NCBI RefSeq assembly: GCF_001194135.2
Contig: NC_068990.1
Location: 24,957,959-25,021,958, forward strand
Reading direction: 5' to 3'
Source: Octopus bimaculoides
Taxonomy: Eukaryota
DNA length: 64,000 nucleotides
Shown: positions 1 to 64,000 of the stretch, one piece after another
Layout of the letters: each line of letters begins with the position of its first letter
Numbering within the stretch: the first letter of the stretch is position 1
Notes under the pieces: model-generated
Told to the model about the DNA's origin: nothing
The model's database searches: none
What the model saw: the letters and a program-made list of their open reading frames with translations, nothing else
Program-made: the position numbers and the translations under genes

Positions 1-38
<38 letters not shown>
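1..38. repeat. (TA)n microsatellite
   Basis: Perfect dinucleotide run at the window start. Many other (TA)n, (CA)n and (AAT)n runs occur, e.g. 606-662, 13435-13540, 17320-17485, 19140-19200, 52540-52785. Confidence 0.99.
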
Positions 39-40
<2 letters not shown>

Positions 41-187
41 ACAGATAAAGCTGGTCTATGGAATTACCCTGGGTTTCACATTTATAAAGCGCTTATATAT
101 ATATGGTTGGATGGATGTATATATGTATGTACGTACGTATCTGTGTATGTAAAGTATATATTCCTATATGTTAGCCCATTGCAAAAG

Positions 188-366
188 TCAAAATCTTCTT
201 GACTCTGATGTTGTTTCCTCCAGTTTCTCTGCAACTCTCTTCAGCAAGTTGACTGCCTTCAATACCGCACATTCTATGGCTAGTTTAGGGTTCAACCCTT
301 CACAAGTTGCACTCAGTCCAGTCGCTTTCTCAGTAGCTGTAGCCGTACATTGGGCTGGCCAAACAA
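188..366 (-). CDS. Paralogous terminal exon 3b (VWPAQCTATATEKATGLSATCEGLNPKLAIECAVLKAVNLLKRVAEKLEETTSESRRF*)
   Basis: tttttactctcttcctag acceptor, phase 1; same C-x14-C-x10-C spacing as 5929-6092; 15 of 53 ungapped identities by hand; TGA at 188-190. Absent from the ORF track. Confidence 0.75.
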
Positions 367-622
367 CTAGGAAGAGAGTAAAAATGGTCAGGTCATTTCC
401 TTGCTAGTGTTCATGCTTTATAATTTAGCCAACATTCATGTATCGCTTGTTTTGGAGAGAGTGTTGGCATAGGAGAGTAATGTATGATGGGTGATGTGAA
501 TGTATGTGTATGTCCCTAAGTAATTTTAGATAAAAAGTCTGCTTCAGCGATTTGCATCTCACCCATGTAAGCATGGGAAAGAGGATATTAAAACAATGAT
601 ATATACACACACACGCACACAT

Positions 623-666
<44 letters not shown>

Positions 667-884
667 GGTGCGGTAGGTAAATTGTCACCATTTTATATTT
701 TTAATTTCGCACATGCACATTGTTTGCTTTTGATTTTGTTAACTGCACAGTATAGTTGGGTCAGTTAGGCACTGTCTGTGAGAAAAACAGCACCATGATG
801 CAATTTACTCTGCCAAAAATTTGGAAACAACATGCTGTACTGCTTGGCATTCATGCCAGAAGCTCCAATACAAACAGAGGGTAA

Positions 885-1228
885 ACATACACAGAACAAC
901 AGGTGGCTTGCCATGCTTCCAAAATGTGTACCAAGAGTGATAAAAATCAAACATCTAGTCAACATCATGGTGTTTAGTGTGATCACTAGTGGTGGGGACA
1001 TTATGCCTCCATTCATCTTTCCACACAGCCTCAGCCTTAACATAGAGGTCTACATCAAGTGCCTGGACAAGGTAGTGCTGCCTTGGGTCAAGAAGGTGGC
1101 TGCTGGAAGACCCTATGTCTGGCAACAGGACTCTGCACCATGCCACACAAGCAGGAGAACCCAGTCATGGCTGTCAAACAATTTCTGTAACCACATCACT
1201 CCAAACATCTAGCCACCTAACTCCCCAC
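885..1228 (+). mobile_element. Tc1/mariner maT (DD37D)-type transposase fragment, interrupted by an RTE tail
   Basis: HTQNNRWLA..IMVFSVITSGGDIMPPFIF..VWQQDSAPCHTS..NI*PPNSP; same family as 54745-55300. Confidence 0.85.
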
Positions 1229-1401
1229 ACTCTTGGAGTGGTTGGCGTTAGGAAGGGCATCCAGCTGTAGAAACTCTGCCAGATCAGATTGGAGCCTGGT
1301 GCAGCCTTCTGGCTTGCCAGTCCTCAGTCAAATCGTCCAACCCATGCTAGCATGGAAAGCGGACGTTAAACGATGATGATGATAATGATGATGATGATGA
1401 T
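1228..1401 (+). mobile_element. RTE-type LINE 3' tail with (GAT)n end
   Basis: Same sequence that directly follows the RTE RT ORF at 55680-56660. Further copies at about 17100-17220(-), 18770-19135(+), 19810-19990(-), 26575-27022(+), 42420-42560(+), 46900-47150(+), 55350-55570(+). Confidence 0.8.
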
Positions 1402-1407
1402 GTATAT

Positions 1408-2500
1408 ATCAACAGGTTTGCCTTGGGAACTAGGATGGGCCGCAATTATGCAAACCTCTTTGTAGCCTGCATTGAAAAGCAAATCTTCACCCAATTCACA
1501 AAACCCATTACAGAGCTTACAGTCATTACTTTGGCAGCTGTATCAGCACTACCACCCTCACTAGACAACAGCTTGAGAGTTTTATTTTGTTGATTAACTC
1601 TTTTCGTCCTAACTTGGAATTTCCCTCTACTGTATCCAATTCTTCTGTTAGTATTCTAAAAACCTCCATCGCTATAAACAATATTTACTTGTCTACCTCC
1701 ATCCTCTGCAAGTCTATTAACTCCCACTCTTGTCTCCACTACTCTTCTTCTTACCCCAAACACTCTAAATCTGTCATACCATTCTCTCAATTCCTGTGCT
1801 CTATCTGGCTCTGCAGTATTGATTTGGATTTTGAATCTCAATGTAAAAGAATGTGACCTTTCTTACTGAATTAAATGTATCCTCAATCAATTGTTAGTCC
1901 TGCACAACCACACTACTGCTTTCTTATCCTAGTTAAGTACACCATTAGATTTTATTCCATACTCTCTAATCTTTTATCCATTTGCCTTCTGTTGAAAGAT
2001 AAACTCTTCCACAACTTCCAAATTCTACTTACTGAACCCAAACCACTTCAATCCTTCCTGTACCATCTCTCCTTGCCTTCAAAAAGGATTAGAATCTCAG
2101 AAACCTCCTTAGAAGCTCCACAGCACCCTGGCCCTCACAACCAGGCACTTTTAACGACACCGCTAATGCAAAACCTGCCCTTATATTAGCAATGCTACAA
2201 CCATCACTGGGCCTGAGTCATAATATCACATTACTCAGAATTTCTGTTGTACATTGTATGATCTTATATGTCGTACCATATGCAAACTATGCAGCACTCT
2301 GGGAAAACATGCAGACAACTTGCCAACCTCTTTCAGAAGCACATGTTATGTATGCCAGGTCAACTAGTCACCATCTACTTCAATACAACAGGCCATTCCA
2401 TTTTTGCACACCATCAATCGACATACTCAAGGAAACAGTGGAAACAAACTTTCGTATTTGAACTTAGTACTACCACATTAACAAGTCTAAATGAATGTTT
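1408..2500 (+). mobile_element. Penelope-like retroelement fragment (RT C-terminus and decayed GIY-YIG region)
   Basis: ALGTRMGRNYANLFVACIEKQIF; LSTSILCKSINSHSCLHYSSSYPKHSKSVIPFSQF; KTVETNFVFELSTTTLTSLNECF; multiple frameshifts. Confidence 0.85.
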
Positions 2501-2869
2501 TCCCCTACACCTCCTCTTATTTTAGTAATTCCTTTCTTATCCATCAACTGCCTTCTCACTTCATTCCTGCTTATGTCTGCTTTTCCACCTCATTCCTTTC
2601 TTTTCCCTTCTATCTTGCTCCCCTAGTTTCTCTCTCCTATTATTTCTTGTCTATGTGTGAAGCCCCTGTGGTCCTGTGTTCCTTATCAGTTGCAGCCAAT
2701 TTTTTTAACTTAGAGGATGTAAAACTTATGAATTAAAAGCATCTCAGTAATGTAATCATTATGGCTCGCACATACATAGTGTCTGTTTTGTTTATTCACC
2801 GAATTTGCAGTGGGATCACATCCATAATGCCGAGTATCAAAGAGCACCTGAATGTCACCATTATATATA

Positions 2870-3060
2870 GGGAAGAAACGTTAGCCCATTGGGCGAAATG
2901 CTCAGAGGTATTTCGTCTGTCTTTACATTTTGAGTTCAAATTCTGCCTCTCACCCTTTCGGGGTCAATAAATTAAGTACCAGTTGCGTACTGGGGTCAAT
3001 CTAATCGACTGGGCCCCTCTCCCAAAATTTCGGGTCTTGTGCCTTGAGTAGAAAAGATTA
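2870..3060 (+). mobile_element. tRNA-derived SINE with central domain cctttcatcctttcggggtcgataaa.taagtaccag
   Basis: GAGTTCAAATT B-box and a shared central domain. Related copies at about 6410-6540(-), 7225-7420(+), 17490-17670(+), 17960-18170(+), 20750-21080(+), 29580-29790(-), 38690-38900(-), 42720-42895(-), 51200-52230(-), 53940-54060(+), 58180-58390(+). Confidence 0.8.
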
Positions 3061-3564
3061 TATATGTGATATGTTGAGTTACTTTCCTTTATTTGTAAGA
3101 GTACTTGTTACTTATTCAACTGATCATATTTCAATAAAGCAGTCATTGCCAATCATTTCAGCAGGAATGGCCACTTGATTAATAAGTCTCATGTAAAATT
3201 GCCTTTTATTTTTATCTATTTTATCTCTGTTGTTGTAACATGACTTAATGTGGTTCTCATTGACAACCATATAAGCTGAACCGGTAAGAGTTATCCATCT
3301 TGGTCTAGGTTGGTGTCCTGTTCACAGAATGCAGTTGTTTGTCAACCTCAGTCACGCATCCACATTTAATTTTCCCTTTTTAGCCATAAATCATTCAAAA
3401 TAACAATACTATAACCAACTCTAAAAACCGGGCTTGCATTACTTCAAAAATCTATTCCTTTAATAAGCCACCAGAGGGAGCCTTACATCAATGGTTGTCA
3501 ATAAGGGTCCATTTCACTTTTCGGATTCACTTAAGATTTTGTTGTTTAAATTTATGTGCAATAA

Positions 3565-3897
3565 ATGGTTTAAGGAGCACTTCATCGGTTACGACGATGA
3601 GGGTCCCAGCTGGTACGATCAACGGAACAGCTTGCTTATAAAATTAACATGTAAGTGGTTGAGCATTCCACAGACACTTATAACCCTAACGTAGTTCTCA
3701 GGGAGATTCAGCCGTATACAGAGTGTGACAAAGCTGGTCCTTTGAGATACAGGTACTACTCATTTTTGCCAGCTGAGTAGACTGGAGCAACATGAAATAA
3801 AGTGTCTTGCTCAAGGACACAATGAGTTGCCAGGAATTGAACTCACAACCTTACAATTGTGAGTTGAATGCCCTAACCACTAAGCCACGCACCTTCG
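3565..3897 (-). mobile_element. tRNA-derived SINE (second family)
   Basis: tRNA-like head at the 3897 end; its ccagctgagt.gactggagcaac core is shared with 17685-17930(-) and its 3' tail with 12816-13190(+). Confidence 0.7.
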
Positions 3898-5928
3898 CAA
3901 TAAATGATTATAAGTCTACAAAACATTTAATATTTCAGTAATTTTTTTTTTATACAATTCCTAATAATATTTAATTATAAAGATATAATGGGACTTTTTC
4001 AAAACATTGAAAGACTATAGGGGTCCAGAAGAACAAAATAGGAATCAAAGGGATCCATAGATAAAAAAGGGTTGAGAACCTATGCTCTGCATTGTCTCTA
4101 GACCTGCTAGATATAGCAGCCAAATATTCTTCAAATCACACCATGTTGTCTTCATAAAAGGACACATTTGATGATATAGTCCAAGGTACATCATGCGTGT
4201 GTGTGTGTGTGTGTGTGTGGAACAGTTACATCTGGAATGTGGTTTGATCATAAGTTGATTGAATCTAAACAACAACAACAACAACAACAACAGTTGCCTT
4301 AACAACTCTGTGACTCTGTATAACTCTATAGCAGAAGACACCAAACTTTTTCATGGCAGGCCAGATATCTAAAAGAATGACATTCATGGGCCACATAACC
4401 ACTTTGTTCACTACAATACAGTGAATACACAAAAAATAAAGACAACCAACATATTCATTTACCAGAAAGTTATCAAAGAAGGCNNNNNNNNNNNNNNNNN
4501 NNNNNNNNNNNNNNNNNNNNNNNNNNNNNNNNNNNNNNNNNNNNNNNNNNNNNNNNNNNNNNNNNNNNNNNNNNNNNNNNNNNNNNNNNNNNNNNNNNNN
4601 NNNNNNNNNNNNNNNNNNNNNNNNNNNNNNNNNNNNNNNNNNNNNNNNNNNNNNNNNNNNNNNNNNNNNNNNNNNNNNNNNNNNNNNNNNNNNNNNNNNN
4701 NNNNNNNNNNNNNNNNNNNNNNNNNNNNNNNNNNNNNNNNNNNNNNNNNNNNNNNNNNNNNNNNNNNNNNNNNNNNNNNNNNNNNNNNNNNNNNNNNNNN
4801 NNNNNNNNNNNNNNNNNNNNNNNNNNNNNNNNNNNNNNNNNNNNNNNNNNNNNNNNNNNNNNNNNNNNNNNNNNNNNNNNNNNNNNNNNNNNNNNNNNNN
4901 NNNNNNNNNNNNNNNNNNNNNNNNNNNNNNNNNNNNNNNNNNNNNNNNNNNNNNNNNNNNNNNNNNNNNNNNNNNNNNNNNNNNNNNNNNNNNNNNNNNN
5001 NNNNNNNNNNNNNNNNNNNNNNNNNNNNNNNNNNNNNNNNNNNNNNNNNNNNNNNNNNNNNNNNNNNNNNNNNNNNNNNNNNNNNNNNNNNNNNNNNNNN
5101 NNNNNNNNNNNNNNNNNNNNNNNNNNNNNNNNNNNNNNNNNNNNNNNNNNNNNNNNNNNNNNNNNNNNNNNNNNNNNNNNNNNNNNNNNNNNNNNNNNNN
5201 NNNNNNNNNNNNNNNNNNNNNNNNNNNNNNNNNNNNTTGGTGACCCCTACTCTATAGCAATAAACTAGATGAGAGAAAAATCTAACACTGCTGGATAAAA
5301 GAGCATTCTGTGACTTTCCTAGAAAACTGGTTTTTACAGGTAAAACTAGGTTAATACAGATTTAATTGTCTCACCTACAATATATATATATATTTGAAAA
5401 CCCTACAAGAATAGGTGCAAGCGCTAATATTTATAAAACATGTGACATATTAATAAAAATCTGTAAATGTACAACCATCCAGATATCTGAGTACCTTATT
5501 ATTTTTTCTAATATATATATTTATCTCTGTGTGTGTTTGTGTTTTGATAACTGGTGTTGGTTTGTTTACATCCCTGTAGCTTAGTAGTTTGGCAAAAGAG
5601 ACTGATAGAATAAGTACCAGGTTTTAAAAAATAGTTTTGGGGTCAATTCATTCAACTAAAATTCTTCAAGGCAGTGCCTCAGAATGGCCACATTCTAATG
5701 ACTGAAACACGTAAACGATAAAAGGTAAGCAATCCTACAACTGCTCTTTTTTAGAGTTCAAAATTATTTGTTGATTTTCTAATAGTAATCCTATTTTCCA
5801 CTGTCTCACACTGTCCCCTTTCTTTCTGACTAACCCCTAATACTGTAAGAATCAAGAACCACCAACTTGAATTCGTAAATTACAATGAAAAATGAAAAAC
5901 AAACAAGTTTCTTAGAAGTCAAAGTGTT

Positions 5929-6092
5929 TTAGTTTTCTTTGTTTTTAAGTGTTATAGACAAAAGTCTGATTAGATTCATGACTTCTTCCATGGCACATGA
6001 GATGGCTTCCTTCTGGGTCCCCTTTGTGCAGGTGCTGGTAAGCTTGCTCTCATTCTCGGTGACAACCGCCTTGCACTTAAATAGATCAGGCA
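5929..6092 (-). CDS. Uncharacterised secreted protein, terminal exon 3a (PDLFKCKAVVTENESKLTSTCTKGTQKEAISCAMEEVMNLIRLLSITLKNKEN*)
   Basis: Strong polypyrimidine acceptor (ttctttttatcctctatctctccag), phase 1, open to TAA; supported by the paralogous exon at 188-366. Confidence 0.8.
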
Positions 6093-6603
6093 CTGGAGAG
6101 ATAGAGGATAAAAAGAAATGGCAACAATAAGCAGTGATTCTATTCATCAGACAATAAGGGTGGGACATATCTAGTCTCAAGTGGCCCACTCCTCAAATAA
6201 GGTTGTCCATCCCTGCTTTAGACAGTAGACTAGCACCTTATTAACTAATCCAGCTGCCACCATCATGGGTTAGAGCATTAACACATCGATAATCTGATCT
6301 GAAAAGGTGTAATTTATGAAAGAAAAGAAAGAGTCAAACATTGAACTAAGTGGCCATGCAACGTACACTACCTTGAAAGGTACAGTCGACTATATTGACC
6401 CCTACCAATTGTAGACTGCCCCTTATTTCTATGACCTCAAATAAATGAAAGGCAAAGTTAACCTAGCTGGAATTTGAACACAGAATGTAATGGGATGTAG
6501 CTAAATAGCATAAATTATTTTTGTCCAATAATTTACCAATTCCACTACCCACTGCTACCTTATTTTAAGATTTACTCTTCCTTCTTTTGTATCTATTATT
6601 ATT

Positions 6604-7140
6604 GCTATTGACTAGTTTCACTTTTATTGTGGTTCTCTGCAGTACACTTGAGTACAGCTTTGTGTGCCTTGGCTTTGTGCAGTGCATTGTTTGGTTTTGT
6701 TGGCTCTCTTGTATTCAGTAGTGCTATCTTCAGTATGCTGTATATATTTGTAAGTCCTAGCGTTTTTGGTTATGTATTAGTCTGCATGTTTTTCTTTGTT
6801 TATCAGTTCCAAACCACCTCTTATTATTATTAGGATTGTTACTCTTTTTTCATTTCTCTGAGTGATATATTATCATCTGTTGAGATTGGTACATTGATTA
6901 GGAGTCAATTCTTACCCAGTTTTCTTTGATAGCAATATCTGATGAATTATCATTAACCTCTCTGTCTGTGTATATTGGCATATTTCAGAGTATGGTTACT
7001 TTGTAATTCTTTAAAACCTTTTCTGGTGTATACCTACACCACCTCTGTCCTGTTGGTATTCATATTACTAGCACAACTTCCACTGGATATAAGCTTCTAA
7101 CTCTTTCATGTCTCTAGAAATATTCTTTATTGGCTAAAAC
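6604..7140 (-). mobile_element. R4/Dong-like non-LTR retrotransposon 3' fragment (restriction-like endonuclease)
   Basis: Decayed YEHQ..ENYK.ILW..IHTDR..PDIVIK..LLINVPISTDDNISLREMKK and KHADKYITKTLGLTNIYSILKIALL pieces in shifting frames. Confidence 0.6.
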
Positions 7141-7989
7141 TGAGCAATTTGAGACAATGTGGTTGTTTCTTTGTCATTGTTGTCATTGTTGTTATTATTA
7201 TTATTATTATTATTGAGCTAGCAAAACCGTTAGTATGTTGGACATTATTTCTCCATCTTCATGTTCTGAGTTCAAATTTCGCTGAGGTCCGCTTTGCCTT
7301 TTATCCTTTCCAGGGCAGTAAAATAATCAGTACCAGTCAAGTACTGAGGTCCATATAATCAACTCCCTCCCCCCTCAAAACACTGTTGGCTCTATACCAA
7401 CATTTAAAACCAATATTATTATCATTATTTATATCATCATTTTTGTCAACATCAGTATCATTATTATTGTTGTTATTATTATGTACCCATCTACCTACTT
7501 ACCTACCTACCTATCCACCAATCTAAATATCAATCAATCAATCAACATTCTATGTGGCACAGTGGCCAAGTGGGTAAGGTACTACAGTCCAGACACACGG
7601 GACAGCAGTTTGTAACTAAGTGCAGACAAATCATTTCCTCATGTGATAAGTCACTTGGTTTGACTTGGTCTATCTCTGGGGTCAGCATTAAACACATCAT
7701 ACTAACTCAATTGACATTGACCAAAACCAATAATGAGAATCCTGGTACCTGTGAAAGCCTGAAGCCTTATAACAACTTTTGCCATGGTATCTGTAATTTT
7801 TAAGTGTTAAAAATGATAATTTTTGCAACAAACCAGTGAACAAACAGAAATGTATATTAATTAAAATTAATAGTTATAAGCAACACAAGCAATGATTTCA
7901 TTTTCCCCCCTTAGAACGAATCATAAAACCAATGTTAAAAAAGTGCAAAATACTTATTTTATACATACATACATACATACATACATGAT

Positions 7990-8675
7990 GGCCGTCAACT
8001 TGTGACTGAGGAAGTCCATTGCTGACCTTCAGGAACATTGTGCACTCTAGGACTTATATCTTGCATTTACGGCTCCGTTGGTGGCTAATGAGCCCTGCTC
8101 TTGACAAGCATACACGACTGCAAACATTGCAAACCAAGCTTTTCCCATTCACTACACCAGCAGTGCGCTTTCGAGCAGCATGCTTAAGTTCTTCATGCAG
8201 AATACGTGCTCTCTCAAAGGTGTTGACCCCCTCCTTAACCTGCTTCCTCCATCTGTAGTGATGACAGGCATTGTTCTGCCAGTCAGTGTCCTGCATATCA
8301 CAGGCCTTTAATGAGGACTTGACACAGTCCTTAAATCACAGCCTTGGTTTCTGCCAGGGTCTTTTTCTATTCACAAGTTCCCCATATAGCATCTGCATAG
8401 GGATCCTGCTCTCCTTCATTCTAATAAGGTGTTCAGTCCAACATAACTGGTACTTGTGCACCATCGCCTCAATACTCAAGATATCAGCTGTCCTCAGAAC
8501 CTATGTGTCTGGAGATTTTAAGGTCAGGCCAACGTTCAGAATGTGTCTGAGACATTTCTGATAAATGCATTCAAGGATCCTTGCATGACGTTTGTAAAGG
8601 GTCCATGTCTCATATGAGTAAAGGAGCGATGTCAGTACACATGCATGGTACACAGAAATTTTTGTTTGTTTTGGG
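7990..8675 (-). mobile_element. RTE (Bov-B-like) LINE 3' fragment
   Basis: TKISVYHACVLTSLLYSYETWTLY..QKCLRHIL and a C-terminal C2H2-like knuckle VCNVCSRVCLSRAGLISHQRS. Confidence 0.9.
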
Positions 8676-8792
8676 ATGCTATGCATACATACATACATAC
8701 ATGCATGCATGCATACATGCACACATGCATGCTAATATCAGATAGTGAGAATGAGTGCTCAACACCACTTTGGTGGATAAATATCCTTCAAT

Positions 8793-8952
8793 TGTGGGTT
8801 AACAAGGCTACCGATGGTTTCATGTTAAGAGAAATCTCTTAAGAATTCTCCTCCAAAATGGAGATGAGAACCAATGTTCCCATGTGACTCACTTGATAAT
8901 TGCTAACAGATTCCTCATTACATGAAACCACCGGTAGCCTTGTTAACCCACA
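8793..8952. mobile_element. 160-bp MITE with about 45-bp terminal inverted repeats, flanked by AAT
   Basis: TGTGGGTTAACAAGGCTACCG(A/G)TGGTTTCATGT has 1 mismatch in 33 nt between arms; AAT at 8790-8792 and 8953-8955. Confidence 0.85.
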
Positions 8953-11384
8953 AATAAAGTATACATATTATATATGTATTGAGTGTACATACATATATAC
9001 ATACACACATACACACATACACACATACACTATTTAATAACAGTCAAACTTGGCTCAATTCAACTTAAAGCTTTTAGGCTCATCAAATGAACCTATAGAG
9101 ACAGGTTAGTTCTATGAACCTCTGAAGCTTTGAGTTGAATGGAGCAGAGTCTGACTGTTGTTGTATAATATATGTAACTCCTACTAAATGTATTGAGTGC
9201 TGCTTTCTTTCATTTGATCACTCACTCACATATGCGTTTGTGTATACACACACACACACATACACACACACACTTTTGTATAGATACTTACATATAAATA
9301 TACATTGTGTCTGTGTGTGTGTGTATACACATACACATCGATGTACAACACACGCATACATGCATTTATATACACATCTATAGACATCTATGTTTACATA
9401 TACATACAGCAAACAAAACATCTTATATAATATCAGTTTATATATGTGTGTTTGTTTCAACAGTCATAAGCTAAAATAGAAACCAGAACTTGTTTGTAGT
9501 TTACTAGATGTTCTTGTTTATTGTTGTTAGCTGAATGCTCCAATTCATATCTATAACTCAGTATTTAGCCATGCTCTTGCTAATTTGTTTAAGTAGAAAC
9601 AACCAAACTGTATTTATCTGTATGGTGAATCATTGAAATTTATTTCTGTGTTTGGTAGGAAAATAAAAGATATACTTTTGTTCCTAAATATGAATGGTTG
9701 ATAAATAAATTAGGTCAAAAAGGCATAACTTTAAATCTGCTGACATAAATTTTTAGAAAAATAAAAAATGAGAAATATGAATATTTTTTACATAAAAACA
9801 GTATGTAAGGGGAGATGACTCTGATATAAATATGGTGATTTCCTGTTTGAGATTATTAAAAATATCAGTAATGAAGTTGTGTTATACTTCAATAGAAAAT
9901 ACTGATCATGTGAATTAGGTGAAAGCAATTCAGTTTCCTTTTTTTTTATGTTTTGAGTGGTGTAGAAGTATGAATAATTTGTCAAGTATGTACAGTGGAC
10001 AGATGGTGTCAGATAGTTGATGATTTAAAAAAAAAAGAGAGTTTGATAATGCTTCCACACCTCACAATAAAGCACTAAAAGCAAGTAGATTCAAAGGTAA
10101 TATGATATATACCCGATTCTCATCTGCCTTCTCTTTAAATGTCAAATCTAACATTGCTAAAAAATAAATAACTTTAAACTGAATTACAATATGATTGTAA
10201 ACCACCAATATAATCTCAGTTGCAACTGTTTCCCCAATATGAACATTGTAATAGTATACAAACAACTGAACTAAACTAAATTAGGAGCACACATAGAACT
10301 GCTCCTTAACCAGTTATGCAAAGCTGAAGTGATTATCTACGAGGCAGAAGTTGTCTCCACTAAATGAAATCAAAACATCATGTAAACACTATGTAGATAT
10401 GATGGAAGGTAAATTTCAACAAAGATATTTCAACTTTATTTCGTTTTTCAAGAAATGTAAAAAAGAGGAAAGTATCTAAACTATTGAATTATGTTTGATA
10501 TTTTAAAGAAAAACATGTTACTGTCTTCAAAATTAAATAGAAGATTTCTGATAGATGCAAACTATTTAGAAATTGTATAAAAAATTCTAAGTTATGTATA
10601 ACTGAAAAAAAAAACCTCTCATATTCTTTAATAAATCCACAGTCTGAGTGTCAGATGAAAGATCTTTACTAAATGCCAACAACTTGTTAAGTATCCACTG
10701 AAACTCTGGTCACTTGTACTACCACCTGCTTGAATAAATTAATACTCACCTGTTTACCAGCACTCACAATGTCTCTATTTCCCTTCTTTGTTGTGAACAC
10801 CATATCAGTCTCAACAATTTCTTCCCTTTGTACCACCATTCCCTACTAGTAACTCCATATTTTATATAAGGATACACTCATTGACTCCTTTATTATTTCA
10901 AATTATTAATTTCTCATGGCAGATTAAGGTTCTATTTTAAACCAATCCGTGTAAATCAACTCACTATTCACTATATGAATTACACTCATAGTATTTAAAA
11001 ACTCAAAAAAAAAACCCAATACAAACTAATTTATATATGTCACAGACATTTAAGTTCAAGTTTGGTCAATTATTGTTGATTTGTCTGATGATGGTGTAAA
11101 AACATACCTGAACATGAAACTCAGTCATTATCATTATTATCATCATTATTATCATTAATGAAATATAACATTTAACATATTTCATTTAATTATATGTACC
11201 AAATACTCTGATATTGTTTTGTAAAGAACCTATTATGTGGTCATGAAGCTTACTTTCCAACCTCAAGGCTTCAGGTTCAATCCCATTGTGTGGCATCTTG
11301 GGAAAGTGTCTTCTAATATAGCATCAGGCCAATCAAAGAGCCTAGTGAGTGGATTTATCATGTGGAAATACAAAGAAGCTCATT

Positions 11385-11419
<35 letters not shown>

Positions 11420-12167
11420 TGTGTGTTTGTGTTTATATGTGTATGTGTTTATGTCTTCTTGTCTTGACATCACATGATAGTTGTAAACAAGAATCACTGT
11501 CACACAAGCGGTATCATTTGTTTCCAATTTTCCATGAAAGGCATGTTCAGCCATGGAGAAATGTTACTTTGCTTGGGGACAGGTAAGGGCTGGCAAGAGG
11601 AAAGTCATCCAGCCATAGACAATATGCCTCAGTGAATTCCATCTGACTCAAACAATCATGAAAAAATGAATGCTAAAATGATGAGGAAACTTAATTCACA
11701 ACATTTATACCATGCTCGTGCAAGTGTATGGTTTAGTGATTAAGGTGTTGTACTCACAATCATAAGATTGTGGTTTCAATTCCCAGGCTAAGCAGTATAT
11801 TGGATTTTTGTGCAGGACTCTTAATTTCTCACTCTTCCAGTTCACTCAGTTGTAAATGAGTTCCAGCAATAGATAGGAAGTTAACCCTGTGATGGACTAT
11901 CATCCCATCCAGAGGAGAGAGAATGTTGGAATCTCAATCACTTATACAACATGGAAACCAAGTTAAGTTCCTGCTGGTCTTATGAGTTGGTGATAGACCA
12001 AAGTCTAAAAGAGTGGTAGTGACATAACCTTTGTAGTCCCACAGCCCACTCACATACATTGGTGAGACCGATATGATTGGTGCCATAAACCTAAACCAGA
12101 AATTTCTGAACAAGGAGAGAACTGAGAGTTTGGTCTGAATATTTGCAAGAGAATGGGCTCTGTTTAA

Positions 12168-12370
12168 CCTTTTAGCATTTAAACTGACACTATCTGGCTC
12201 AAATATTCTACCTGTTTTATGTTAACACTGACCAGATCTGGCCTCTCACACCTACCCTACAACATCATTCTAAAAGTTAAAAGAATCACATCACTGAAAT
12301 GCATGGTTCATACTAAACAATGTGAATAAATAAGCATTACATTTTAAAGAGTGATTTGAATGCTTAAAGG
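12168..12370. mobile_element. piggyBac-type MITE
   Basis: TTAA|CCTTTTAGCATT ... TGCTTAAAGG|CTAA; internal sequence matches 31202-31420. Confidence 0.7.
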
Positions 12371-12593
12371 CTAAAGGCGGCTTGTTAGGCCTACCATCCT
12401 GGTTAGTTCTTAGACCTGAGTTACTGTGAATGTGATTGGTCATTTGTTGTAGCTGGCTGCCCTTTCTTATAACTGACCACTCTGTTGTGAAACATAAGTG
12501 AAGCTTTTTTTTTTTTTTGCTGTTTTTGCTTTTGCTGTTGCATGACATGTTGTTTATTAGAAATATCAAAAATAAAATAGGGTTTATACTTAC

Positions 12594-12669
12594 ACAAGAA
12601 ACGTTTCCCAATGATGTGGCATCGGTCAGCAACAAAATGAAGAACAAAACTGGTCTCTGGAACAGGTAT
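12594..12669 (-). CDS. Uncharacterised secreted protein, exon 2 (IPVPETSFVLHFVADRCHIIGKRFL+T)
   Basis: T-rich tag acceptor and gtaagt donor; 76 nt, phase 0 to 1, which exactly bridges exon 1 and exon 3. Confidence 0.72.
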
Positions 12670-12815
12670 CTAGTATGAAATACAATAATACATTGATTTT
12701 ACTATTTAAAAAACACATTCTACTATTATATCCAATATCCAAAATAAACATCATTAAAAGAATATTTAACAACAATTTTTCATTCCTTGATCAATCCTTA
12801 CATAAAATACCAAGT

Positions 12816-13190
12816 GGAGGCGCAATGGCCCAGTGGCTAGGGCAGCAGACTTGCAGTTGTGGGATCATGGTTTCGATTCCCAGACTGGGCGTTGTGAGCG
12901 TTTATTGAGTGAAAACACCCAAAACTCCACGAGGCTCAGGCAGGGGATGGTGGTGAACCCTGCTGTACTCTTTCACCACAACTTTCTCTCATTCTTTCTT
13001 TCTGTTTCTGTTGTACCTGTATTTCAAAGAGCCAGTCTTGTCACACTCTCTGTCACTCTGAATCTCCCCAAGAACTCTATTAAGGGTACACATTTCTGTG
13101 GAGTGCTCAGCCACTTACATGTTAATTTCACGAGCAGGCTGTCCTGTTGGTCGGATCAACTGGAACCTTCGTCATCAGAGTGCCGCATCA
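12816..13190 (+). mobile_element. tRNA-derived SINE
   Basis: GGCGCAATGGCCCAGTGGCTAGGGC A-box and GGTTTCGATTCCC B-box head; tail shared with 3565-3700. Confidence 0.75.
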
Positions 13191-13276
13191 AAATTAACAA
13201 ATTATATAACCCCTACCCCCATGAATACCATTATAATAATAAGAAACAGTAAAAATTTATACATTTATAGGCACAG

Positions 13277-13431
13277 GCATGGCTGTGTGTTAAGAAGCTT
13301 GCTTTCCAACCACATGGTTCTGGGTTCAGTCCCACTGCATGGCACCTTGGGCAAGTGTCTTCTATTATAGTCTCAGGCCAACCAAAGCCTTGTGAGTAGA
13401 TTTGGTAGATGGAAACTGAAAGAAGCCAGTC

Positions 13432-13494
<63 letters not shown>

Positions 13495-13700
13495 TGTGTG
13501 TGTGTGTGCGTATGTGCATATGTGTGCGTATGTGTGTGTGTCTTTGAGTGAGTCTGTATTTGTCCCCCACTATTGCTTGACAACCGATGTTGGTGTGTTT
13601 ATGTCCTTGTCATCTAGAGGTTCAGCAAAAGAGACTGATAGAATAACTGTCAGGCTAAAAGAAAAAGTACTGGAGTCAATTTGTTTGACTAAAAATATTT
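13277..13700 (+). mobile_element. tRNA-derived SINE with internal (TG)n (third family)
   Basis: ggctgtgtg.taagaagcttgcttcc..gggttcagtccca head. Related pieces at about 5555-5730(+), 11235-11640(+), 18640-18760(-), 20490-20660(-), 21610-21740(+), 27920-28030(+), 28906-29058(-), 45640-45980(-), 50200-50400(+). Confidence 0.75.
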
Positions 13701-14120
13701 TATGAATGAAACTGTGTGGAATTCTGTCACATGCCAGCATAGGTTGGATGATTTGACAGGATCTGATGAATCAGAGGATCAAGACACACTCCAGTGTCTA
13801 GTCTGGTATGCCCGTTCTACAGCCAGATGCCCTTTCTACAGCCAGATGCCCTTTGTTATACCAACCAATTTATAGAGTGTTCTGGATACTTTTTCCATGG
13901 CACCAGTACTAATTGATGATCGCCTAATACCTTGCAAAGGCTCAGGGCCTGATGTGGCCCCTACAACTGAAGGAGAACAGAAGAGAGGATAGGAGATGGC
14001 TCTACACGGGGAAGAAACGAGGAGGGCTAAGGAAGATGAGCAGAGTAGATTTATAGCTCTAGCACTTGCTGGTTGAACTTTTATTAATTTTAGAATGTAT
14101 AAAAGTAAGGGAATACTTAC

Positions 14121-14351
14121 ATCGCCTTCGCTTCCTTTGAAGAACGACACCAAATGTTCAATGTGGGTTCTCAGGAAACCAATCTGTGTATCCAAAAGTG
14201 GTACTGTGACTTTTTTCAGCAACTCAATTGTTTTGCCACTGAGGCCAGCAATGATTCCAGCCAGGTCTGGTAGACCATGGGTGTTTTCTACCACCAAGCA
14301 ACTAGTCAGGAGGAAAATCACTGCAAAAACAGAAAAATAATATAACACCAT
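14121..14351 (-). CDS. Uncharacterised secreted protein, exon 1 of 3 (signal peptide MVLYYFSVFAVIFLLTSCLVVENTHG, then LPDLAGIIAGLSGKTIELLKKVTVPLLDTQIGFLRTHIEHLVSFFKGSEGD)
   Basis: AAAAATG start, hydrophobic core with THG|L cleavage-like site, 77 codons, perfect gtaagt donor in phase 0, TATAAAA about 80 nt upstream. Confidence 0.8.
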
Positions 14352-14431
14352 TTTTGTGTTTCTTTCACTTGGTTGCCCTCTCTCTCTTTGTCTGTCTCTC
14401 TCTCTCTTGTATATATGTGTTGCTGTATGTG

Positions 14432-14438
14432 TTTTATA
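14432..14438 (-). promoter_or_regulatory. Candidate TATA box (TATAAAA) of the secreted-protein gene
   Basis: About 80 nt upstream of the ATG at 14351, but it sits at the edge of a (TA)n run. Confidence 0.4.
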
Positions 14439-15419
14439 TATATATAGTTCAAATGTACAGAAAACAAAGACAGGTGAGGGAATAGCAGGCAGGTGTATTA
14501 GTTTGACACTCAGGAAAAATGGAAAAGTCTTTGATGTTTCGAGCCAATGCTCTTCTACAGAAAGGGACGAGAGGGAAAAAAATAGAGAAAGCAGGGAGAA
14601 AACAGAGAGAAAAATGTGTTGGGTAATACACACACACACACACACACACACACATCAAATAATGAATGACAAAAGAACAGGTGTTACATATTCACCTGCA
14701 TTAGCTTACAGCTGTTTCTGCTATAAAAAGCAGTGCACTCTGAGCTGATTGCTTGTACAACATCTCATAGCTTCCTCAAAACCATTTAAGATAAAAACAA
14801 TGGTAGTATCACTATGCCTAAGCAAAATCATGATAAATCAGCAGCATTATCATCATCATCACTTTAAGTATCCTTTTCCATGCTTTTCAATGACAATGTT
14901 ATTATATTTATTTATTCATAATTTTTAAAATTAATTGAAACAAAGTCGGTGTATTTCATCAGAAATATGGTAACAAAAGGGTTGATGTGAACTAAATCAA
15001 AACCTTTGATCAAAATTTCATGTTAATTTAAGTTTCAAACACCAGCTTAATAGTAATTTTTAAAATAATTGGAACAAAGACAGTGTATTTAGAAATTTAA
15101 ATGTAATAAAATGTTTTAAAAGAAATTCAAAGTACCTACGTGATAACTGTAAACCTACTTTTGGGTCACCCCGTAAACACCTTCTGGTGGCTATAATTAT
15201 CCTACATGACATCAGTGAGTTTCCCCACATGTTACCAGCATGTTATCCTGAAGTATTATCTATTATCTCATCATGTTGGTAGCCATACAACTGTGATGCC
15301 AAGAAGTTTATCTAGCCATGTAAACATTTCTCAACTAGTTTTTTTTTTAATCTCAACCTCCCCACCCCCTTAGATTCCTTCCACCCCAACAAAAAAACGT
15401 GCAACCTACTATGACTGGA

Positions 15420-15850
15420 CAAAGTTACTGACTGTGCCTCGGGAAGAGTAAAATATATAGAGGAAGGCCATGAGAGGAAGCTTACTAAAATACCATCAGC
15501 TCATCAGCTAGTAGAGCAGTGCCAAAGCAGGGTTGAAAGGCATATTGCAAGCTATCTGAAGTAGGCTGCTGGGGTTTCGTGGGGCATTCATTTTGCAAAG
15601 CTCTGATGGAGTTTGGAGTTCCTGGTACAGCTAAGAGAGGGGTCATGAATCTGCAGAGATGACCGTTAAGTGACTTTGGATAAAGAGGGCAGAGAATTGC
15701 TTTGCTGCTACTGGGATGAAAGCTGTGACTTGATCAACTGAGTGAGGTGAGGGTCTGATGTTGAGAGAACTGAAACTCCCAGGGCCCCAGAGACATCACT
15801 GATAATCCCAGAGCAGCCATAAGATGTGTCTTCGAACTAAGAACTAACGA
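15420..15850 (+). mobile_element. HERO-like non-LTR retrotransposon 3' fragment (restriction-like endonuclease and 3' UTR)
   Basis: Decayed LTVPREE..RK..KY.QLVEQCQS..EVGC.GF..LWIKRAE, followed by a gggtctgatgttga..gaaact..gacatcactgat 3' UTR. Confidence 0.65.
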
Positions 15851-16910
15851 AACTTCATTATAAGTTTTATTCATTTGTTACTTATTTATGCCCTACCCTG
15901 AAGTAACCCAGGCCCCACCGGGGAGAAGTGTGCACCCCACCACCTTGCAAAACCTTCATCTAAGCCTTTGCCTTCTGTATTCACTCTCCCAACAATTGAA
16001 GTCAAATAAAGAGGGGTCTGTTTGAGGTCTTGTTGATTTAAAGAGAAATGAGGCAAAGTCACAAATTACTGATGAATTGAGGGAGCCTCTACATGGTTAC
16101 TTGACCTTATAGAAATAGCAGCAAGATGACTTTGAAATCACATCCCATTGTCTTAAAAAAGAAGTAGACATATAGTAAAAATGTAATCCAAGATATGTCT
16201 GAATAAATACAGGAATGGTCTTGGCTGAAATGTCTCTCAACCAATGTCTGCTTGATCAGGGCTAAATGGAAAGTGGAGGACAAACACCCATAATTCCTTT
16301 TAGGGTCCTTTTTGTGACAGGTGGACACTTTCCCTCAGTCCCTCAGGTAAGACAGTATGGTTTAGAGTACTTGCAAAATAATTGGAGTCTACCCAAGATA
16401 CTGAAGGGCCAGGCTGGGAGTTAAACAACAACATGGCAACAACAACAACAACAACAAAAAAAAAACTACTTACAGAATAACTTCATTCTGCTAGTTCAGA
16501 TGTCCTGGGTCAGAATATCTTCGCAAGAGAAAACCCACAGCTATTTATCTTTTTGGTTGCCAACCCCAAAACATCAGCGAATTTTCTCAAATGCTCTGAT
16601 GACACATCTCTTGATACTACAAGGTAGGCATTTTTTGTTATTTTTTCTTTTTTATTTTCTTTTATATTTTATTCATTTTTTTACTTTGTCGGTTTGTTTA
16701 TTTCATTCTTTGTTTTTCCTCCTTCCAGTTTCTTTTTTTTTTTTTATCTTTGATGTGAAATTCTACAACTGTTATGACTTCAAATGACCCAAATACAATT
16801 TTATCTTGTTATTCCAGTTCTGTTTTTAATCATCATAACAAATATTCATTAATTAGATATTCATAAAATCTTAAAAAATAATTAAAGAGATAACAAGACA
16901 ACAGTAATAT

Positions 16911-16911
16911 T

Positions 16912-16966
<55 letters not shown>
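16911..16966. repeat. (TAG)n microsatellite
   Basis: About 18 perfect units. Confidence 0.97.
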
Positions 16967-16972
<6 letters not shown>

Positions 16973-17330
16973 TGCAGTGGTGGTGTTTGTTGTCACCATC
17001 ATTGTTTTTTTCTCCAAGTCAGCCCCCAATCCAGGAAACCTTAAAATTAAAGGCATTCCAAATGAAGGCAATCATGTCCTTGTTTTTAAGACAATCATCA
17101 CCACTGACATCATCATCATCAATGCTTTAACATCCAGATTTCCATGCTTGCATGGCTGAGACAGGGTTTTATTGAAACAGACCCTCCATGGTTTCCTAAT
17201 CGCCAATCCTTACCTGTTTGGAAAGCAAGGTAATACTTCCCTGCCGTTTGGATATGCTTTCATCGAAGATTGGAAACAAATGACACTGCTTGTATGATAG
17301 TGACACATGAAGGCAAAGCCACACACACAA

Positions 17331-17363
<33 letters not shown>

Positions 17364-19147
17364 CAAACACACACACAGCAGGCACATGCATGCATGTGCA
17401 CACACACACAAGACAGCACACACATGCATGCACACACACACACGCATGCACACACACGCACACACATGCACACACACACACACATGTACTTCAATATTTT
17501 GCTAAAGTATCGTCTGTCTTTATGTTCTGAGTTCAAATTCTGCCGAGATTGACTTTGCCTTTCATCCTTTCGGGGTCGATAAATTAAGTACCAGTTGCAC
17601 ACTGGGGTTGATCTAATCGACTGGCTCCCTCCCCCAAAATTTCAGGCCTTGTGCCTAGAGTAAAATAAGTAAATAAATAAATGCGCCCTTTTAAAGCTTA
17701 GCCAGGCTCATGGGCCCAGTTTCTCGGTTTCCATGACGTATGTGTTCCCCAGCTGGACGTGACGCCAGTCCATCGCAGCGTTATTCATTTTTGCCAGCTG
17801 AGTGGAACTGGAGCAACGTGAAATGAAGTGTTTTGCTCAAGAACACAACGCATTGCCTGGTCCAGGAATCGAAACCACAATCTTACGATCATGATGCTGA
17901 CACTCTAACCACTAAGCCATGTGCCTCCACTGTGTGCCTAGAGTAGAAAAGAATATTTTGCTAAAGCATTGAGCTGGCAGAATCATTAGCATGCTGAAAA
18001 AAATGCTTAGTAATATTTTTTCTGTCTTTACATTGTCCGTCTTTACATCCCGAGTTCAACTTTGCCTTTCATCCTTTCGAAGTTGATAAAATAAGTACCA
18101 GTCATGTACTGGGGTCAATGTACACCTTCCCCTGAAATTGCTGGCCTTGTGTCAAAATTTGAAACCAATATTTTGCTAAGACATAGCAATACTAATGACC
18201 TAGTGTTAGAATTCAGTATAAATCTGTTTCAGAATATAGCACTAGTCAAGTACTGAGTGTAATATGAGATTAAATAAATGAGAATGGAACAGGAAATTAT
18301 TTAAGGAACTTCATTGGCTTACAGCTGTTTCTGCTATCAGATGTGGTGCACTCAGAGGTGAGTGCTTGTGTATCCTCAGAACTAATAAAGTTCATTGCAT
18401 AATTTCCTGTTATCTTGTCATATTAGTGACCTGTAAATCATGGGTTGGGTGGGTGCTGATGAAGAAGCAAAAACTCTTGAAATATGGCATATACACCCAT
18501 TTACCCATGTTTCATCTGTGATCTCATTGTTGTTTACATGAAACGTCTTGACTATGAAACATCGTAGCAAAATCAGGGCTGGCTATAATTCCTATAGAGA
18601 ATCTGTAGAGATAACAAGTTAGTTATATGTATGTGATGGGATTCTTTCAGTTTCCACCTACCAAATCCATTCACAAGACTTCAGTTGGTCCAAGGCTATA
18701 GTAGAGAATACTTACCCATACTGTGAGACTGAACCCAGAATCATGCTTGAGAAGACCTGTTGAGTCAAGTAAAACTAATATCATAGCTGTGGCCAGTGCC
18801 CCCTGACTGGCTTCTCATGCCAGTGGCACATAAAAAGCTTCAATGAATCATGGCCGATGCCAGTAACCCTTGACTGGCTCTTGTGCCAGTGGCACATAAA
18901 AAGCACCATCCAAATGTGATTGATGCCAGACCTGCCAGACTAGTTCCTGCCAGTGGCACGTAAAAAGTACTCACTACACTCTCGGAGTAGCTGGCGTTAG
19001 GAAAGGCATCCAGCTGTAGAAATATTGCCAGATCAGATTGGAGCCTGGTGTAGCCTTCTGGCTTCCCAGATCCCCAGTCGAACCGTCCAACCTATGCCAG
19101 CATGGAAAACGGATGTTAAACAATGATGATGATGATATATATATATT

Positions 19148-19202
<55 letters not shown>

Positions 19203-22200
19203 GAATGTTGATGATTGCTTCATCGTGAGGGATAATACATATATATATCAGAGAGTTTGGAGTTTTGGAAAAACTATTACTTCCTTATGGGGATGGAAAA
19301 GGGCATGGAATTAAGGAACAAAACTGTAAAAACAAAATTCATTTAGAATTGTACTTTCTGTTATATGAAATACTAAAATATGAAGGGATCCCCTCATCCC
19401 TAATTCTATGCTCTTTTCATTCCTCATAAAGTTGTGATAACTAATCTCCAAGATCCACTAATCAGAGTGATTAACAACGTTTGTTAGGAACTTGCCGGCT
19501 GTCAAAGATTAGTGAGTGATAAGGTCAATGCTCTTATCAATCTGAAGGTCAACATTTGGAGAAAAGGAAAAAAAAAAACATGGGTGGAAACAGAAGCAGT
19601 GATAGTTTCATTAGTATGAATGTGGCTAAATATACCCAAGAACCAGGTATGTTGTTATTGTTATGTAACCCCAGGTCAGCTCTGATCAAGCACATGTATG
19701 GCAGGCAGGCAGGCAGCAAGATGAATGATGAGGTACCACCCACAAATTCGTTGTTCCAGATATATCATGGCTCCTCCTTGCTAAAAACCAATATTGCACA
19801 TTTCATCATCATCTTCATCATTTAACGTCCATGTTCGATGTTGGCAAGGGTTGTACAGTTTGACAGGATCCAATGTTTGCTTTGTGCTCCAGTGTTTGTG
19901 TTGACATGGTTTCTATGACTGGATGCCCTTCCTAATGGCAACCACTTGATGCCATGTACTGAGTGTGGTTTTCATATAACCAGCACTCTGATGAATACTC
20001 CATCCTATGTTGTAACTTGCTGACTATGCTCCCTGAAGGAGGTGGCTTTATGCTAGGAGATGAGGGATAAACTTTGAGAGAAGGGCCAGAGCAAATTTCT
20101 TCTGTAGAGGAGATACATGGCTACTCACTTTTAGGGCAGAACCAGAAAGACATAAAAATAATGGTGATGAGTGTGTGGGTGTCCCCTCAAGTGGGAGGCA
20201 ACAGAACAGGGAGTGCGGGTAGGTTGAGGTCCTCACCTTTGAGACCCAGTGATTAGAATGAATGCAATTTCAACATGCAGGGATAAATCTTGGATGCAGT
20301 CTCTGCATATATGGCCATGTATTTTCTCTATTGAGAATGTAACATTTCCAGAGAGCCACACTGCACCCCTCTGTATTTCTGTATGCCTGTTGTTTTTGTT
20401 ATTATCATTTAGGCTTTGGAAAGCCTCATTGACCAGATCTATGATTTAAATGCATCTAGGACTGCATTATCCATCATCATCATCATCTTTAATCCCTCTT
20501 CCAGGGCTTCATTCAGTTTCTGTTGACCAAATCCTCTCACAAGGCTTTGGTCAGCTTGTGTTATAGTAGAAGCCACTTGCCCAAGGTGTTATGCAACAGG
20601 ACTGAACTTGAAACCACGAGGTAAGAAAACAAAGTCTCCAACCACAGTCATGCCTGTACCTATTGTTTATTACTTGGCAGATTGGTGTAACTGTTCGAGC
20701 GTTCGGTGAAAAGCCCACTGGTTTTTGGTAAGGCACTTCGTTCTGAATGGAGGTTAAACTCTACTGTTCATCCTTGTAGAGTTGATAAAATAAAAATACC
20801 AGTCAAGCACTGGAACCCACTGAATCAATAATATTTTTCCTTCTGTTTCAGGCCTTCTGCCTTACATTAGAAACAAGTGCGTTATTTAGATTGGCAGAAT
20901 TAACAGAACGTTAGATAAAATGTCTTGTATTTCATTTGGCTCTTTACATTCTGAGTTCAAATTTTGTTGATGTCATCTTTCTAAGGTCAATGAAATAAAA
21001 TCAGTCAAGTATTGGGATCGATTGAATTGGCTAACTCCTCCCCTCAATTTTCTAGCCTTGTGCCCATGTAAGAAATTATTTAAGGTACTGGATTAGCAAC
21101 AATAATTGTTTGAGATTGAAATGGATTTTGTGATGAGAAATGGGATGAGAAGGTAGTCATGTGTTGAGGAAAGAATGAAAGTAGCTGAATGAGAGAAAGA
21201 AGGGAAATGAATATGTAAGGAAGTTGGGGAAGATGAAGAAAGAGACAAAGATGAAAGAGGAAATTAGGGCAAGAGCATTGGTGAAGGAGAGATGTAAAGG
21301 ATGGGAGTAAAAACAATGAAGATTGATATGAGGCTCACAAAGCTAACCCTTATTTAACAAAGAAAACAGCCTTAAAAAGCTGTTGTTGCATTATATAAAT
21401 CAGTTGAGTGAACATAGAAATCGATGTCTGCTCCAAAATTATGAAGTATATGTGCAGTGGATTTGAACTCACAATCTTCTGTGCTGATGATTCACTATCC
21501 TATCTTCTCAACAATTTTGCCCCTACTTCGACTGTCCAATGCATCAACAAAAATGGTGCTGCCATTTTTCTGTTGATAAAGATATTATTTTGCATTATAG
21601 GTATTGTTGTGTAGGTAAGAAGCTTGCTTCCCAACTATGTGATCTTGGGTTCAGTCCAACTGCATGGCACCTTGGGTAAAAGTCTTCACCTATAGTCCTG
21701 GACTGACCAAAGCCTTGTGAATAGATTTGGTAGATGGAAACGGAAAGAAGAGTAGTGCAGTTTGACACAGTCATCTCACTTGCCAGCTCCGTCAAATTGT
21801 CCAACCCATGTCACCATGGAAGATGGATGTTAAGTAATGATGATGATGGTGTGTGTGTGTGTGTCTGCACATGTATATCTAGACATCATGTGATGGTTAT
21901 AAATGAGAATCAGTCATACAAGGAGATTGTTCATTTCCAGTTTTTTGTGAAAATCGTGTGGCCATGGGAAATATCACCTTGCTTGGAAACAGGTGAGAGT
22001 TTGGCAACAAGAAGGGCATATCCAAGTGAAGAGAAATCTGCCTCAACAAATTCTGTCTGACCTATGCAAGCACAAAAATGGACATAAAATGAAGATGATG
22101 ATTAAAAACCAAGCAGCTCTGTTACCTATTTATATCCATGTCACTTGTGGGTGTTTCGTTTACCTTGCTGCTGGGACATGGCAAGTTAGTGCTTGAGAAG

Positions 22201-22329
22201 GAGTGGGTTAAAACAAGAATTCCATTATTAGAATGAAATTATAGCTGATAGCAGTCGACAAATTTACTTTGTCAGACAGCATGAATGCATATGAGTTGAT
22301 CCTTTGTTATGAATGATGACCAAGGCCAT

Positions 22330-22630
22330 CACATGGGAGAAGATGAGTCACAGCGTGTTTGGCTGTGACCGATCAGTCTCATACAGGCTCAGAAGGATCT
22401 GCTGCAGCTCAGGCACTGGTGGTTTGTTGGGATTGAAAGCAACAAGTTGGCTCTGGACTTGTGCTGTTCACGGTTTCTTTGTGCCCCTTGCAATCCTGTT
22501 CAGTTCGTAGGAGGTGGCACCTTTATTGGTGCAGATTTGCCAGGTAGGAATGGTCTTGTGCTTGTGTTGGGGTTGATCTCAAAGCTCTTCAGTGAGGCTT
22601 TCAGTGAATCCTTGAAGCACTTTTACTTTC
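22330..22630 (-). mobile_element. RTE (Bov-B-like) LINE 3' fragment
   Basis: KCFKDSLKASLKSFEINPNT, TWQICTNKGATSYELNRIA, and a frameshifted CSRSF..IGHSQT knuckle. Confidence 0.8.
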
Positions 22631-23224
22631 TACACAAATAAATAACAAAACAAACAAATGTACCTTTTTTTTTGTTTTTCAGTTCATTCACCCATTTATT
22701 GAGACAAATACATTACAATAAGTTTTTAAATAAAATACTGGTGACTAGGGAATATATAAATATTACCCACATTAATCATCACAATGTATTTATCAGTATC
22801 AATTTTATATGAGAATATGGTTCTCCAAATAGGAGAGTGTTACAAAAACATGAACTCTAGGGTAAACTTATAGGGATTATCACCTGGCACAGGGGATAAG
22901 AAGAGGCTGGTATCTTCCAGGGGTTACTCTCTCATGTTGATTTCAAATAAAGAGAAAAACTGGAAAACATTATCGGATAATTCAAATTTTGGAGTAACTT
23001 GGGGTTACAGGCAGCAGAATAAATTAGATGTCTGGGAATGTTTAATAAACAAATTATGTGTGTCTGCACATACAGGATGTTCACAAAATCTTTGCAGAGT
23101 GAATATCTATACTTATATAGAAGTGAGACTACATAAATATTTTATGAACACTTTGAATGTGTGTGATTGTGTGTACGAAATCTATTTATATGTTCTATAC
23201 TGCAAGTAAAATATATGCGTGTGT

Positions 23225-23269
<45 letters not shown>

Positions 23270-24817
23270 GTTTTATACACAACACAGCATATATCTCAAT
23301 TAATGAATGACAAAAGAATAGGAGTTATGTAATTACTTTCAATAGCTTACAACTGTTTCTGTTATAAGAAGCATTGCACTAAGAGTTGAGTGCTCATGTG
23401 ACATCTTATAGCTTCCTCAGAGCCTAAAACATAACACAGCATATAATACATGTGTACATATCTAGGTTTCACTTGCTTCTTAATTTCATGCCCATTTTTG
23501 TTTCAATATTGTAGAAGAAATGTTACAATAAAATTCCAATGATTTCTGCTCTGAAATCCAAAAACAGAGTATTCAACAAGGTGTGGTGATTCCATAGGAG
23601 CAGCAGAAGAACAAAAAAGAAAACAAGAAATCCTAGTTGAATATTACATACCAATCCATACAAGTCATTCAAATGCGTTGATAAATATCTATGCAGGCCA
23701 ATGAAAACACTTGAAGGAAAAGTGGTGCATACAACAATATTAGATAGTTTTGCATTTTCAGATAACTGTTTTAGCTACTTCTATTGACACAGTGTGGATA
23801 GTTCATAACAATATTGAAAATTCCAGACAAAATCTCTTCACTGGTAAATATTGTTATTAGCAGATAATGTGTAGAAGCATATTTTTTTTATTTTAAATTT
23901 TATTTTTGTGTGTAAAATTGTTGCATTGAATAAAATATTACAGAAAAAAAAAAGCCATTGAGCTGATATTTTCAAGATAAATATGACTTTCTGAAGAGAA
24001 TTTCTCAATTCAAGCTTTATAAATCTTGGCACCGTAACAAAAGTTATCGCAGACAGATTAAGTTGAAAGTCCTGTTTATGCCCAAAATTAATGGGGAACA
24101 AATATATTTAGAAGGTATTAACAGCCATATTTTAAAATTATGAGTGTGTGTATAAATAAATATATATATACATACATACACACACATATATATATAAAGT
24201 ATGCATATGTGTGTGTATATATATTTATTCTTTTATATGTTTCAGTCCTAAGGCTGTAGAAAGCTGCTTATGGAATGTTTTAAGGGCACAAATAAAAAAA
24301 TAACTAAAAAGATATTAAATAATAAGAGGCCGTTGTAACTAATTTACATATTTTTACATATCAACAATACCACCAATAATAATACTAATTATTCCTACTA
24401 TAGGCACAAAGTCTGTACCAATAATAAAAATATAAAGTCCAAAAATAGTATGAAGAACACAAAAAAATTAGATAGGGTTTTAACGGACAGAGTTGGGAAG
24501 GAAACGTCAAAAATGATATAAAAACCAGAATCTTCGATGTTTATACATTGAATAAAACAAAAACAAAAAAAAACTCAAGATATTGAAAGTTCTAAAAATA
24601 ATTTCCAAAGGCTTAGATATTTGCAGCAGTATATAAGCCATATGTTAAATATGAAAGAATATCTCACTTCAGACTTAGTAGATTGAAAATACGATCATCT
24701 GGTATTGAAATAAATATAAACCAGATTAGATTGAATAGAGACCTTTGACTATGTCACAGAAAGCATACATATCCTACAGTATAGTATATAAATGTGTGTA
24801 TATACATACATACATGA

Positions 24818-24854
<37 letters not shown>

Positions 24855-26147
24855 GGAATTAAATATAAGCCATTTCCAATAATGAGATGAGAGATATAAA
24901 TTGAAAAACTTGAAAAAACCATATGGAAACATTTAGTAAATGAAAAGTATAAAGTGTTACGAAAAGATGTGGCTTGAATTTGAGTTTCAAAACTGAAGTC
25001 TTTAAAGAAATTAAAAACCAAAAATTGGAAGGTTCTAGTTCCAAGTCACAGAGGGGTTTCATTACATCACTCATATTCCATGTTTAAAATTCTTTGAAGA
25101 TAAGGGTAGCCCTATCTCTATGGGGTCATATTTAATTGGGTTTCAATTCAGGAATATATATATATATGTATGTATGTACAAGGTTTCTAATGGGCTTTAA
25201 ATGTTGTGGTTGAAACTAAAAGATGGAAATATGTGATAATATTTTGAATAGAGATATAGAGTTTAATATGGTATATTTGCAATTAAACTATTATTATTTT
25301 ATCACCATTACCTGTAAACAAAAAAAAATAATTTGTAATAAATAAAAATCTATTTTTATTTCCTATTTTTAATTCATGGCATTTAAATTTTGAGGGTATT
25401 TCTCCCAAATTATATAGTTTATTTTTCCTAACTCAAAGTAATTTACATAGTAATGCATCTGGAGAAAATTGGTTAACCAAACAGAGGACCATACTCATTT
25501 AGCATAATATAAATAAAAGAATACATTTTATTAGTATATATAGTGAAAGAAAATTTTGTGGTGAAATCTGTGATTTTAAAATATCTGAAAAATTTGAAAT
25601 GTATTCAACATTTTAAGTGCTATGCTTCTGTTTTCAGGTGATTTCATTTACTATGAAAAGTCATTTAAGCATAAGAAATGACTTAACAACATAATTTGAC
25701 TGTCCAATGAATACTAGGTCAAACCACTTCTATCATGATATACCTTCAAATTCCACCATAAGATTCATTTCACAAAGTTCCCCAACCAGGTAAGGACATG
25801 GGGGAAAAACATTAAATACAGCAATGTTCTAAAATGATAAATTAAACTATTCTTGTATGAATGATGATTTCAAATATAGTTTTCAATTAAACTCCTTCCC
25901 TTACATTAGAAATACTTCCAGTATATTCTAAAGTCATAGACCTCATATCTTATTGTATTTAAAACTAAACTTATTTTTTGTAACTGTTACTTTCAGAAAC
26001 CTTTTGTATTTTATGTGCAAAGTAACTCAAATGTGGACGGGTGGTACACCAAATAACACAGTGGAATTGTTTACAGCTCTGTTGACATCTTTGAATAATG
26101 CTTTTCTTAGCTTTATTGAAATAGATTCTTTCATTTTTTTTTTTTGT

Positions 26148-26181
26148 TTATCTGTGTGATGTTGTCAAAGGTGTGTCAGTA

Positions 26182-26214
<33 letters not shown>

Positions 26215-26258
26215 CCACTACCACTAGGAATTGGCGCCGGAACATGGAAAAAATACAG
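26148..26258 (-). CDS. YIPF1: YIPF1 exon 9, terminal (LYFFHVPAPIPSGSG-T12-DTPLTTSHR*)
   Basis: ttttctcttttgcag acceptor; YFF matches the YIPF1 C-terminus; TAA at 26148-26150; AATAAA on minus at 26112-26117. Total CDS 942 nt = 313 aa plus stop. Confidence 0.93.
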
Positions 26259-28866
26259 CTGCAAAAGAGAAAATTTTAATTCACATTTAATAATTCCTTC
26301 AGAATATTTTATTCATTTCTATTGAATGAAAGGACTAATTACAGAAAGTAAAGAATCTTTCTAAAAATAAATCAAAAGGAAATAATTTGGAGATTGAAGA
26401 TTAGNNNNNNNNNNNNNNNNNNNNNNNNNNNNNNNNNNNNNNNNNNNNNNNNNNNNNNNNNNNNNNNNNNNNNNNNNNNNNNNNNNNNNNNNNNNNNNNN
26501 NNNNNNNNNNNNNTACATATTTTACTTGACTAACATATTTATTAAGCAGAATCTCAATCAAATCAAAATCAAAATGGAAATTGTAGTTGTGGCCGATGCC
26601 AATGCCACTTGACTGGCTCCTGTACTGGTAGCATGCAATAAGCACCATTCATGTGTGGGTCATTGCCAGTACCACCCGACTGGCTCCCTGTGCCAGTGGC
26701 ATGTAAAAAGCACCATCTGAATGTGGTCGATGCCAGTTCGCCCGCCCCCCACTGGCTCCTGTGCCGGTAGCACATAAAAAGCACCATTTGAACGTGGTTG
26801 ATGCCATTGCCACCCGACTGGCTTCCATGCCAGTGGCACATAAAAATCACCCACTACACTCTCAGAGTGGTTGGCATTAGGAAGGGCATCCAGGTGTAGA
26901 AACACTGCTAGATCAGATTGGAGCCTGGTGCAGCTTCCTGGCTTGCTTGCCAGTCCCCAGTCAAACCATCCAACCCATGCCAGCATGGAAAACGGACGCT
27001 AAATGATGATGATGATGATGATGTATTGTAGCAGAAACAGGAGATAGAAGAATGTGACTTGAGGGAACATTGGCTACTATATCTGACTAATATATAGAGG
27101 TGTCACTTGACAGTACATGCATACATATAAACATATATAAGACAGTACGGGGATATTTCTAACAGGTGTAACTGCAATGTATCTCATTGGTATGTGTGTA
27201 CGTATGTACGCACGCACGCATGCACGCACACACACACACACAACAATAGAAATAGTACTATGTGACTTGAGAGTGATTTAGCAATTTTTTCTAGCAGGTT
27301 GTGCTACCACAAAGACATCTATCTTGGCTCACATAGACATATGATACAACATTACATACATACATATATATATATATCATCATCATCATTGTTTAACGTC
27401 CGCTTTCCATGCTAGCATGGGCTGGATGATTTGACTGAGGACAACAAAAAATGAAACAAGAACATAACAGGTGACAACAAAATAGCCAGACAGTTAGACG
27501 ATACAAAAAAGGACAGGATAAAACAAGGATGAGTCATTTAGAGCTTTCTATCCTCAGTCGAGTTCCAGATTATCTCAGCAGTTTCAGTCGGTTACACTCG
27601 AGACTGCTCCAATCTGGCCGGCCCCAAGAAAATCTAAGCTAAGAGCACTAGATTCCTTGGAAGAAAACAAGCAAATGTATACGAAAACAAGGATGGAAAA
27701 AACAGAGAAATGGTACACAATTATAAATACAAACAACAGGACATTAACAACAGGTGTCTTTCAACTAAGGATGAATTAAATTAAGCTGGTATGTGTGGAA
27801 GTGAAGTCTTACGGCAGGGACATAGGAGATGAAAGTCATATATATATATATGTATATATATCTTTTAGCTTTTACTTGTTTCACTCATTAGGCTGTGGTG
27901 ATGCTGGAGCACAGCCATGGACCATGTGGTAAGAAGTTTGATTTCAGGTTCAGTCCTACTGCAAGGCACCTTGGGCAGACCAAAGCTTTGCGAGTAAATT
28001 TAGTCGATGGAAACTGAAAGAAGCCCATCACATATACATTGTTGCCGTGTATTATATAAGAATGGATGTGAGTATATTCTTATATAATGCAGGGCAACCA
28101 TGTATTACTTGTGTAGTAAAACCTGTCCCTCTACCATACTTTGACCTTATAACAACTGTCAGAAAGCCACCTCCATCTCTACTACACCCCCAGCGCAGTC
28201 AAAGGAGTATTTTCTTTGTCTTGCAAGGGACTGGTGACCTCACTAGTTACCAGTTTCATCAAAAAAGCACCAGTACACACTATAAAGTGGCTGGTGTTAA
28301 GAAAAGCATCCAGCCATAGAAACCATGCCAAAGCAGACATTGGAACTCAACACAGGTCCTCTGGCTTGTTGGAGCATGTTGTAATTCATTGCCAATATGG
28401 AAGGAGTATGTTAAATGATGATGATAATCTTCCATAGAGAGGAAGAGTGAGAGAAGAAAAATTAAAGAGAGATTGAAGGAGGAAGAAAAAAAGTTTGATG
28501 TTACACAAACATATTTTAGAATCATTAACTCACCCCGCCACTCACTGCAACTTTCTCTGCATCAATTTGTTACCTATACTGCTTCAACTTTCTATTTTAC
28601 TTTTCGTACAGCAGGGTGTGGTTTGAAGGGGATTTGACTGTTATTTCTCAAAATAAATGCTAGGACTTGTTTTGTAGTTCTGAATCCAAGGAAGACATGT
28701 AATCACTTGGAAAATTTTGTCAAAAATACATTGACCTCCAGTGCTTATTCATAAGTCTAGTACTTATTCTATTCTCTTTTATTTAACCACTAATTTATGG
28801 GACATAAACAACCAACAATGGTTGTAAAGCATTGAGCAAATACAAATACACACGCACACACACACA

Positions 28867-28910
<44 letters not shown>

Positions 28911-29310
28911 TCTACACAGTGTCTGTCAACCAAATTCACTCAAGGTATTGGTTAGCCCAGGGCTATAGAAGAAGAGACTCGCCCAAGGTGTCACATAGTG
29001 GAACTGAACCTGAAACCACATGATTACAAAGTGAGTTTCTTAACCACACAATCATGCCTGTGCCAATGAGATAAAGAAATTTTAAAACATTTAAATTTTC
29101 ATTACACTTTCAACTGAAACAGAAAGGGACGTATTTGTCACCTGATTTTTTAAATATATTTGATGTATTTCTTAACATTTTCAAATGGTTTTTCACATGT
29201 ATTATCAAGCAATTAAAACATCCACATTTGAACAGTATTTAATTTGAGTATTTCAAATATAAAGTCGATTTGAGTAGAAATATATTTCTCAATAATAAAA
29301 GTGAACTTAC

Positions 29311-29373
29311 CACAAATCCCACAGCCAGCAGAGCATGAAACAACAGTATCAAAAACATAGCACCCCAGGCAAT
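29311..29373 (-). CDS. YIPF1: YIPF1 exon 8 (IAWGAMFLILLFHALLAVGFV)
   Basis: Last TM helix with the conserved H-x-LL-x-VG pattern; cag acceptor and gtaagt donor; 63 nt. Confidence 0.95.
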
Positions 29374-30477
29374 CTGTGAATTAGAAACAACTCTTTAATC
29401 AGCAATCAAATTTTATATTAACACATTTATAACATGTACAATCAATTATTGTTCAGAGAACAAAATACGTAAGGTTTCTATTCAGAGTGTGTGTGTACGC
29501 GTGCGTGCTTGTGATGAGAGGGAGAGAGTTAGTTAATGAAGGTTGGAAGTTCAAAATATTAATTTTATGTCTAATTAATATGGGTTTGAAATTTTGGCAC
29601 AAGGCTACCAATTTCAGGGGAGGGAGTAAGTTAATTACACCAACCCCAGTATTCAACTGGTACATATCCATGAAGGGATAAAAGGGAAAGTCAACCTCAG
29701 TGGAATTTGAACTCAAAATGCAAAGACAGACGAAATGTCACTCGGTATTTTGCCCAGCATGGTAACGATTCTGCCAGCTCACCACCTTATGTTAAGTTAA
29801 TATTAACGAACATTTAGACATTAAAAAACATATGTTAATTCATCATCATCATCGTTTTAACGTCCACTGTTCCATGTTCACATCGGTTAGCTAGAATTTG
29901 TTGACGCAGATTTTCCTATGTCTGGATGCCTTTCTTGTAGTCAACCTATCACCTTCCCACTCTGTCCTCCCCAGCATTTTACTTAATGACTTTTGACACA
30001 AATCTCTTCCCTTCTCTCTGTTCCCTGCCATACTCCCTCTCCCAGTTAGTGTCCACCCTCCACTACCTCCCTGTTGTAATTATAAATCTGTTCCTGTCAT
30101 CTTTACTCTCCCTTACCACCCTGCTTAAAATCCTCACACATTCTCATTCTCTCTTGCCTCAGTTATAGGAGCCACTTTAAGCCCTTAATTTTGCAAGCTA
30201 CCAGTATGTTATCATTAGTGCTGGTGTCTCAAAAAAAGCACTGAGTGCACTCTGCAAAGTGGTTAGTATTACGAAGGGCATCTAACCATAGAAACCATGC
30301 CAAAGCAGACATTGGAACATGATACAGTCTTGTGACTTGTCAGATCCTATTGAACCATCCAACTCAGGGCAGTAAGGAAGACAGCTGTTAAATGATGATG
30401 GTGATGATGATAAATGTATGAGTTTTATAAATCCATTAAAAGGTTTACAAAATTTAATCAGCAAATGCATAGTTTAC

Positions 30478-30597
30478 CTTTTTCTCATCTTCTCTAACAG
30501 CAGGCCAGAAAGTAAAGAGTAACACCCCTCCAGACAGGGAAGCACCAATGATTACCAATAACCACTGAAACCAGTTTATTTGTACAACCCAAAGTAT
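30478..30597 (-). CDS. YIPF1: YIPF1 exon 7 (ILWVVQINWFQWLLVIIGASLSGGVLLFTFWPAVREDEKK)
   Basis: TFWPAVRED matches YIPF1; 120 nt, phase 0 to 0; tttttccag acceptor and gtaaac donor. Confidence 0.96.
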
Positions 30598-31201
30598 CTG
30601 GAAAAAAAAAAAAACTCAATAAATTAAAGTACATAATTATAATAAAAGAAATACAAAAGCAATTTGGAATCAGGAAAATCAATTCCTACACTCTTATAAC
30701 CTCTAACCACCCACACTTCCTGTTCTCTCGTTCGCATCCACTTCTATTCACCTTGTACTTTGAAGGCCCATCCTGACACTTCATTACCACAACAATTTTT
30801 ATATCTTTCAAGTTTCATCTTAGCCACTTCCATCCTCTCTTCTATAATGCGAGCAGCTCTGTAGCTCCTCTATAGCAAGAAGTCTCTTCTGTCCCACTTT
30901 AAACCCCTCATCCCATAACATAAAGCCACCTCTTGCTCTCTCTCTCTCTCTCTTTCCCTCTACTGTAGCTCTACTCAGTTGCATGGCGACCTCACTAGAG
31001 CTGGTGCCATGAAAAAAGCACCCAGTATAGAAGGGTATCCAGCCATAGAATCTATGTCAAAGCAGACATTGGAATATTATGCAGTCTTCAGACATGTTGG
31101 ATCCTGTCAAAGCATCATATTATCATTCAGCAAGGATAACTGTATGCACCAAAATGCAAATAAAACTATTTCTATTGCAATGGTTGCTACTGCTCATTTA
31201 A

Positions 31202-31420
31202 CCCTTTTGCATTTAAACCAGCCATATCCAGCCCAAGTATTCTACTTGTTTTATTTTCAAACTGGCCAGATCCAGCCTATCAGATCTAACTTTCAATGCC
31301 ATTATAAAATATACAACCACATCATCATAATTTCGAAGCTACAAAATAATGCATGATTAATTAACAGCAATGTTAATGAAGAAGTATGACATTTGATAGA
31401 ATAATCTGAGTGCTAAAGGG
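31202..31420. mobile_element. piggyBac-type MITE
   Basis: TTAA|CCCTTTTGCA ... TGCTAAAGGG|TTAA with perfect TTAA duplication. Confidence 0.85.
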
Positions 31421-31424
31421 TTAA

Positions 31425-31629
31425 TGACCCACCTGAAACCACTTCTGGTTCTATAATGCAATCTCCCTGTTTTAAAGTGATCTGCATTGAACTTCCATTA
31501 AAGTTTTACGTTAATTTGTTCCAAATATCAGCTTAATGATGACAGTTGTTTTATTAAATTCTTCATTATTTTCAAAATTAAATAAAACAAGAGACCGTGT
31601 ATTTCAACAGAAATATAGTGACAAGAGGG
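31425..31629. mobile_element. piggyBac-type MITE lacking its left TIR
   Basis: Ends AGAGGG|TTAA; internal sequence like 31717-31936, 14900-15110 and 42900-43010. Confidence 0.6.
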
Positions 31630-31716
31630 TTAATTGAGTTGTAGACATAACAACAGCTATAAGTTAAACATATCTACAAATTTCTGCATGGTCATGAGAA
31701 ACCACATGCTACTTCA

Positions 31717-31936
31717 CCCTTTTGTTACCAACCCAGCTGAAACTGGCTCTGGTTCTGAGTACAAATGTCTTGTTTTCATAAATTTTGAATTAAAATCTTC
31801 CACCAAATCTTGGTCACAATTTATGTTCCTAACACTAGCTGAATGATAAATAAGTTATTTTACTAAATTCTTTGTTATATTTAAAGTAATTGAAAGAAAC
31901 ACAAAGCATCTCAGAAAAAATACAGTAATGAAAGGG
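31717..31936. mobile_element. piggyBac-type MITE
   Basis: TTCA|CCCTTTTGTTAC ... GTAATGAAAGGG|TTAA. Confidence 0.75.
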
Positions 31937-32064
31937 TTAAAGGTAGAGAAGACCATTGGTACTACTTTAAGAATGGTACTAAAAAAGAAGAAAAGATGTC
32001 ATAATAAAACTAATACATTTTGAGATAAGTGGTCTGTTTGTAACAGGAAGTTTATGTCACTTAC

Positions 32065-32219
32065 AGAAATAGGTATGTAAATAGCCAACGAATATCCATA
32101 AACACTGATCATTTCCAGGAAACTGTAGCCAGCACTACTTCCTCTCCACCATAATAATCCAAATAACATTGTTGGGATTATCCACCAATAACTAAATATT
32201 GCAGTTGCAGCAAAAGTCA
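32065..32219 (-). CDS. YIPF1: YIPF1 exon 6 (TFAATAIFSYWWIIPTMLFGLLWWRGSSAGYSFLEMISVYGYSLAIYIPIS)
   Basis: YSFLE..VYGYSL.IYIP motif of the Yip1 domain; atttcag acceptor and gtaagt donor. Confidence 0.97.
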
Positions 32220-32942
32220 CTGAAATAAGGAATAAAAAGAAACGTTACTTTCTTCTGCACTTCTCATGTTAATATTTTCTTATTGTGTTTTCAAAGCATT
32301 TCTTTTTGTAGTTAATTCAAATGAATCTATTATAAATAGCAATTCTGGACATGGGGAGGATCTGAACTAAGAAATATAGGATATAAAATTAGATAATAAG
32401 ACTATAAAGCAATTAAGTTCTGTTCTTTATACCATTACACAAAGTAGTGGTGGCCAATTTTGTAGGAGACAAGTCAACTTTACCTTTCTCTGTTTGAAAG
32501 CACAAACAACAAACTAGATTTCATAAAACATTTAACTTAAAAGTTGTTTGAATTTCTGAAGGTCAGCAGTTGAGAGTAAAATATAAGCAGAGAAAAGTGG
32601 GAAGAACAGATTTTTAAAGGGAGAGAGAGAGAGTGAGTTCTAGTGATGGGGGTGATTAGATAAAGATTTTAGGCAGAATGGGCCAGTAAGAGGAAATAGG
32701 ATTGAACCCAAAACCACACAGCCATGCTTGCCATTAATTTTATGTTTCCTCACTTTGAAACCTCAAGTAACAAATAACATGTTACAGCAAAAACATCTGA
32801 GTTTGCTAAGAAAGGGATAAAGGCAGCTCCATGGCTCAGGTTTCAAACCCATTACTGGCTGTGGAAGTCAAAGAAATATTAAAAAGTTCAGAATTTACTA
32901 AAAGACAATACTTAAAACTGAAAACAAATAATTATGAAATAC

Positions 32943-33056
32943 CTTTGTGGAAATCATATTGCCAATGGTAATTTTGTCCTTTCGATTGAAAATAATTAGC
33001 AAGATTACCAGCAATTGCAGTGGTGAATACTAAAGTTGTACATATCCAAAATGGAC
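32943..33056 (-). CDS. YIPF1: YIPF1 exon 5 (PFWICTTLVFTTAIAGNLANYFQSKGQNYHWQYDFHK)
   Basis: Completes the Yip1-domain DLYGPFWIC motif and TM1; phase 1 to 1; AG/GT boundaries. Not in the ORF track. Confidence 0.97.
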
Positions 33057-34700
33057 CTGGAAAGGTGAAGGAAAACATAACATATTACTCTCATAAATAA
33101 ACACATTAATTCCATTTTTGTGATTCAGTCAACACATAGCTAGGGCAAAGAATGTCCAGGATTTTGGTAAGACAGGTGTGGATTCGAGGATATTGTAAAT
33201 ACACCTTAATTTGAATAGAATTTTCTGCATCAAATTTCTAAAATATGTCACCAACTTTTAGGAAGTTCTCCCAGCTTTTGCAGCTGAGCCATATTACTTG
33301 ATAAAAATGTTTTTCTCTTCATAGATCTTACTGAAGTGAGTGAACTATTTGGGATGAGAAGCAGTGTTAGTGGTAAGGTGTATGTTGAGGTTTCTGTAGA
33401 CCTGTAATATATCATAAAACATAGATGCTTTCTAATGTGAAAGGGATTTTAAAAACCAATGCTTACCTCAGAGTTTATGGCATTAAGTATAGTGAGTAAT
33501 AAATCTCAGTCTAAATACGATGCAATCTGTCACAGGAAGCATTAACAAATGCTCTTGTATCAAATCATGACAGCTAACTGAACTGAGGCAATGTAGAATA
33601 ATATGTTCTGTTTAGAAACACTACAAAATGCCTGCAGTAGATTTGAACACCTGAGCTATAAGCAGGTAGTGCAATATTTAAAAAAATTACTGTAATGGAT
33701 GCTGGGAAGGGATATACTGGGATGCCTTCTGCATCAAAAATTAATAATAGCAAGTAGGCTCTAACACTGTGTGGTAAGCCCAAACAATTTTAATTTATTA
33801 GAAAGACATCCCAAGTAATGATTAAAAAAAATCATTATCATGAATGACTAATTCTATTTAAGAAGAGCAAGGGAGATAACTCCAGAATTAATCCTAATTC
33901 ACAGACAAATGTTACATGCTTCAGTCTTTTTAGGCCTCATTAATAATGCATTATCTACATATTACTACAAAGGATTAAACTGACATATCTATTTAGGCAT
34001 CTTGCTATTATTCTAATGATTATCAAGTTATGATTAAGAACACATTTGAATATGTAGTATCGATTATCTGCAAACAAAAGCATTATATCTATAACAATGT
34101 AATATTTACTTAATTTTGAATAAAACTAACATTCAAAACTGGTTTCAAATATTTAAATAAAAATATAAACAGACTCCAAATATTTGAAATCTTTTTGTAA
34201 ATTAGTGAATGGAAGAGGTCAGTCCTCATGATCTTTGTAGGCCCTTCTTATGCTATCATGTGGGACATCTGCAGTTTATTGTCTGTTAGAAAAACGCGAA
34301 CCAAGTGTGTGTGTCAAATGTTTGCAAACAGAGTGAATTCCATTAAATGTATCCAAAAGCCACATGGTGGTATTGCTATTAAATGTGGCTTAACCACAAC
34401 ATCTCACTCCAAAAAATGGGGAAAATACTCCTCTGTGGTATGTTATTTCAGCAGTAAAATAAGAGTGGTTGTTCTACTAGAAAAAGACAGGAATCTTAAA
34501 CAGAAATACATGTATGTCTGAATAAGCTTATGGTTCAGCAAACTTAGGATTGGTTAACAAGAAGAACAAGGGTGGAAATTGGTTGGGAATACTTTAAAAT
34601 TAACCATTTATTAGAAATATTAAAAAATAAATTTACTAATTAAAAGATTTGTTTAATAAAATACAAGAAATTGTAAAGAGGAAAAAACTTAATAACATAC

Positions 34701-34869
34701 CATACAAATCAGGATTTGGCCGAATCTGAGATTTTAAAAAGTTTCTTCTTGGATTTGGTGTCATAGATCCCATGATACGCCAAAACACTTGGTTGGAATC
34801 CACATCAAAAAATTGTTGATAATAATCAAACTTCCAAAATGGATAAAGTCGCTTTTCATCTTTCAGCAG
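34701..34869 (-). CDS. YIPF1: YIPF1 exon 4 (LLKDEKRLYPFWKFDYYQQFFDVDSNQVFWRIMGSMTPNPRRNFLKSQIRPNPDLY+G)
   Basis: Hallmark PFWxFxYYQxFFDVD and NPDLYG motifs of YIPF1/2; cag acceptor and gtatgt donor. Confidence 0.97.
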
Positions 34870-37483
34870 CTGAAAGTAGTTTGAAACAGCTATTATCATA
34901 AGATATTCCAATGAGAAGACAAAAGACAAACAGACAGAAACACAGCAACCCTATACACACACAGACCACACTTTTTTTTGTCTTCCAACCACCTTTTCTC
35001 ATTTTCTTTTTGTTTTTTTTTTTTGTCTTGATGAAGGACTAGTGTCTGAAAAATCAAGACTCCTTCCCCTCATTTTAAGTCTTAAACTAATACAACATTT
35101 GTTAAGACTTGCCCCTCCTATGTTGTCTTCTTTTGGTAACCATTGCCCAATATNNNNNNNNNNNNNNNNNNNNNNNNNNNNNNNNNNNNNNNNNNNNNNN
35201 NNNNNNNNNNNNNNNNNNNNNNNNNNNNNNNNNNNNNNNNNNNNNNNNNNNNNNNNNNNNNNNNNNNNNNNNNNNNNNNNNNNNNNNNNNNNNNNNNNNN
35301 NNNNNNNNNNNNNNNNNNNNNNNNNNNNNNNNNNNNNNNNNNNNNNNNNNNNNNNNNNNNNNNNNNNNNNNNNNNNNNNNNNNNNNNNNNNNNNNNNNNN
35401 NNNNNNNNNNNNNNNNNNNNNNNNNNNNNNNNNNNNNNNNNNNNNNNNNNNNNNNNNNNNNNNNNNNNNNNNNNNNNNNNNNNNNNNNNNNNNNNNNNNN
35501 NNNNNNNNNNNNNNNNNNNNNNNNNNNNNNNNNNNNNNNNNNNNNNNNNNNNNNNNNNNNNNNNNNNNNNNNNNNNNNNNNNNNNATATATATATATGGA
35601 ACCCAATTATATTACTTTTTATCTATTTTCATAGTATGATATCAGTTTAATCTCCTCTTTCATAGCCCTTAATCCCAAGATATTACCATTTCCAAATCAA
35701 GTTTTAAGTATTAGATTTAATCCATCAAGTTACATTAATTGTTTTCCATCAAATGTTGTAGATCTTCTCTTTTAATTGTTCCAAGTTTGCTCTTTGTATT
35801 GCATTGCATTACTGAGTAATAAATTAATTAACAAACATTTTATGGATAAATGTTTGTATATTTTAATAGGTATAGGTTGCTAAATTAGGAGGTTATCAGT
35901 CCAGTGGTTCATATCCTGTTACCAGCTCTGCTGAGGGTCTGTAGTTGAAACACTGAATGAATGTTGCAGTCATGCTTTACCATCATAATCAACAAGAGCA
36001 TTATAGTCTATCCTGTATGTTTAACCATTTTTAAGATGGTATGGTAGCATTTGTGAAAGATTTTGTAGCAATTTCTTGCAAATCACATATACCACAAAAC
36101 TAACAATAATTATTAACAGCATTATCAATCCTAAGAACAACAGCCACATCACACTTCAGGTCCCACTAACAATAACAAATAACAATCCCAGTTTGTAGCA
36201 CCAAGCAGACACCCTTATCAGACATGCTAGCATGGACAATTTGATAGGGTCTAACAGATCTAAAGACTGCATCATACGCCACCTACTACTGTCCACTTTG
36301 ACTATCATCGATATCTATGTGTCTATGGCTTGATGCCCTCCCTAATCTCAACCACTTTAGAGTATAGACAAGATTCTTTTTTTCATGCCATCAGTACTAG
36401 CATGTAGCTTATAAGACTGAACCCCAAGAGAAGCAATTTTATGCTACATGATGAGGGGTTAAAGTATGAGAAGGGGCCAGAGTAGAACAGGTTTCTTGAT
36501 GTAGAATGGTAACATAACTATTCACATTTTAGAAGAGAGGGTGTGGGTTAGGGTTACAAAACTAATTGAAACAAAAGCAGTATATTTCAACAGAAATGTG
36601 GTAATGTAAGGGTTAAGGCAGACTTCAACACTATTTTCTAAAATTAATATTATATGTGTCGATGACAAATATACACTAACATAAAAAGTGTGGAATATAT
36701 AGAAAATGTGTGGAGATATATCAATAGCTCTCACTGAATGTGTAATTATGTATAACATTTTTTTTTCATTTCGTTTTAGTGGAAAATGGAACACTTTCAT
36801 TGATATTAATAAGCTTATTGTACACAGTGCTCAGGTGCATTACAACTCGTCAGAAAAGGATAAAAATGGGGATGGAAAGCAGCAGTATGTCAAGTAAAGA
36901 CAGCAATGATAGTTAAAAGTACATGTATAGTACACACAGAAAAGTGGAGTCACGAAAAGGCAAGGTTGCATAGGCACTCCAGTAGTAATGTTGGTGAATT
37001 TTGGGAAACTACTCAATATACATTATACAAATTAAAACTTAGGCATTAAAAGAAACACATGCATACATAACTTCCCATATTTTAATATACTCCCTGCCAC
37101 AAAGAGAAAAAAAGCTGGCCTTGTTTCAATAAAAATAATATTTTGTAAGACTTAAAGCTGGCATATCATTGAAGTGTTCACGAATGATGAGAAAAAGATT
37201 TTGACAAACATAACTGAATAATCAATCAAAGAATTGATAGTAAACTGGTTAATAGTTAACCAATTAACAAATAATAAAGTGAAATTGAACCAGTGTGTGT
37301 GTTTATTATTGGCATAATGACCCTCCCTAGATACAACAAAATTTGTTTCAACATATGCACGGTGGTGCATCAGCATGGCCGCAGCTCTAAGCTGAAACTT
37401 AAAAAAAAAAAATAAAAAAAAAAAATATGTATTCACATCATGAATCTAGCAAATCAAATACAAAAACGAAATAAATTATACAC

Positions 37484-37608
37484 CTCAGTTTTATCTCCTT
37501 CTTCTTCATCAGATTCTGCAGAATGAGGAAAGTTGGAAAATGTGTGTGTCTGCGCTTTCTCCATATCTATGTCATCTTTCCTTGATCCTGACAGACTATG
37601 ATCAATAT
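37484..37608 (-). CDS. YIPF1: YIPF1 exon 3 (..IDHSLSGSRKDDIDMEKAQTHTFSNFPHSAESDEEEGDKTE)
   Basis: tttttcag acceptor and gtgtat donor; acidic stretch ending DKTE precedes LL as in YIPF1 (SDKTELL). Confidence 0.9.
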
Positions 37609-38289
37609 CTGAAAAATGGTAAATCATAGAAGAAATAGACCTTTCACATCTGGTATAAAAATAAAAAATAAAAAAATCAAGACAAGTATAAAATGCAGTG
37701 GTATGAGAGCAAGCAGACTTCTCAAATGTAAAGAGTAATAAAAAATATGAAGAACTCAAATAATGAAACAATGGAAAGACAATGACAACAAGAACAATTT
37801 CATAAATTGCTAAAAGTAGCTTAAACTAGAAAAAGAAGCAGACAGCAGAGGAATCTCATGATTGGTATGGAATAATCCACTTCTACAAAAGAATATAAGA
37901 AATTTTGCAGCTGACTGAGTTAGATTAACCAAATAGTGAATATAAAAATTTTTTTAAATATGGTAAAGCAACTGCAATTTTTTTCTATTGGAGATGAATT
38001 TAATAAGTTAATTAAGCAAAAGTGCTCACGAGTCAGAATATGTGTCTCAGAATAATCTCAAATTAATTTCTTTGTCCTTTATTTTTAGACATGCTCTTCT
38101 TTAGCCCTTTTTTCAAGGTTTAATCACTAAATATTTCATAGAAGTTCCTAAATATATGCAATCCTTAGATCATTGTATCATAGGAAGAAATAAGACAATA
38201 ATAAACCCAGAAAGTAATTTTTGTATTAACATCATATATTAGTGATCAATAATGTTGTTGGTCATAGGTTTCCAACAAGCCAGGTTGCA

Positions 38290-38347
38290 TCTAGAGAGAG
38301 AGAGAGTGTGTGAGTGAGAAAGTGAGAGAGAGTAAGGGAGAGAGAGT

Positions 38348-38422
<75 letters not shown>
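38290..38422. repeat. (GA)n microsatellite
   Basis: Long AG run in YIPF1 intron 2. Confidence 0.97.
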
Positions 38423-38424
<2 letters not shown>

Positions 38425-38900
38425 AGTGAAGTGTGGCTGAATGGTTAACAAGTTTGTTTTGTCACCACAAGGTCCAAGGTGTGGGATGGGCTACCTGACC
38501 TGAAGAAAATTCTAACTGGGCCCCACCTGCAAGGTCATACACTGTTTATGTTGATATGAGATCACCACATTATGCACATATGATTGTGATGTATGTGCCT
38601 GGTGTACTCTTGTCCGACGGGTAGTCATGATATCATTGGGTTTCATATATTTGATGACATGCATTGCTCTCTCACTCAATAATAATAATGGTTTCAAATT
38701 TTGCCACAAGGGCAGCAATTTGGGGGGAGGGGATGAGTTGATTACATCGACCCCAGTGTTCAACTGATACGTATTTTATTGACCACAGAAGGATAAAAAG
38801 CAAAGTCGACCTCAGTGGAATTTGAACTCAGAATGTGAAGATGGATGAAATACTGCTAAGTATTTCGCCTGGTGTGCTAATGATTCTGCTAGCTTGCTGC

Positions 38901-38934
<34 letters not shown>

Positions 38935-39049
38935 TACATTATATATTTTAATTCAAATCCTGATGGGCAATTTTGCCTGTCAAACTCTCTAAGTTAGTAA
39001 AAGAAAAGTATGGGTAACATATGCATGTAACAGTCTAATCCAATGAAAC

Positions 39050-39330
39050 CAGGGTCCAGGACTGAAAACGTTATGGTCATCATCGTCCTCTTCCTCTGCC
39101 TCATTGTTTTAACATCTACTTTTAAGTACTTGCATGGGTCAGATGTATGTTGGAACAGTTTTCTACGATGAGATCTCTTTCCTGTAACCACATCATTTCC
39201 AAATGGGGTAATAAACTTCCAGTCTGTTGAACAACAAACAACCTGGACATGCAGAGAATGGAATCAAATGACATCATATGAATGAGCCTTTTGTTTACAA
39301 AGACCATGCAACATGTCAAGAAGTTCGGAC
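39050..39330 (-). mobile_element. Decayed RTE-like RT C-terminal fragment
   Basis: KRLIHMMSFDSILCMS.. resembles RRL.W.GHILRM; heavily mutated. Confidence 0.45.
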
Positions 39331-39539
39331 ATATTTTCATGGTGGACTGCAAACAAATGGTACCATCAGGAAGCCATTGATTACAATCCAGTAGACACAA
39401 GGGAAATAGGAACTCTCTCAACCAAACACACACACAAGTATATATAACAGGCTCTTTTTAGTTTCTGTCAACCAAATTCACTCATTTGGCCCAATGCTAT
39501 AGTCAACGACACTTTCTTAAGATGATATACAGTCATAAA

Positions 39540-39579
<40 letters not shown>

Positions 39580-40355
39580 CATACACATATATTGATAGGA
39601 AGAGCATCCAGCCACGGAAATTATATTAAGAAATGGAATGTATAATAAACTCATTAAACATTGCAGTTTCCTGACAGTTAACAAGGGACATGGGTAGTTT
39701 ATTCCATGCTTTGACAATTCTGAGCATGGGTTTGGAATTTATTTCAAAATCCATATAAAACAGAACAATCAACATCATTGATTATTATTAGATTATTATT
39801 AGACAGAAGCAGTATTAATACCAAAGGGTCGTCTTTATATCTGACTTAACATTGATACCTTGTTAGAACACTGAAAACTGCATTATTAACCTTGGGAGAT
39901 CCTCTCATTTAGGCACTTGAGACATAAAAACACACACATAGAAGATCGTAGCAAATGAAATTCATCTGTGATGGGCACTGGAATTCTCATATCACATGAT
40001 TTCTCTCTACTGGACCTACTCAGTTGTCACTTTATGCCAGTCAGATCTCACTGCTATGCTGTATAGAGTTTCAGCATCTTTCCAGATGCTGATGTTGCAG
40101 CACCAAGCACTTAAATGAGAGGGTCTCTCACATCTAATTATGCAGTATTTGATGTTCTAGCAAGGCATCCGTGTTAAGTTGGATATAAAGATTATCATTG
40201 GTTATATTTAGAAGTTAATAAGACATCATTTTTATAAAGTGTGAAGTATCAAAACAGACATGAAGCAATGAAGTGAAAATGTAAATATATGAGAATTGTA
40301 GCAGGAATAATTCAGAAAACATAATATTGTTGCATAAATGAAAATATTAGTTTAC

Positions 40356-40392
40356 CATGGAATTGCAGTTCATCTTCAGCAGTTTTCTTTCT
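40356..40392 (-). CDS. YIPF1: YIPF1 exon 2 (RKKTAEDELQFH+G)
   Basis: ttttaatttctag acceptor and gtaaac donor; DELQF resembles the N-terminal DDLQF motif of vertebrate YIPF1; ends phase 1, matching exon 3. Confidence 0.8.
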
Positions 40393-40611
40393 CTAGAAAT
40401 TAAAAGAAAATTACAAGTTATTATCAACAATTAGAATTTTTAATTTCATTCAAGAACTGTTTTTATGGAGGAAAAGGTTTAGAATCCATATAACTATCAC
40501 TGACTCTGCAAAACTATTGACATCAATGTGGTTTATGTTCAGCTTAAACATTGGTAAGTTTATGACTGCAAAGAAAATGTGGATGAGCAGGGAGGTGGTT
40601 ATATTCTAAGG

Positions 40612-40845
40612 CAGTGGTTCTCAACCATTTTTTTTTTACCTGTAGACCCTATTTATTCCCATTTTACTCTACAGGACTTCCATGTTTTAAAAAATCTGAT
40701 CATATTTTTATTATTAAATATTATTAGGAATTGTATATAAAAAATTGTTAAAATTGTTTGTCTTGAAGCATAACCCATTTTACTCATAACAAAATCTTAT
40801 ATGGACCCCCACAAGGGTCATATGGACCACAGATGAGAACCACTG
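40612..40845. mobile_element. hAT (Charlie-like) MITE
   Basis: TIRs CAGTGGTTCTCAACC / GATGAGAACCACTG; 8-bp TSD TTCTAAGG / TTCTGAGG. Confidence 0.85.
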
Positions 40846-41049
40846 TTCTGAGGAGTAAGGATTGAGTATTGTAACTAGTGTAGAGTTTGAGGGGAGGGGA
40901 GACACAGAGGTAATGAAAGGAAGATGTGTCCAGCTAACTAAATGGGGAAAAGTAGAGCTACTGTACTAGTACTGGAAGCAGTAGAGAGAGGAGACAGCAA
41001 GTCTGTGGACAAGAGGTTATAGTGTATTAGCAACTCTTTGTCAATCAAT

Positions 41050-41240
41050 GAAATGGCCTTCTTTTGAAGACAATCTAGGACGTTTGTGTATCAACAGCAC
41101 TGTCCCAAATAAAGGGTAGTTTTGCATTGTGAGTCTCACTTGAGCATTGTAGAGAGTCAGCAAATTGATCAGGACTCTGGTCCTGGCAAAAAAAAAAAAA
41201 ATGGGATAGTCTTTGGGGTTGCTAACAAAGACAGTCACTA
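41050..41240 (-). mobile_element. CR1/L2-group LINE RT fragment
   Basis: NLLTLYNAQVRLTM resembles LLTLYKAQVRPxMEY. Confidence 0.55.
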
Positions 41241-44200
41241 ACTATCTGACTTTTGTGATTTTGACTCTATATTCAACTGACTTAGTAATCTCTCTCTCTC
41301 TTTTCAACAACTCATTTTTATTGTTCTAAAAAGGCAGCAACAGATTAGTAGATTACACCTTGAACTTATCAGTTAATCAGTAGGTATAGATGTTTGAATC
41401 AACTTGTTCTCACTAATTGTCACATTAGTTTGCAAGCAAATAGACAAATCAATAGAGACAACTTTCAATTACTCTCTCCCGCCTCTCTCTCACTTATCAA
41501 AATCTATTTGGAACTCTTTGAGAACAAATGGTAGGTTTGAATTCTCAGCTGATTTATTGGAAATTTTATTGATTTTTATCAAGAATAAGCTTTGATGCTT
41601 GCACTTATATATTAGGTTTGTACTTCAAGAATTACTTTCATGGTTGGTGCACACTATATCAAACATAATTATTAAATATTGATTAATGATTATTAAGAAC
41701 AAAAACAAAATTCACCCATAACAAAACAATAATTTGCCAAAAAGGAGTACAATTACTGAGGTATTTTCATTAAGAAAAAACAAAACAATAACTTGTCAAT
41801 GAAAATAAAATTAGTGTAGATTAATTTACAAAATACCATGTTGAGGTTCAAATAGCAGATTCCTTATGTCTAACAAACAGGTGGCCTACTTATTTAGTTC
41901 CTGTCAGTTGCTCTATCAATGGAAACAATTAAGCAAAACATTCTATGCAACCTTGTCAATTAGTATCTTCCTTAACTATTGATTATTTGAGAACTGACAG
42001 GATCTTGTATGGTTACTTTTTCTAATTTTCTTTTCTTCTTTTTTTTTTCCTACAGGTTTTATAGCAATCTGCTCCATGCTAATGGGATGTTGCTGCAAAT
42101 TTGAACATCTTTATGTGAATTTTAAATGCATCTTTTGACAGCTGAATAAATGCTAACAACTGTAAAATGAGAACAGTGTCTTATTTTCTGCTTGAATGAA
42201 TGAAGTAAGAAAAATATTGTGGTTGTCTGTCTTACTTAAAACCATTACTCAGTGCTTAGTTAGTGCAAGTTCATTAGGTTAATCAGCATCCCATCATCTT
42301 AATCATATAGTCTGGTATTTTAAACACAACAGAGAATTGTTTTTATTTATATTAACGACATAAAAAAACTTTTACCGATTAACTATATGTCTATTTCAAC
42401 TTCAAAGAAGTTATAGTATAGTAAAAGCATCCAGTACACACTGTAAAGTGGTTGGCATTAGGGAGGGCATCCAGCCATAGAAACCATGCCAAAGCAGACA
42501 TTGGAGCTTGGTGCAGTCCTCTGCTTTACAGCTCCCGTCAAACTGTCCAACTCATACAAGTGTCAAAAATTTAGCGCCTTTGGTACCAACCAACCAACCA
42601 ACCCAAAACTGCCCTTGGTTCTCTGATATAAAACATTTATCTTGAAGTGATATAATAAAGTTTCATGTTAAATTAGGTTCCAGAAACCAGATTAATAATT
42701 CTTTCTAACTTTGAGCTAGGCTAGTCGATTACATCAACCCCAGTGCTTAACTGGTACCTATTTTATTGATCCTGAAAGGACGAAAGACAAAGTCAACCAC
42801 AATGGAATTTGAACTCAGAATGTTAAAGAGCCAGAAGAAATGCCACTAAGCATTTCATCCAGCTCAGTAACAATTCTGCCAGCTTGTTGCCTTAGAAACC
42901 AGATTAGCAATGACAAACTTGTTTTATTAAATTTTTCATTATTTTCAAAATTAATTGAAACAAACATTGTGTACATCACTAGAAATATGTATAATGTAAG
43001 GGTTAAATGAAAATATGAAAATCAAAGTAGAAAATTACTCAAAAATATGAAATTACAATTCTTTTTTTTTTTTTTACTTGCTTTTTAATACTCTTTTATC
43101 TAGATTTATAGCAGAGTTTTGTTTAATTTAAAGGAGATGTATGATTAAGTTTCAAGCCACTAAACATCTGCTCTCCTCCTGGGTTGATATTTTTCATTCT
43201 TGGTGATTCTGACAATAGTCTTTTGGTTTGGTAGAGTATTAAAAAAATAATGTCAACTTAAAATGAGATCTGAATCATGGAAATCTCAGGTGTTTGAGAG
43301 TTAATTCTGCAGCAGCAGCTTGAATGCTCAACCAGTATTATCAATATTAATGAACCTGAAATATTACTTTGTTGTGAAAGACTTGCAGTTATATGAGCAC
43401 AGAAAGAAGGCAGTCATTCAACAAGATAATAATAATGGCAATTATCACCTCCATTTAATGATAATAAAAGATCAAACTTGACAATTCTTTGTTACATCAA
43501 TGAAAGTAATGTGAAGTTATAAACTGTTATCATCATCTAAGACTCTAACAATTCAGAATTGTGGCTAGTCAAGTTGACAGTTTATTAGGTTACTGAATTA
43601 AGAATTAACTGTATATATCTTGTCCTTAGCATTGTATTCTATTCATAATCTAGATTCTTAAAACTCTTTCAAGCCCACTGTAAATAACTAATAGATATTA
43701 TGAGTTGGGAAAGCTTTCCAGAGTAAACAGCTGAGCATTGAATAATTGTTGAGTGATTCAAATCCTACTGTTAAAACAGTAAAACAGTAGAATCCAAGGA
43801 AACTAGTGATGTTCAATATTTTCCAGTATTTAAACGAAGTGAGCTACTATTAATATACTTTAGTAAAGGACGGTAGCCATCAGGCTGATACACCCTAAAT
43901 ACACTATACAAAATCTTTATGGATGCATCAATGACCTAATGCTGTTCAATATATAGCCAGAATAGAAAGTTTTGTATGGCCATTCTCCTATTTCCAAACA
44001 ATATTAAGAAAGAAGAAACCAATGGTCTTTCAAAATGCTTTCTACATACACTAAGATCTGTATTTCAGAAGATGATTGTCCAATTAGGGAAATATAATGA
44101 AACATAACAGGCAAATAAATACCAACAAAGAGATAGTAATAGTATGAGGGGGTACCCAAAAGTAACCAGAAACATTCTCTGTGGGACAAACCCATTGTTG

Positions 44201-44249
44201 TTCAGGTTTCCGCCACTAGAAGCCACTTGATGCAACCCTCAGGCATCAG

Positions 44250-44490
44250 TCTGCTGACTGGCATCGTCAAGTGAGGTCGTAGTGTCATGTGGTGCATCTT
44301 TGTTTTGCAGTGCTTCTCCCCAGTTCGTCAATTTTTGTGATGACTGAAATGAAGGAACAGCATGCTTCCATGAAATTCTGTTTTCTGCTGGGGAAAACAG
44401 TGGCTGAAACAGTTGTTATGCTTCAAACAGCTTACAAGGACACTGCCATTAGCAAAACACAAGTTTATGAGTGGTTTTCACACTTTAGGA
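44250..44490 (+). mobile_element. mariner transposase N-terminal (HTH) fragment
   Basis: MKEQHASMKFCFLLGKTVAETVVMLQTAYKDTAISKTQVYEWFSHFRNG. Confidence 0.85.
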
Positions 44491-47400
44491 ATGGTCAGAA
44501 AAGAAAAATGTCACAAAACACAGAGAACTGAATGAGAATAGTGTACCCTCATCGATTAAATAAAGGATTAGGTTCAAAATTCTGATACAACAACCCAAAG
44601 AAGGCTGGAGCATACACAGCCAAAATGTAGTGAAAGCAACAATCACACCCATCAGACTAACATAAACAGTATACATAATATAATTCATCTCAGAAATAGA
44701 GAATTGAATTATAAAATAATCCATATAAAAATATATCTGTATGTCCAAAAATGCTTATTAATTATATACATCTTAAGTATTTAAAGGTAAAGGAAGAGAT
44801 CCAAGGTGATATATCAATATTTAAAATAAGTAAGCAAAACCTAAGACTAACACATCTAAATATTGATCACCCTCCTTCATAGGATAAAGTATCTGCACAT
44901 AAATGAACAACAGTTAAAAAGACAAAAGCATTCAGATATAATCAGATGATGTAACCAAAACAATAGAATTTATTTTAAAAACAAGGATTTGTTTGAAATT
45001 ACAATAATCAAAGTACATAATCAACATAGATTTTATATTTGCTTTTCAACAGTTGGATTCACTAAAATGTACTTTGAATTTTAATATCAATATGATCCTA
45101 ACAACTACACAGCAAATACCAACTTCAAACAACAGCTATTGATCAAATAGGTCTTCGAAATCCAGCTGGTGTATGTTGTTAATTCCCATTGAAGAAGAGT
45201 AAAGCATATTCTTATTTTGCGGTGAAATTCAATAAACTAATGAAATGTTATTGGCTAAAATGCTACCTATTACGATACTAATATATTCAACATTATCATG
45301 TTAACTAACTACCATCTACATTATAGAGTTTATAGAGCATTTGTTAACCAAAGCTTATGAATTTATGAATCTTCCATGTACTAGTTTCTGTTTTGGATGT
45401 TCTGATAGGTGTATTTCTATTATAAGGGGAATAGCTGAGGGAGCAACAAGAATGATTGTAGATAAAAACGAATGAAACTGATTTTTAATGAAAAAGTCTG
45501 ATTGAATAAATAAAATTGTAGACATTGATTTTATGTAACTTCTGAAGATTATCCTCAGAAATATAATGTTTTCTAATTATATTTTATTTTAATTATCTGA
45601 TAAATAAGTTTGTAGACGTTCATTTTACATAACTTCTTTTACTTGTTTCAGCCATTAGATGCAGCCATGCTGGGGCATTGTCTTGAAAAATTTTAGTCAA
45701 ATGAATCGACACCAGTATTTACTCTTTTTAAGCCTGGTACTTATTTTATCATTCTCTTATGCCAGACTGCTAAGTTATGGGCATGTAAATACACCAAAAC
45801 CGGTTAAGCAGTGGTGAAGAATCAACACACACACACACACACATATATACACACAACAGATCTCTTTTAGTTTCTGCCTATCAAATCCACTCACAAGGCT
45901 TTGGTTAGTCCAAGGCTATAGCAGAACTTGCCCAAGGGGACTGAAACTGGAACCATATGGTTGGGAAACAAACTTCTTACCACACAACCACATCTCTACC
46001 TTTTGAGGATTATTCTCTGATTGATTGATTGATTGATCGACAGACAGACAGACACACACACACATACATACTCACTTTAAATTAATTATTAATTATCTAA
46101 ATCTTTTGTTTTTTCTTGTCGATCTATCTAAATAGAGTTATATTCCAGTCCCACTAATATTCACCAAACTTTTGCTGATGTTAGTAATATTAATAGTTAT
46201 ATCACATTATGAAGACTGAGCGTTTCAATTCAATGTGCAAAATCCTGTCACCTGGCATGGAAATGTTTACACTGGAAGTTTCTGGGTAATATAATACCAG
46301 AAGGATCAGAAGATGGTAAATATATGCATTACACTAGAGTCTTTGGCATTTGAAAAGTTTAAAAATACTACCTGGAAGAGTCAGGTATCAATCAATGGCT
46401 CAAAATAGACAATTGGCGCCTGGTGTGGTTCTCCAGCTGGCCAGCCCCTGTCAAACCATCCAACCTATGCTAGTATGGAAAACAGATGTTAAATGATGAT
46501 GATAATGACAAGGAGCTGCCAGATCTTGAACTGCAGATGCAATAAAAAAAAATCAGTGCCTGATGTTAACAGATATTCCTAAATCTCAGGTATCTAGTCT
46601 AAAATCAATGGTTGTTAAGGCAATATTGAAATGAATCTCAAATTTCTCTGATTGCAGTGTTTATCAATCAGTATAGGTAAATATTTTGTCCACCAAGCAA
46701 GAAAAAGGTATCCCAAAAAGATACATTTCCCTACCAGAACCAGTGGGAGCACTGTGATGAGTGTTTCATTTTCTCATGATGCCAAGTTGAAGTCTTTTTC
46801 ATGAGAACAAGGAAACTGACATAGAACAGCTTTTTATGCAGAGAGGGAAACAATGTTTCCATTACTAGCTGGACCCAAGAAAATCCCATGCTATGTTTCT
46901 GTAGTTCACTTTGTAAAGTGATTGGATGTTAGGAAGGGCACCCAACTGTAAAATATATGCCAAACAGACCTCACCAGGGGTGGTGCTGCATAAAAAGCAT
47001 CCAGTCTACTCAGTAAAGTGGTTGACATTAGGAAGGTCATCTAGTCATAACAACCATGTCAAAACACACAGCTTGCAAGCTCCTGTTGAACCATCCAATC
47101 CATGCCAGCATGGAAGATGGATGTTAATTGATGATGATGATGATGATGATTTTGATGCATAAATTAGATCTTTATAACATTGCTTTATAATGTTAAACAT
47201 TTCAGTTATGTTTTCGATTTCAATCCATAGTTAGGGATGTTTAAAGCGCAACATTCAAACTAGTTTTATGTTAAAGATTTTGATTATGTTCTCAATTTCT
47301 TCTATAGTTAAGGATCGAAAAGCATAACAAGTATCCCGACAATCAGAATAATATTACAGATTTTGTAATATTGTATTAATTTAATTATAGTAATTCTGAG

Positions 47401-47633
47401 TAGCCCACCTTAGAATGGAGTGCAGGACATAGATATAAATGATACGAAACTAGAGAGAGTCATAAATACATTTTAATTTAATTTAAGTGCAGGCATGTGT
47501 GGCTGGCCGTGTGGTTAAGGAGTTTGCTTTGGGGTTAGTCCCACTGTATGAGCCCTGGGTCAATCAATGCCTTGTGAGTGAATTTGGTACATGGGAATTG
47601 TGTGGAAGCCTGCCATATATATAGATCTCTATA

Positions 47634-47674
<41 letters not shown>

Positions 47675-47843
47675 TTGAAAGTCTATGAGGATTACTTAAT
47701 ACACTTTTTGAAGTGTAAAGGTGATTTTAAAAAAATATTTTTAAAAAATGTTTGAGATCTTTTATGAGGATGTTACTAACCTTTTTTTGGGAAGAAGATT
47801 TTTTTCTAGTGTGTGAGCGCTTTTGTTAAACCACACACACATC

Positions 47844-47880
<37 letters not shown>

Positions 47881-48151
47881 TACATACATGCATATACATG
47901 TTTTAAACCCCAGTATNNNNNNNNNNNNNNNNNNNNNNNNNNNNNNNNNNNNNNNNNNNNNNNNNNNNNNNNNNNNNNNNNNNNNNNNNNNNNNNNNNNN
48001 NNNNNNNNNNNNNNNNNNNNNNNNNNNNNNNNNNNNNNNNNNNNNNNNNNNNNNNNNNNNNNNNNNNNNNNNNNNNNNNNNNNNNNNNNNNNNNNNNNNN
48101 NNNNNNNNNNNNNNNNNNNNNNNNNNNNNNNNNNNNNNNNNNNNNNNNNNN

Positions 48152-48437
48152 NGTCTTTTATGTGCCACCCGCACAAGCCAGTCCAGGGGCACTGGCAACG
48201 ATCTCACTCGAAAATCCTACGGGAGCCAGTCAGGCAGTACTGGCAACAGCCACGCTCAAAATGGTGCATCTCATGTGCCACCCGCACAAGAGCCAGTCCA
48301 GGGGCACTGGCAACGATCTTACTTGGCTTGCCGGGTCTTCTCACGCACAGCACATTTCCAAAGGTCTCGGTCAGTAGTCAACACATTTCCAAAGGTCTCG
48401 GTCAGTAGTCAGCACATTTCCAAAGGTCTCGGTCATA
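48152..48437 (-). mobile_element. 5'-truncated RTE LINE end
   Basis: DRDLWKCAVREKTRQAK* followed by the same 3' UTR as 55680-56225; 31-bp triplication at its 5' junction. Confidence 0.85.
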
Positions 48438-48460
48438 CATATAATGTATGTATTGGGTCA

Positions 48461-49240
48461 TCCCATAAATAATGCAGTTTTTTCAATTGCATGAACTAAA
48501 AGTTGGAAGGGAACAGGATAAACTACCTGCATCAACTTGCTATAAAAGCAGGTAGTAAATGTTACTTTGTACTTATTCTTAGTGCAAGTTTTGAAGAGTG
48601 CTGTTCAATTTTAACAGCTATTTTTTCAAAGTTATAATGGAAGTGACAAAGATGGACATTCAGCATATTTTGCTTTATGAAGTCAATAAAGGCAACAATG
48701 CAATGGAAAGTGCGAGGAATATATGGGGATTGGACAAGAAGCTTAAGCCAGTATTAACGGTGGTTCCAGAAATTCTGAGCTGGAAACTACAGCCTAGAAA
48801 ACGAGCCTCATCCTGGGAAATCTGTAGAGCCCGACAAGAATATCTTGCAAACCCTGGTGGAACAAAATCCCATCATAACACCTTCACTAGAAGAAAAATG
48901 ACCATCTTTGGTTTCAAGACAAAAAGTGCTTTTCCCTCAGGATAACGCTCACCTACATACAGTAAGGATAACATTCCAAAAGGTGGAGCAGTTTGAATGG
49001 GAAACGATGCCCCACCCACCATATGTGCCGGACATTGCTCCATCTGATCATCATTTATTCTGCAGTCTTCAAAGGCATTTGGACAGCAAAAATATGAATT
49101 CTGCAGACAAGGTCAGAATAGTACTGGAAGAGTATTTTTCATCACAGACAAGTGAATTTTGGAAGAGAGGCCTTGCAAGTCTACCAGATAGATGGAAGAG
49201 CATTGTAGAAAATGTAGGAGAGTATATTTTGGTGATATGA
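48461..49240 (+). mobile_element. Internally deleted mariner (DD34D)
   Basis: TA|TTGGGTCATCCCATAAATAATGC left end, MEVTKMDIQHILLYE HTH, QDNA-(34 aa)-PSD spacing counted by hand, ends ..VENVGEYI. Confidence 0.9.
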
Positions 49241-50520
49241 AATTCTCCTAAAGACCTACCTCCTTGGCACCACTGAGTCCTGGAAGTGCCTTGTGTCATA
49301 CTCTCCACACATATTACAGTGATGCATCCTCTCCTCTCATGCACTATGCCTGACTCTCCCACCACCAGCTCCTACAGACTACCCAACTGTGTGATCTCCA
49401 TTGTTCCCCTGCCCCAGTCAACTGTATCAGCATTACTATTCCTGCTGCTCACACCCTCAATCTACCCCACTCTCTTCCGCATCCTTCTATCTTCTCCAAC
49501 CTGCAGCTCGTTCATCCACCCTTCAACCCTACTCATTTTTGCAGTCTGTCTCTCCATTTTCACATCTCCTTCCCATACAATCTTACAAACCACCCACTTC
49601 TATTCACCTTGTACCTTGTAGGGCCACTTGGGCACCCCATGGCCATTATCTATCCCTATGCAGCTCTTACTGATCATTTTCTCTTTCTCTCTTCTACTAA
49701 ATGTGAATAGCCATGCAGACCCTCTACAAGAACCTGCTTGGACCCCAACTCCATCTCATAGTTTAAATCCCTTCCCTGTCCTCTAGCTTAAAGCTGACCC
49801 CACCATCTCCCAATGGTTTGTAGTCTTTAAAGTTGCACAGTGATTTCAATAGGTATGAAAAAAGCACCCAGTACCTGTTGTAAAGTGGAAGGGCATCAGG
49901 CTGTAGAAACCATGCCAAAGCTGACATTGGAACACAATGGTGTCCTTGGACTCATCAGTTCCTGTCAAACAATCCAAAACATGCCAGCATAGAACATAGA
50001 TGTCAAACAATGATATGTAATTAGGGTTTTATTGAAGCTGAAAAAACTTCACAAACTGTTATTCAGCTTCACATAATTAATCATCAGACAGTTGTGAGTA
50101 TTACTCTCTGATAATTGGTTAAATGAATCTCTGAGTAATAGTTTGCAAATTCTTCACAGTTTCAATAAAATACTATTTTATTGCGTGCACACGCATATAT
50201 TTGTTTGTCCTTCTACTGCCTGACAACCAGTGCTGGCTTCTTTATGCCCATAACTTAGCAGTTCAGCAAAAGAGACTGAAAGAATAAGTACCATACTTAA
50301 AAATATAAGTATTGGGTTTGAATTGATCAAGTAAACCCTTCAGGGTGGCGTCTGAACGCTGCAGTCAAATGACTGAAACAAGTAGAAGATAGGTGACTTA
50401 ACAAGAGTCACTTCCAAAATAAATTTACTCTGTGAGGAAAATATTTTATCTCTATCTTGAGTAATGTATTAACTAGAGAAGTTAATTTGTAGAACAACAT
50501 GATAAATACAAGTAAATATA

Positions 50521-50734
50521 TGGGGTACTGAAAAGTTCCTGGCTTTTGGTAAAAGAAAATACAAGAGGATCAATGAATTATGATTTTATTCAACATATTT
50601 CTTGCTCAGATTCACACACTTATTGCAGCAGTCCTTCAGTTTTTCTAAGCCCTGTAAAAGATCTCAGAAGGTCGAGCCTCCAGCCAGACCTTTCCCGATA
50701 CCCTTAAAGCCAGGAACCTTTCTGTACCTCCTCA
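50521..50734. mobile_element. mariner-derived MITE
   Basis: TA|TGGGGTACTGAAAAGTTCCTGGCTTT ... AAAGCCAGGAACCTTTCTGTACCTCCTCA|TA. Confidence 0.8.
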
Positions 50735-50869
50735 TATACAATTATATAATGAACTTATTGTATACAGTGCTCAACTGCACCACTACTCATCAGAAAAAAT
50801 AACCAAAAATGCATGGACAGTATACAGAATGATGAAGAGGAAGTGAACAGTGGATGTGTCATTTAAAAG

Positions 50870-51130
50870 GATGGAGGGACCTCTTGGCGATTTTCAGGAA
50901 GCATGGAAGTTTGAAGGATGCAGTGTCCAACAGGTAGATTATTCCATGCTTCAGCAATTCTGAGTGAGAAAACATGTTCCTGAAAGTCATGGGTGTTGTG
51001 TTGTTTTTTTTTTTTAATTTTGTAAGCATGTCCATGATTGTTAGACATATAGAATTCAAAAAGGGGCCCAAAGTTGTTGTTGGAAAGATGGTGAATAAGC
51101 AATGGGATAATCAAGATCTGCATAAAAATA
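50870..51130 (-). mobile_element. CR1/L2-group LINE 3' end
   Basis: GHAYKIKKK..HDFQEHVFSLRIAEAWNNLP, the typical CR1-group C-terminus. Confidence 0.75.
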
Positions 51131-52547
51131 AAGAGAATAACTGTTTCTAATTTAAGCACATGGCCTGCAATTTTGAGAAGTGTGGTTTACTTGATAGCAG
51201 CAACCTCAGTGTTTAACTGGTATTTATTACAATGGCTTGAAAGGATGAAAGGCAAAGTTGATCTCAGCAGAAATGAACCTCAGAATGTAGGCACAAGGCC
51301 AGCAATTTTGAGGGGCGGAGACCAGCCAATAACATTGGCTCAAGTACTTCATCTAGAGAGATGAAAGATAAATCTCAGCAAGACTTGAACACAAAGAGAA
51401 GGGTTAAATGAGGTAAAGGTATACATAGTATGCAAAATATGTGAATACATGAATGATGCAGTCCTTCTGATACAGAGGAACTTCCAACTAGGGCCAATCA
51501 AGTAACTCCAGAGACCCAAGTTCACTCTGACCACCAAAAGCACAAGCCCTCATACAACTGTTGTTTTCAATAATAATAGTAATAATAATGATTTCAAATT
51601 TTGCCACAAGGTCAGCCATTTTGGGGGAGGGGATAAATCGATTACATCGACCCCAGTGTTTCACTGGTACATAATTTATCAACACCGAAAGGATGAATGG
51701 CAAAGTCGACCTCGGCGGAATTTGAACTCAGAACGTAATGATAGACGAAATACCTCTAAGCATTTCGCCCGCCGTGCTAACGATTCTGCTAGCTCGCCGC
51801 TTTAATAATAATAATAATAATAATAATAATCTTTTCTACTATAGGCACAAGGCCTAAAAAAATTTTTGAGGGGTTGGGGGCGAAAGGATTATGTCGATTA
51901 CATCGACCCTAGTGTGTAACTGGTACTTGTCTTATCAACCCCGAAAGGATGAAAGGTAAAGTCGACCTCGGTGGAATTTGAACTCAGAACGTAAGGACGG
52001 GCGAAATGCAGCTAAGCATTTTACCTAATAATGGTTTCAATTTTTGGCAAGAACCCAGCAATTGTAAGGAAGAGGGGTAAATCTATTATACTGACCCCAT
52101 TGCTCAACTGCTGCTCGACCCCGAAAGGACGAGAGGCAGCATTTGAACTCAGAACGTAGAAATCAGGAACAAATACCGCAAGGCATTTTCCTCACTCGAC
52201 CCCCCACCCCCAACGTTCTAACGATTCCGATGTGTATTATGTTCTGTAAAGGAGATCTACGGTTATTCGAAAATATCTAACACATTTCCACACGATATAG
52301 TCAACAGAATTATATTTAATTAATACATACTGTAAGATTGTATATATAAATTAGGTACATGATTATACTATATAATTATAACATTCCTAACATTTAACTG
52401 TTGCGTATATAATGTAATCTTTTCTATATAAAACATGCAGGTGTCCCCGCTTTTTTGGCCCCAAATTCAAATTGGTCCTTAAATAGGGTCCTATGTATGT
52501 ATGTACACAACTATATACATATATATTCACACACACACTTAAAAACA

Positions 52548-52580
<33 letters not shown>

Positions 52581-52690
52581 AAGACATACAAACAAATATG
52601 TACGTATAAACAAATACATTTATATATACATATATTAAATATATGCAAAGATACAAACGTATATACATAAAGATACACACACACTATATG

Positions 52691-52766
<76 letters not shown>

Positions 52767-53190
52767 CACACAATATATACACATACGCACAGGAACATAT
52801 CAAAAGTGACAGTAAGAGCGAAGCAACCCCAAAAAATAGACGGACTCCTCCGAATGTTAAATGATATGGAAATACAATTGAAAGATTTTCACAAACTAAC
52901 AATCGAATAAGACGAAAAATCAGTCTAATCGATAGGTCCGAAATCGAAGAAGAGGGGAGGAGAAAAAAAAATTACACGTGTAAAGATTTTAAGACTGAGA
53001 AGCTGAAGTTTTTTTTTTTTACGTCGAGGTCGTTTACGATGTTTAGAAGTATGTCTTCAATAGATTAATATTTACATTAATCTAAAAACTCCGTGTTGAA
53101 ATAAAATATATAGAAACATACAGTTTGAGTTAGTATATAATTTAAACCTAATTTCAAGAACTGAAAGGAAGTACGGACCATAGTATTTAC

Positions 53191-53238
53191 CTTGTCAATA
53201 TCGTCCACATCAACAATTACAGCTGAATGGTCAGCCAT
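53191..53238 (-). CDS. YIPF1: YIPF1/2-family Golgi membrane protein, coding exon 1 of 9 (MADHSAVIVDVDDIDK)
   Basis: ATG in AAAATGGC context, 16 codons, then gtaaat donor in phase 0; lies in a locally CpG-richer region; joins exon 2 in frame. Assigned by phase and position rather than strong homology. Confidence 0.75.
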
Positions 53239-53565
53239 TTTGAATGTCTGCAGTGTCGTCTGCTGGCGGATGTTGTAGAGTAAAAGTAAAGAATATTGAT
53301 TAGGAAATGTATTTTATGGAGTTATTTTGATGGTGTCGCTTAAATATTTGTCTGGGAAATGAAATAAAGTGAACGTAAAATAGCTAAGGTATTGTAAAAT
53401 ATTTTAGAGTATGAACGAAATAGCTAGAAAAAGTAAAGTAACATACGTATATATANNNNNNNNNNNNNNNNNNTATATATATATATATGCATGTACGTAC
53501 AGGCATACGTACATATACATACATAGGCACATGCATGCAGTCATATTCGCATATACGTACGTACA

Positions 53566-53605
<40 letters not shown>

Positions 53606-54744
53606 TGTATATATACATACACACGCACAGACACACACTTCTAACATATGTACCTAAATAAAAAAAAAATGAAAAAAGAAACTAAAATATAATTTAATTG
53701 ATAGTAAGTGTAAATGCAGACGTGAAATCAGTTGTATAAAACGATTTAAACGGAATGCGCTTCTAGAGAGAATATTTAACATGGAATAATTTATTTAAAA
53801 AACAACACACACACAACAGAGTTAACTTCTCTTTTATAAACTCTAAGCAGTTGTTTTTATAACAGGATGCAATATGCAAAGGTGATGGAGCAGTTGAATT
53901 GTTAAAGCATCAGACCGTATTTGTCCATCGATATTTGTTCTGGCTCTTTAGATTTTGAGTTCAAATCCCAGTGGAGCTAACTTTGCCTTTCATTCCTCTG
54001 AGGTTGATAAAATAAAGTACCCATCTAGAACTTGGGTTGATAGTATTGGCTGCTCCTTCTCTTTTTAAGAAACCAAAGAAAAATTGAAGAACCAAAAGAA
54101 TAGAAAGTAGTGAATACATTCAGATATTGTGCCCGAATCTGGACGTTTCATTTAGAGTAGCCACATTCTGTTTTGTTAAGCAAACTTGCTAGATACTTTC
54201 AGCTTGATGTTCAAATATATTTCTGGTGTAAGGTAGTTATCCAGGCTTAGTCTTTTTCCCAGCTGTGCAGAGGCCACATCTTTTACTACTATTTTATATA
54301 AGGTCTACACATTTTAACAACCCTCTAGCCAGTGTTGAGTCCATACCTTTGTCTTTGAAAGACCAAATGTAACTTTCAAATTCTATATTCCATTTCTCAA
54401 TATTTTGGAAATAAATAAATATAGTTGGAAAATCATTTTTTGAACAGTCTATCTGCCATACCAATATATCTCTTGAGGGTGATATTTATGGATTTTAATT
54501 GTATTACATATACTACAGTGTCTGTGTTGAAGGATCCACTTAGTTGTTATATAATGTTGTTCCTACATGAACTACTGGTTTCCATGCACGAGTTGGGTTT
54601 CCTAACCTTAGGAAATCTGTATGTATGTTGGACTTAACATTTCAGGTGAAGGCTGCAAACCATATGGTATTATTATGCCTTTTCATTTTAGGAGCTTGGG
54701 ACTGTGGATATAAGCACATTTGTCATTGAATCTTCTTACTTCAA

Positions 54745-55300
54745 GCCTCCTTTCATCTTCTCACATGGCCTCAGACTCAACATGGAGGTTCACATCAAGT
54801 GCCTGGAGGAGGTAGTGCTGCCCTGGGTCAGAGAGTGGCTGTTGGAAGACCCTATGTCTGGCAACAGGACTCTGTACTATGCCACACAAATAGCAGAACC
54901 TAGTCATGGTTGTCAGGCAATTTCTGTGACCACATCAACCTTAACATCTGGCCACCTAACTCCCCAGACTGCAACCCTCTTGATTATTATGTATGGGGTG
55001 CAGTTGAGCGAGAGACCAACAAAACTCCTTGTAACACAGATGAACTGAAAGCAAGGATTATGGCAGCATCCACCAACTTAAACAAGGAGTTTCAGGAGAG
55101 GTTGCAGAAGAGTTGCAGGAGATTCCGAAGACGTCTGGAGGCCATGTTTGAAGCCAATGGGGGTTTTATTGAATAAATTTACTCTTTAGTATTCCAAGAT
55201 ATTTTTATGTAATTTTGGTAAATATATCTGTTAAAATGAGATGTCAGTATTATCTTCATTTTTGAGTAATTGAGACGACAGCTTATTCATTGCAACTTAT
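54745..55300 (+). mobile_element. maT (DD37D) transposase C-terminal fragment
   Basis: QQD-(37 codons, one now a stop)-D in WPPNSPDCNPLDY, counted by hand; ends FEANGGFIE*. Confidence 0.9.
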
Positions 55301-55679
55301 ATACGCTCACATGCATTGAGGCACACTTACAAACACATAAACAAGCACACGCACGCACCTGACTGGCTCCCATGTCGGTGGCATGTAAAAAGCACCCACT
55401 ACACTCTCGAAGTGGTTGGCATTAGGAAGGGCATCCAGCTGAAGAAACATTGCCAGATCAGATTGAAGCCTGGTGTGGCCTCCTGGCTTGCCAGTCCCCA
55501 TCAAACCGTCCAACCCAAGCCAGCATGGAAAACGAATGTTAAACGATGATGATGATGATGATGATGATAATGAATAACATTTTAAAATACAAGAATGACT
55601 TTGGTGGGTGTTTCCTTAGTAATATGCATCTTTCTTTGAACAAGGCATCCAACAAACCACTGTATCATCATCATAATCA

Positions 55680-56660
55680 TCATCATCGTTTAACGTCCGC
55701 TTTCTATGCTAGCATGGGTTGGACGATTTGACTGAGGACTGGTGAACCGGATGGCTACACCAGGCTCCAATCTGNNNNNNNNNNTGAACCGGATGGCTAC
55801 ACCAGGCTCCAATCTGATTTGGCAGAGTTTCTACAGCTGGATGCCCTTCCTAACGCCAACCACTCCGAAAGTGTAGTGGGTGCTTTTATGTGCCACCAGC
55901 ACTAAGGCCAGTCAGGTGGTAATGGCAACGGCCACGCTCAAAATGGTGTATTTTACGTGCCACCTGCACAGGAGCCAGTCCAGCAGCACTGGCACGATCT
56001 CGTTCGAATGTCTTTACACATGCCACCGGTACAAGTGCCAGGAAGGCGACGCTGGGCACNNNNNNNNNNNNNNNNNNNNNNNNNNNNNNNNNNNNNNNNN
56101 NNNNNNNNNNNNNNNNNNNNNNNNNNNNNNNNNNNNNCTTCGCAAGTGGAGTTTTGTGTCCAATGAAGGAAGGTACACATAAGTGGGCTGGCTACACCCC
56201 TGGCAGAGGCCTTGGATTTAGGTCTCACTTGGCTTGCCGGGTCTTCTCACGCACAGCGTATTTCCAAAGGTCTTGGTCAGAAGTCATCGCCTCAGTGAGG
56301 CCCAATGTTCGAAGGTCGTGCCTCACCATCTCATCCCAGGTCTTCCTGGGCCTACCTCTTCCATAGGTTCCCTCAACTGCTAGGGAGTGGCACTTTTTCA
56401 TGCAGCTATCGTCATCCATTCTCGCCACATGACCATACCAACACAATCGTCTCTCTTGCACACCACAACTGATGCTTCTGAGGTTCAACTTTTTTCTCAA
56501 GGTACTTACGCTCTGTCTAGTATGCACACTGACGTTGCACATCCATCGGATGTCTTCAACAGTCACGGCCCATGTTTCACTGCCATGAAGCATGGTTGTT
56601 TGTACACATGCGTCATACAGTCTGCCTTTTACTCTGAGAGAGAGACCCATTGTCACCAGC
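55680..56660 (-). mobile_element. 5'-truncated RTE LINE (RT C-terminus, 3' UTR, (GAT)n tail)
   Basis: LSLRVKGRLYDACVQTTMLHGSETW..RRLCWYGHVARM..GRGRPRKTW..REKTRQAK*; links the abundant short tails to an RTE parent. Confidence 0.92.
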
Positions 56661-57012
56661 AGAGCTCTCTGAACTTTGCCCAGGTTATTCTTATTCTAGC
56701 AGCTACACTTTCATGTATATATATATTTTTTTATATCGAGGTCACTATTTTATAGTGGCTGTTGTTGGTCGTTCAAGTGAGTGTCATTAAATGGAAAAAT
56801 AGTATGAATCACCATAAGACATTTTTGTGTATAAATATATTGTTTATTCTGTGTTCACCTTATAATGGGAGGCAAGGTTCTCGATATCGGTTGACTATCG
56901 CCTTCTCCCATTAATTTCTTATTCTTCATGTTGCTTAAGATTCCAGTATTCGAGTAAAGATGTATTAGGCAAAATGCAGGTTCTCCATTAGTTTTATTTA
57001 TAATATATACAA

Positions 57013-57310
57013 GGGTGTAGTGTGTTGCTCTCTGCAGTCATCTCAAGCGGTGTGAAATCGTTGTCCGTTATGTGGGCCCATTGCCTCAGGAGATACGACA
57101 AGTATATTAGCCTAGAGGCCCAGCCAGTAAAGTGTGCTCTGCAAGCAGTCGCAGCGGAAAAGAGAGATCGAATCTGGTTGCTGGGCTGTTTTATCCAGTT
57201 TGCCTTTGCGAGCCTCGTTGTGATCTCACGCATGGCAAATGGATGCAGGTGAGATCTCACTCCAGTCCCGGAGATGGCAATGGCTGTCGTGAGATCTCAT
57301 CCAACCTTTT
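57013..57310 (+). ncRNA. Unassigned structured element, candidate ncRNA
   Basis: GC-richer island with consecutive hairpins, a TATA-like run upstream and TTTT at the 3' end; no recognisable family motifs. Confidence 0.25.
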
Positions 57311-58659
57311 GAGGTGGAAGCATGTAGTATGATACAAAAACGTGTGTTTACATTCAAAGAAAGTTTTGATTTTTGCTTTTGTACTGAAAGAAGTAACATG
57401 TAGTATTTGTGTTACAGTATGTATGTATGTGTGTAATGAGAACAGTTATTTTAGAATGTGTGTGTGACAAAATAATTTCATTTACAAACCATATATCTTG
57501 TGTTGAGGTGAATAGACATGTGAGTCACTGTGGGACATTGTGCATGGAGCTGCAGAGAAGACATGTATCTTTGACTAAAGCCTGGCAGAAACTGAGAGTT
57601 TCTACTGTGCAGCTCAGAACGAGGCTTGTGTTTGAGAATGAGGCTACTGTATCAAAGCAAGGCTAGTGTGTCAAAGTAAGGCTAGACGCCTCATCGATAT
57701 ATTTGTCTGCTATGCAGGTCAACTCACATATTACTATGTAATATGTAGCTCTGCTACAAGGACGAATGAAGAATTGGCAATTCAACATTTTGAATTAATA
57801 AATTTATGTTTTAATGACTTTTTCCCCCAGAACCGCAATCTTCAATGTCCAGAAAAGAATTCCAAAGAATTCTCAAAAATCAGGAAAAGAAAAAAAATTG
57901 TGTGGGTTACTTAGTTGATACTCTGTCTATTTATTATCTACAAATTTTACTATAATTTAAATAAATTACTTTGCAACATTAACATCAGTTCCCTGAACGC
58001 TGGGTATTTCGGTAGTGTGTTCGCATATGTAGTTGCTTTTTGTCCTTTTTCTTCTTTCAGACATTTGACCAAGGCTGTGCTGAGACACGTCCTTGAAGGA
58101 TTCTCTCTTTTTAATCGTTCGAATCGTCACTGGTACTACTTATGCCAGTGAAGTCATTTTTGTTGATCTGCTAATGTTACCGAATACGAAGGTGGCGAGT
58201 TGGCAGAATGGTTAGCATGCCGGGCATTTCGTCCTTATATGTTCTGAGTTCAAACTCTGCTAATGTCTTTGCGTTTTATCCTTTTGGGGTCCATAAAATT
58301 AGTACTAGTTGAACACTGGAATCGATGTAATCAACTACCTCTCCCACGAAATTGCTGGCCTTGTGCCAAAATTGGAAACCAAAATTACGGATTACGTAAA
58401 CAAGCCAACACCTGTTGTTAAGCGGTGGGCGACACACACGCACTCAGTTTCTTTCTACTTCATTCACAATATACTGATAGCTTCCTGTGTGACTACGTGA
58501 AGGCGTGGTCCGAATATCCAATATAGTAGTATCAGATGTAGAACCAGCAAAAATTAAAACAGAAGATATCAACAGATGGTGCCGCACAAGAGGACTGAAC
58601 ATGAAACCAAAAGGTGGCATTACGAAGTTCAGCGAGTGTATATAAAAAAAATATAAGGC

Positions 58660-58731
58660 CTCCCCGGCGGGGAATCGAACCCCGGTCTCCCGCGTGACAG
58701 GCGGGGATACTTACCACTATACTACCGAGGA
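58660..58731 (-). tRNA. tRNA-Asp: tRNA-Asp(GTC) copy 1
   Basis: 72-nt cloverleaf TCCTCGG...CCGGGGAG, GTC anticodon, intact A and B boxes, downstream T-run. Confidence 0.98.
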
Positions 58732-59356
58732 TAACACATACAAGCCCTTACGTGTGTATGTATATATATATATATGTGTGTGTTTACATATATATTTATA
58801 TATGTATGTGTATATATATAAATGTGTGTGCGGGTACACACATACATACATTCATATATAAACACAGCAATGTTCCTCCTTATAAATAGTAAACAGATCT
58901 CATCCCCATACCCTCTTATAAAAGAGAAAGATACGCTTGATAATGTACTTCAAGCCATACGAACTATCTGAAGAAAAGGCTGGATGGTCAATGATGAAAC
59001 ACATCTGATATTACCTCTGCTCCATGAAGGCAGACCTACCCTGATCTCCAGGAAAACAATTTATAAACACACACACTTTTGTGTTTCTATATCTATATAT
59101 GTATATGTGTCTAGACATTATACTGAAATGAAAATGTTATCGCAACAGGATTAAAGAAAAAATGAACTTGTGAGAGGAAAACAGCAAGATTTATTCGGTA
59201 GATCTCTATGTTGTAGAAGAAATAAAAGTATTTGATTTAATGAATTTGTTACTCATTTTTCTTAATATTCTTTCTTCAAACAGAATTATAGTGACACTCC
59301 TCGGGATCTTCCGTTCATAAAATTAGTTTCTTAATTTACGCTGCTATTTCAGCCCG

Positions 59357-59428
59357 TCCTCGGTAGTATAGTGGTAAGTATCCCCGCCTGTCACGCGGGA
59401 GACCGGGGTTCGATTCCCCGCCGGGGAG
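59357..59428 (+). tRNA. tRNA-Asp: tRNA-Asp(GTC) copy 2
   Basis: Identical 72-nt sequence; TTTT terminator within about 10 nt. Confidence 0.98.
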
Positions 59429-59583
59429 GCTTGTATTTTAAATTTTTGCTGGTTCTACATCTGATACTACTATATTGGATATTCGGACCACGCCTTCACG
59501 TAGTCACACAGGAAGCTATCAATTGAATAGGCATTAATGCCAATAAAAGAATGAAAAAAATAAAAAACAAACTAAAAACAAAC

Positions 59584-59632
59584 CTCCCCAGCAAAGTATC
59601 GAAACCCGGTCACCCACATTACAAGCTGAGGA
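59584..59632 (-). pseudogene. tRNA-Asp pseudogene, 3' two-thirds
   Basis: Reverse complement CCTCAGCTTGTAATGTGGGTGACCGGGTTTCGATACTTTGCTGGGGAG aligns to the tRNA-Asp anticodon arm through 3' end, with many C to T changes. Confidence 0.75.
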
Positions 59633-61050
59633 AGTGATGAATATTGAAAGCATGTATTTATCGCTTCTTGGGTAATTGCTGGCCTGGTTCAAATAACTGG
59701 TATTTGAATCCANNNNNNNNNNNNNNNNNNNNNNNNNNNNNNNNNNNNNNNNNNNNNNNNNNNNNNNNNNNNNNNNNNNNNNNNNNNNNNNNNNNNNNNN
59801 NNNNNNNNNNNNNNNNNNNNNNNNNNNNNNNNNNNNNNNNNNNNNNNNNNNNNNNNNNNNNNNNNNNNNNNNNNNNNNNNNNNNNNNNNNNNNNNNNNNN
59901 NNNNNNNNNNNNNNNNNNNNNNNNNNNNNNNNNNNNNNNNNNNNNNNNNNNNNNNNNNNNNNNNNNNNNNNNNNNNNNNNNNNNNNNNNNNNNNNNNNNN
60001 NNNNNNNNNNNNNNNNNNNNNNNNNNNNNNNNNNNNNNNNNNNNNNNNNNNNNNNNNNNNNNNNNNNNNNNNNNNNNNNNNNNNNNNNNNNNNNNNNNNN
60101 NNNNNNNNNNNNNNNNNNNNNNNNNNNNNNNNNNNNNNNNNNNNNNNNNNNNNNNNNNNNNNNNNNNNNNNNNNNNNNNNNNNNNNNNNNNNNNNNNNNN
60201 NNNNNNNNNNNNNNNNNNNNNNNNNNNNNNNNNNNNNNNNNNNNNNNNNNNNNNNNNNNNNNNNNNNNNNNNNNNNNNNNNNNNNNNNNNNNNNNNNNNN
60301 NNNNNNNNNNNNNNNNNNNNNNNNNNNNNNNNNNNNNNNNNNNNNNNNNNNNNNNNNNNNNNNNNNNNNNNNNNNNNNNNNNNNNNNNNNNNNNNNNNNN
60401 NNNNNNNNNNNNNNNNNNNNNNNNNNNTCAGCTGGCAGCGAAGGCTAAATTAAGGAACTCATTTTATGACGGCGTTAGCCGGGGCGTGTCACTATGTTTC
60501 TGTGTTGATATAAGGAAAGTTTTTAAGGTTGTTTAATTTGATGACAATAAAAGCAAACAAATTGCATAAATCATATAAAATACTTACACATCTTCCACAA
60601 CATAATTATCTAATATTCAAATCCTGTTGGTTCACCTCTCACGTATTTTTTTTTTTTCATTAATTCTCTTACAATGATATTTTTATTTCAGTTTAACATC
60701 TAGACATAGACATACAGTACTTTTTGGTTATCTCACCCCCAGTAAAAAAAGTTATATTTAAATATAGAAGCACAAACATGGGCCAGTGTTAATAAGTTGT
60801 TTTGCCGCAGGTTATGTCTGTCTTGATAAAAGTATGACGAAATGGTTTTCACTTGTAACTATCCCGTTCTTCTTTCTTCGAATCGTGTGTGTATATATAT
60901 AAGTCCATCATCTACCATGCGATTCCTTTCCAATAAAACAAAATCTGGCAAATATTTCTGATTCATCTACGAGGAAATATTCAGTCATACATACGCACAA
61001 TCACACGTGCATACAGATAAATATACGTATGAAAAATCCTTAAAGTGTCA

Positions 61051-61122
61051 TCCTCGGTAGTATAGTGGTAAGTATCCCCGCCTGTCACGCGGGAGACCGG
61101 GGTCCGATTCCCCGCCGGGGAG
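61051..61122 (+). tRNA. tRNA-Asp: tRNA-Asp(GTC) copy 3, T-loop variant (GGTCCGA instead of GGTTCGA)
   Basis: One substitution at 61104 (U55 to C) relative to the other five copies. Confidence 0.9.
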
Positions 61123-61282
61123 GCTTATGTTTTCTAATTTTTGTTGGTTCCATATCTGATATTATATTGGATATTCGGACCACGCCTGTACGTAGTCACA
61201 CAGGAAGCTATACATGACTCTTGAATAGGCACGAATGCCGTCATGAAATGAGTTCCTTAATTTAGGTCTCGCTGTCAGCTGG

Positions 61283-61320
61283 TCCTCCGTAGTATGGTTG
61301 TGAGTAACCTCGCCTTCCAC
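61283..61320 (+). pseudogene. tRNA-Asp pseudogene, 5' half
   Basis: TCCTCCGTAGTATGGTTGTGAGTAACCTCGCCTTCCAC aligns to nt 1-38 and carries the same 5' leader (..gagttccttaatttagg..cgctgtcagctg) as copy 4. Confidence 0.8.
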
Positions 61321-61380
61321 TTTTTTTTATAGTAAAAGAATGGGAAAAAATAAAAAAATTAAAAAGAAACCGAAAACAAA

Positions 61381-61423
61381 CCAACCCGGCAAGACATCGA
61401 AACCGGGTTACCCACGTTACGTG
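61381..61423 (-). pseudogene. tRNA-Asp pseudogene, 3' half
   Basis: Paralogue of 59584-59632 in the duplicated flank; the GGTTTCGAT T-loop remnant is still recognisable. Confidence 0.65.
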
Positions 61424-61678
61424 TTGAATATTCAGAGCGGGTATTTATCACTTCTTGGACAATTGTGTGGCTGGCCTGGTTCGAATAAATGGTACTTGAA
61501 TCCACAACGCCAATGTTAAAAAAATATAGTGGGAGATCGAATCGCCCGTCTTTCACGTAAGAACCAAGGCTAGTGCTGGGTATTCGAAAAAGGCATCTCT
61601 AATTGACCGGCCTTGTTCAAACAATCGGTTTTCGAATGTAGAACGCAACTAACGAAAAAAAAAAAAAAAGTAATGAGC

Positions 61679-61750
61679 CTCCCCGGCGGGGAATCGAACC
61701 CCGGTCTCCCGCGTGACAGGCGGGGATACTTACCACTATACTACCGAGGA
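61679..61750 (-). tRNA. tRNA-Asp: tRNA-Asp(GTC) copy 4
   Basis: Identical 72-nt sequence on minus; long T-run downstream. Confidence 0.98.
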
Positions 61751-62235
61751 TCAGCTGACAGCGAAGCCTAAATTAAGGAACTCGTTTTATGACAGCATTA
61801 GCTGGGGGCTTGTCACTATGTTTCTGTGTTGATATAAGGAAAGTTTTTAAGGTTGTTTAATTTGATGACAATAAAAGCAAACAAAATGTATAAATTATAT
61901 AAAATATTTCCACAACATAATTATCTAATATTCAAATCCTGTTGATTCTCCTCTCATGTGTTTTGTTTTTCATTAATTACAATATTTTCATTTCAGTTTA
62001 ACATCTAGACATAGATATACATGTCTTGATAAAAGTATGACGAAAAGGTTTTCACTTGTAACTATCCCGTTCCTTTTTTCTTCAAATCGTAGAAGTTCAT
62101 CATCCACCATGTGGTTCTTTTCCAATAAAACAAAATCTGGCTGTTATTTCTGACTCATCTACGAAGAAGTATTCAGGCTTACACACGCACACGTACATAC
62201 CCATAAACATATGTATAAATGCCCTGTAAGTGTCA

Positions 62236-62307
62236 TCCTCGGTAGTATAGTGGTAAGTATCCCCGCCTGTCACGCGGGAGACCGGGGTTCGATTCCCCGC
62301 CGGGGAG
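62236..62307 (+). tRNA. tRNA-Asp: tRNA-Asp(GTC) copy 5
   Basis: Identical 72-nt sequence; T-run terminator downstream. Confidence 0.98.
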
Positions 62308-63616
62308 ACATTTGTACTTTTTTATTCTGCTTTGATTATGTGGCTGAGAAATTATGATGGAAGGTTTCAAATTCCACTCCTCTCACAGATCATATTGAAT
62401 AAATGTCTTCTATACCCTCGTACCTATCCAGGTCCTGTGAAAATTTTTGCTGAGAGAAAACTGTATGAGTGTGTAGGTTTAGTCGAACGAATCGGTCCTA
62501 GTTCTTTTTTTTTTTAAGTCTGGTACTTATAGCATCGAGCCTTATTTACCGAACTGCTAAGTTACAGTGACATAAACAAACCAACCCCGGTTGCTAAGCG
62601 GTGGTAGGGAGCACAAACATAAACACGAAGATTCATGTAATATCATCATCATTTTAATATCTGCTTTTCGATGCTTATATGTCAGATGGAATTCGTTGAG
62701 ACAGACTATGGCTGGGTGACCTGCCTGTTGCCAACCTTCATCGGATCTTTATGGTTTGACGGGCAACATTTTTTTATGTAGTGCCCGTCAAACCATAAAG
62801 ATCCAAATAATGAGTGATACATTTGTCAAGGTGTTGATTAAGGTTATGTTGATGATATTAAAAAATTCTTTTTTGACGTTTCAGCTCTTTCTTCCTCTCT
62901 CTTCAAGACCATTCTTCCCTTACTCATAAATATCTTTAAATATGTATTTTGAAATTCATTTTCCAGAAATAATATTTTGAGAATGTAGGTTACATTATGT
63001 CGATGTTTCAAACATAGATATCTGGAGAAAAAAAAATGGGAAAAATCCTAAAGCTAGCAAATTCTCGAAGAGCAGAATGGTCAGAAACTTCTTGTGTAGA
63101 GAAAAATTTAGAAATTCTTTCTGCACTTTCTCCGCATAATTGTAGTCTACACCCTCGAAAACATATATATGCAAAATTTCATCAAAAACTACGTAATTTT
63201 CAGAAAGTTATGAGGAAACAAAGTTGCGGGGCACTGAACTGTAGATATGCCCTTGGTTTCTATAACGCTAGCCTCGTATTGCAACTTCCATAGGATTTGA
63301 ACTGAAGAATGTCGAACGATTAACTTTAGTTAACTTGAGTGCACAAAAAATCATTTATATATTGCGGATATCTTGTTTGGGTGTGGCTGGCTTGAATAAA
63401 TCTTTAAAACATCGGAACGTTATCTTCGTATGTTATCGAAAACGATGACGAATAATGTTTAGTAACATATTTATGTTCTGAAAGAAGAGAAGATGTGTGA
63501 ATTTATAGTATTTTATTGCATTGCTATTTTATATTATTGAAGATTTCTAAATTTATATCAAATGGGAAAATTGTAATAGAATGACTTCCTAAAATGAAAG
63601 CTTGATCAACAGCCAA

Positions 63617-63688
63617 TCCTCGGTAGTATAGTGGTAAGTATCCCCGCCTGTCACGCGGGAGACCGGGGTTCGATTCCCCGCCGGGGAG
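63617..63688 (+). tRNA. tRNA-Asp: tRNA-Asp(GTC) copy 6
   Basis: Identical 72-nt sequence; T-run terminator downstream. Confidence 0.98.
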
Positions 63689-64000
63689 GCTCAAATTTTT
63701 TTCCTCCCGTAACACTTTATACTAGATGTTATAACGTATTAAAAGAGCTTGTGAATTGAACCCCATGAAGTGTATTTTCTCTATATAGTCTCATTTTACA
63801 GTCAATACTCCCGAGAAATGCATGAAAATCACACAAGCTATGTTGTCAGCCCTTGTTGAGCAGACCTTTAAGGATCAAAGGCGTTGAGACCCTAATCATT
63901 TTACATATATATTTTTTAAATCCAAGCGAGGTGCAACCAGTGTTACATAAACCAGTCTGTCCTTCCTATTTTAAGGCGAGAGCGTCTGATACAAAGATTT

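What the first reader, a model, noticed from the sequence alone, without database searches (positions are those of the whole stretch)
188..366. Cryptic second terminal exon paralogous to the secreted protein's exon 3: tandem family or alternative last exons
Seen: a minus-strand exon with a strong acceptor, phase 1, encoding VWPAQC-TATATEKATGLSAT-C-EGLNPKLAIE-C-AVLKAVNLL. It aligns without gaps to exon 3a (PDLFKC-KAVVTENESKLTST-C-TKGTQKEAIS-C-AMEEVMNLI), with 15 of 53 identities including all three Cys, TE, L, AI, CA and NL. Conservation shows at the protein level while the DNA is strongly diverged, as expected for selected coding sequence. I found no matching exon 2 between 370 and 4480. Inference: either exon 2 (ending in phase 1) splices to 3a or 3b, giving one precursor with two swappable C-terminal modules, or this is a tandem paralogue whose 5' exons lie in the gap at 4484-5236.
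Basis: partly seen in the sequence, partly recalled or inferred. Interest (0 to 1): 0.72.

Follow-up and report, generated by a model that had tools for sequence, protein, structure and literature searches.

The report
Unannotated fourth alternative last exon
The stretch is a real coding exon conserved between Octopus and Argonauta: one of four tandemly duplicated, interchangeable last exons of an uncharacterised secreted octopus protein, and the only one that no genome annotation retrieved here uses.

Summary
Window 366..188 (minus strand) is an open frame behind a strong acceptor, in phase 1. It is homologous to the annotated last exon at 6092..5929: 15 of 53 identities, all three Cys, tblastn E 1.5e-5.

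The window is Octopus bimaculoides chromosome CM046610.1. The gene is LOC106883259, a member of an uncharacterised secreted protein family found here in chitons, gastropods and cephalopods.

Comparison with O. sinensis and Argonauta hians shows four paralogous terminal exons, not two. They lie in the same order in all three species (3a, 3b, 3c, 3d). RefSeq isoforms use 3a, 3c and 3d. Exon 3b, the finding, lies inside the intron of isoform X2 and is used by no protein retrieved here.

Evidence that 3b is a selected coding exon:
- The ORF is intact in all three species, and a 3b-type exon occurs in a fourth, unidentified one.
- Its acceptor TTTACTCTCTTCCTAG is identical in all three, while the flanks cannot be aligned between Octopus and Argonauta.
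- Nonsynonymous change is far below synonymous change (Fisher p 1.7e-8).

No second copy of the 5' exons exists, so the tandem-gene reading is rejected. Transcript use of 3b was not testable, and recent relaxation within Octopus is not excluded. This is a new member of a known kind: C-terminal variants derived from tandem exon duplication.

The parts
188..366 (-). Terminal coding exon 3b, the finding. Phase 1, reading F-VWPAQC...SRRF, with the stop TGA at 190..188. It is the second of four paralogous alternative last exons and is not in any annotated protein retrieved here.
   Evidence: Orthologues lie at L003 33516-33692 and L002 18765-18938.
367..382 (-). Polypyrimidine tract and AG acceptor of exon 3b (TTTACTCTCTTCCTAG). 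It is identical in O. bimaculoides, O. sinensis and A. hians.
   Evidence: Alignment between Octopus and Argonauta starts exactly here; the upstream flank cannot be aligned.
5929..6092 (-). Terminal coding exon 3a (L-PDLFKC...KNKEN, stop at 5931..5929). It is used by annotated isoform X1 (XP_014789683.1).
12594..12669 (-). Constitutive exon 3 (IPVPETSFVLHFVADRCHIIGKRFL + T). Its donor GTAAGT starts at 12593 and it ends in phase 1. It is the shared donor for all four terminal exons and carries Cys88 and the invariant G-K-R motif.
14121..14320 (-). Constitutive exon 2 (..IFLLTSCLVVENTHG LPDLAGII...KGSEGD). It ends in phase 0. An in-frame ATG at 14351 upstream of its acceptor gives the alternative N-terminus MVLYYFSVFAV.
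   Evidence: The O. vulgaris model P0006 uses the MVLYYF start.
16474..16486 (-). Coding part of exon 1 (ATG AAG TTA TTC T = MKLF, phase 1). The donor GTAAGT starts at 16473.
   Evidence: It matches the annotated N-terminus MKLFL. The gene start in L001 (10001) maps to window 16486.

Best explanation
Window 366..188 (minus strand) is exon '3b' of Octopus bimaculoides LOC106883259. It is the second of four tandemly duplicated, mutually exclusive last coding exons.

Proposed mechanism:
- The gene has three constant coding exons. Exon 1 encodes MKLF. Exon 2 encodes the rest of the signal peptide, a long helix and the first predicted strand; exon 3 continues the strands and carries Cys88 and the G-K-R motif.
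- The phase-1 donor at 12594 joins to the acceptor of one of four terminal exons, in the order 3a, 3b, 3c, 3d.
- Each terminal exon brings its own stop codon and 3' end.
- Each terminal exon encodes the second half of one small alpha/beta domain: a beta-hairpin (C-x14-C) followed by a C-terminal helix that starts with A-I-x-C-A.
- The choice of last exon therefore keeps the disulfide-bonded core and replaces the hairpin-helix loop and the helix residues that vary between the modules.
- Use of 3b would give a 155-residue precursor reading ...GKRFL-F-VWPAQC...SRRF.

Shown here: the homology, the position inside the gene, the matching phase, the conserved acceptor, the conserved ORF, purifying selection between Octopus and Argonauta, and annotated use of the three sister exons.

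Inferred: that 3b is spliced in living octopus, probably in a tissue or stage not sampled for annotation. The functional consequence of changing the module is also inferred.
For: (1) Identity of the locus. The window is 100% identical to GCA_001194135.2 CM046610.1. The three-exon model matches XP_014789683.1 at 99% identity.

(2) Four modules in the same order in three species:
- O. bimaculoides L001: 20394, 26123, 30629, 33839.
- O. sinensis L003: 22581, 33516, 38004, 42128.
- A. hians L002: 15561, 18765, 20949, 21611.
A profile HMM finds exactly four in the gap-free loci and no degenerate extras.

(3) Isoforms X1, X2 and X3 use 3a, 3c and 3d. Alternative last-exon choice is therefore already annotated for this gene, and 3b lies inside the X2 intron.

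(4) The 3b sequences form their own clade: 88% amino-acid identity between O. bimaculoides and O. sinensis, and 68-72% between Octopus and Argonauta. A 3b-type exon (NWPATC...) with an acceptor and an AATAAA 10 nt after the stop occurs in genomic contigs of a fourth species.

(5) Selection on 3b between Octopus and Argonauta: pN 0.24 against pS 0.74, with differences by codon position of 19/13/30 and Fisher p = 1.7e-8. This is comparable to the annotated exons 3a and 3c.

(6) Conservation between Octopus and Argonauta starts at the polypyrimidine tract and ends near the stop. The flanks cannot be aligned. Only the proposed frame is open in all three species.

(7) The AlphaFold model built from a 12-sequence alignment has block-mean pLDDT of 79-90 over residues 101-150. 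It places the module's two strands (101-109, 115-120) and its helix (123-149) after strands 68-73 and 80-85 of the constant exons.
Against: - No transcript or protein evidence for 3b. None of the annotated proteins retrieved for O. bimaculoides, O. sinensis, O. vulgaris or A. hians contains it. Two word-index searches with the peptide found nothing, though that search is insensitive for such short queries.
- Within the genus Octopus, constraint is not demonstrable. O. bimaculoides versus O. sinensis gives dN/dS 0.40 (Fisher p 0.11). The exon has 8.0% mismatches against about 8.7% in the surrounding intron.
- Octopus 3b has no canonical AATAAA or ATTAAA within about 900 nt of the stop in O. sinensis. 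In O. bimaculoides only 187 nt are readable before a gap. Argonauta and the fourth species have AATAAA 1-10 nt after the stop. Annotated 3a also lacks a nearby signal, so this point is weak.
- The acceptor is TAG followed by T, slightly weaker than the CAG of the three sister exons.
Confidence: 0.78

Rival explanations
1. Exon 3b was a functional alternative last exon in the octopod ancestor but is now a silent or decaying relic in the genus Octopus. It would no longer be spliced or polyadenylated efficiently, and its intact frame would only reflect too little time to decay.
For: - It is the only one of the four modules without an annotated isoform in either RefSeq-annotated Octopus species.
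- O. bimaculoides versus O. sinensis gives dN/dS 0.40, not significantly below 1 (p 0.11). Exon divergence of 8.0% is about equal to intron mismatch of 8.7%.
- The AATAAA next to the stop in Argonauta and in the fourth species is absent in Octopus.
- By my polarisation of the peptide sequences, O. bimaculoides carries most of the derived replacements. One is K to T next to the first Cys.
Against: - The frame is open over 58 codons with the same stop in both Octopus species, and there are no indels. The surrounding 1.2 kb of intron alignment has 7 gap openings.
- The acceptor and polypyrimidine tract are fully intact.
- The test has little power, with only 14 substitutions.
- Annotated exon 3a also has no canonical signal within about 560-640 nt of its stop.
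Confidence: 0.17
2. Exon 3b is the last exon of a separate tandem paralogous gene whose own 5' exons are hidden in the assembly gap at 4484-5236.
For: In O. bimaculoides a 753-N gap lies between 3a and 3b, so the window alone cannot exclude this.
Against: - The gap-free O. sinensis and A. hians loci each contain a single copy of exon 2 and a single copy of exon 3, both upstream of 3a. Neither has any copy between 3a and 3b.
- The annotated isoform X2 splices across 3b to 3c.
- All four modules share the phase of the single exon-3 donor.
Confidence: 0.03
3. The resemblance is a chance open frame or a fragment of a transposon protein.
For: The exon lies among microsatellites, and an ORF that looks like a Tc1/mariner transposase fragment lies at 832-1212 on the other strand.
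Against: - None of 100,000 shuffles reached the observed score, and the within-window E-value is 1.5e-5.
- There is no Pfam hit.
- It is single-copy, with positional orthologues in three species.
- In the library of 1.84 billion proteins, the family profile matched only family members. The one hit confined to the module region is a 3b-type exon.
Confidence: 0.02

Closest known systems
Tandem exon duplication-derived C-terminal substitutions. These are homologous alternative last exons chosen through alternative 3' end use, for example the FBLN1/fbl-1 C-terminal duplication, as reviewed in PMC8373072.
   Same: Homologous exons are duplicated in tandem at the 3' end of one gene. They share one upstream donor, and each has its own stop, so the isoforms have homologous but different C-termini. 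PMC8373072 states that such 3' CDS duplications generate homologous C-terminals via alternative poly(A) use, and that genes with three or more such C-terminals exist.
   Different: Here there are four modules in a small secreted protein of unknown function that was found only in molluscs. One of the four has no annotated isoform. Poly(A) site use was not observed.
Arrays of alternative 3' terminal exons in insect BTB-zinc-finger genes (lola, broad, fruitless, mod(mdg4)). Cited from general knowledge, not tested here.
   Same: Constant N-terminal exons are joined to one of several paralogous terminal exons. Each terminal exon encodes a variant of the same small Cys-containing module.
   Different: Those are nuclear transcription factors with zinc-finger modules, and some use trans-splicing. 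There is no sequence relationship. Here the product is secreted, and the module completes a single folded domain rather than forming an independent one.
Alternative splicing of crustacean hyperglycaemic hormone / ion transport peptide (CHH versus CHH-L, ITP versus ITPL). Cited from general knowledge.
   Same: A secreted, disulfide-bonded protein keeps its N-terminal half, while alternative exons that preserve the Cys framework supply a homologous C-terminal half.
   Different: There is no homology: the Pfam scans returned no significant family for either isoform model. Here there are four alternatives rather than two, with 4 Cys rather than 6.
Octopus paralogue LOC106874926 / LOC115215373 and the family members in gastropods and a chiton.
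   Same: They share the same family: signal peptide, invariant G70, C88, K93-R94, C103, C118, C129-A130. In the octopus paralogue the terminal exon likewise begins just after the G(R)KR motif.
   Different: The paralogue has a single terminal exon. The chiton protein is a polyprotein of three tandem whole units. The four-exon array was seen only in the octopod LOC106883259 orthologues.

Membership tests
Tandem-duplicated alternative last exons (homologous C-terminal substitution) | Homologous exons adjacent in tandem, on the same strand and within one gene | tested here: met
   Four modules lie in the same order in three species. Exon 3b lies between annotated 3a and 3c, inside the CDS span of the gene.
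Tandem-duplicated alternative last exons (homologous C-terminal substitution) | The same splice phase as the shared upstream donor, and a usable acceptor | tested here: met
   Exon 3 ends in phase 1. All four modules start with two bases of a codon behind a pyrimidine tract and AG. The 3b acceptor is identical in three species.
Tandem-duplicated alternative last exons (homologous C-terminal substitution) | Each exon carries its own stop codon and 3' end signal | tested here: inconclusive
   A stop codon is present at a conserved position in all copies. For 3b, a canonical poly(A) signal lies next to the stop in Argonauta and in the fourth species, but none lies within about 900 nt in O. sinensis.
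Tandem-duplicated alternative last exons (homologous C-terminal substitution) | Mutually exclusive use in transcripts | not testable with these tools
   Annotated isoforms show this for 3a, 3c and 3d. No transcript data could be reached for 3b.
Mollusc secreted protein family of LOC106883259 (unnamed) | The conserved residues of the C-terminal module: C103, V/A107, E109, C118, A126, C129-A130 at fixed spacing | tested here: met
   Exon 3b has C-x14-C-x10-C with T-E and A-I-x-C-A in register. It scores 85 bits (E 7e-25) against the module profile, although it was itself part of that profile. It matches the X2 module independently at E 5e-11.
Prohormone / neuropeptide-type precursor | Signal peptide plus conserved dibasic (and Gly-Lys-Arg) processing sites, with processed products detected | tested here: inconclusive
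   K-R is invariant, and the preceding Gly nearly so, two residues before the terminal-exon junction in every family member. KRQ follows the signal peptide in gastropods, and KPKRQ separates the units of the chiton polyprotein. Processing itself cannot be tested here. The model shows the two halves as one domain.
Transposon-encoded protein | Similarity to a transposase, reverse transcriptase or other mobile-element family, and multiple dispersed copies | tested here: not met
   There is no Pfam hit. The only other copy in the window is exon 3a. No repeat overlaps the exon.

The most novel reading that the evidence does not exclude
The gene may be a cassette-type precursor. The K-R (with a nearly invariant Gly before it) that sits two residues before the terminal-exon junction would be a convertase site. 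Each alternative last exon would then correspond almost exactly to one mature peptide of about 55 residues with three Cys. That peptide would be either released or held to the constant chain through Cys88. One octopod gene would then deliver four different signalling or defence peptides by last-exon choice, with 3b as a rarely expressed fourth ligand. The chiton polyprotein would be the tandem-unit solution to the same problem.
Probability: 0.15. Interest if true: 0.6.

Novelty: new member of a known kind. Interest (0 to 1): 0.35.

Why it matters
The immediate value is annotation. A conserved coding exon and a fourth protein isoform are missing from the protein sets retrieved here for O. bimaculoides, O. 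sinensis, O. vulgaris and A. hians. The O. bimaculoides assembly also hides part of module 3d in a gap.

Beyond that, the locus is a clean, small example of a four-way array of homologous alternative last exons that predates the split between Octopus and Argonauta. It lies in a secreted protein family that has no Pfam domain, no significant structural relative in the PDB, and no mention in the papers searched.

If the modules confer different binding specificities, or are released at the conserved K-R site, the gene would be a compact way of diversifying a secreted ligand. As it stands, this is an ordinary mechanism in an uncharacterised gene.

Tried and rejected
- A two-sequence profile of 3a and 3b, and the 3b peptide alone, against the 5.8-billion-protein word index both returned nothing. 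This reflects low sensitivity for 54-58-residue queries at that database size. The same database holds P0001, which contains exon 3a exactly.
- Pfam and PDB sequence searches of both isoform models gave only noise: L27_1 at E 0.03-0.12 and FtsH at E 0.9.
- Foldseek against the PDB gave no hit below E 0.1. It showed only a generic resemblance to small alpha/beta domains. The first structure model, from four sequences, was too poor to use (pLDDT 48).
The short TTG-started ORF within 3b is not on record.
- Isoforms P0002 and P0003 could not be located directly, because only the longest product of each gene is indexed.
- I considered a signal-peptide-like alternative frame of exon 3 (YLFQRPVLFFILLLTDATSLG). 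I rejected it because the annotated proteins use the IPVPETSF frame.
- Rfam finds nothing in 1-7000.
- Literature searches for the locus names, accessions, peptide strings and run accessions found nothing.
- A fifth cephalopod locus (L009) shows exon 3 and a 3a-type exon only. The 10 kb that could be fetched downstream is too short to say whether 3b-3d exist there.

Full report
**1. Observation**

On the minus strand, a pyrimidine-rich tract and AG (tttttactctcttcctag) end at 367. From 366, in phase 1, the frame reads F-VWPAQCTATATEKATGLSATCEGLNPKLAIECAVLKAVNLLKRVAEKLEETTSESRRF, with the stop TGA at 190..188. The coordinates 188-366 are exact.

In the ungapped register, 15 of 53 positions are identical, including all three Cys. 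None of 100,000 shuffles reached that count or the BLOSUM62 score of 59. In a six-frame tblastn of the whole window, each exon finds the other at E 1.5e-5, and the next hit has E 0.5. The flanking DNA shares nothing but dispersed repeats and microsatellites.

**2. The gene**

Three minus-strand pieces assemble into a 156-residue secreted-looking protein:
- an ATG-containing exon ending at 14121,
- exon 12669..12594,
- the exon at 6092.

This model has no Pfam family and no relative of solved structure by sequence. Searching it against the large protein collection identified it at 99% identity as 'uncharacterized protein LOC106883259 isoform X1' of Octopus bimaculoides. Further isoforms came from O. 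bimaculoides (X2), O. sinensis (LOC115215941 X2) and Argonauta hians.

The annotated N-terminus is MKLFL. It comes from a short true first exon in the window: ATG at 16486, donor after 16474.

The window is 100% identical to chromosome CM046610.1 of assembly GCA_001194135.2, with window coordinate = 26487 minus L001 coordinate.

**3. Four modules, not two**

Isoform X2 ends in a third paralogous sequence, FRSFMKCKATVTEKQ.... It is not in the readable window. It lies beyond window position 1, at L001 30629-30790, after a 2.5-kb assembly gap. A fourth copy starts inside another gap and continues at L001 33839-33931.

The gap-free O. sinensis locus (L003) has four modules at 22581, 33516, 38004 and 42128. 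The A. hians locus (L002) has four at 15561, 18765, 20949 and 21611, in the same order. A profile HMM built from all modules finds exactly four in each gap-free locus, two in the window, and no degenerate extras.

O. sinensis isoforms X1, X3 and X2 use modules 3a, 3c and 3d respectively. Alternative choice of last exon is therefore already annotated for this gene. Module 3b, the finding, is the only one used by no protein retrieved here. It lies inside the intron that isoform X2 splices across.

**4. Is 3b a real coding exon?**

The 3b sequences of the three species form their own clade: 88% amino-acid identity between O. bimaculoides and O. sinensis, and 68-72% between Octopus and Argonauta. 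The duplication therefore predates the split between Octopus and Argonauta.

The frame is open for 58, 58 and 57 codons, with the stop at the same place. It is the only frame open in all three species.

Between Octopus and Argonauta, the alignable DNA begins at the polypyrimidine tract. TTTACTCTCTTCCTAG|TT is identical in all three species. The alignable stretch ends near the stop, and both flanks are unrelated microsatellite-rich sequence.

| Comparison for 3b | Result |
|---|---|
| Differences by codon position, O. bimaculoides vs A. hians | 19 / 13 / 30 |
| pN vs pS, O. bimaculoides vs A. hians | 0.24 vs 0.74 |
| Fisher test, O. bimaculoides vs A. hians | p = 1.7e-8 |
| Fisher test, O. sinensis vs A. 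hians | p = 1.2e-7 |

These values are as strong as for the annotated exons 3a and 3c.

An exhaustive profile search of 1.84 billion representative proteins also returned a 59-residue ORF, P0019 (NWPATCKAYVTEVKTGLRTTC...TTTEHML). It comes from genomic contigs of four sequencing runs of an unidentified species. It is closest to the 3b type, with a BLOSUM62 score of 114-132 against at most 94 for the other types. It lies behind an acceptor (tttccctccag) and has AATAAA 10 nt after its stop.

**5. Caveats**

No transcript data could be reached, so use of the 366 acceptor is inferred. Within the genus Octopus, constraint cannot be shown:
- O. bimaculoides versus O. sinensis has 8 nonsynonymous and 6 synonymous differences (dN/dS 0.40, p 0.11).
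- The exon's 8.0% mismatch is about the same as the 8.7% of the surrounding intron alignment. That intron alignment has 7 gap openings, and the exon has none.
- Octopus 3b lacks a canonical poly(A) hexamer within about 900 nt in O. sinensis, whereas Argonauta has one overlapping the stop. Annotated 3a also has none within about 560-640 nt, so this point is weak.

A recently silenced relic in Octopus therefore remains a rival. I put it at roughly one in six.

**6.

The gap-free O. sinensis and A. hians loci hold a single copy of exon 2 and a single copy of exon 3, both upstream of 3a. That reading is rejected.

A transposon origin is also rejected. There is no Pfam hit, the exon is single-copy, and it has positional orthologues.

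**7. What the protein is**

The profile search shows a small family seen here only in molluscs, all members annotated as uncharacterised:
- a chiton polyprotein of three tandem units separated by KPKRQ (Liolophura sinensis),
- limpet, vent-snail and abalone proteins of 127-152 residues,
- a second octopus paralogue on the same chromosome.

Invariant positions are G70, C88, K93, R94, C103, V107, E109, C118, A126, C129 and A130. The octopus paralogue has the same intron just after G(R)KR but only one terminal exon. The four-exon array was seen only in the octopod LOC106883259 orthologues.

An AlphaFold model built from 12 family sequences has mean pLDDT 66.7, with block means of 79-90 over residues 101-150. 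It predicts strands at 68-73 and 80-85 from the constant exons. Strands 101-109 and 115-120 and helix 123-149 come from the terminal exon. A low-confidence loop around Cys88-GKRFL lies between them. Foldseek finds no PDB relative below E 0.1.

Each terminal exon therefore supplies the second half of one small alpha/beta domain and three of its four Cys. The residues conserved between modules are C-K-A-x-V-T-E, T-G-L-x-x-T-C and A-I-x-C-A. The loop after the second Cys and most of the helix and tail differ between modules.

**8. Mechanism**

The best-supported mechanism is ordinary alternative last-exon choice on a tandem-duplicated exon array. This is a known kind of event. The review PMC8373072 states that 3' CDS duplications generate homologous C-terminals via alternative poly(A) use, and that genes with three or more such C-terminals exist.

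A more speculative reading starts from the K-R that is invariant in every family member (with a nearly invariant Gly before it) and lies two residues before the junction. If it is a convertase site, each last exon would equal one mature Cys-containing peptide. The sequence features are suggestive. Against this, the model shows the two halves as a single domain, and nothing here tests cleavage.

**9. Verdict**

Direct use of the exon is unproven, and the tandem-gene alternative is rejected.

This is a new, unannotated member of a known kind of gene architecture in an uncharacterised mollusc secreted protein family. It is a useful annotation correction and a neat comparative example, but not a surprising mechanism.

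Noticed in passing
L001 33427-33931 (outside the window, downstream of window position 1): The fourth module, 3d, of O. bimaculoides is cut by a 412-N assembly gap. Only its last 30 codons (KHYQKEAIECAAKEVIDLLQALVKKVQSNA) are readable. This probably explains why O. bimaculoides has no isoform equivalent to O. sinensis X2.
   Followed up: partly
window 14321-14351 and 16474-16486, minus strand: There are two possible N-termini. The first is MKLF from a short first exon, as in the RefSeq isoforms. The second is MVLYYFSVFAV, from an in-frame ATG just upstream of the exon-2 acceptor, as in an O. vulgaris model (P0006). By eye, both look like signal peptides.
   Followed up: partly
window 12594-12610, minus strand (end of exon 3); family alignment A4: K-R is invariant in every family member from chiton to octopus, the preceding Gly is nearly so, and the motif lies two residues before the terminal-exon junction. 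Gastropod members have KRQ after the signal peptide. The chiton member is a three-unit polyprotein with KPKRQ linkers. This looks like prohormone-type processing but is untested.
   Followed up: partly
protein P0011 (MDK0675413.1, 283-bp contig): A protein labelled 'hypothetical protein, partial [Clostridium perfringens]' is a spliced fragment of a cephalopod-type member of this family, with exons 2 and 3 contiguous. It is presumably animal cDNA or DNA contamination in a bacterial assembly.
   Followed up: no
window 832-1212 (+), 48908-49240 (+), 54704-55048 (+), 56225-56656 (-): These ORFs look by eye like fragments of Tc1/mariner-type transposases (for example ...YVWQQDSAPCHTSRRTQSWL..., ...DNAHLHTV...PYVPDIAPSDHHLF...) and of a retroelement protein. 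None reached E 0.01 against Pfam.
   Followed up: partly
window 12830-13250, 3593-3759, 1220-1386, 18969-19136 and others: Dispersed repeat copies, 77-88% identical to one another, occur throughout the introns together with many (CA)n and (TA)n microsatellites. By eye, one of them (about 12830-12900) looks tRNA-like, as SINEs often are.
   Followed up: no
window about 26400-35000, minus strand; L001 1-339, L002 1-4634, L003 1-93: The upstream neighbour is conserved in all three species and carries a Yip1 domain (PF04893) in the precomputed annotation for O. sinensis and A. hians. A window ORF at 34636-34929 (YPFWKFDYYQQFFDVD...) may be one of its exons. This supports orthology of the loci.
   Followed up: no
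L009 11232-11306 and about 12770-12938 (ENA ERZ21867824, contig ctg114858l): Another cephalopod-like genome contig carries exon 2, exon 3 (IPVTDTPFNIHFVAERCHLLGKRIL) and a 3a-type terminal exon (…NLVKLVSITLKNKDKQNNNN). No further module lies in the 7 kb downstream that could be fetched.
   Followed up: partly

Follow-up and report, generated by a model that had tools for sequence, protein, structure and literature searches.

An octopus gene with four alternative last exons encodes a secreted protein of an unnamed mollusc family, with a candidate processing loop

The window, a stretch of 64,000 nucleotides from Octopus bimaculoides (contig NC_068990.1), carries on its minus strand the gene LOC106883259 (chromosome CM046610.1, roughly 24.95 Mb), whose product bears the RefSeq label "uncharacterized protein". 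Segments 14351-14121, 12669-12594 and 6092-5929 join in frame over 471 nt to encode a 156-amino-acid product. Both intron donors are GTAAGT, the intron phases are 0 and then 1, and the acceptors end in CATACTAG and CTCTCCAG. All of these elements of a previous sequence-only reading, namely the three exons, their GT/AG sites and phases, the protein sequence and its cysteine spacing, were reproduced from the window. A chance open reading frame is excluded: the same junctions are present in RefSeq protein XP_014789683.1, which matches the 156-residue product with E = 6e-89, and the gene has orthologues in O. sinensis, O. vulgaris and Argonauta hians. The gene extends beyond positions 5929-14351, from roughly 16.5 kb to past the start of the window, and includes three further alternative last exons (Table 1).

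Table 1. Features of LOC106883259 in window coordinates
Feature	Position	Strand	Description
TATA-like element GATAAATAG	16541..16549	-	55-63 nt upstream of the annotated ATG; read directly
Exon 1, coding part	16474..16486	-	ATG AAG TTA TTC T, encoding MKLF and the first base of Leu; sequence ATGAAGTTATTCT followed by donor GTAAGT; 13 nt
In-frame ATG extension MVLYYFSVFA	14322..14351	-	Abuts the exon 2 acceptor; start chosen in the sequence-only reading
Exon 2	14121..14321	-	Rest of the signal peptide and N-terminal helical region; ends ...FFKGSEGD; phase-0 donor GTAAGT
Exon 3	12594..12669	-	Cys1, strands 1 and 2 and, at its 3′ end, the invariant Gly-Lys-Arg in ...GKRFL; one further base completes the exon (phase 1)
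Exon A (isoform X1)	5929..6092	-	LPDLFKC...C...C... and a C-terminal helix; TAA stop
Exon B	188..366	-	Unannotated; acceptor ctctcttcctag followed by TT, then F-VWPAQCTATATEKATGLSATCEGLNPKLAIECAVLKAVNLLKRVAEKLEETTSESRRF and TGA
Exons C and D	beyond window start		Located by tblastn

The exons and junctions proposed earlier agree with RefSeq, but the start codon does not: it had been placed at position 14351, whereas RefSeq begins with MKLF at 16486 (position 10001 of our O. bimaculoides locus sequence, L001). Exon 1 is spliced to a strong acceptor, ttctgtttttgcag followed by TG, at position 14321. Exons 1 and 2 together encode MKLFLIFLL, matching XP_014789683.1, XP_014789684.1 and the O. sinensis and Argonauta orthologues, and the RefSeq models of both O. 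bimaculoides and O. sinensis start with MKLFL. The ATG at 14351 and the peptide MVLYYFSVFAV then fall in the final 30 nt of intron 1. The MVLYYFSVFA form was not found for O. bimaculoides in the protein collection searched, but the annotation of O. vulgaris lists it as a second product (CAI9728594.1). The extension may therefore be an alternative first exon; the stretch is still open in O. sinensis, with a single change of Y to D. Either start should yield the same mature protein, with cleavage of both expected before LPDLAG. Upstream, the TATA box proposed previously sits in a TA/GA microsatellite, whereas the conserved element GATAAATAG, which with its flanks is nearly identical in O. sinensis, precedes annotated exon 1 and may have a promoter role.

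The predicted signal peptide, identified by inspection, consists of MK, a hydrophobic core (LFLIFLLTSCLVV) and ENTHG before LP; the residues at -1 and -3 are small. Its cleavage is predicted between THG and LPD, and cross-species conservation begins at LPD(L/I)AG. Removal of this peptide would leave a secreted protein of about 130 residues with four Cys at spacings of x14, x14 and x10 and a computed net charge of +1, in agreement with the earlier hand count. The internal Gly-Lys-Arg is also where it had been reported, encoded at 12609-12601 in exon 3. Compared with O. sinensis, exon 2 has a dN/dS of 0.23, and the protein sequence of exon 3 is 100% identical. The description of the N-terminus as amphipathic fits less well: the helical hydrophobic moment in that region, taken over 18 residues, is only 0.27-0.37 and the N-half has a net charge of -2, and it is the C-terminal helices that are amphipathic (moments of 0.54-0.61). 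A cationic amphipathic antimicrobial peptide released from the N-terminus is unlikely, as that chain would have 71 residues and a pI of 6.0.

An AlphaFold2 model of moderate confidence (pLDDT 70, pTM 0.61) contains helices within residues 4-44, four strands and a helix at 103-129. The G-(R)KR loop is the lowest-confidence region and is probably flexible: model 1 gives residues 70-79 a pLDDT of less than 50, and the block mean for model 2 is 54. Specifically, the 14 residues between Cys1 and Cys2, three of them basic, are modelled as low-confidence coil between strands 2 and 3, with no hairpin. The absence of a named family, as first reported for this small secreted protein, holds up: Pfam gives no match for the protein or 12 relatives, and neither PDB sequence searches nor Foldseek searches with the predicted models return anything significant. 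The best Foldseek match is the third dsRBD of TRBP (6zbk_B), which is weak (E = 0.02, TM 0.41, rmsd 7.3 Å), and other dsRBDs have E values above 0.2. Membership of the dsRBD family, one of the folds suggested previously, is not supported: what speaks for it is a weak topological resemblance, a predicted alpha-beta-beta-beta-alpha order. The PF00035 profile matches neither the protein nor 12 relatives, and the octopus protein differs from dsRBDs in being secreted, disulfide-bonded (as predicted) and longer by one strand and by an extended helical region at the N-terminus.

The gene joins a constant part to a choice of endings. Exons 1-3 are constant. Exon 3 is followed by one of four last exons that form a tandemly duplicated set: A, C, D or, by prediction, B. 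RefSeq isoforms X1 and X2 of O. bimaculoides differ solely in their last exon, and isoforms X1, X2 and X3 of O. sinensis correspond to types A, D and C, respectively. As located by tblastn, the A, B, C, D order is identical at the O. bimaculoides and O. sinensis loci (L001 and L002), each of which holds single copies of exons 2 and 3. What had been taken for a duplicated protein is one of the alternative last exons of LOC106883259 itself. Each last exon supplies Cys2 and Cys3 within a predicted beta hairpin and Cys4 within an amphipathic helix. C, A, E, L, T, C, A, I, C, A and L are kept as a common core, and identity among the four is otherwise only 31-56%. The C-halves of isoforms A to D carry charges of +1, +1, +7 and +2, and the boundary between constant and variable exons lies two residues past the Lys-Arg pair.

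To judge from their substitution patterns, all four last exons are under purifying selection: dN/dS values between orthologous exons are 0.11-0.40, and pooled substitution counts depart from neutrality with P = 1e-5. The previous characterization of the protein as fast-diverging does not survive these values. Exon A has a dN/dS of 0.19 relative to its O. sinensis orthologue (L002 22581-22745). Exon B is intact in O. sinensis (L002 33513-33692), with equal length, acceptor and stop and a dN/dS of 0.40, and another cephalopod (locus L005) has a B-type exon with a phase-1 acceptor. The exon B isoform was not found in the protein collection searched; we infer that the exon is used in mRNA.

Profile searches place the protein in an unnamed secreted family that is so far confined to molluscs and whose members are all annotated "uncharacterized". 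HMMER profiles match proteins of a chiton, Patella, Haliotis and Gigantopelta as well as octopod paralogues, with E values from 1e-47 to 5e-4. A first search returned 14 proteins at E <= 1e-3 (chiton 9.8e-47, Patella 1.5e-13, Gigantopelta 1.4e-11), and a further search returned 17, molluscs without exception. The members include those of the chiton Liolophura sinensis (XP_064596543), Patella caerulea (KAK6195262), Haliotis species (for example, XP_067653224) and Gigantopelta aegis (XP_041356158) and the Octopus paralogues LOC106874926 and LOC106870724. All of them have a signal peptide, and all agree with the octopus protein in Cys spacing, in the G-(R)KR loop and in the signature C.A.V.E...C...Q..A..CA. 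No family members were recovered from bivalves or heterobranchs in these searches, which reflects either search sensitivity or real loss. Searches by sequence fragment, accession and keyword found no publication on LOC106883259 or its family.

The pattern C-x3-5-G-(R)KR-x6-10-C-x14/15-C-x10-C occurs in all 18 family sequences compared, including the four octopus isoforms, and G-(R)KR always lies between Cys1 and Cys2, from chiton to octopus; the length of this loop ranges from 13 to 17 residues. Two intron positions, one after SGD (phase 0) and one two residues after KR (phase 1), are common to the window gene, the chiton gene (L004) and an octopus paralogue (L009). Members also differ. The array of alternative last exons occurs only in the octopod LOC106883259 gene, its paralogue LOC106874926 having one last exon; gastropod and chiton members carry an extra N-terminal propeptide ending in KR, followed by Gln; and those of Haliotis and Gigantopelta have two additional Cys in the hairpin. 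The chiton gene encodes a genuine three-unit polyprotein whose KPKR linkers are encoded within single exons. Octopods hold tandem paralogue clusters, and one O. vulgaris paralogue has a 130-residue in-frame insertion in the GKR loop, each repeat unit of which ends in GKR. This expansion is very recent and is missing in the counterpart from O. sinensis, and so it tells us little about tolerance.

The age of the family bears on the main suggestion of the sequence-only reading, a venom of the salivary gland or another rapidly evolving secreted effector. The protein is small, secreted and cysteine-stabilized, matches no known family, and has gene and exon duplicates, all as such an effector would. 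However, Octopus and Argonauta share 76% identity in the N-half, which is recognizable in chitons, every exon has a dN/dS well below 1, and the family is older than cephalopod venom. We regard this role as highly improbable.

A role in immunity has a somewhat better chance, although we still consider it unlikely. The protein would then remain a single uncut chain whose Gly-Lys-Arg loop binds microbial surface lipids or glycans in the manner of the anti-lipopolysaccharide factors (ALFs), with the exchangeable C-modules widening the range of targets. The predicted order of an N-terminal helix, four strands and a C-terminal helix resembles that of the ALF fold, which is known from LALF and ALFPm3. 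Like ALFs (DUF3254/PF11630; 2JOB), the octopus protein is small and secreted and has a Cys-bounded loop with Lys-Arg-Phe; furthermore, its C-terminal helices are amphipathic, the C-half of isoform C has a charge of +7, and the tandem paralogue clusters of octopods would be in keeping with such a function. Homology to ALFs is nevertheless undetectable. An hhalign comparison of the family alignment with ALFPm3 (sequence verified as 2JOB) aligns only the Cys...KRF...Cys loop, with a probability of 0.3% and E = 0.2; DUF3254 matches neither the protein nor 12 relatives at E <= 10; and the top 50 PDB matches that Foldseek lists for each of the two models, which are of moderate confidence, do not include 2JOB. 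The proposed ALF membership is thus not borne out. ALFs have two Cys rather than four, and their LPS-binding domain is a single disulfide closing a cationic amphipathic beta hairpin, whereas the octopus loop is short, has only two or three basic residues and is modelled as coil. To our knowledge, ALFs occur in arthropods and not in molluscs. An immune effector of this type gives no reason for the invariant Gly before Lys-Arg, all isoforms but one of the four are close to neutral, and the slow evolution of orthologues is unlike that of typical arms-race effectors.

The explanation that we favour, tentatively and with its chances as a whole put at slightly less than even, is a one-domain mollusc secreted protein that is cut at Gly-Lys-Arg into a constant N-chain and a C-chain chosen by splicing. 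Both halves together would fold as a single alpha-beta4-alpha domain. A proprotein convertase of the secretory pathway would cut the exposed Gly-(Arg)-Lys-Arg loop after Lys-Arg, after which a carboxypeptidase and an amidating enzyme would convert the new end to ...Cys-His-Ile-Ile-amide. Two chains would result, a constant N-chain of 71 residues bound to a C-chain of 55-61 residues by the shared sheet and the Cys1 disulfide, the C-chain having been selected through alternative splicing. In this way, one gene could supply four extracellular ligands or effectors with one face in common and the other face different.

Several features of a processed precursor are present, namely a signal peptide and an invariant Gly with a dibasic site in the loop of lowest pLDDT. 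The earlier proposal of GKR as a cleavage and amidation site gains real support from the invariance of the motif and from its place in a probably flexible loop. The constant/variable exon boundary just past KR, the gastropod and chiton propeptides that end in KR and the GKR-ending units of the O. vulgaris insertion also favour processing. Furthermore, the chiton polyprotein, with its KPKR linkers, indicates that the family passes through a convertase compartment. On account of the deeply conserved N-half, the near-neutral charge and the family-wide conservation of processing signals, we have a weak preference for signalling, as by a prohormone, over antimicrobial activity. A defence protein would also be compatible with the expansion of paralogues and the diversification of exons.

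A basic loop that is invariant and framed by Cys might instead serve for binding or as the reactive site of a protease inhibitor. Specifically, the exposed, disulfide-framed G-(R)-K-R loop, with F following the scissile bond, might be a standard-mechanism reactive site or a decoy for serine proteases of the trypsin-like or kexin/convertase type, and the protein would then control proteolysis outside the cell or in the secretory pathway. The Lys-Arg at P2-P1, which is invariant and lies where two Cys flank a flexible loop of a small alpha/beta scaffold, suits this idea, and the layout recalls small alpha/beta canonical inhibitors, a resemblance that we take as a lead only. We judge it distinctly improbable, given that neither sequence nor fold matches any inhibitor family, that Cys1 falls at P6-P8 rather than at the usual P2-P3, and that the Cys1-Cys2 loop varies in length where reactive-site loops are usually rigid and fixed. 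Inhibition also provides no reason for the constant/variable exon boundary to lie beside Lys-Arg.

Mollusc genomes hold many orphan secreted proteins, and for this one the invariant loop and the chiton polyprotein lead to a concrete hypothesis of two-chain processing. Conservation from chiton to octopus implies a role kept since the early mollusc radiation by a family that was never named. To diversify a folded protein with predicted disulfides by means of four alternative half-domains, themselves conserved between species, is unusual. If the products are ligands, the gene would be a compact system for diversifying cephalopod signalling or defence molecules; if the protein is unprocessed, it would still be a clean case of half-domain exchange by alternative splicing. 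A bolder version of the processed two-chain reading, which we think is probably wrong, is that the family represents an ancient, undescribed class of molluscan two-chain ligands, with an amidated N-chain disulfide-linked to a C-chain that octopods swap combinatorially by means of four conserved last exons. One gene would then produce four related hormones or effectors that differ in receptor or target specificity.

Parallels for parts of this arrangement exist in other systems. In the vertebrate calcitonin/CGRP gene (CALCA), as in the octopus gene, a choice of terminal exons follows common 5′ exons that encode the signal peptide and the N-terminal region. The alternative 3′ exons of CALCA yield different C-terminal products, with signals for dibasic cleavage and Gly-directed amidation. 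The two genes are unrelated in sequence, processing of the octopus protein is a prediction, and the octopus last exons are paralogous copies of half of a disulfide-bonded fold, whereas those of CALCA encode unrelated short peptides. A functional analogy can also be drawn with the cathelicidins, which likewise have a four-exon gene. They combine a conserved four-Cys pro-region with a variable C-terminal part that comes from the last exon and is freed proteolytically. Their fold is cystatin-like, they occur only in vertebrates and they owe their variability to separate genes and not to alternative exons, and all of their Cys lie in the constant part, unlike those of the octopus protein.

The three-exon model proposed in the sequence-only reading corresponds to a real gene, LOC106883259. 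Joining minus-strand positions 14351-14121, 12669-12594 and 6092-5929 yields a 471-nt open reading frame that encodes the proposed 156-residue protein exactly, with GTAAGT donors, pyrimidine-rich AG acceptors and intron phases of 0 and 1. The protein features described from the sequence are also correct, including cysteine spacings of x14, x14 and x10, a net charge of +1 and an internal GKR (codons 12609-12601). A search of 5.8 billion proteins matched the RefSeq entry 'uncharacterized protein LOC106883259 isoform X1' (E=6e-89), in which both junctions are identical, and returned orthologues from O. sinensis and Argonauta hians, with an O. vulgaris orthologue among the cluster members. In assembly GCA_001194135.2, the window matches part of Octopus bimaculoides chromosome CM046610.1, and the O. 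bimaculoides locus used here, L001, is collinear with the window minus strand, such that window position 16486 is L001 position 10001 and window position 1 is L001 position 26486.

The 5′ end requires revision. The start codon originally chosen (ATG at 14351) sits within the last 30 nt of intron 1, and all RefSeq models instead begin MKLFL/IFLL, where the first residues are encoded by a separate exon 1 that joins a strong acceptor (ttctgtttttgcag/TG) at 14321. The sequence GATAAATAG is located roughly 60 nt upstream of the coding part of exon 1 and is conserved in O. sinensis. Both forms are annotated for the O. vulgaris orthologue (P0031 and P0032), and thus the start at 14351 may represent an alternative first exon. 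Either start gives a hydrophobic signal sequence and the identical predicted mature end LPDLAG, which is also where cross-species conservation begins.

A tblastn search of L001 reveals four related terminal exons downstream of single-copy exons 2 and 3. The apparent duplicate noted previously is therefore an alternative last exon of one gene, and isoform X2 differs in its C terminus. The O. sinensis locus (L002), which is free of gaps, contains all four exons, intact and in an identical order, and carries no extra copies of exons 1-3. Annotated O. sinensis isoforms X1, X3 and X2 use exons of the A, C and D types, respectively. Exon B sequence is found in no protein of the protein collection. 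Its length, acceptor and stop nevertheless agree with those of the O. sinensis exon, and a B-type exon (WPA motif, equal length, phase-1 acceptor) also occurs in reads of another cephalopod. We asked whether exon B might be left over from a duplicated gene. This explanation was rejected, because L002 lacks additional copies of exons 1-3 and exon B resides within intron sequence of the C and D isoforms. Poly(A)-signal hexamers are uninformative downstream of all four terminal exons.

Exon 1 and the alternative last exons of LOC106883259
Feature	Position	Strand	Remarks
Exon 1, coding part	window 16486-16474	minus	ATGAAGTTATTCT; donor GTAAGT; encodes RefSeq N terminus
Terminal exon A	window 6092-5929	minus	tblastn, L001
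Terminal exon B	window 366-188	minus	acceptor ctctcttcctag/TT, required phase 1; end ...SESRRF*
Terminal exon C	L001 30630-30790, ~4.1 kb past window start		tblastn
Terminal exon D	end at L001 33931		5′ half missing in assembly gap

Comparison of the two Octopus species gives a dN/dS of 0.23 in exon 2 and, among the terminal exons, of 0.19 (A), 0.40 (B) and 0.11 (C), and exon 3 carries zero changes. When pooled, the 18 nonsynonymous and 22 synonymous changes depart from the 3.4:1 ratio expected under neutrality (P=1e-5). These low values, together with the shared exon order in O. sinensis, contradict the earlier description of fast-diverging duplicates. Moreover, pairwise identity among the paralogous terminal exons is 31-56%, with eleven core positions retained, including the three cysteines. 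The dN/dS values, the conserved exons and the retained core positions indicate that the isoforms are old, conserved variants.

The gene belongs to a family that we find in molluscs. HMMER, run exhaustively with a profile against 1.84 billion representatives, recovered 14 proteins, all named 'uncharacterized' or 'hypothetical' by their sources, from the chiton Liolophura sinensis, Patella caerulea, Haliotis asinina and Gigantopelta aegis, along with two further Octopus paralogues, one of which lies on the same chromosome at a distance of 63 Mb. Searching again with the family alignment brought in additional Haliotis and octopod members, and none from any other phylum. All 18 full sequences compared share the pattern C-x3-5-G-(R)KR-x6-10-C-x14/15-C-x10-C as well as the signature C.A.V.E...C...Q..A..CA, and both intron positions around exon 3 are identical in the octopus gene, its paralogue and the chiton gene. 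The shared intron positions thus mark the family as ancient and its members as true homologues.

Gastropod and chiton members carry an N-terminal propeptide that ends in Lys-Arg and is followed by Gln. The chiton protein is a polyprotein of three near-identical units joined by AKPKR/Q (L004 11871-17544, CM072721.1), in which each internal exon at a junction encodes the C-module of a unit together with the N-half of the following one, connected by this linker. An annotation error that merged three genes is excluded, since single exons cross the AKPKR/QLVTG junctions.

One further database entry, P0006 (MDK0675413.1), is a 'hypothetical protein' from a 283-bp contig labelled Clostridium perfringens. 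It represents part of a cephalopod orthologue, with exon 2 spliced to exon 3, and almost certainly reflects animal cDNA or RNA contaminating the bacterial assembly.

The initial judgement that the protein belongs to no named family holds, as Pfam has no model for it and neither PDB nor fold searches reveal a relative. Pfam searches with the protein and 12 relatives returned only noise (L27_1, E=0.11; TSP1_ADAMTS, 0.13), two profiles searched against PDB sequences had no match below E=0.1, and Foldseek searches with two models against PDB and BFVD gave none at E<=0.001. No literature on LOC106883259 or its relatives was found by LOC identifier, accession or peptide fragment, and a keyword search of the literature on octopus neuropeptide precursors gave nothing relevant. 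Thus, LOC106883259 is already annotated, yet it is unnamed and without a paper that we could find, and its family is without a Pfam model or recognizable fold relative.

An AlphaFold2 model built from 14 family sequences has moderate confidence (pLDDT 70, pTM 0.61). It predicts N-terminal helices (4-44), four strands (49-53, 60-65, 83-89 and 95-100) and a long C-terminal helix (103-129). The helices and strands 1 and 2 derive from the constant exons, and strands 3 and 4 plus the last helix derive from the alternative exon. Confidence is lowest in the Cys1-Cys2 loop that bears the GKR sequence. Two fold assignments had been suggested on the basis of a similar order of secondary structure elements. 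For the anti-lipopolysaccharide factors (ALF), hhalign of the family profile against an ALFPm3 sequence identical to 2JOB returned a probability of 0.3% and aligned only the Cys...KRF...Cys loop, and ALF was therefore rejected as a family assignment. Weak Foldseek matches include dsRBD, RF2 and ribosome-hibernation-factor alpha/beta folds, the best being a dsRBD at just E=0.02 and TM 0.41, which does not sustain dsRBD membership. In both cases the similarity amounts to resemblance only.

The product of LOC106883259 is a secreted protein with a constant and a variable half and an invariant Gly-(Arg)-Lys-Arg sequence, and the model indicates that the loop containing this sequence is probably exposed. 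Convertase cleavage and C-terminal amidation are ordinarily signalled by a Gly residue followed by a dibasic pair. Four features suggest that the loop is nicked: the motif, including its Gly, is invariant across the deeply diverged chiton, gastropod and cephalopod classes even though the rest of the protein is only ~28% identical; it lies in a flexible loop; KR sites are used elsewhere in the family, in propeptides and in the chiton linkers; and the boundary between constant and variable exons falls two residues after it. If this reading is correct, a convertase would nick the loop to produce two chains, an N-chain of 71 amino acids ending in ...CHII-amide (net charge -2) and a C-chain of 55-61 amino acids (net charge A, +1; B, +1; C, +7; D, +2). 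The N side contains a single cysteine, Cys1, and so an intramolecular disulfide formed by it would have to link the two chains.

A paralogue in O. vulgaris, P0027, is annotated with ten copies of SPSKSYSEIIGKR within the Cys1-Cys2 loop (L003 19680-20085, OX597817.1), as might be expected of a multi-copy amidated-peptide precursor. This reading was discarded, because the DNA reveals a recent tandem duplication of a 39-bp unit, comprising the last 24 nt of exon 3 and the first 15 nt of the intron, in which a G-to-C change in the splice donor (catCtaagt) causes the ten copies to be read through in frame. The array is absent from the O. sinensis counterpart, P0025. The repeats therefore carry little weight, and are at most weak support for processing.

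Deep conservation, near-neutral charge and prohormone-like signals in the sequence lead us to lean slightly towards an extracellular signalling ligand, over roles in defence, protease inhibition or venom. The architecture pairs two features: four conserved alternative last exons allow the second half of a predicted folded, disulfide-bonded domain to be swapped, and an invariant processing-type loop lies at the joint. Convertase-processed secretory precursors and the alternative 3′ exons of calcitonin/CGRP are known themes, of which this design is an unusual variant.

Several other features of the region were recorded. Introns 2 and 3 are full of CA/TG microsatellites and tRNA-like, SINE-looking copies, and intron 3 also contains a segment with stop codons (~8050-8560, minus) that resembles a decayed retrotransposon 3′ ORF (for example, ...CNVCSRVCLSRAGLISHQRSRKCKI*), as does 56225-56656 (minus), which has no Pfam match. 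Transposase-like ORF fragments occur at 48598-49240, 832-1212 and 54704-55048 (all plus); the ORF at 48598-48942 matches the Pfam Mos1 HTH domain (HTH_48, E=8e-6), and the others appear mariner/Tc1-like by eye and have no Pfam match. Assembly gaps (N runs) lie at window ~4480-5240, ~26400-26510, ~35150-35600, ~47920-48150 and ~59710-60440 and at L001 ~33600-33838; one window gap falls between terminal exons A and B, and one L001 gap removes the 5′ half of exon D. The upstream neighbour on the same strand (window ~26148 upward, minus; L001 1-339; L002 1-93) has an O. sinensis product with a Pfam Yip1 domain, and its last exon in the window is bordered by repeated Thr codons and by an assembly gap. 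Finally, six tRNA-Asp(GTC) genes are clustered on both strands within 5 kb (window 58660-63688), as agreed by ARAGORN and Rfam, and five of the six have identical Rfam scores.
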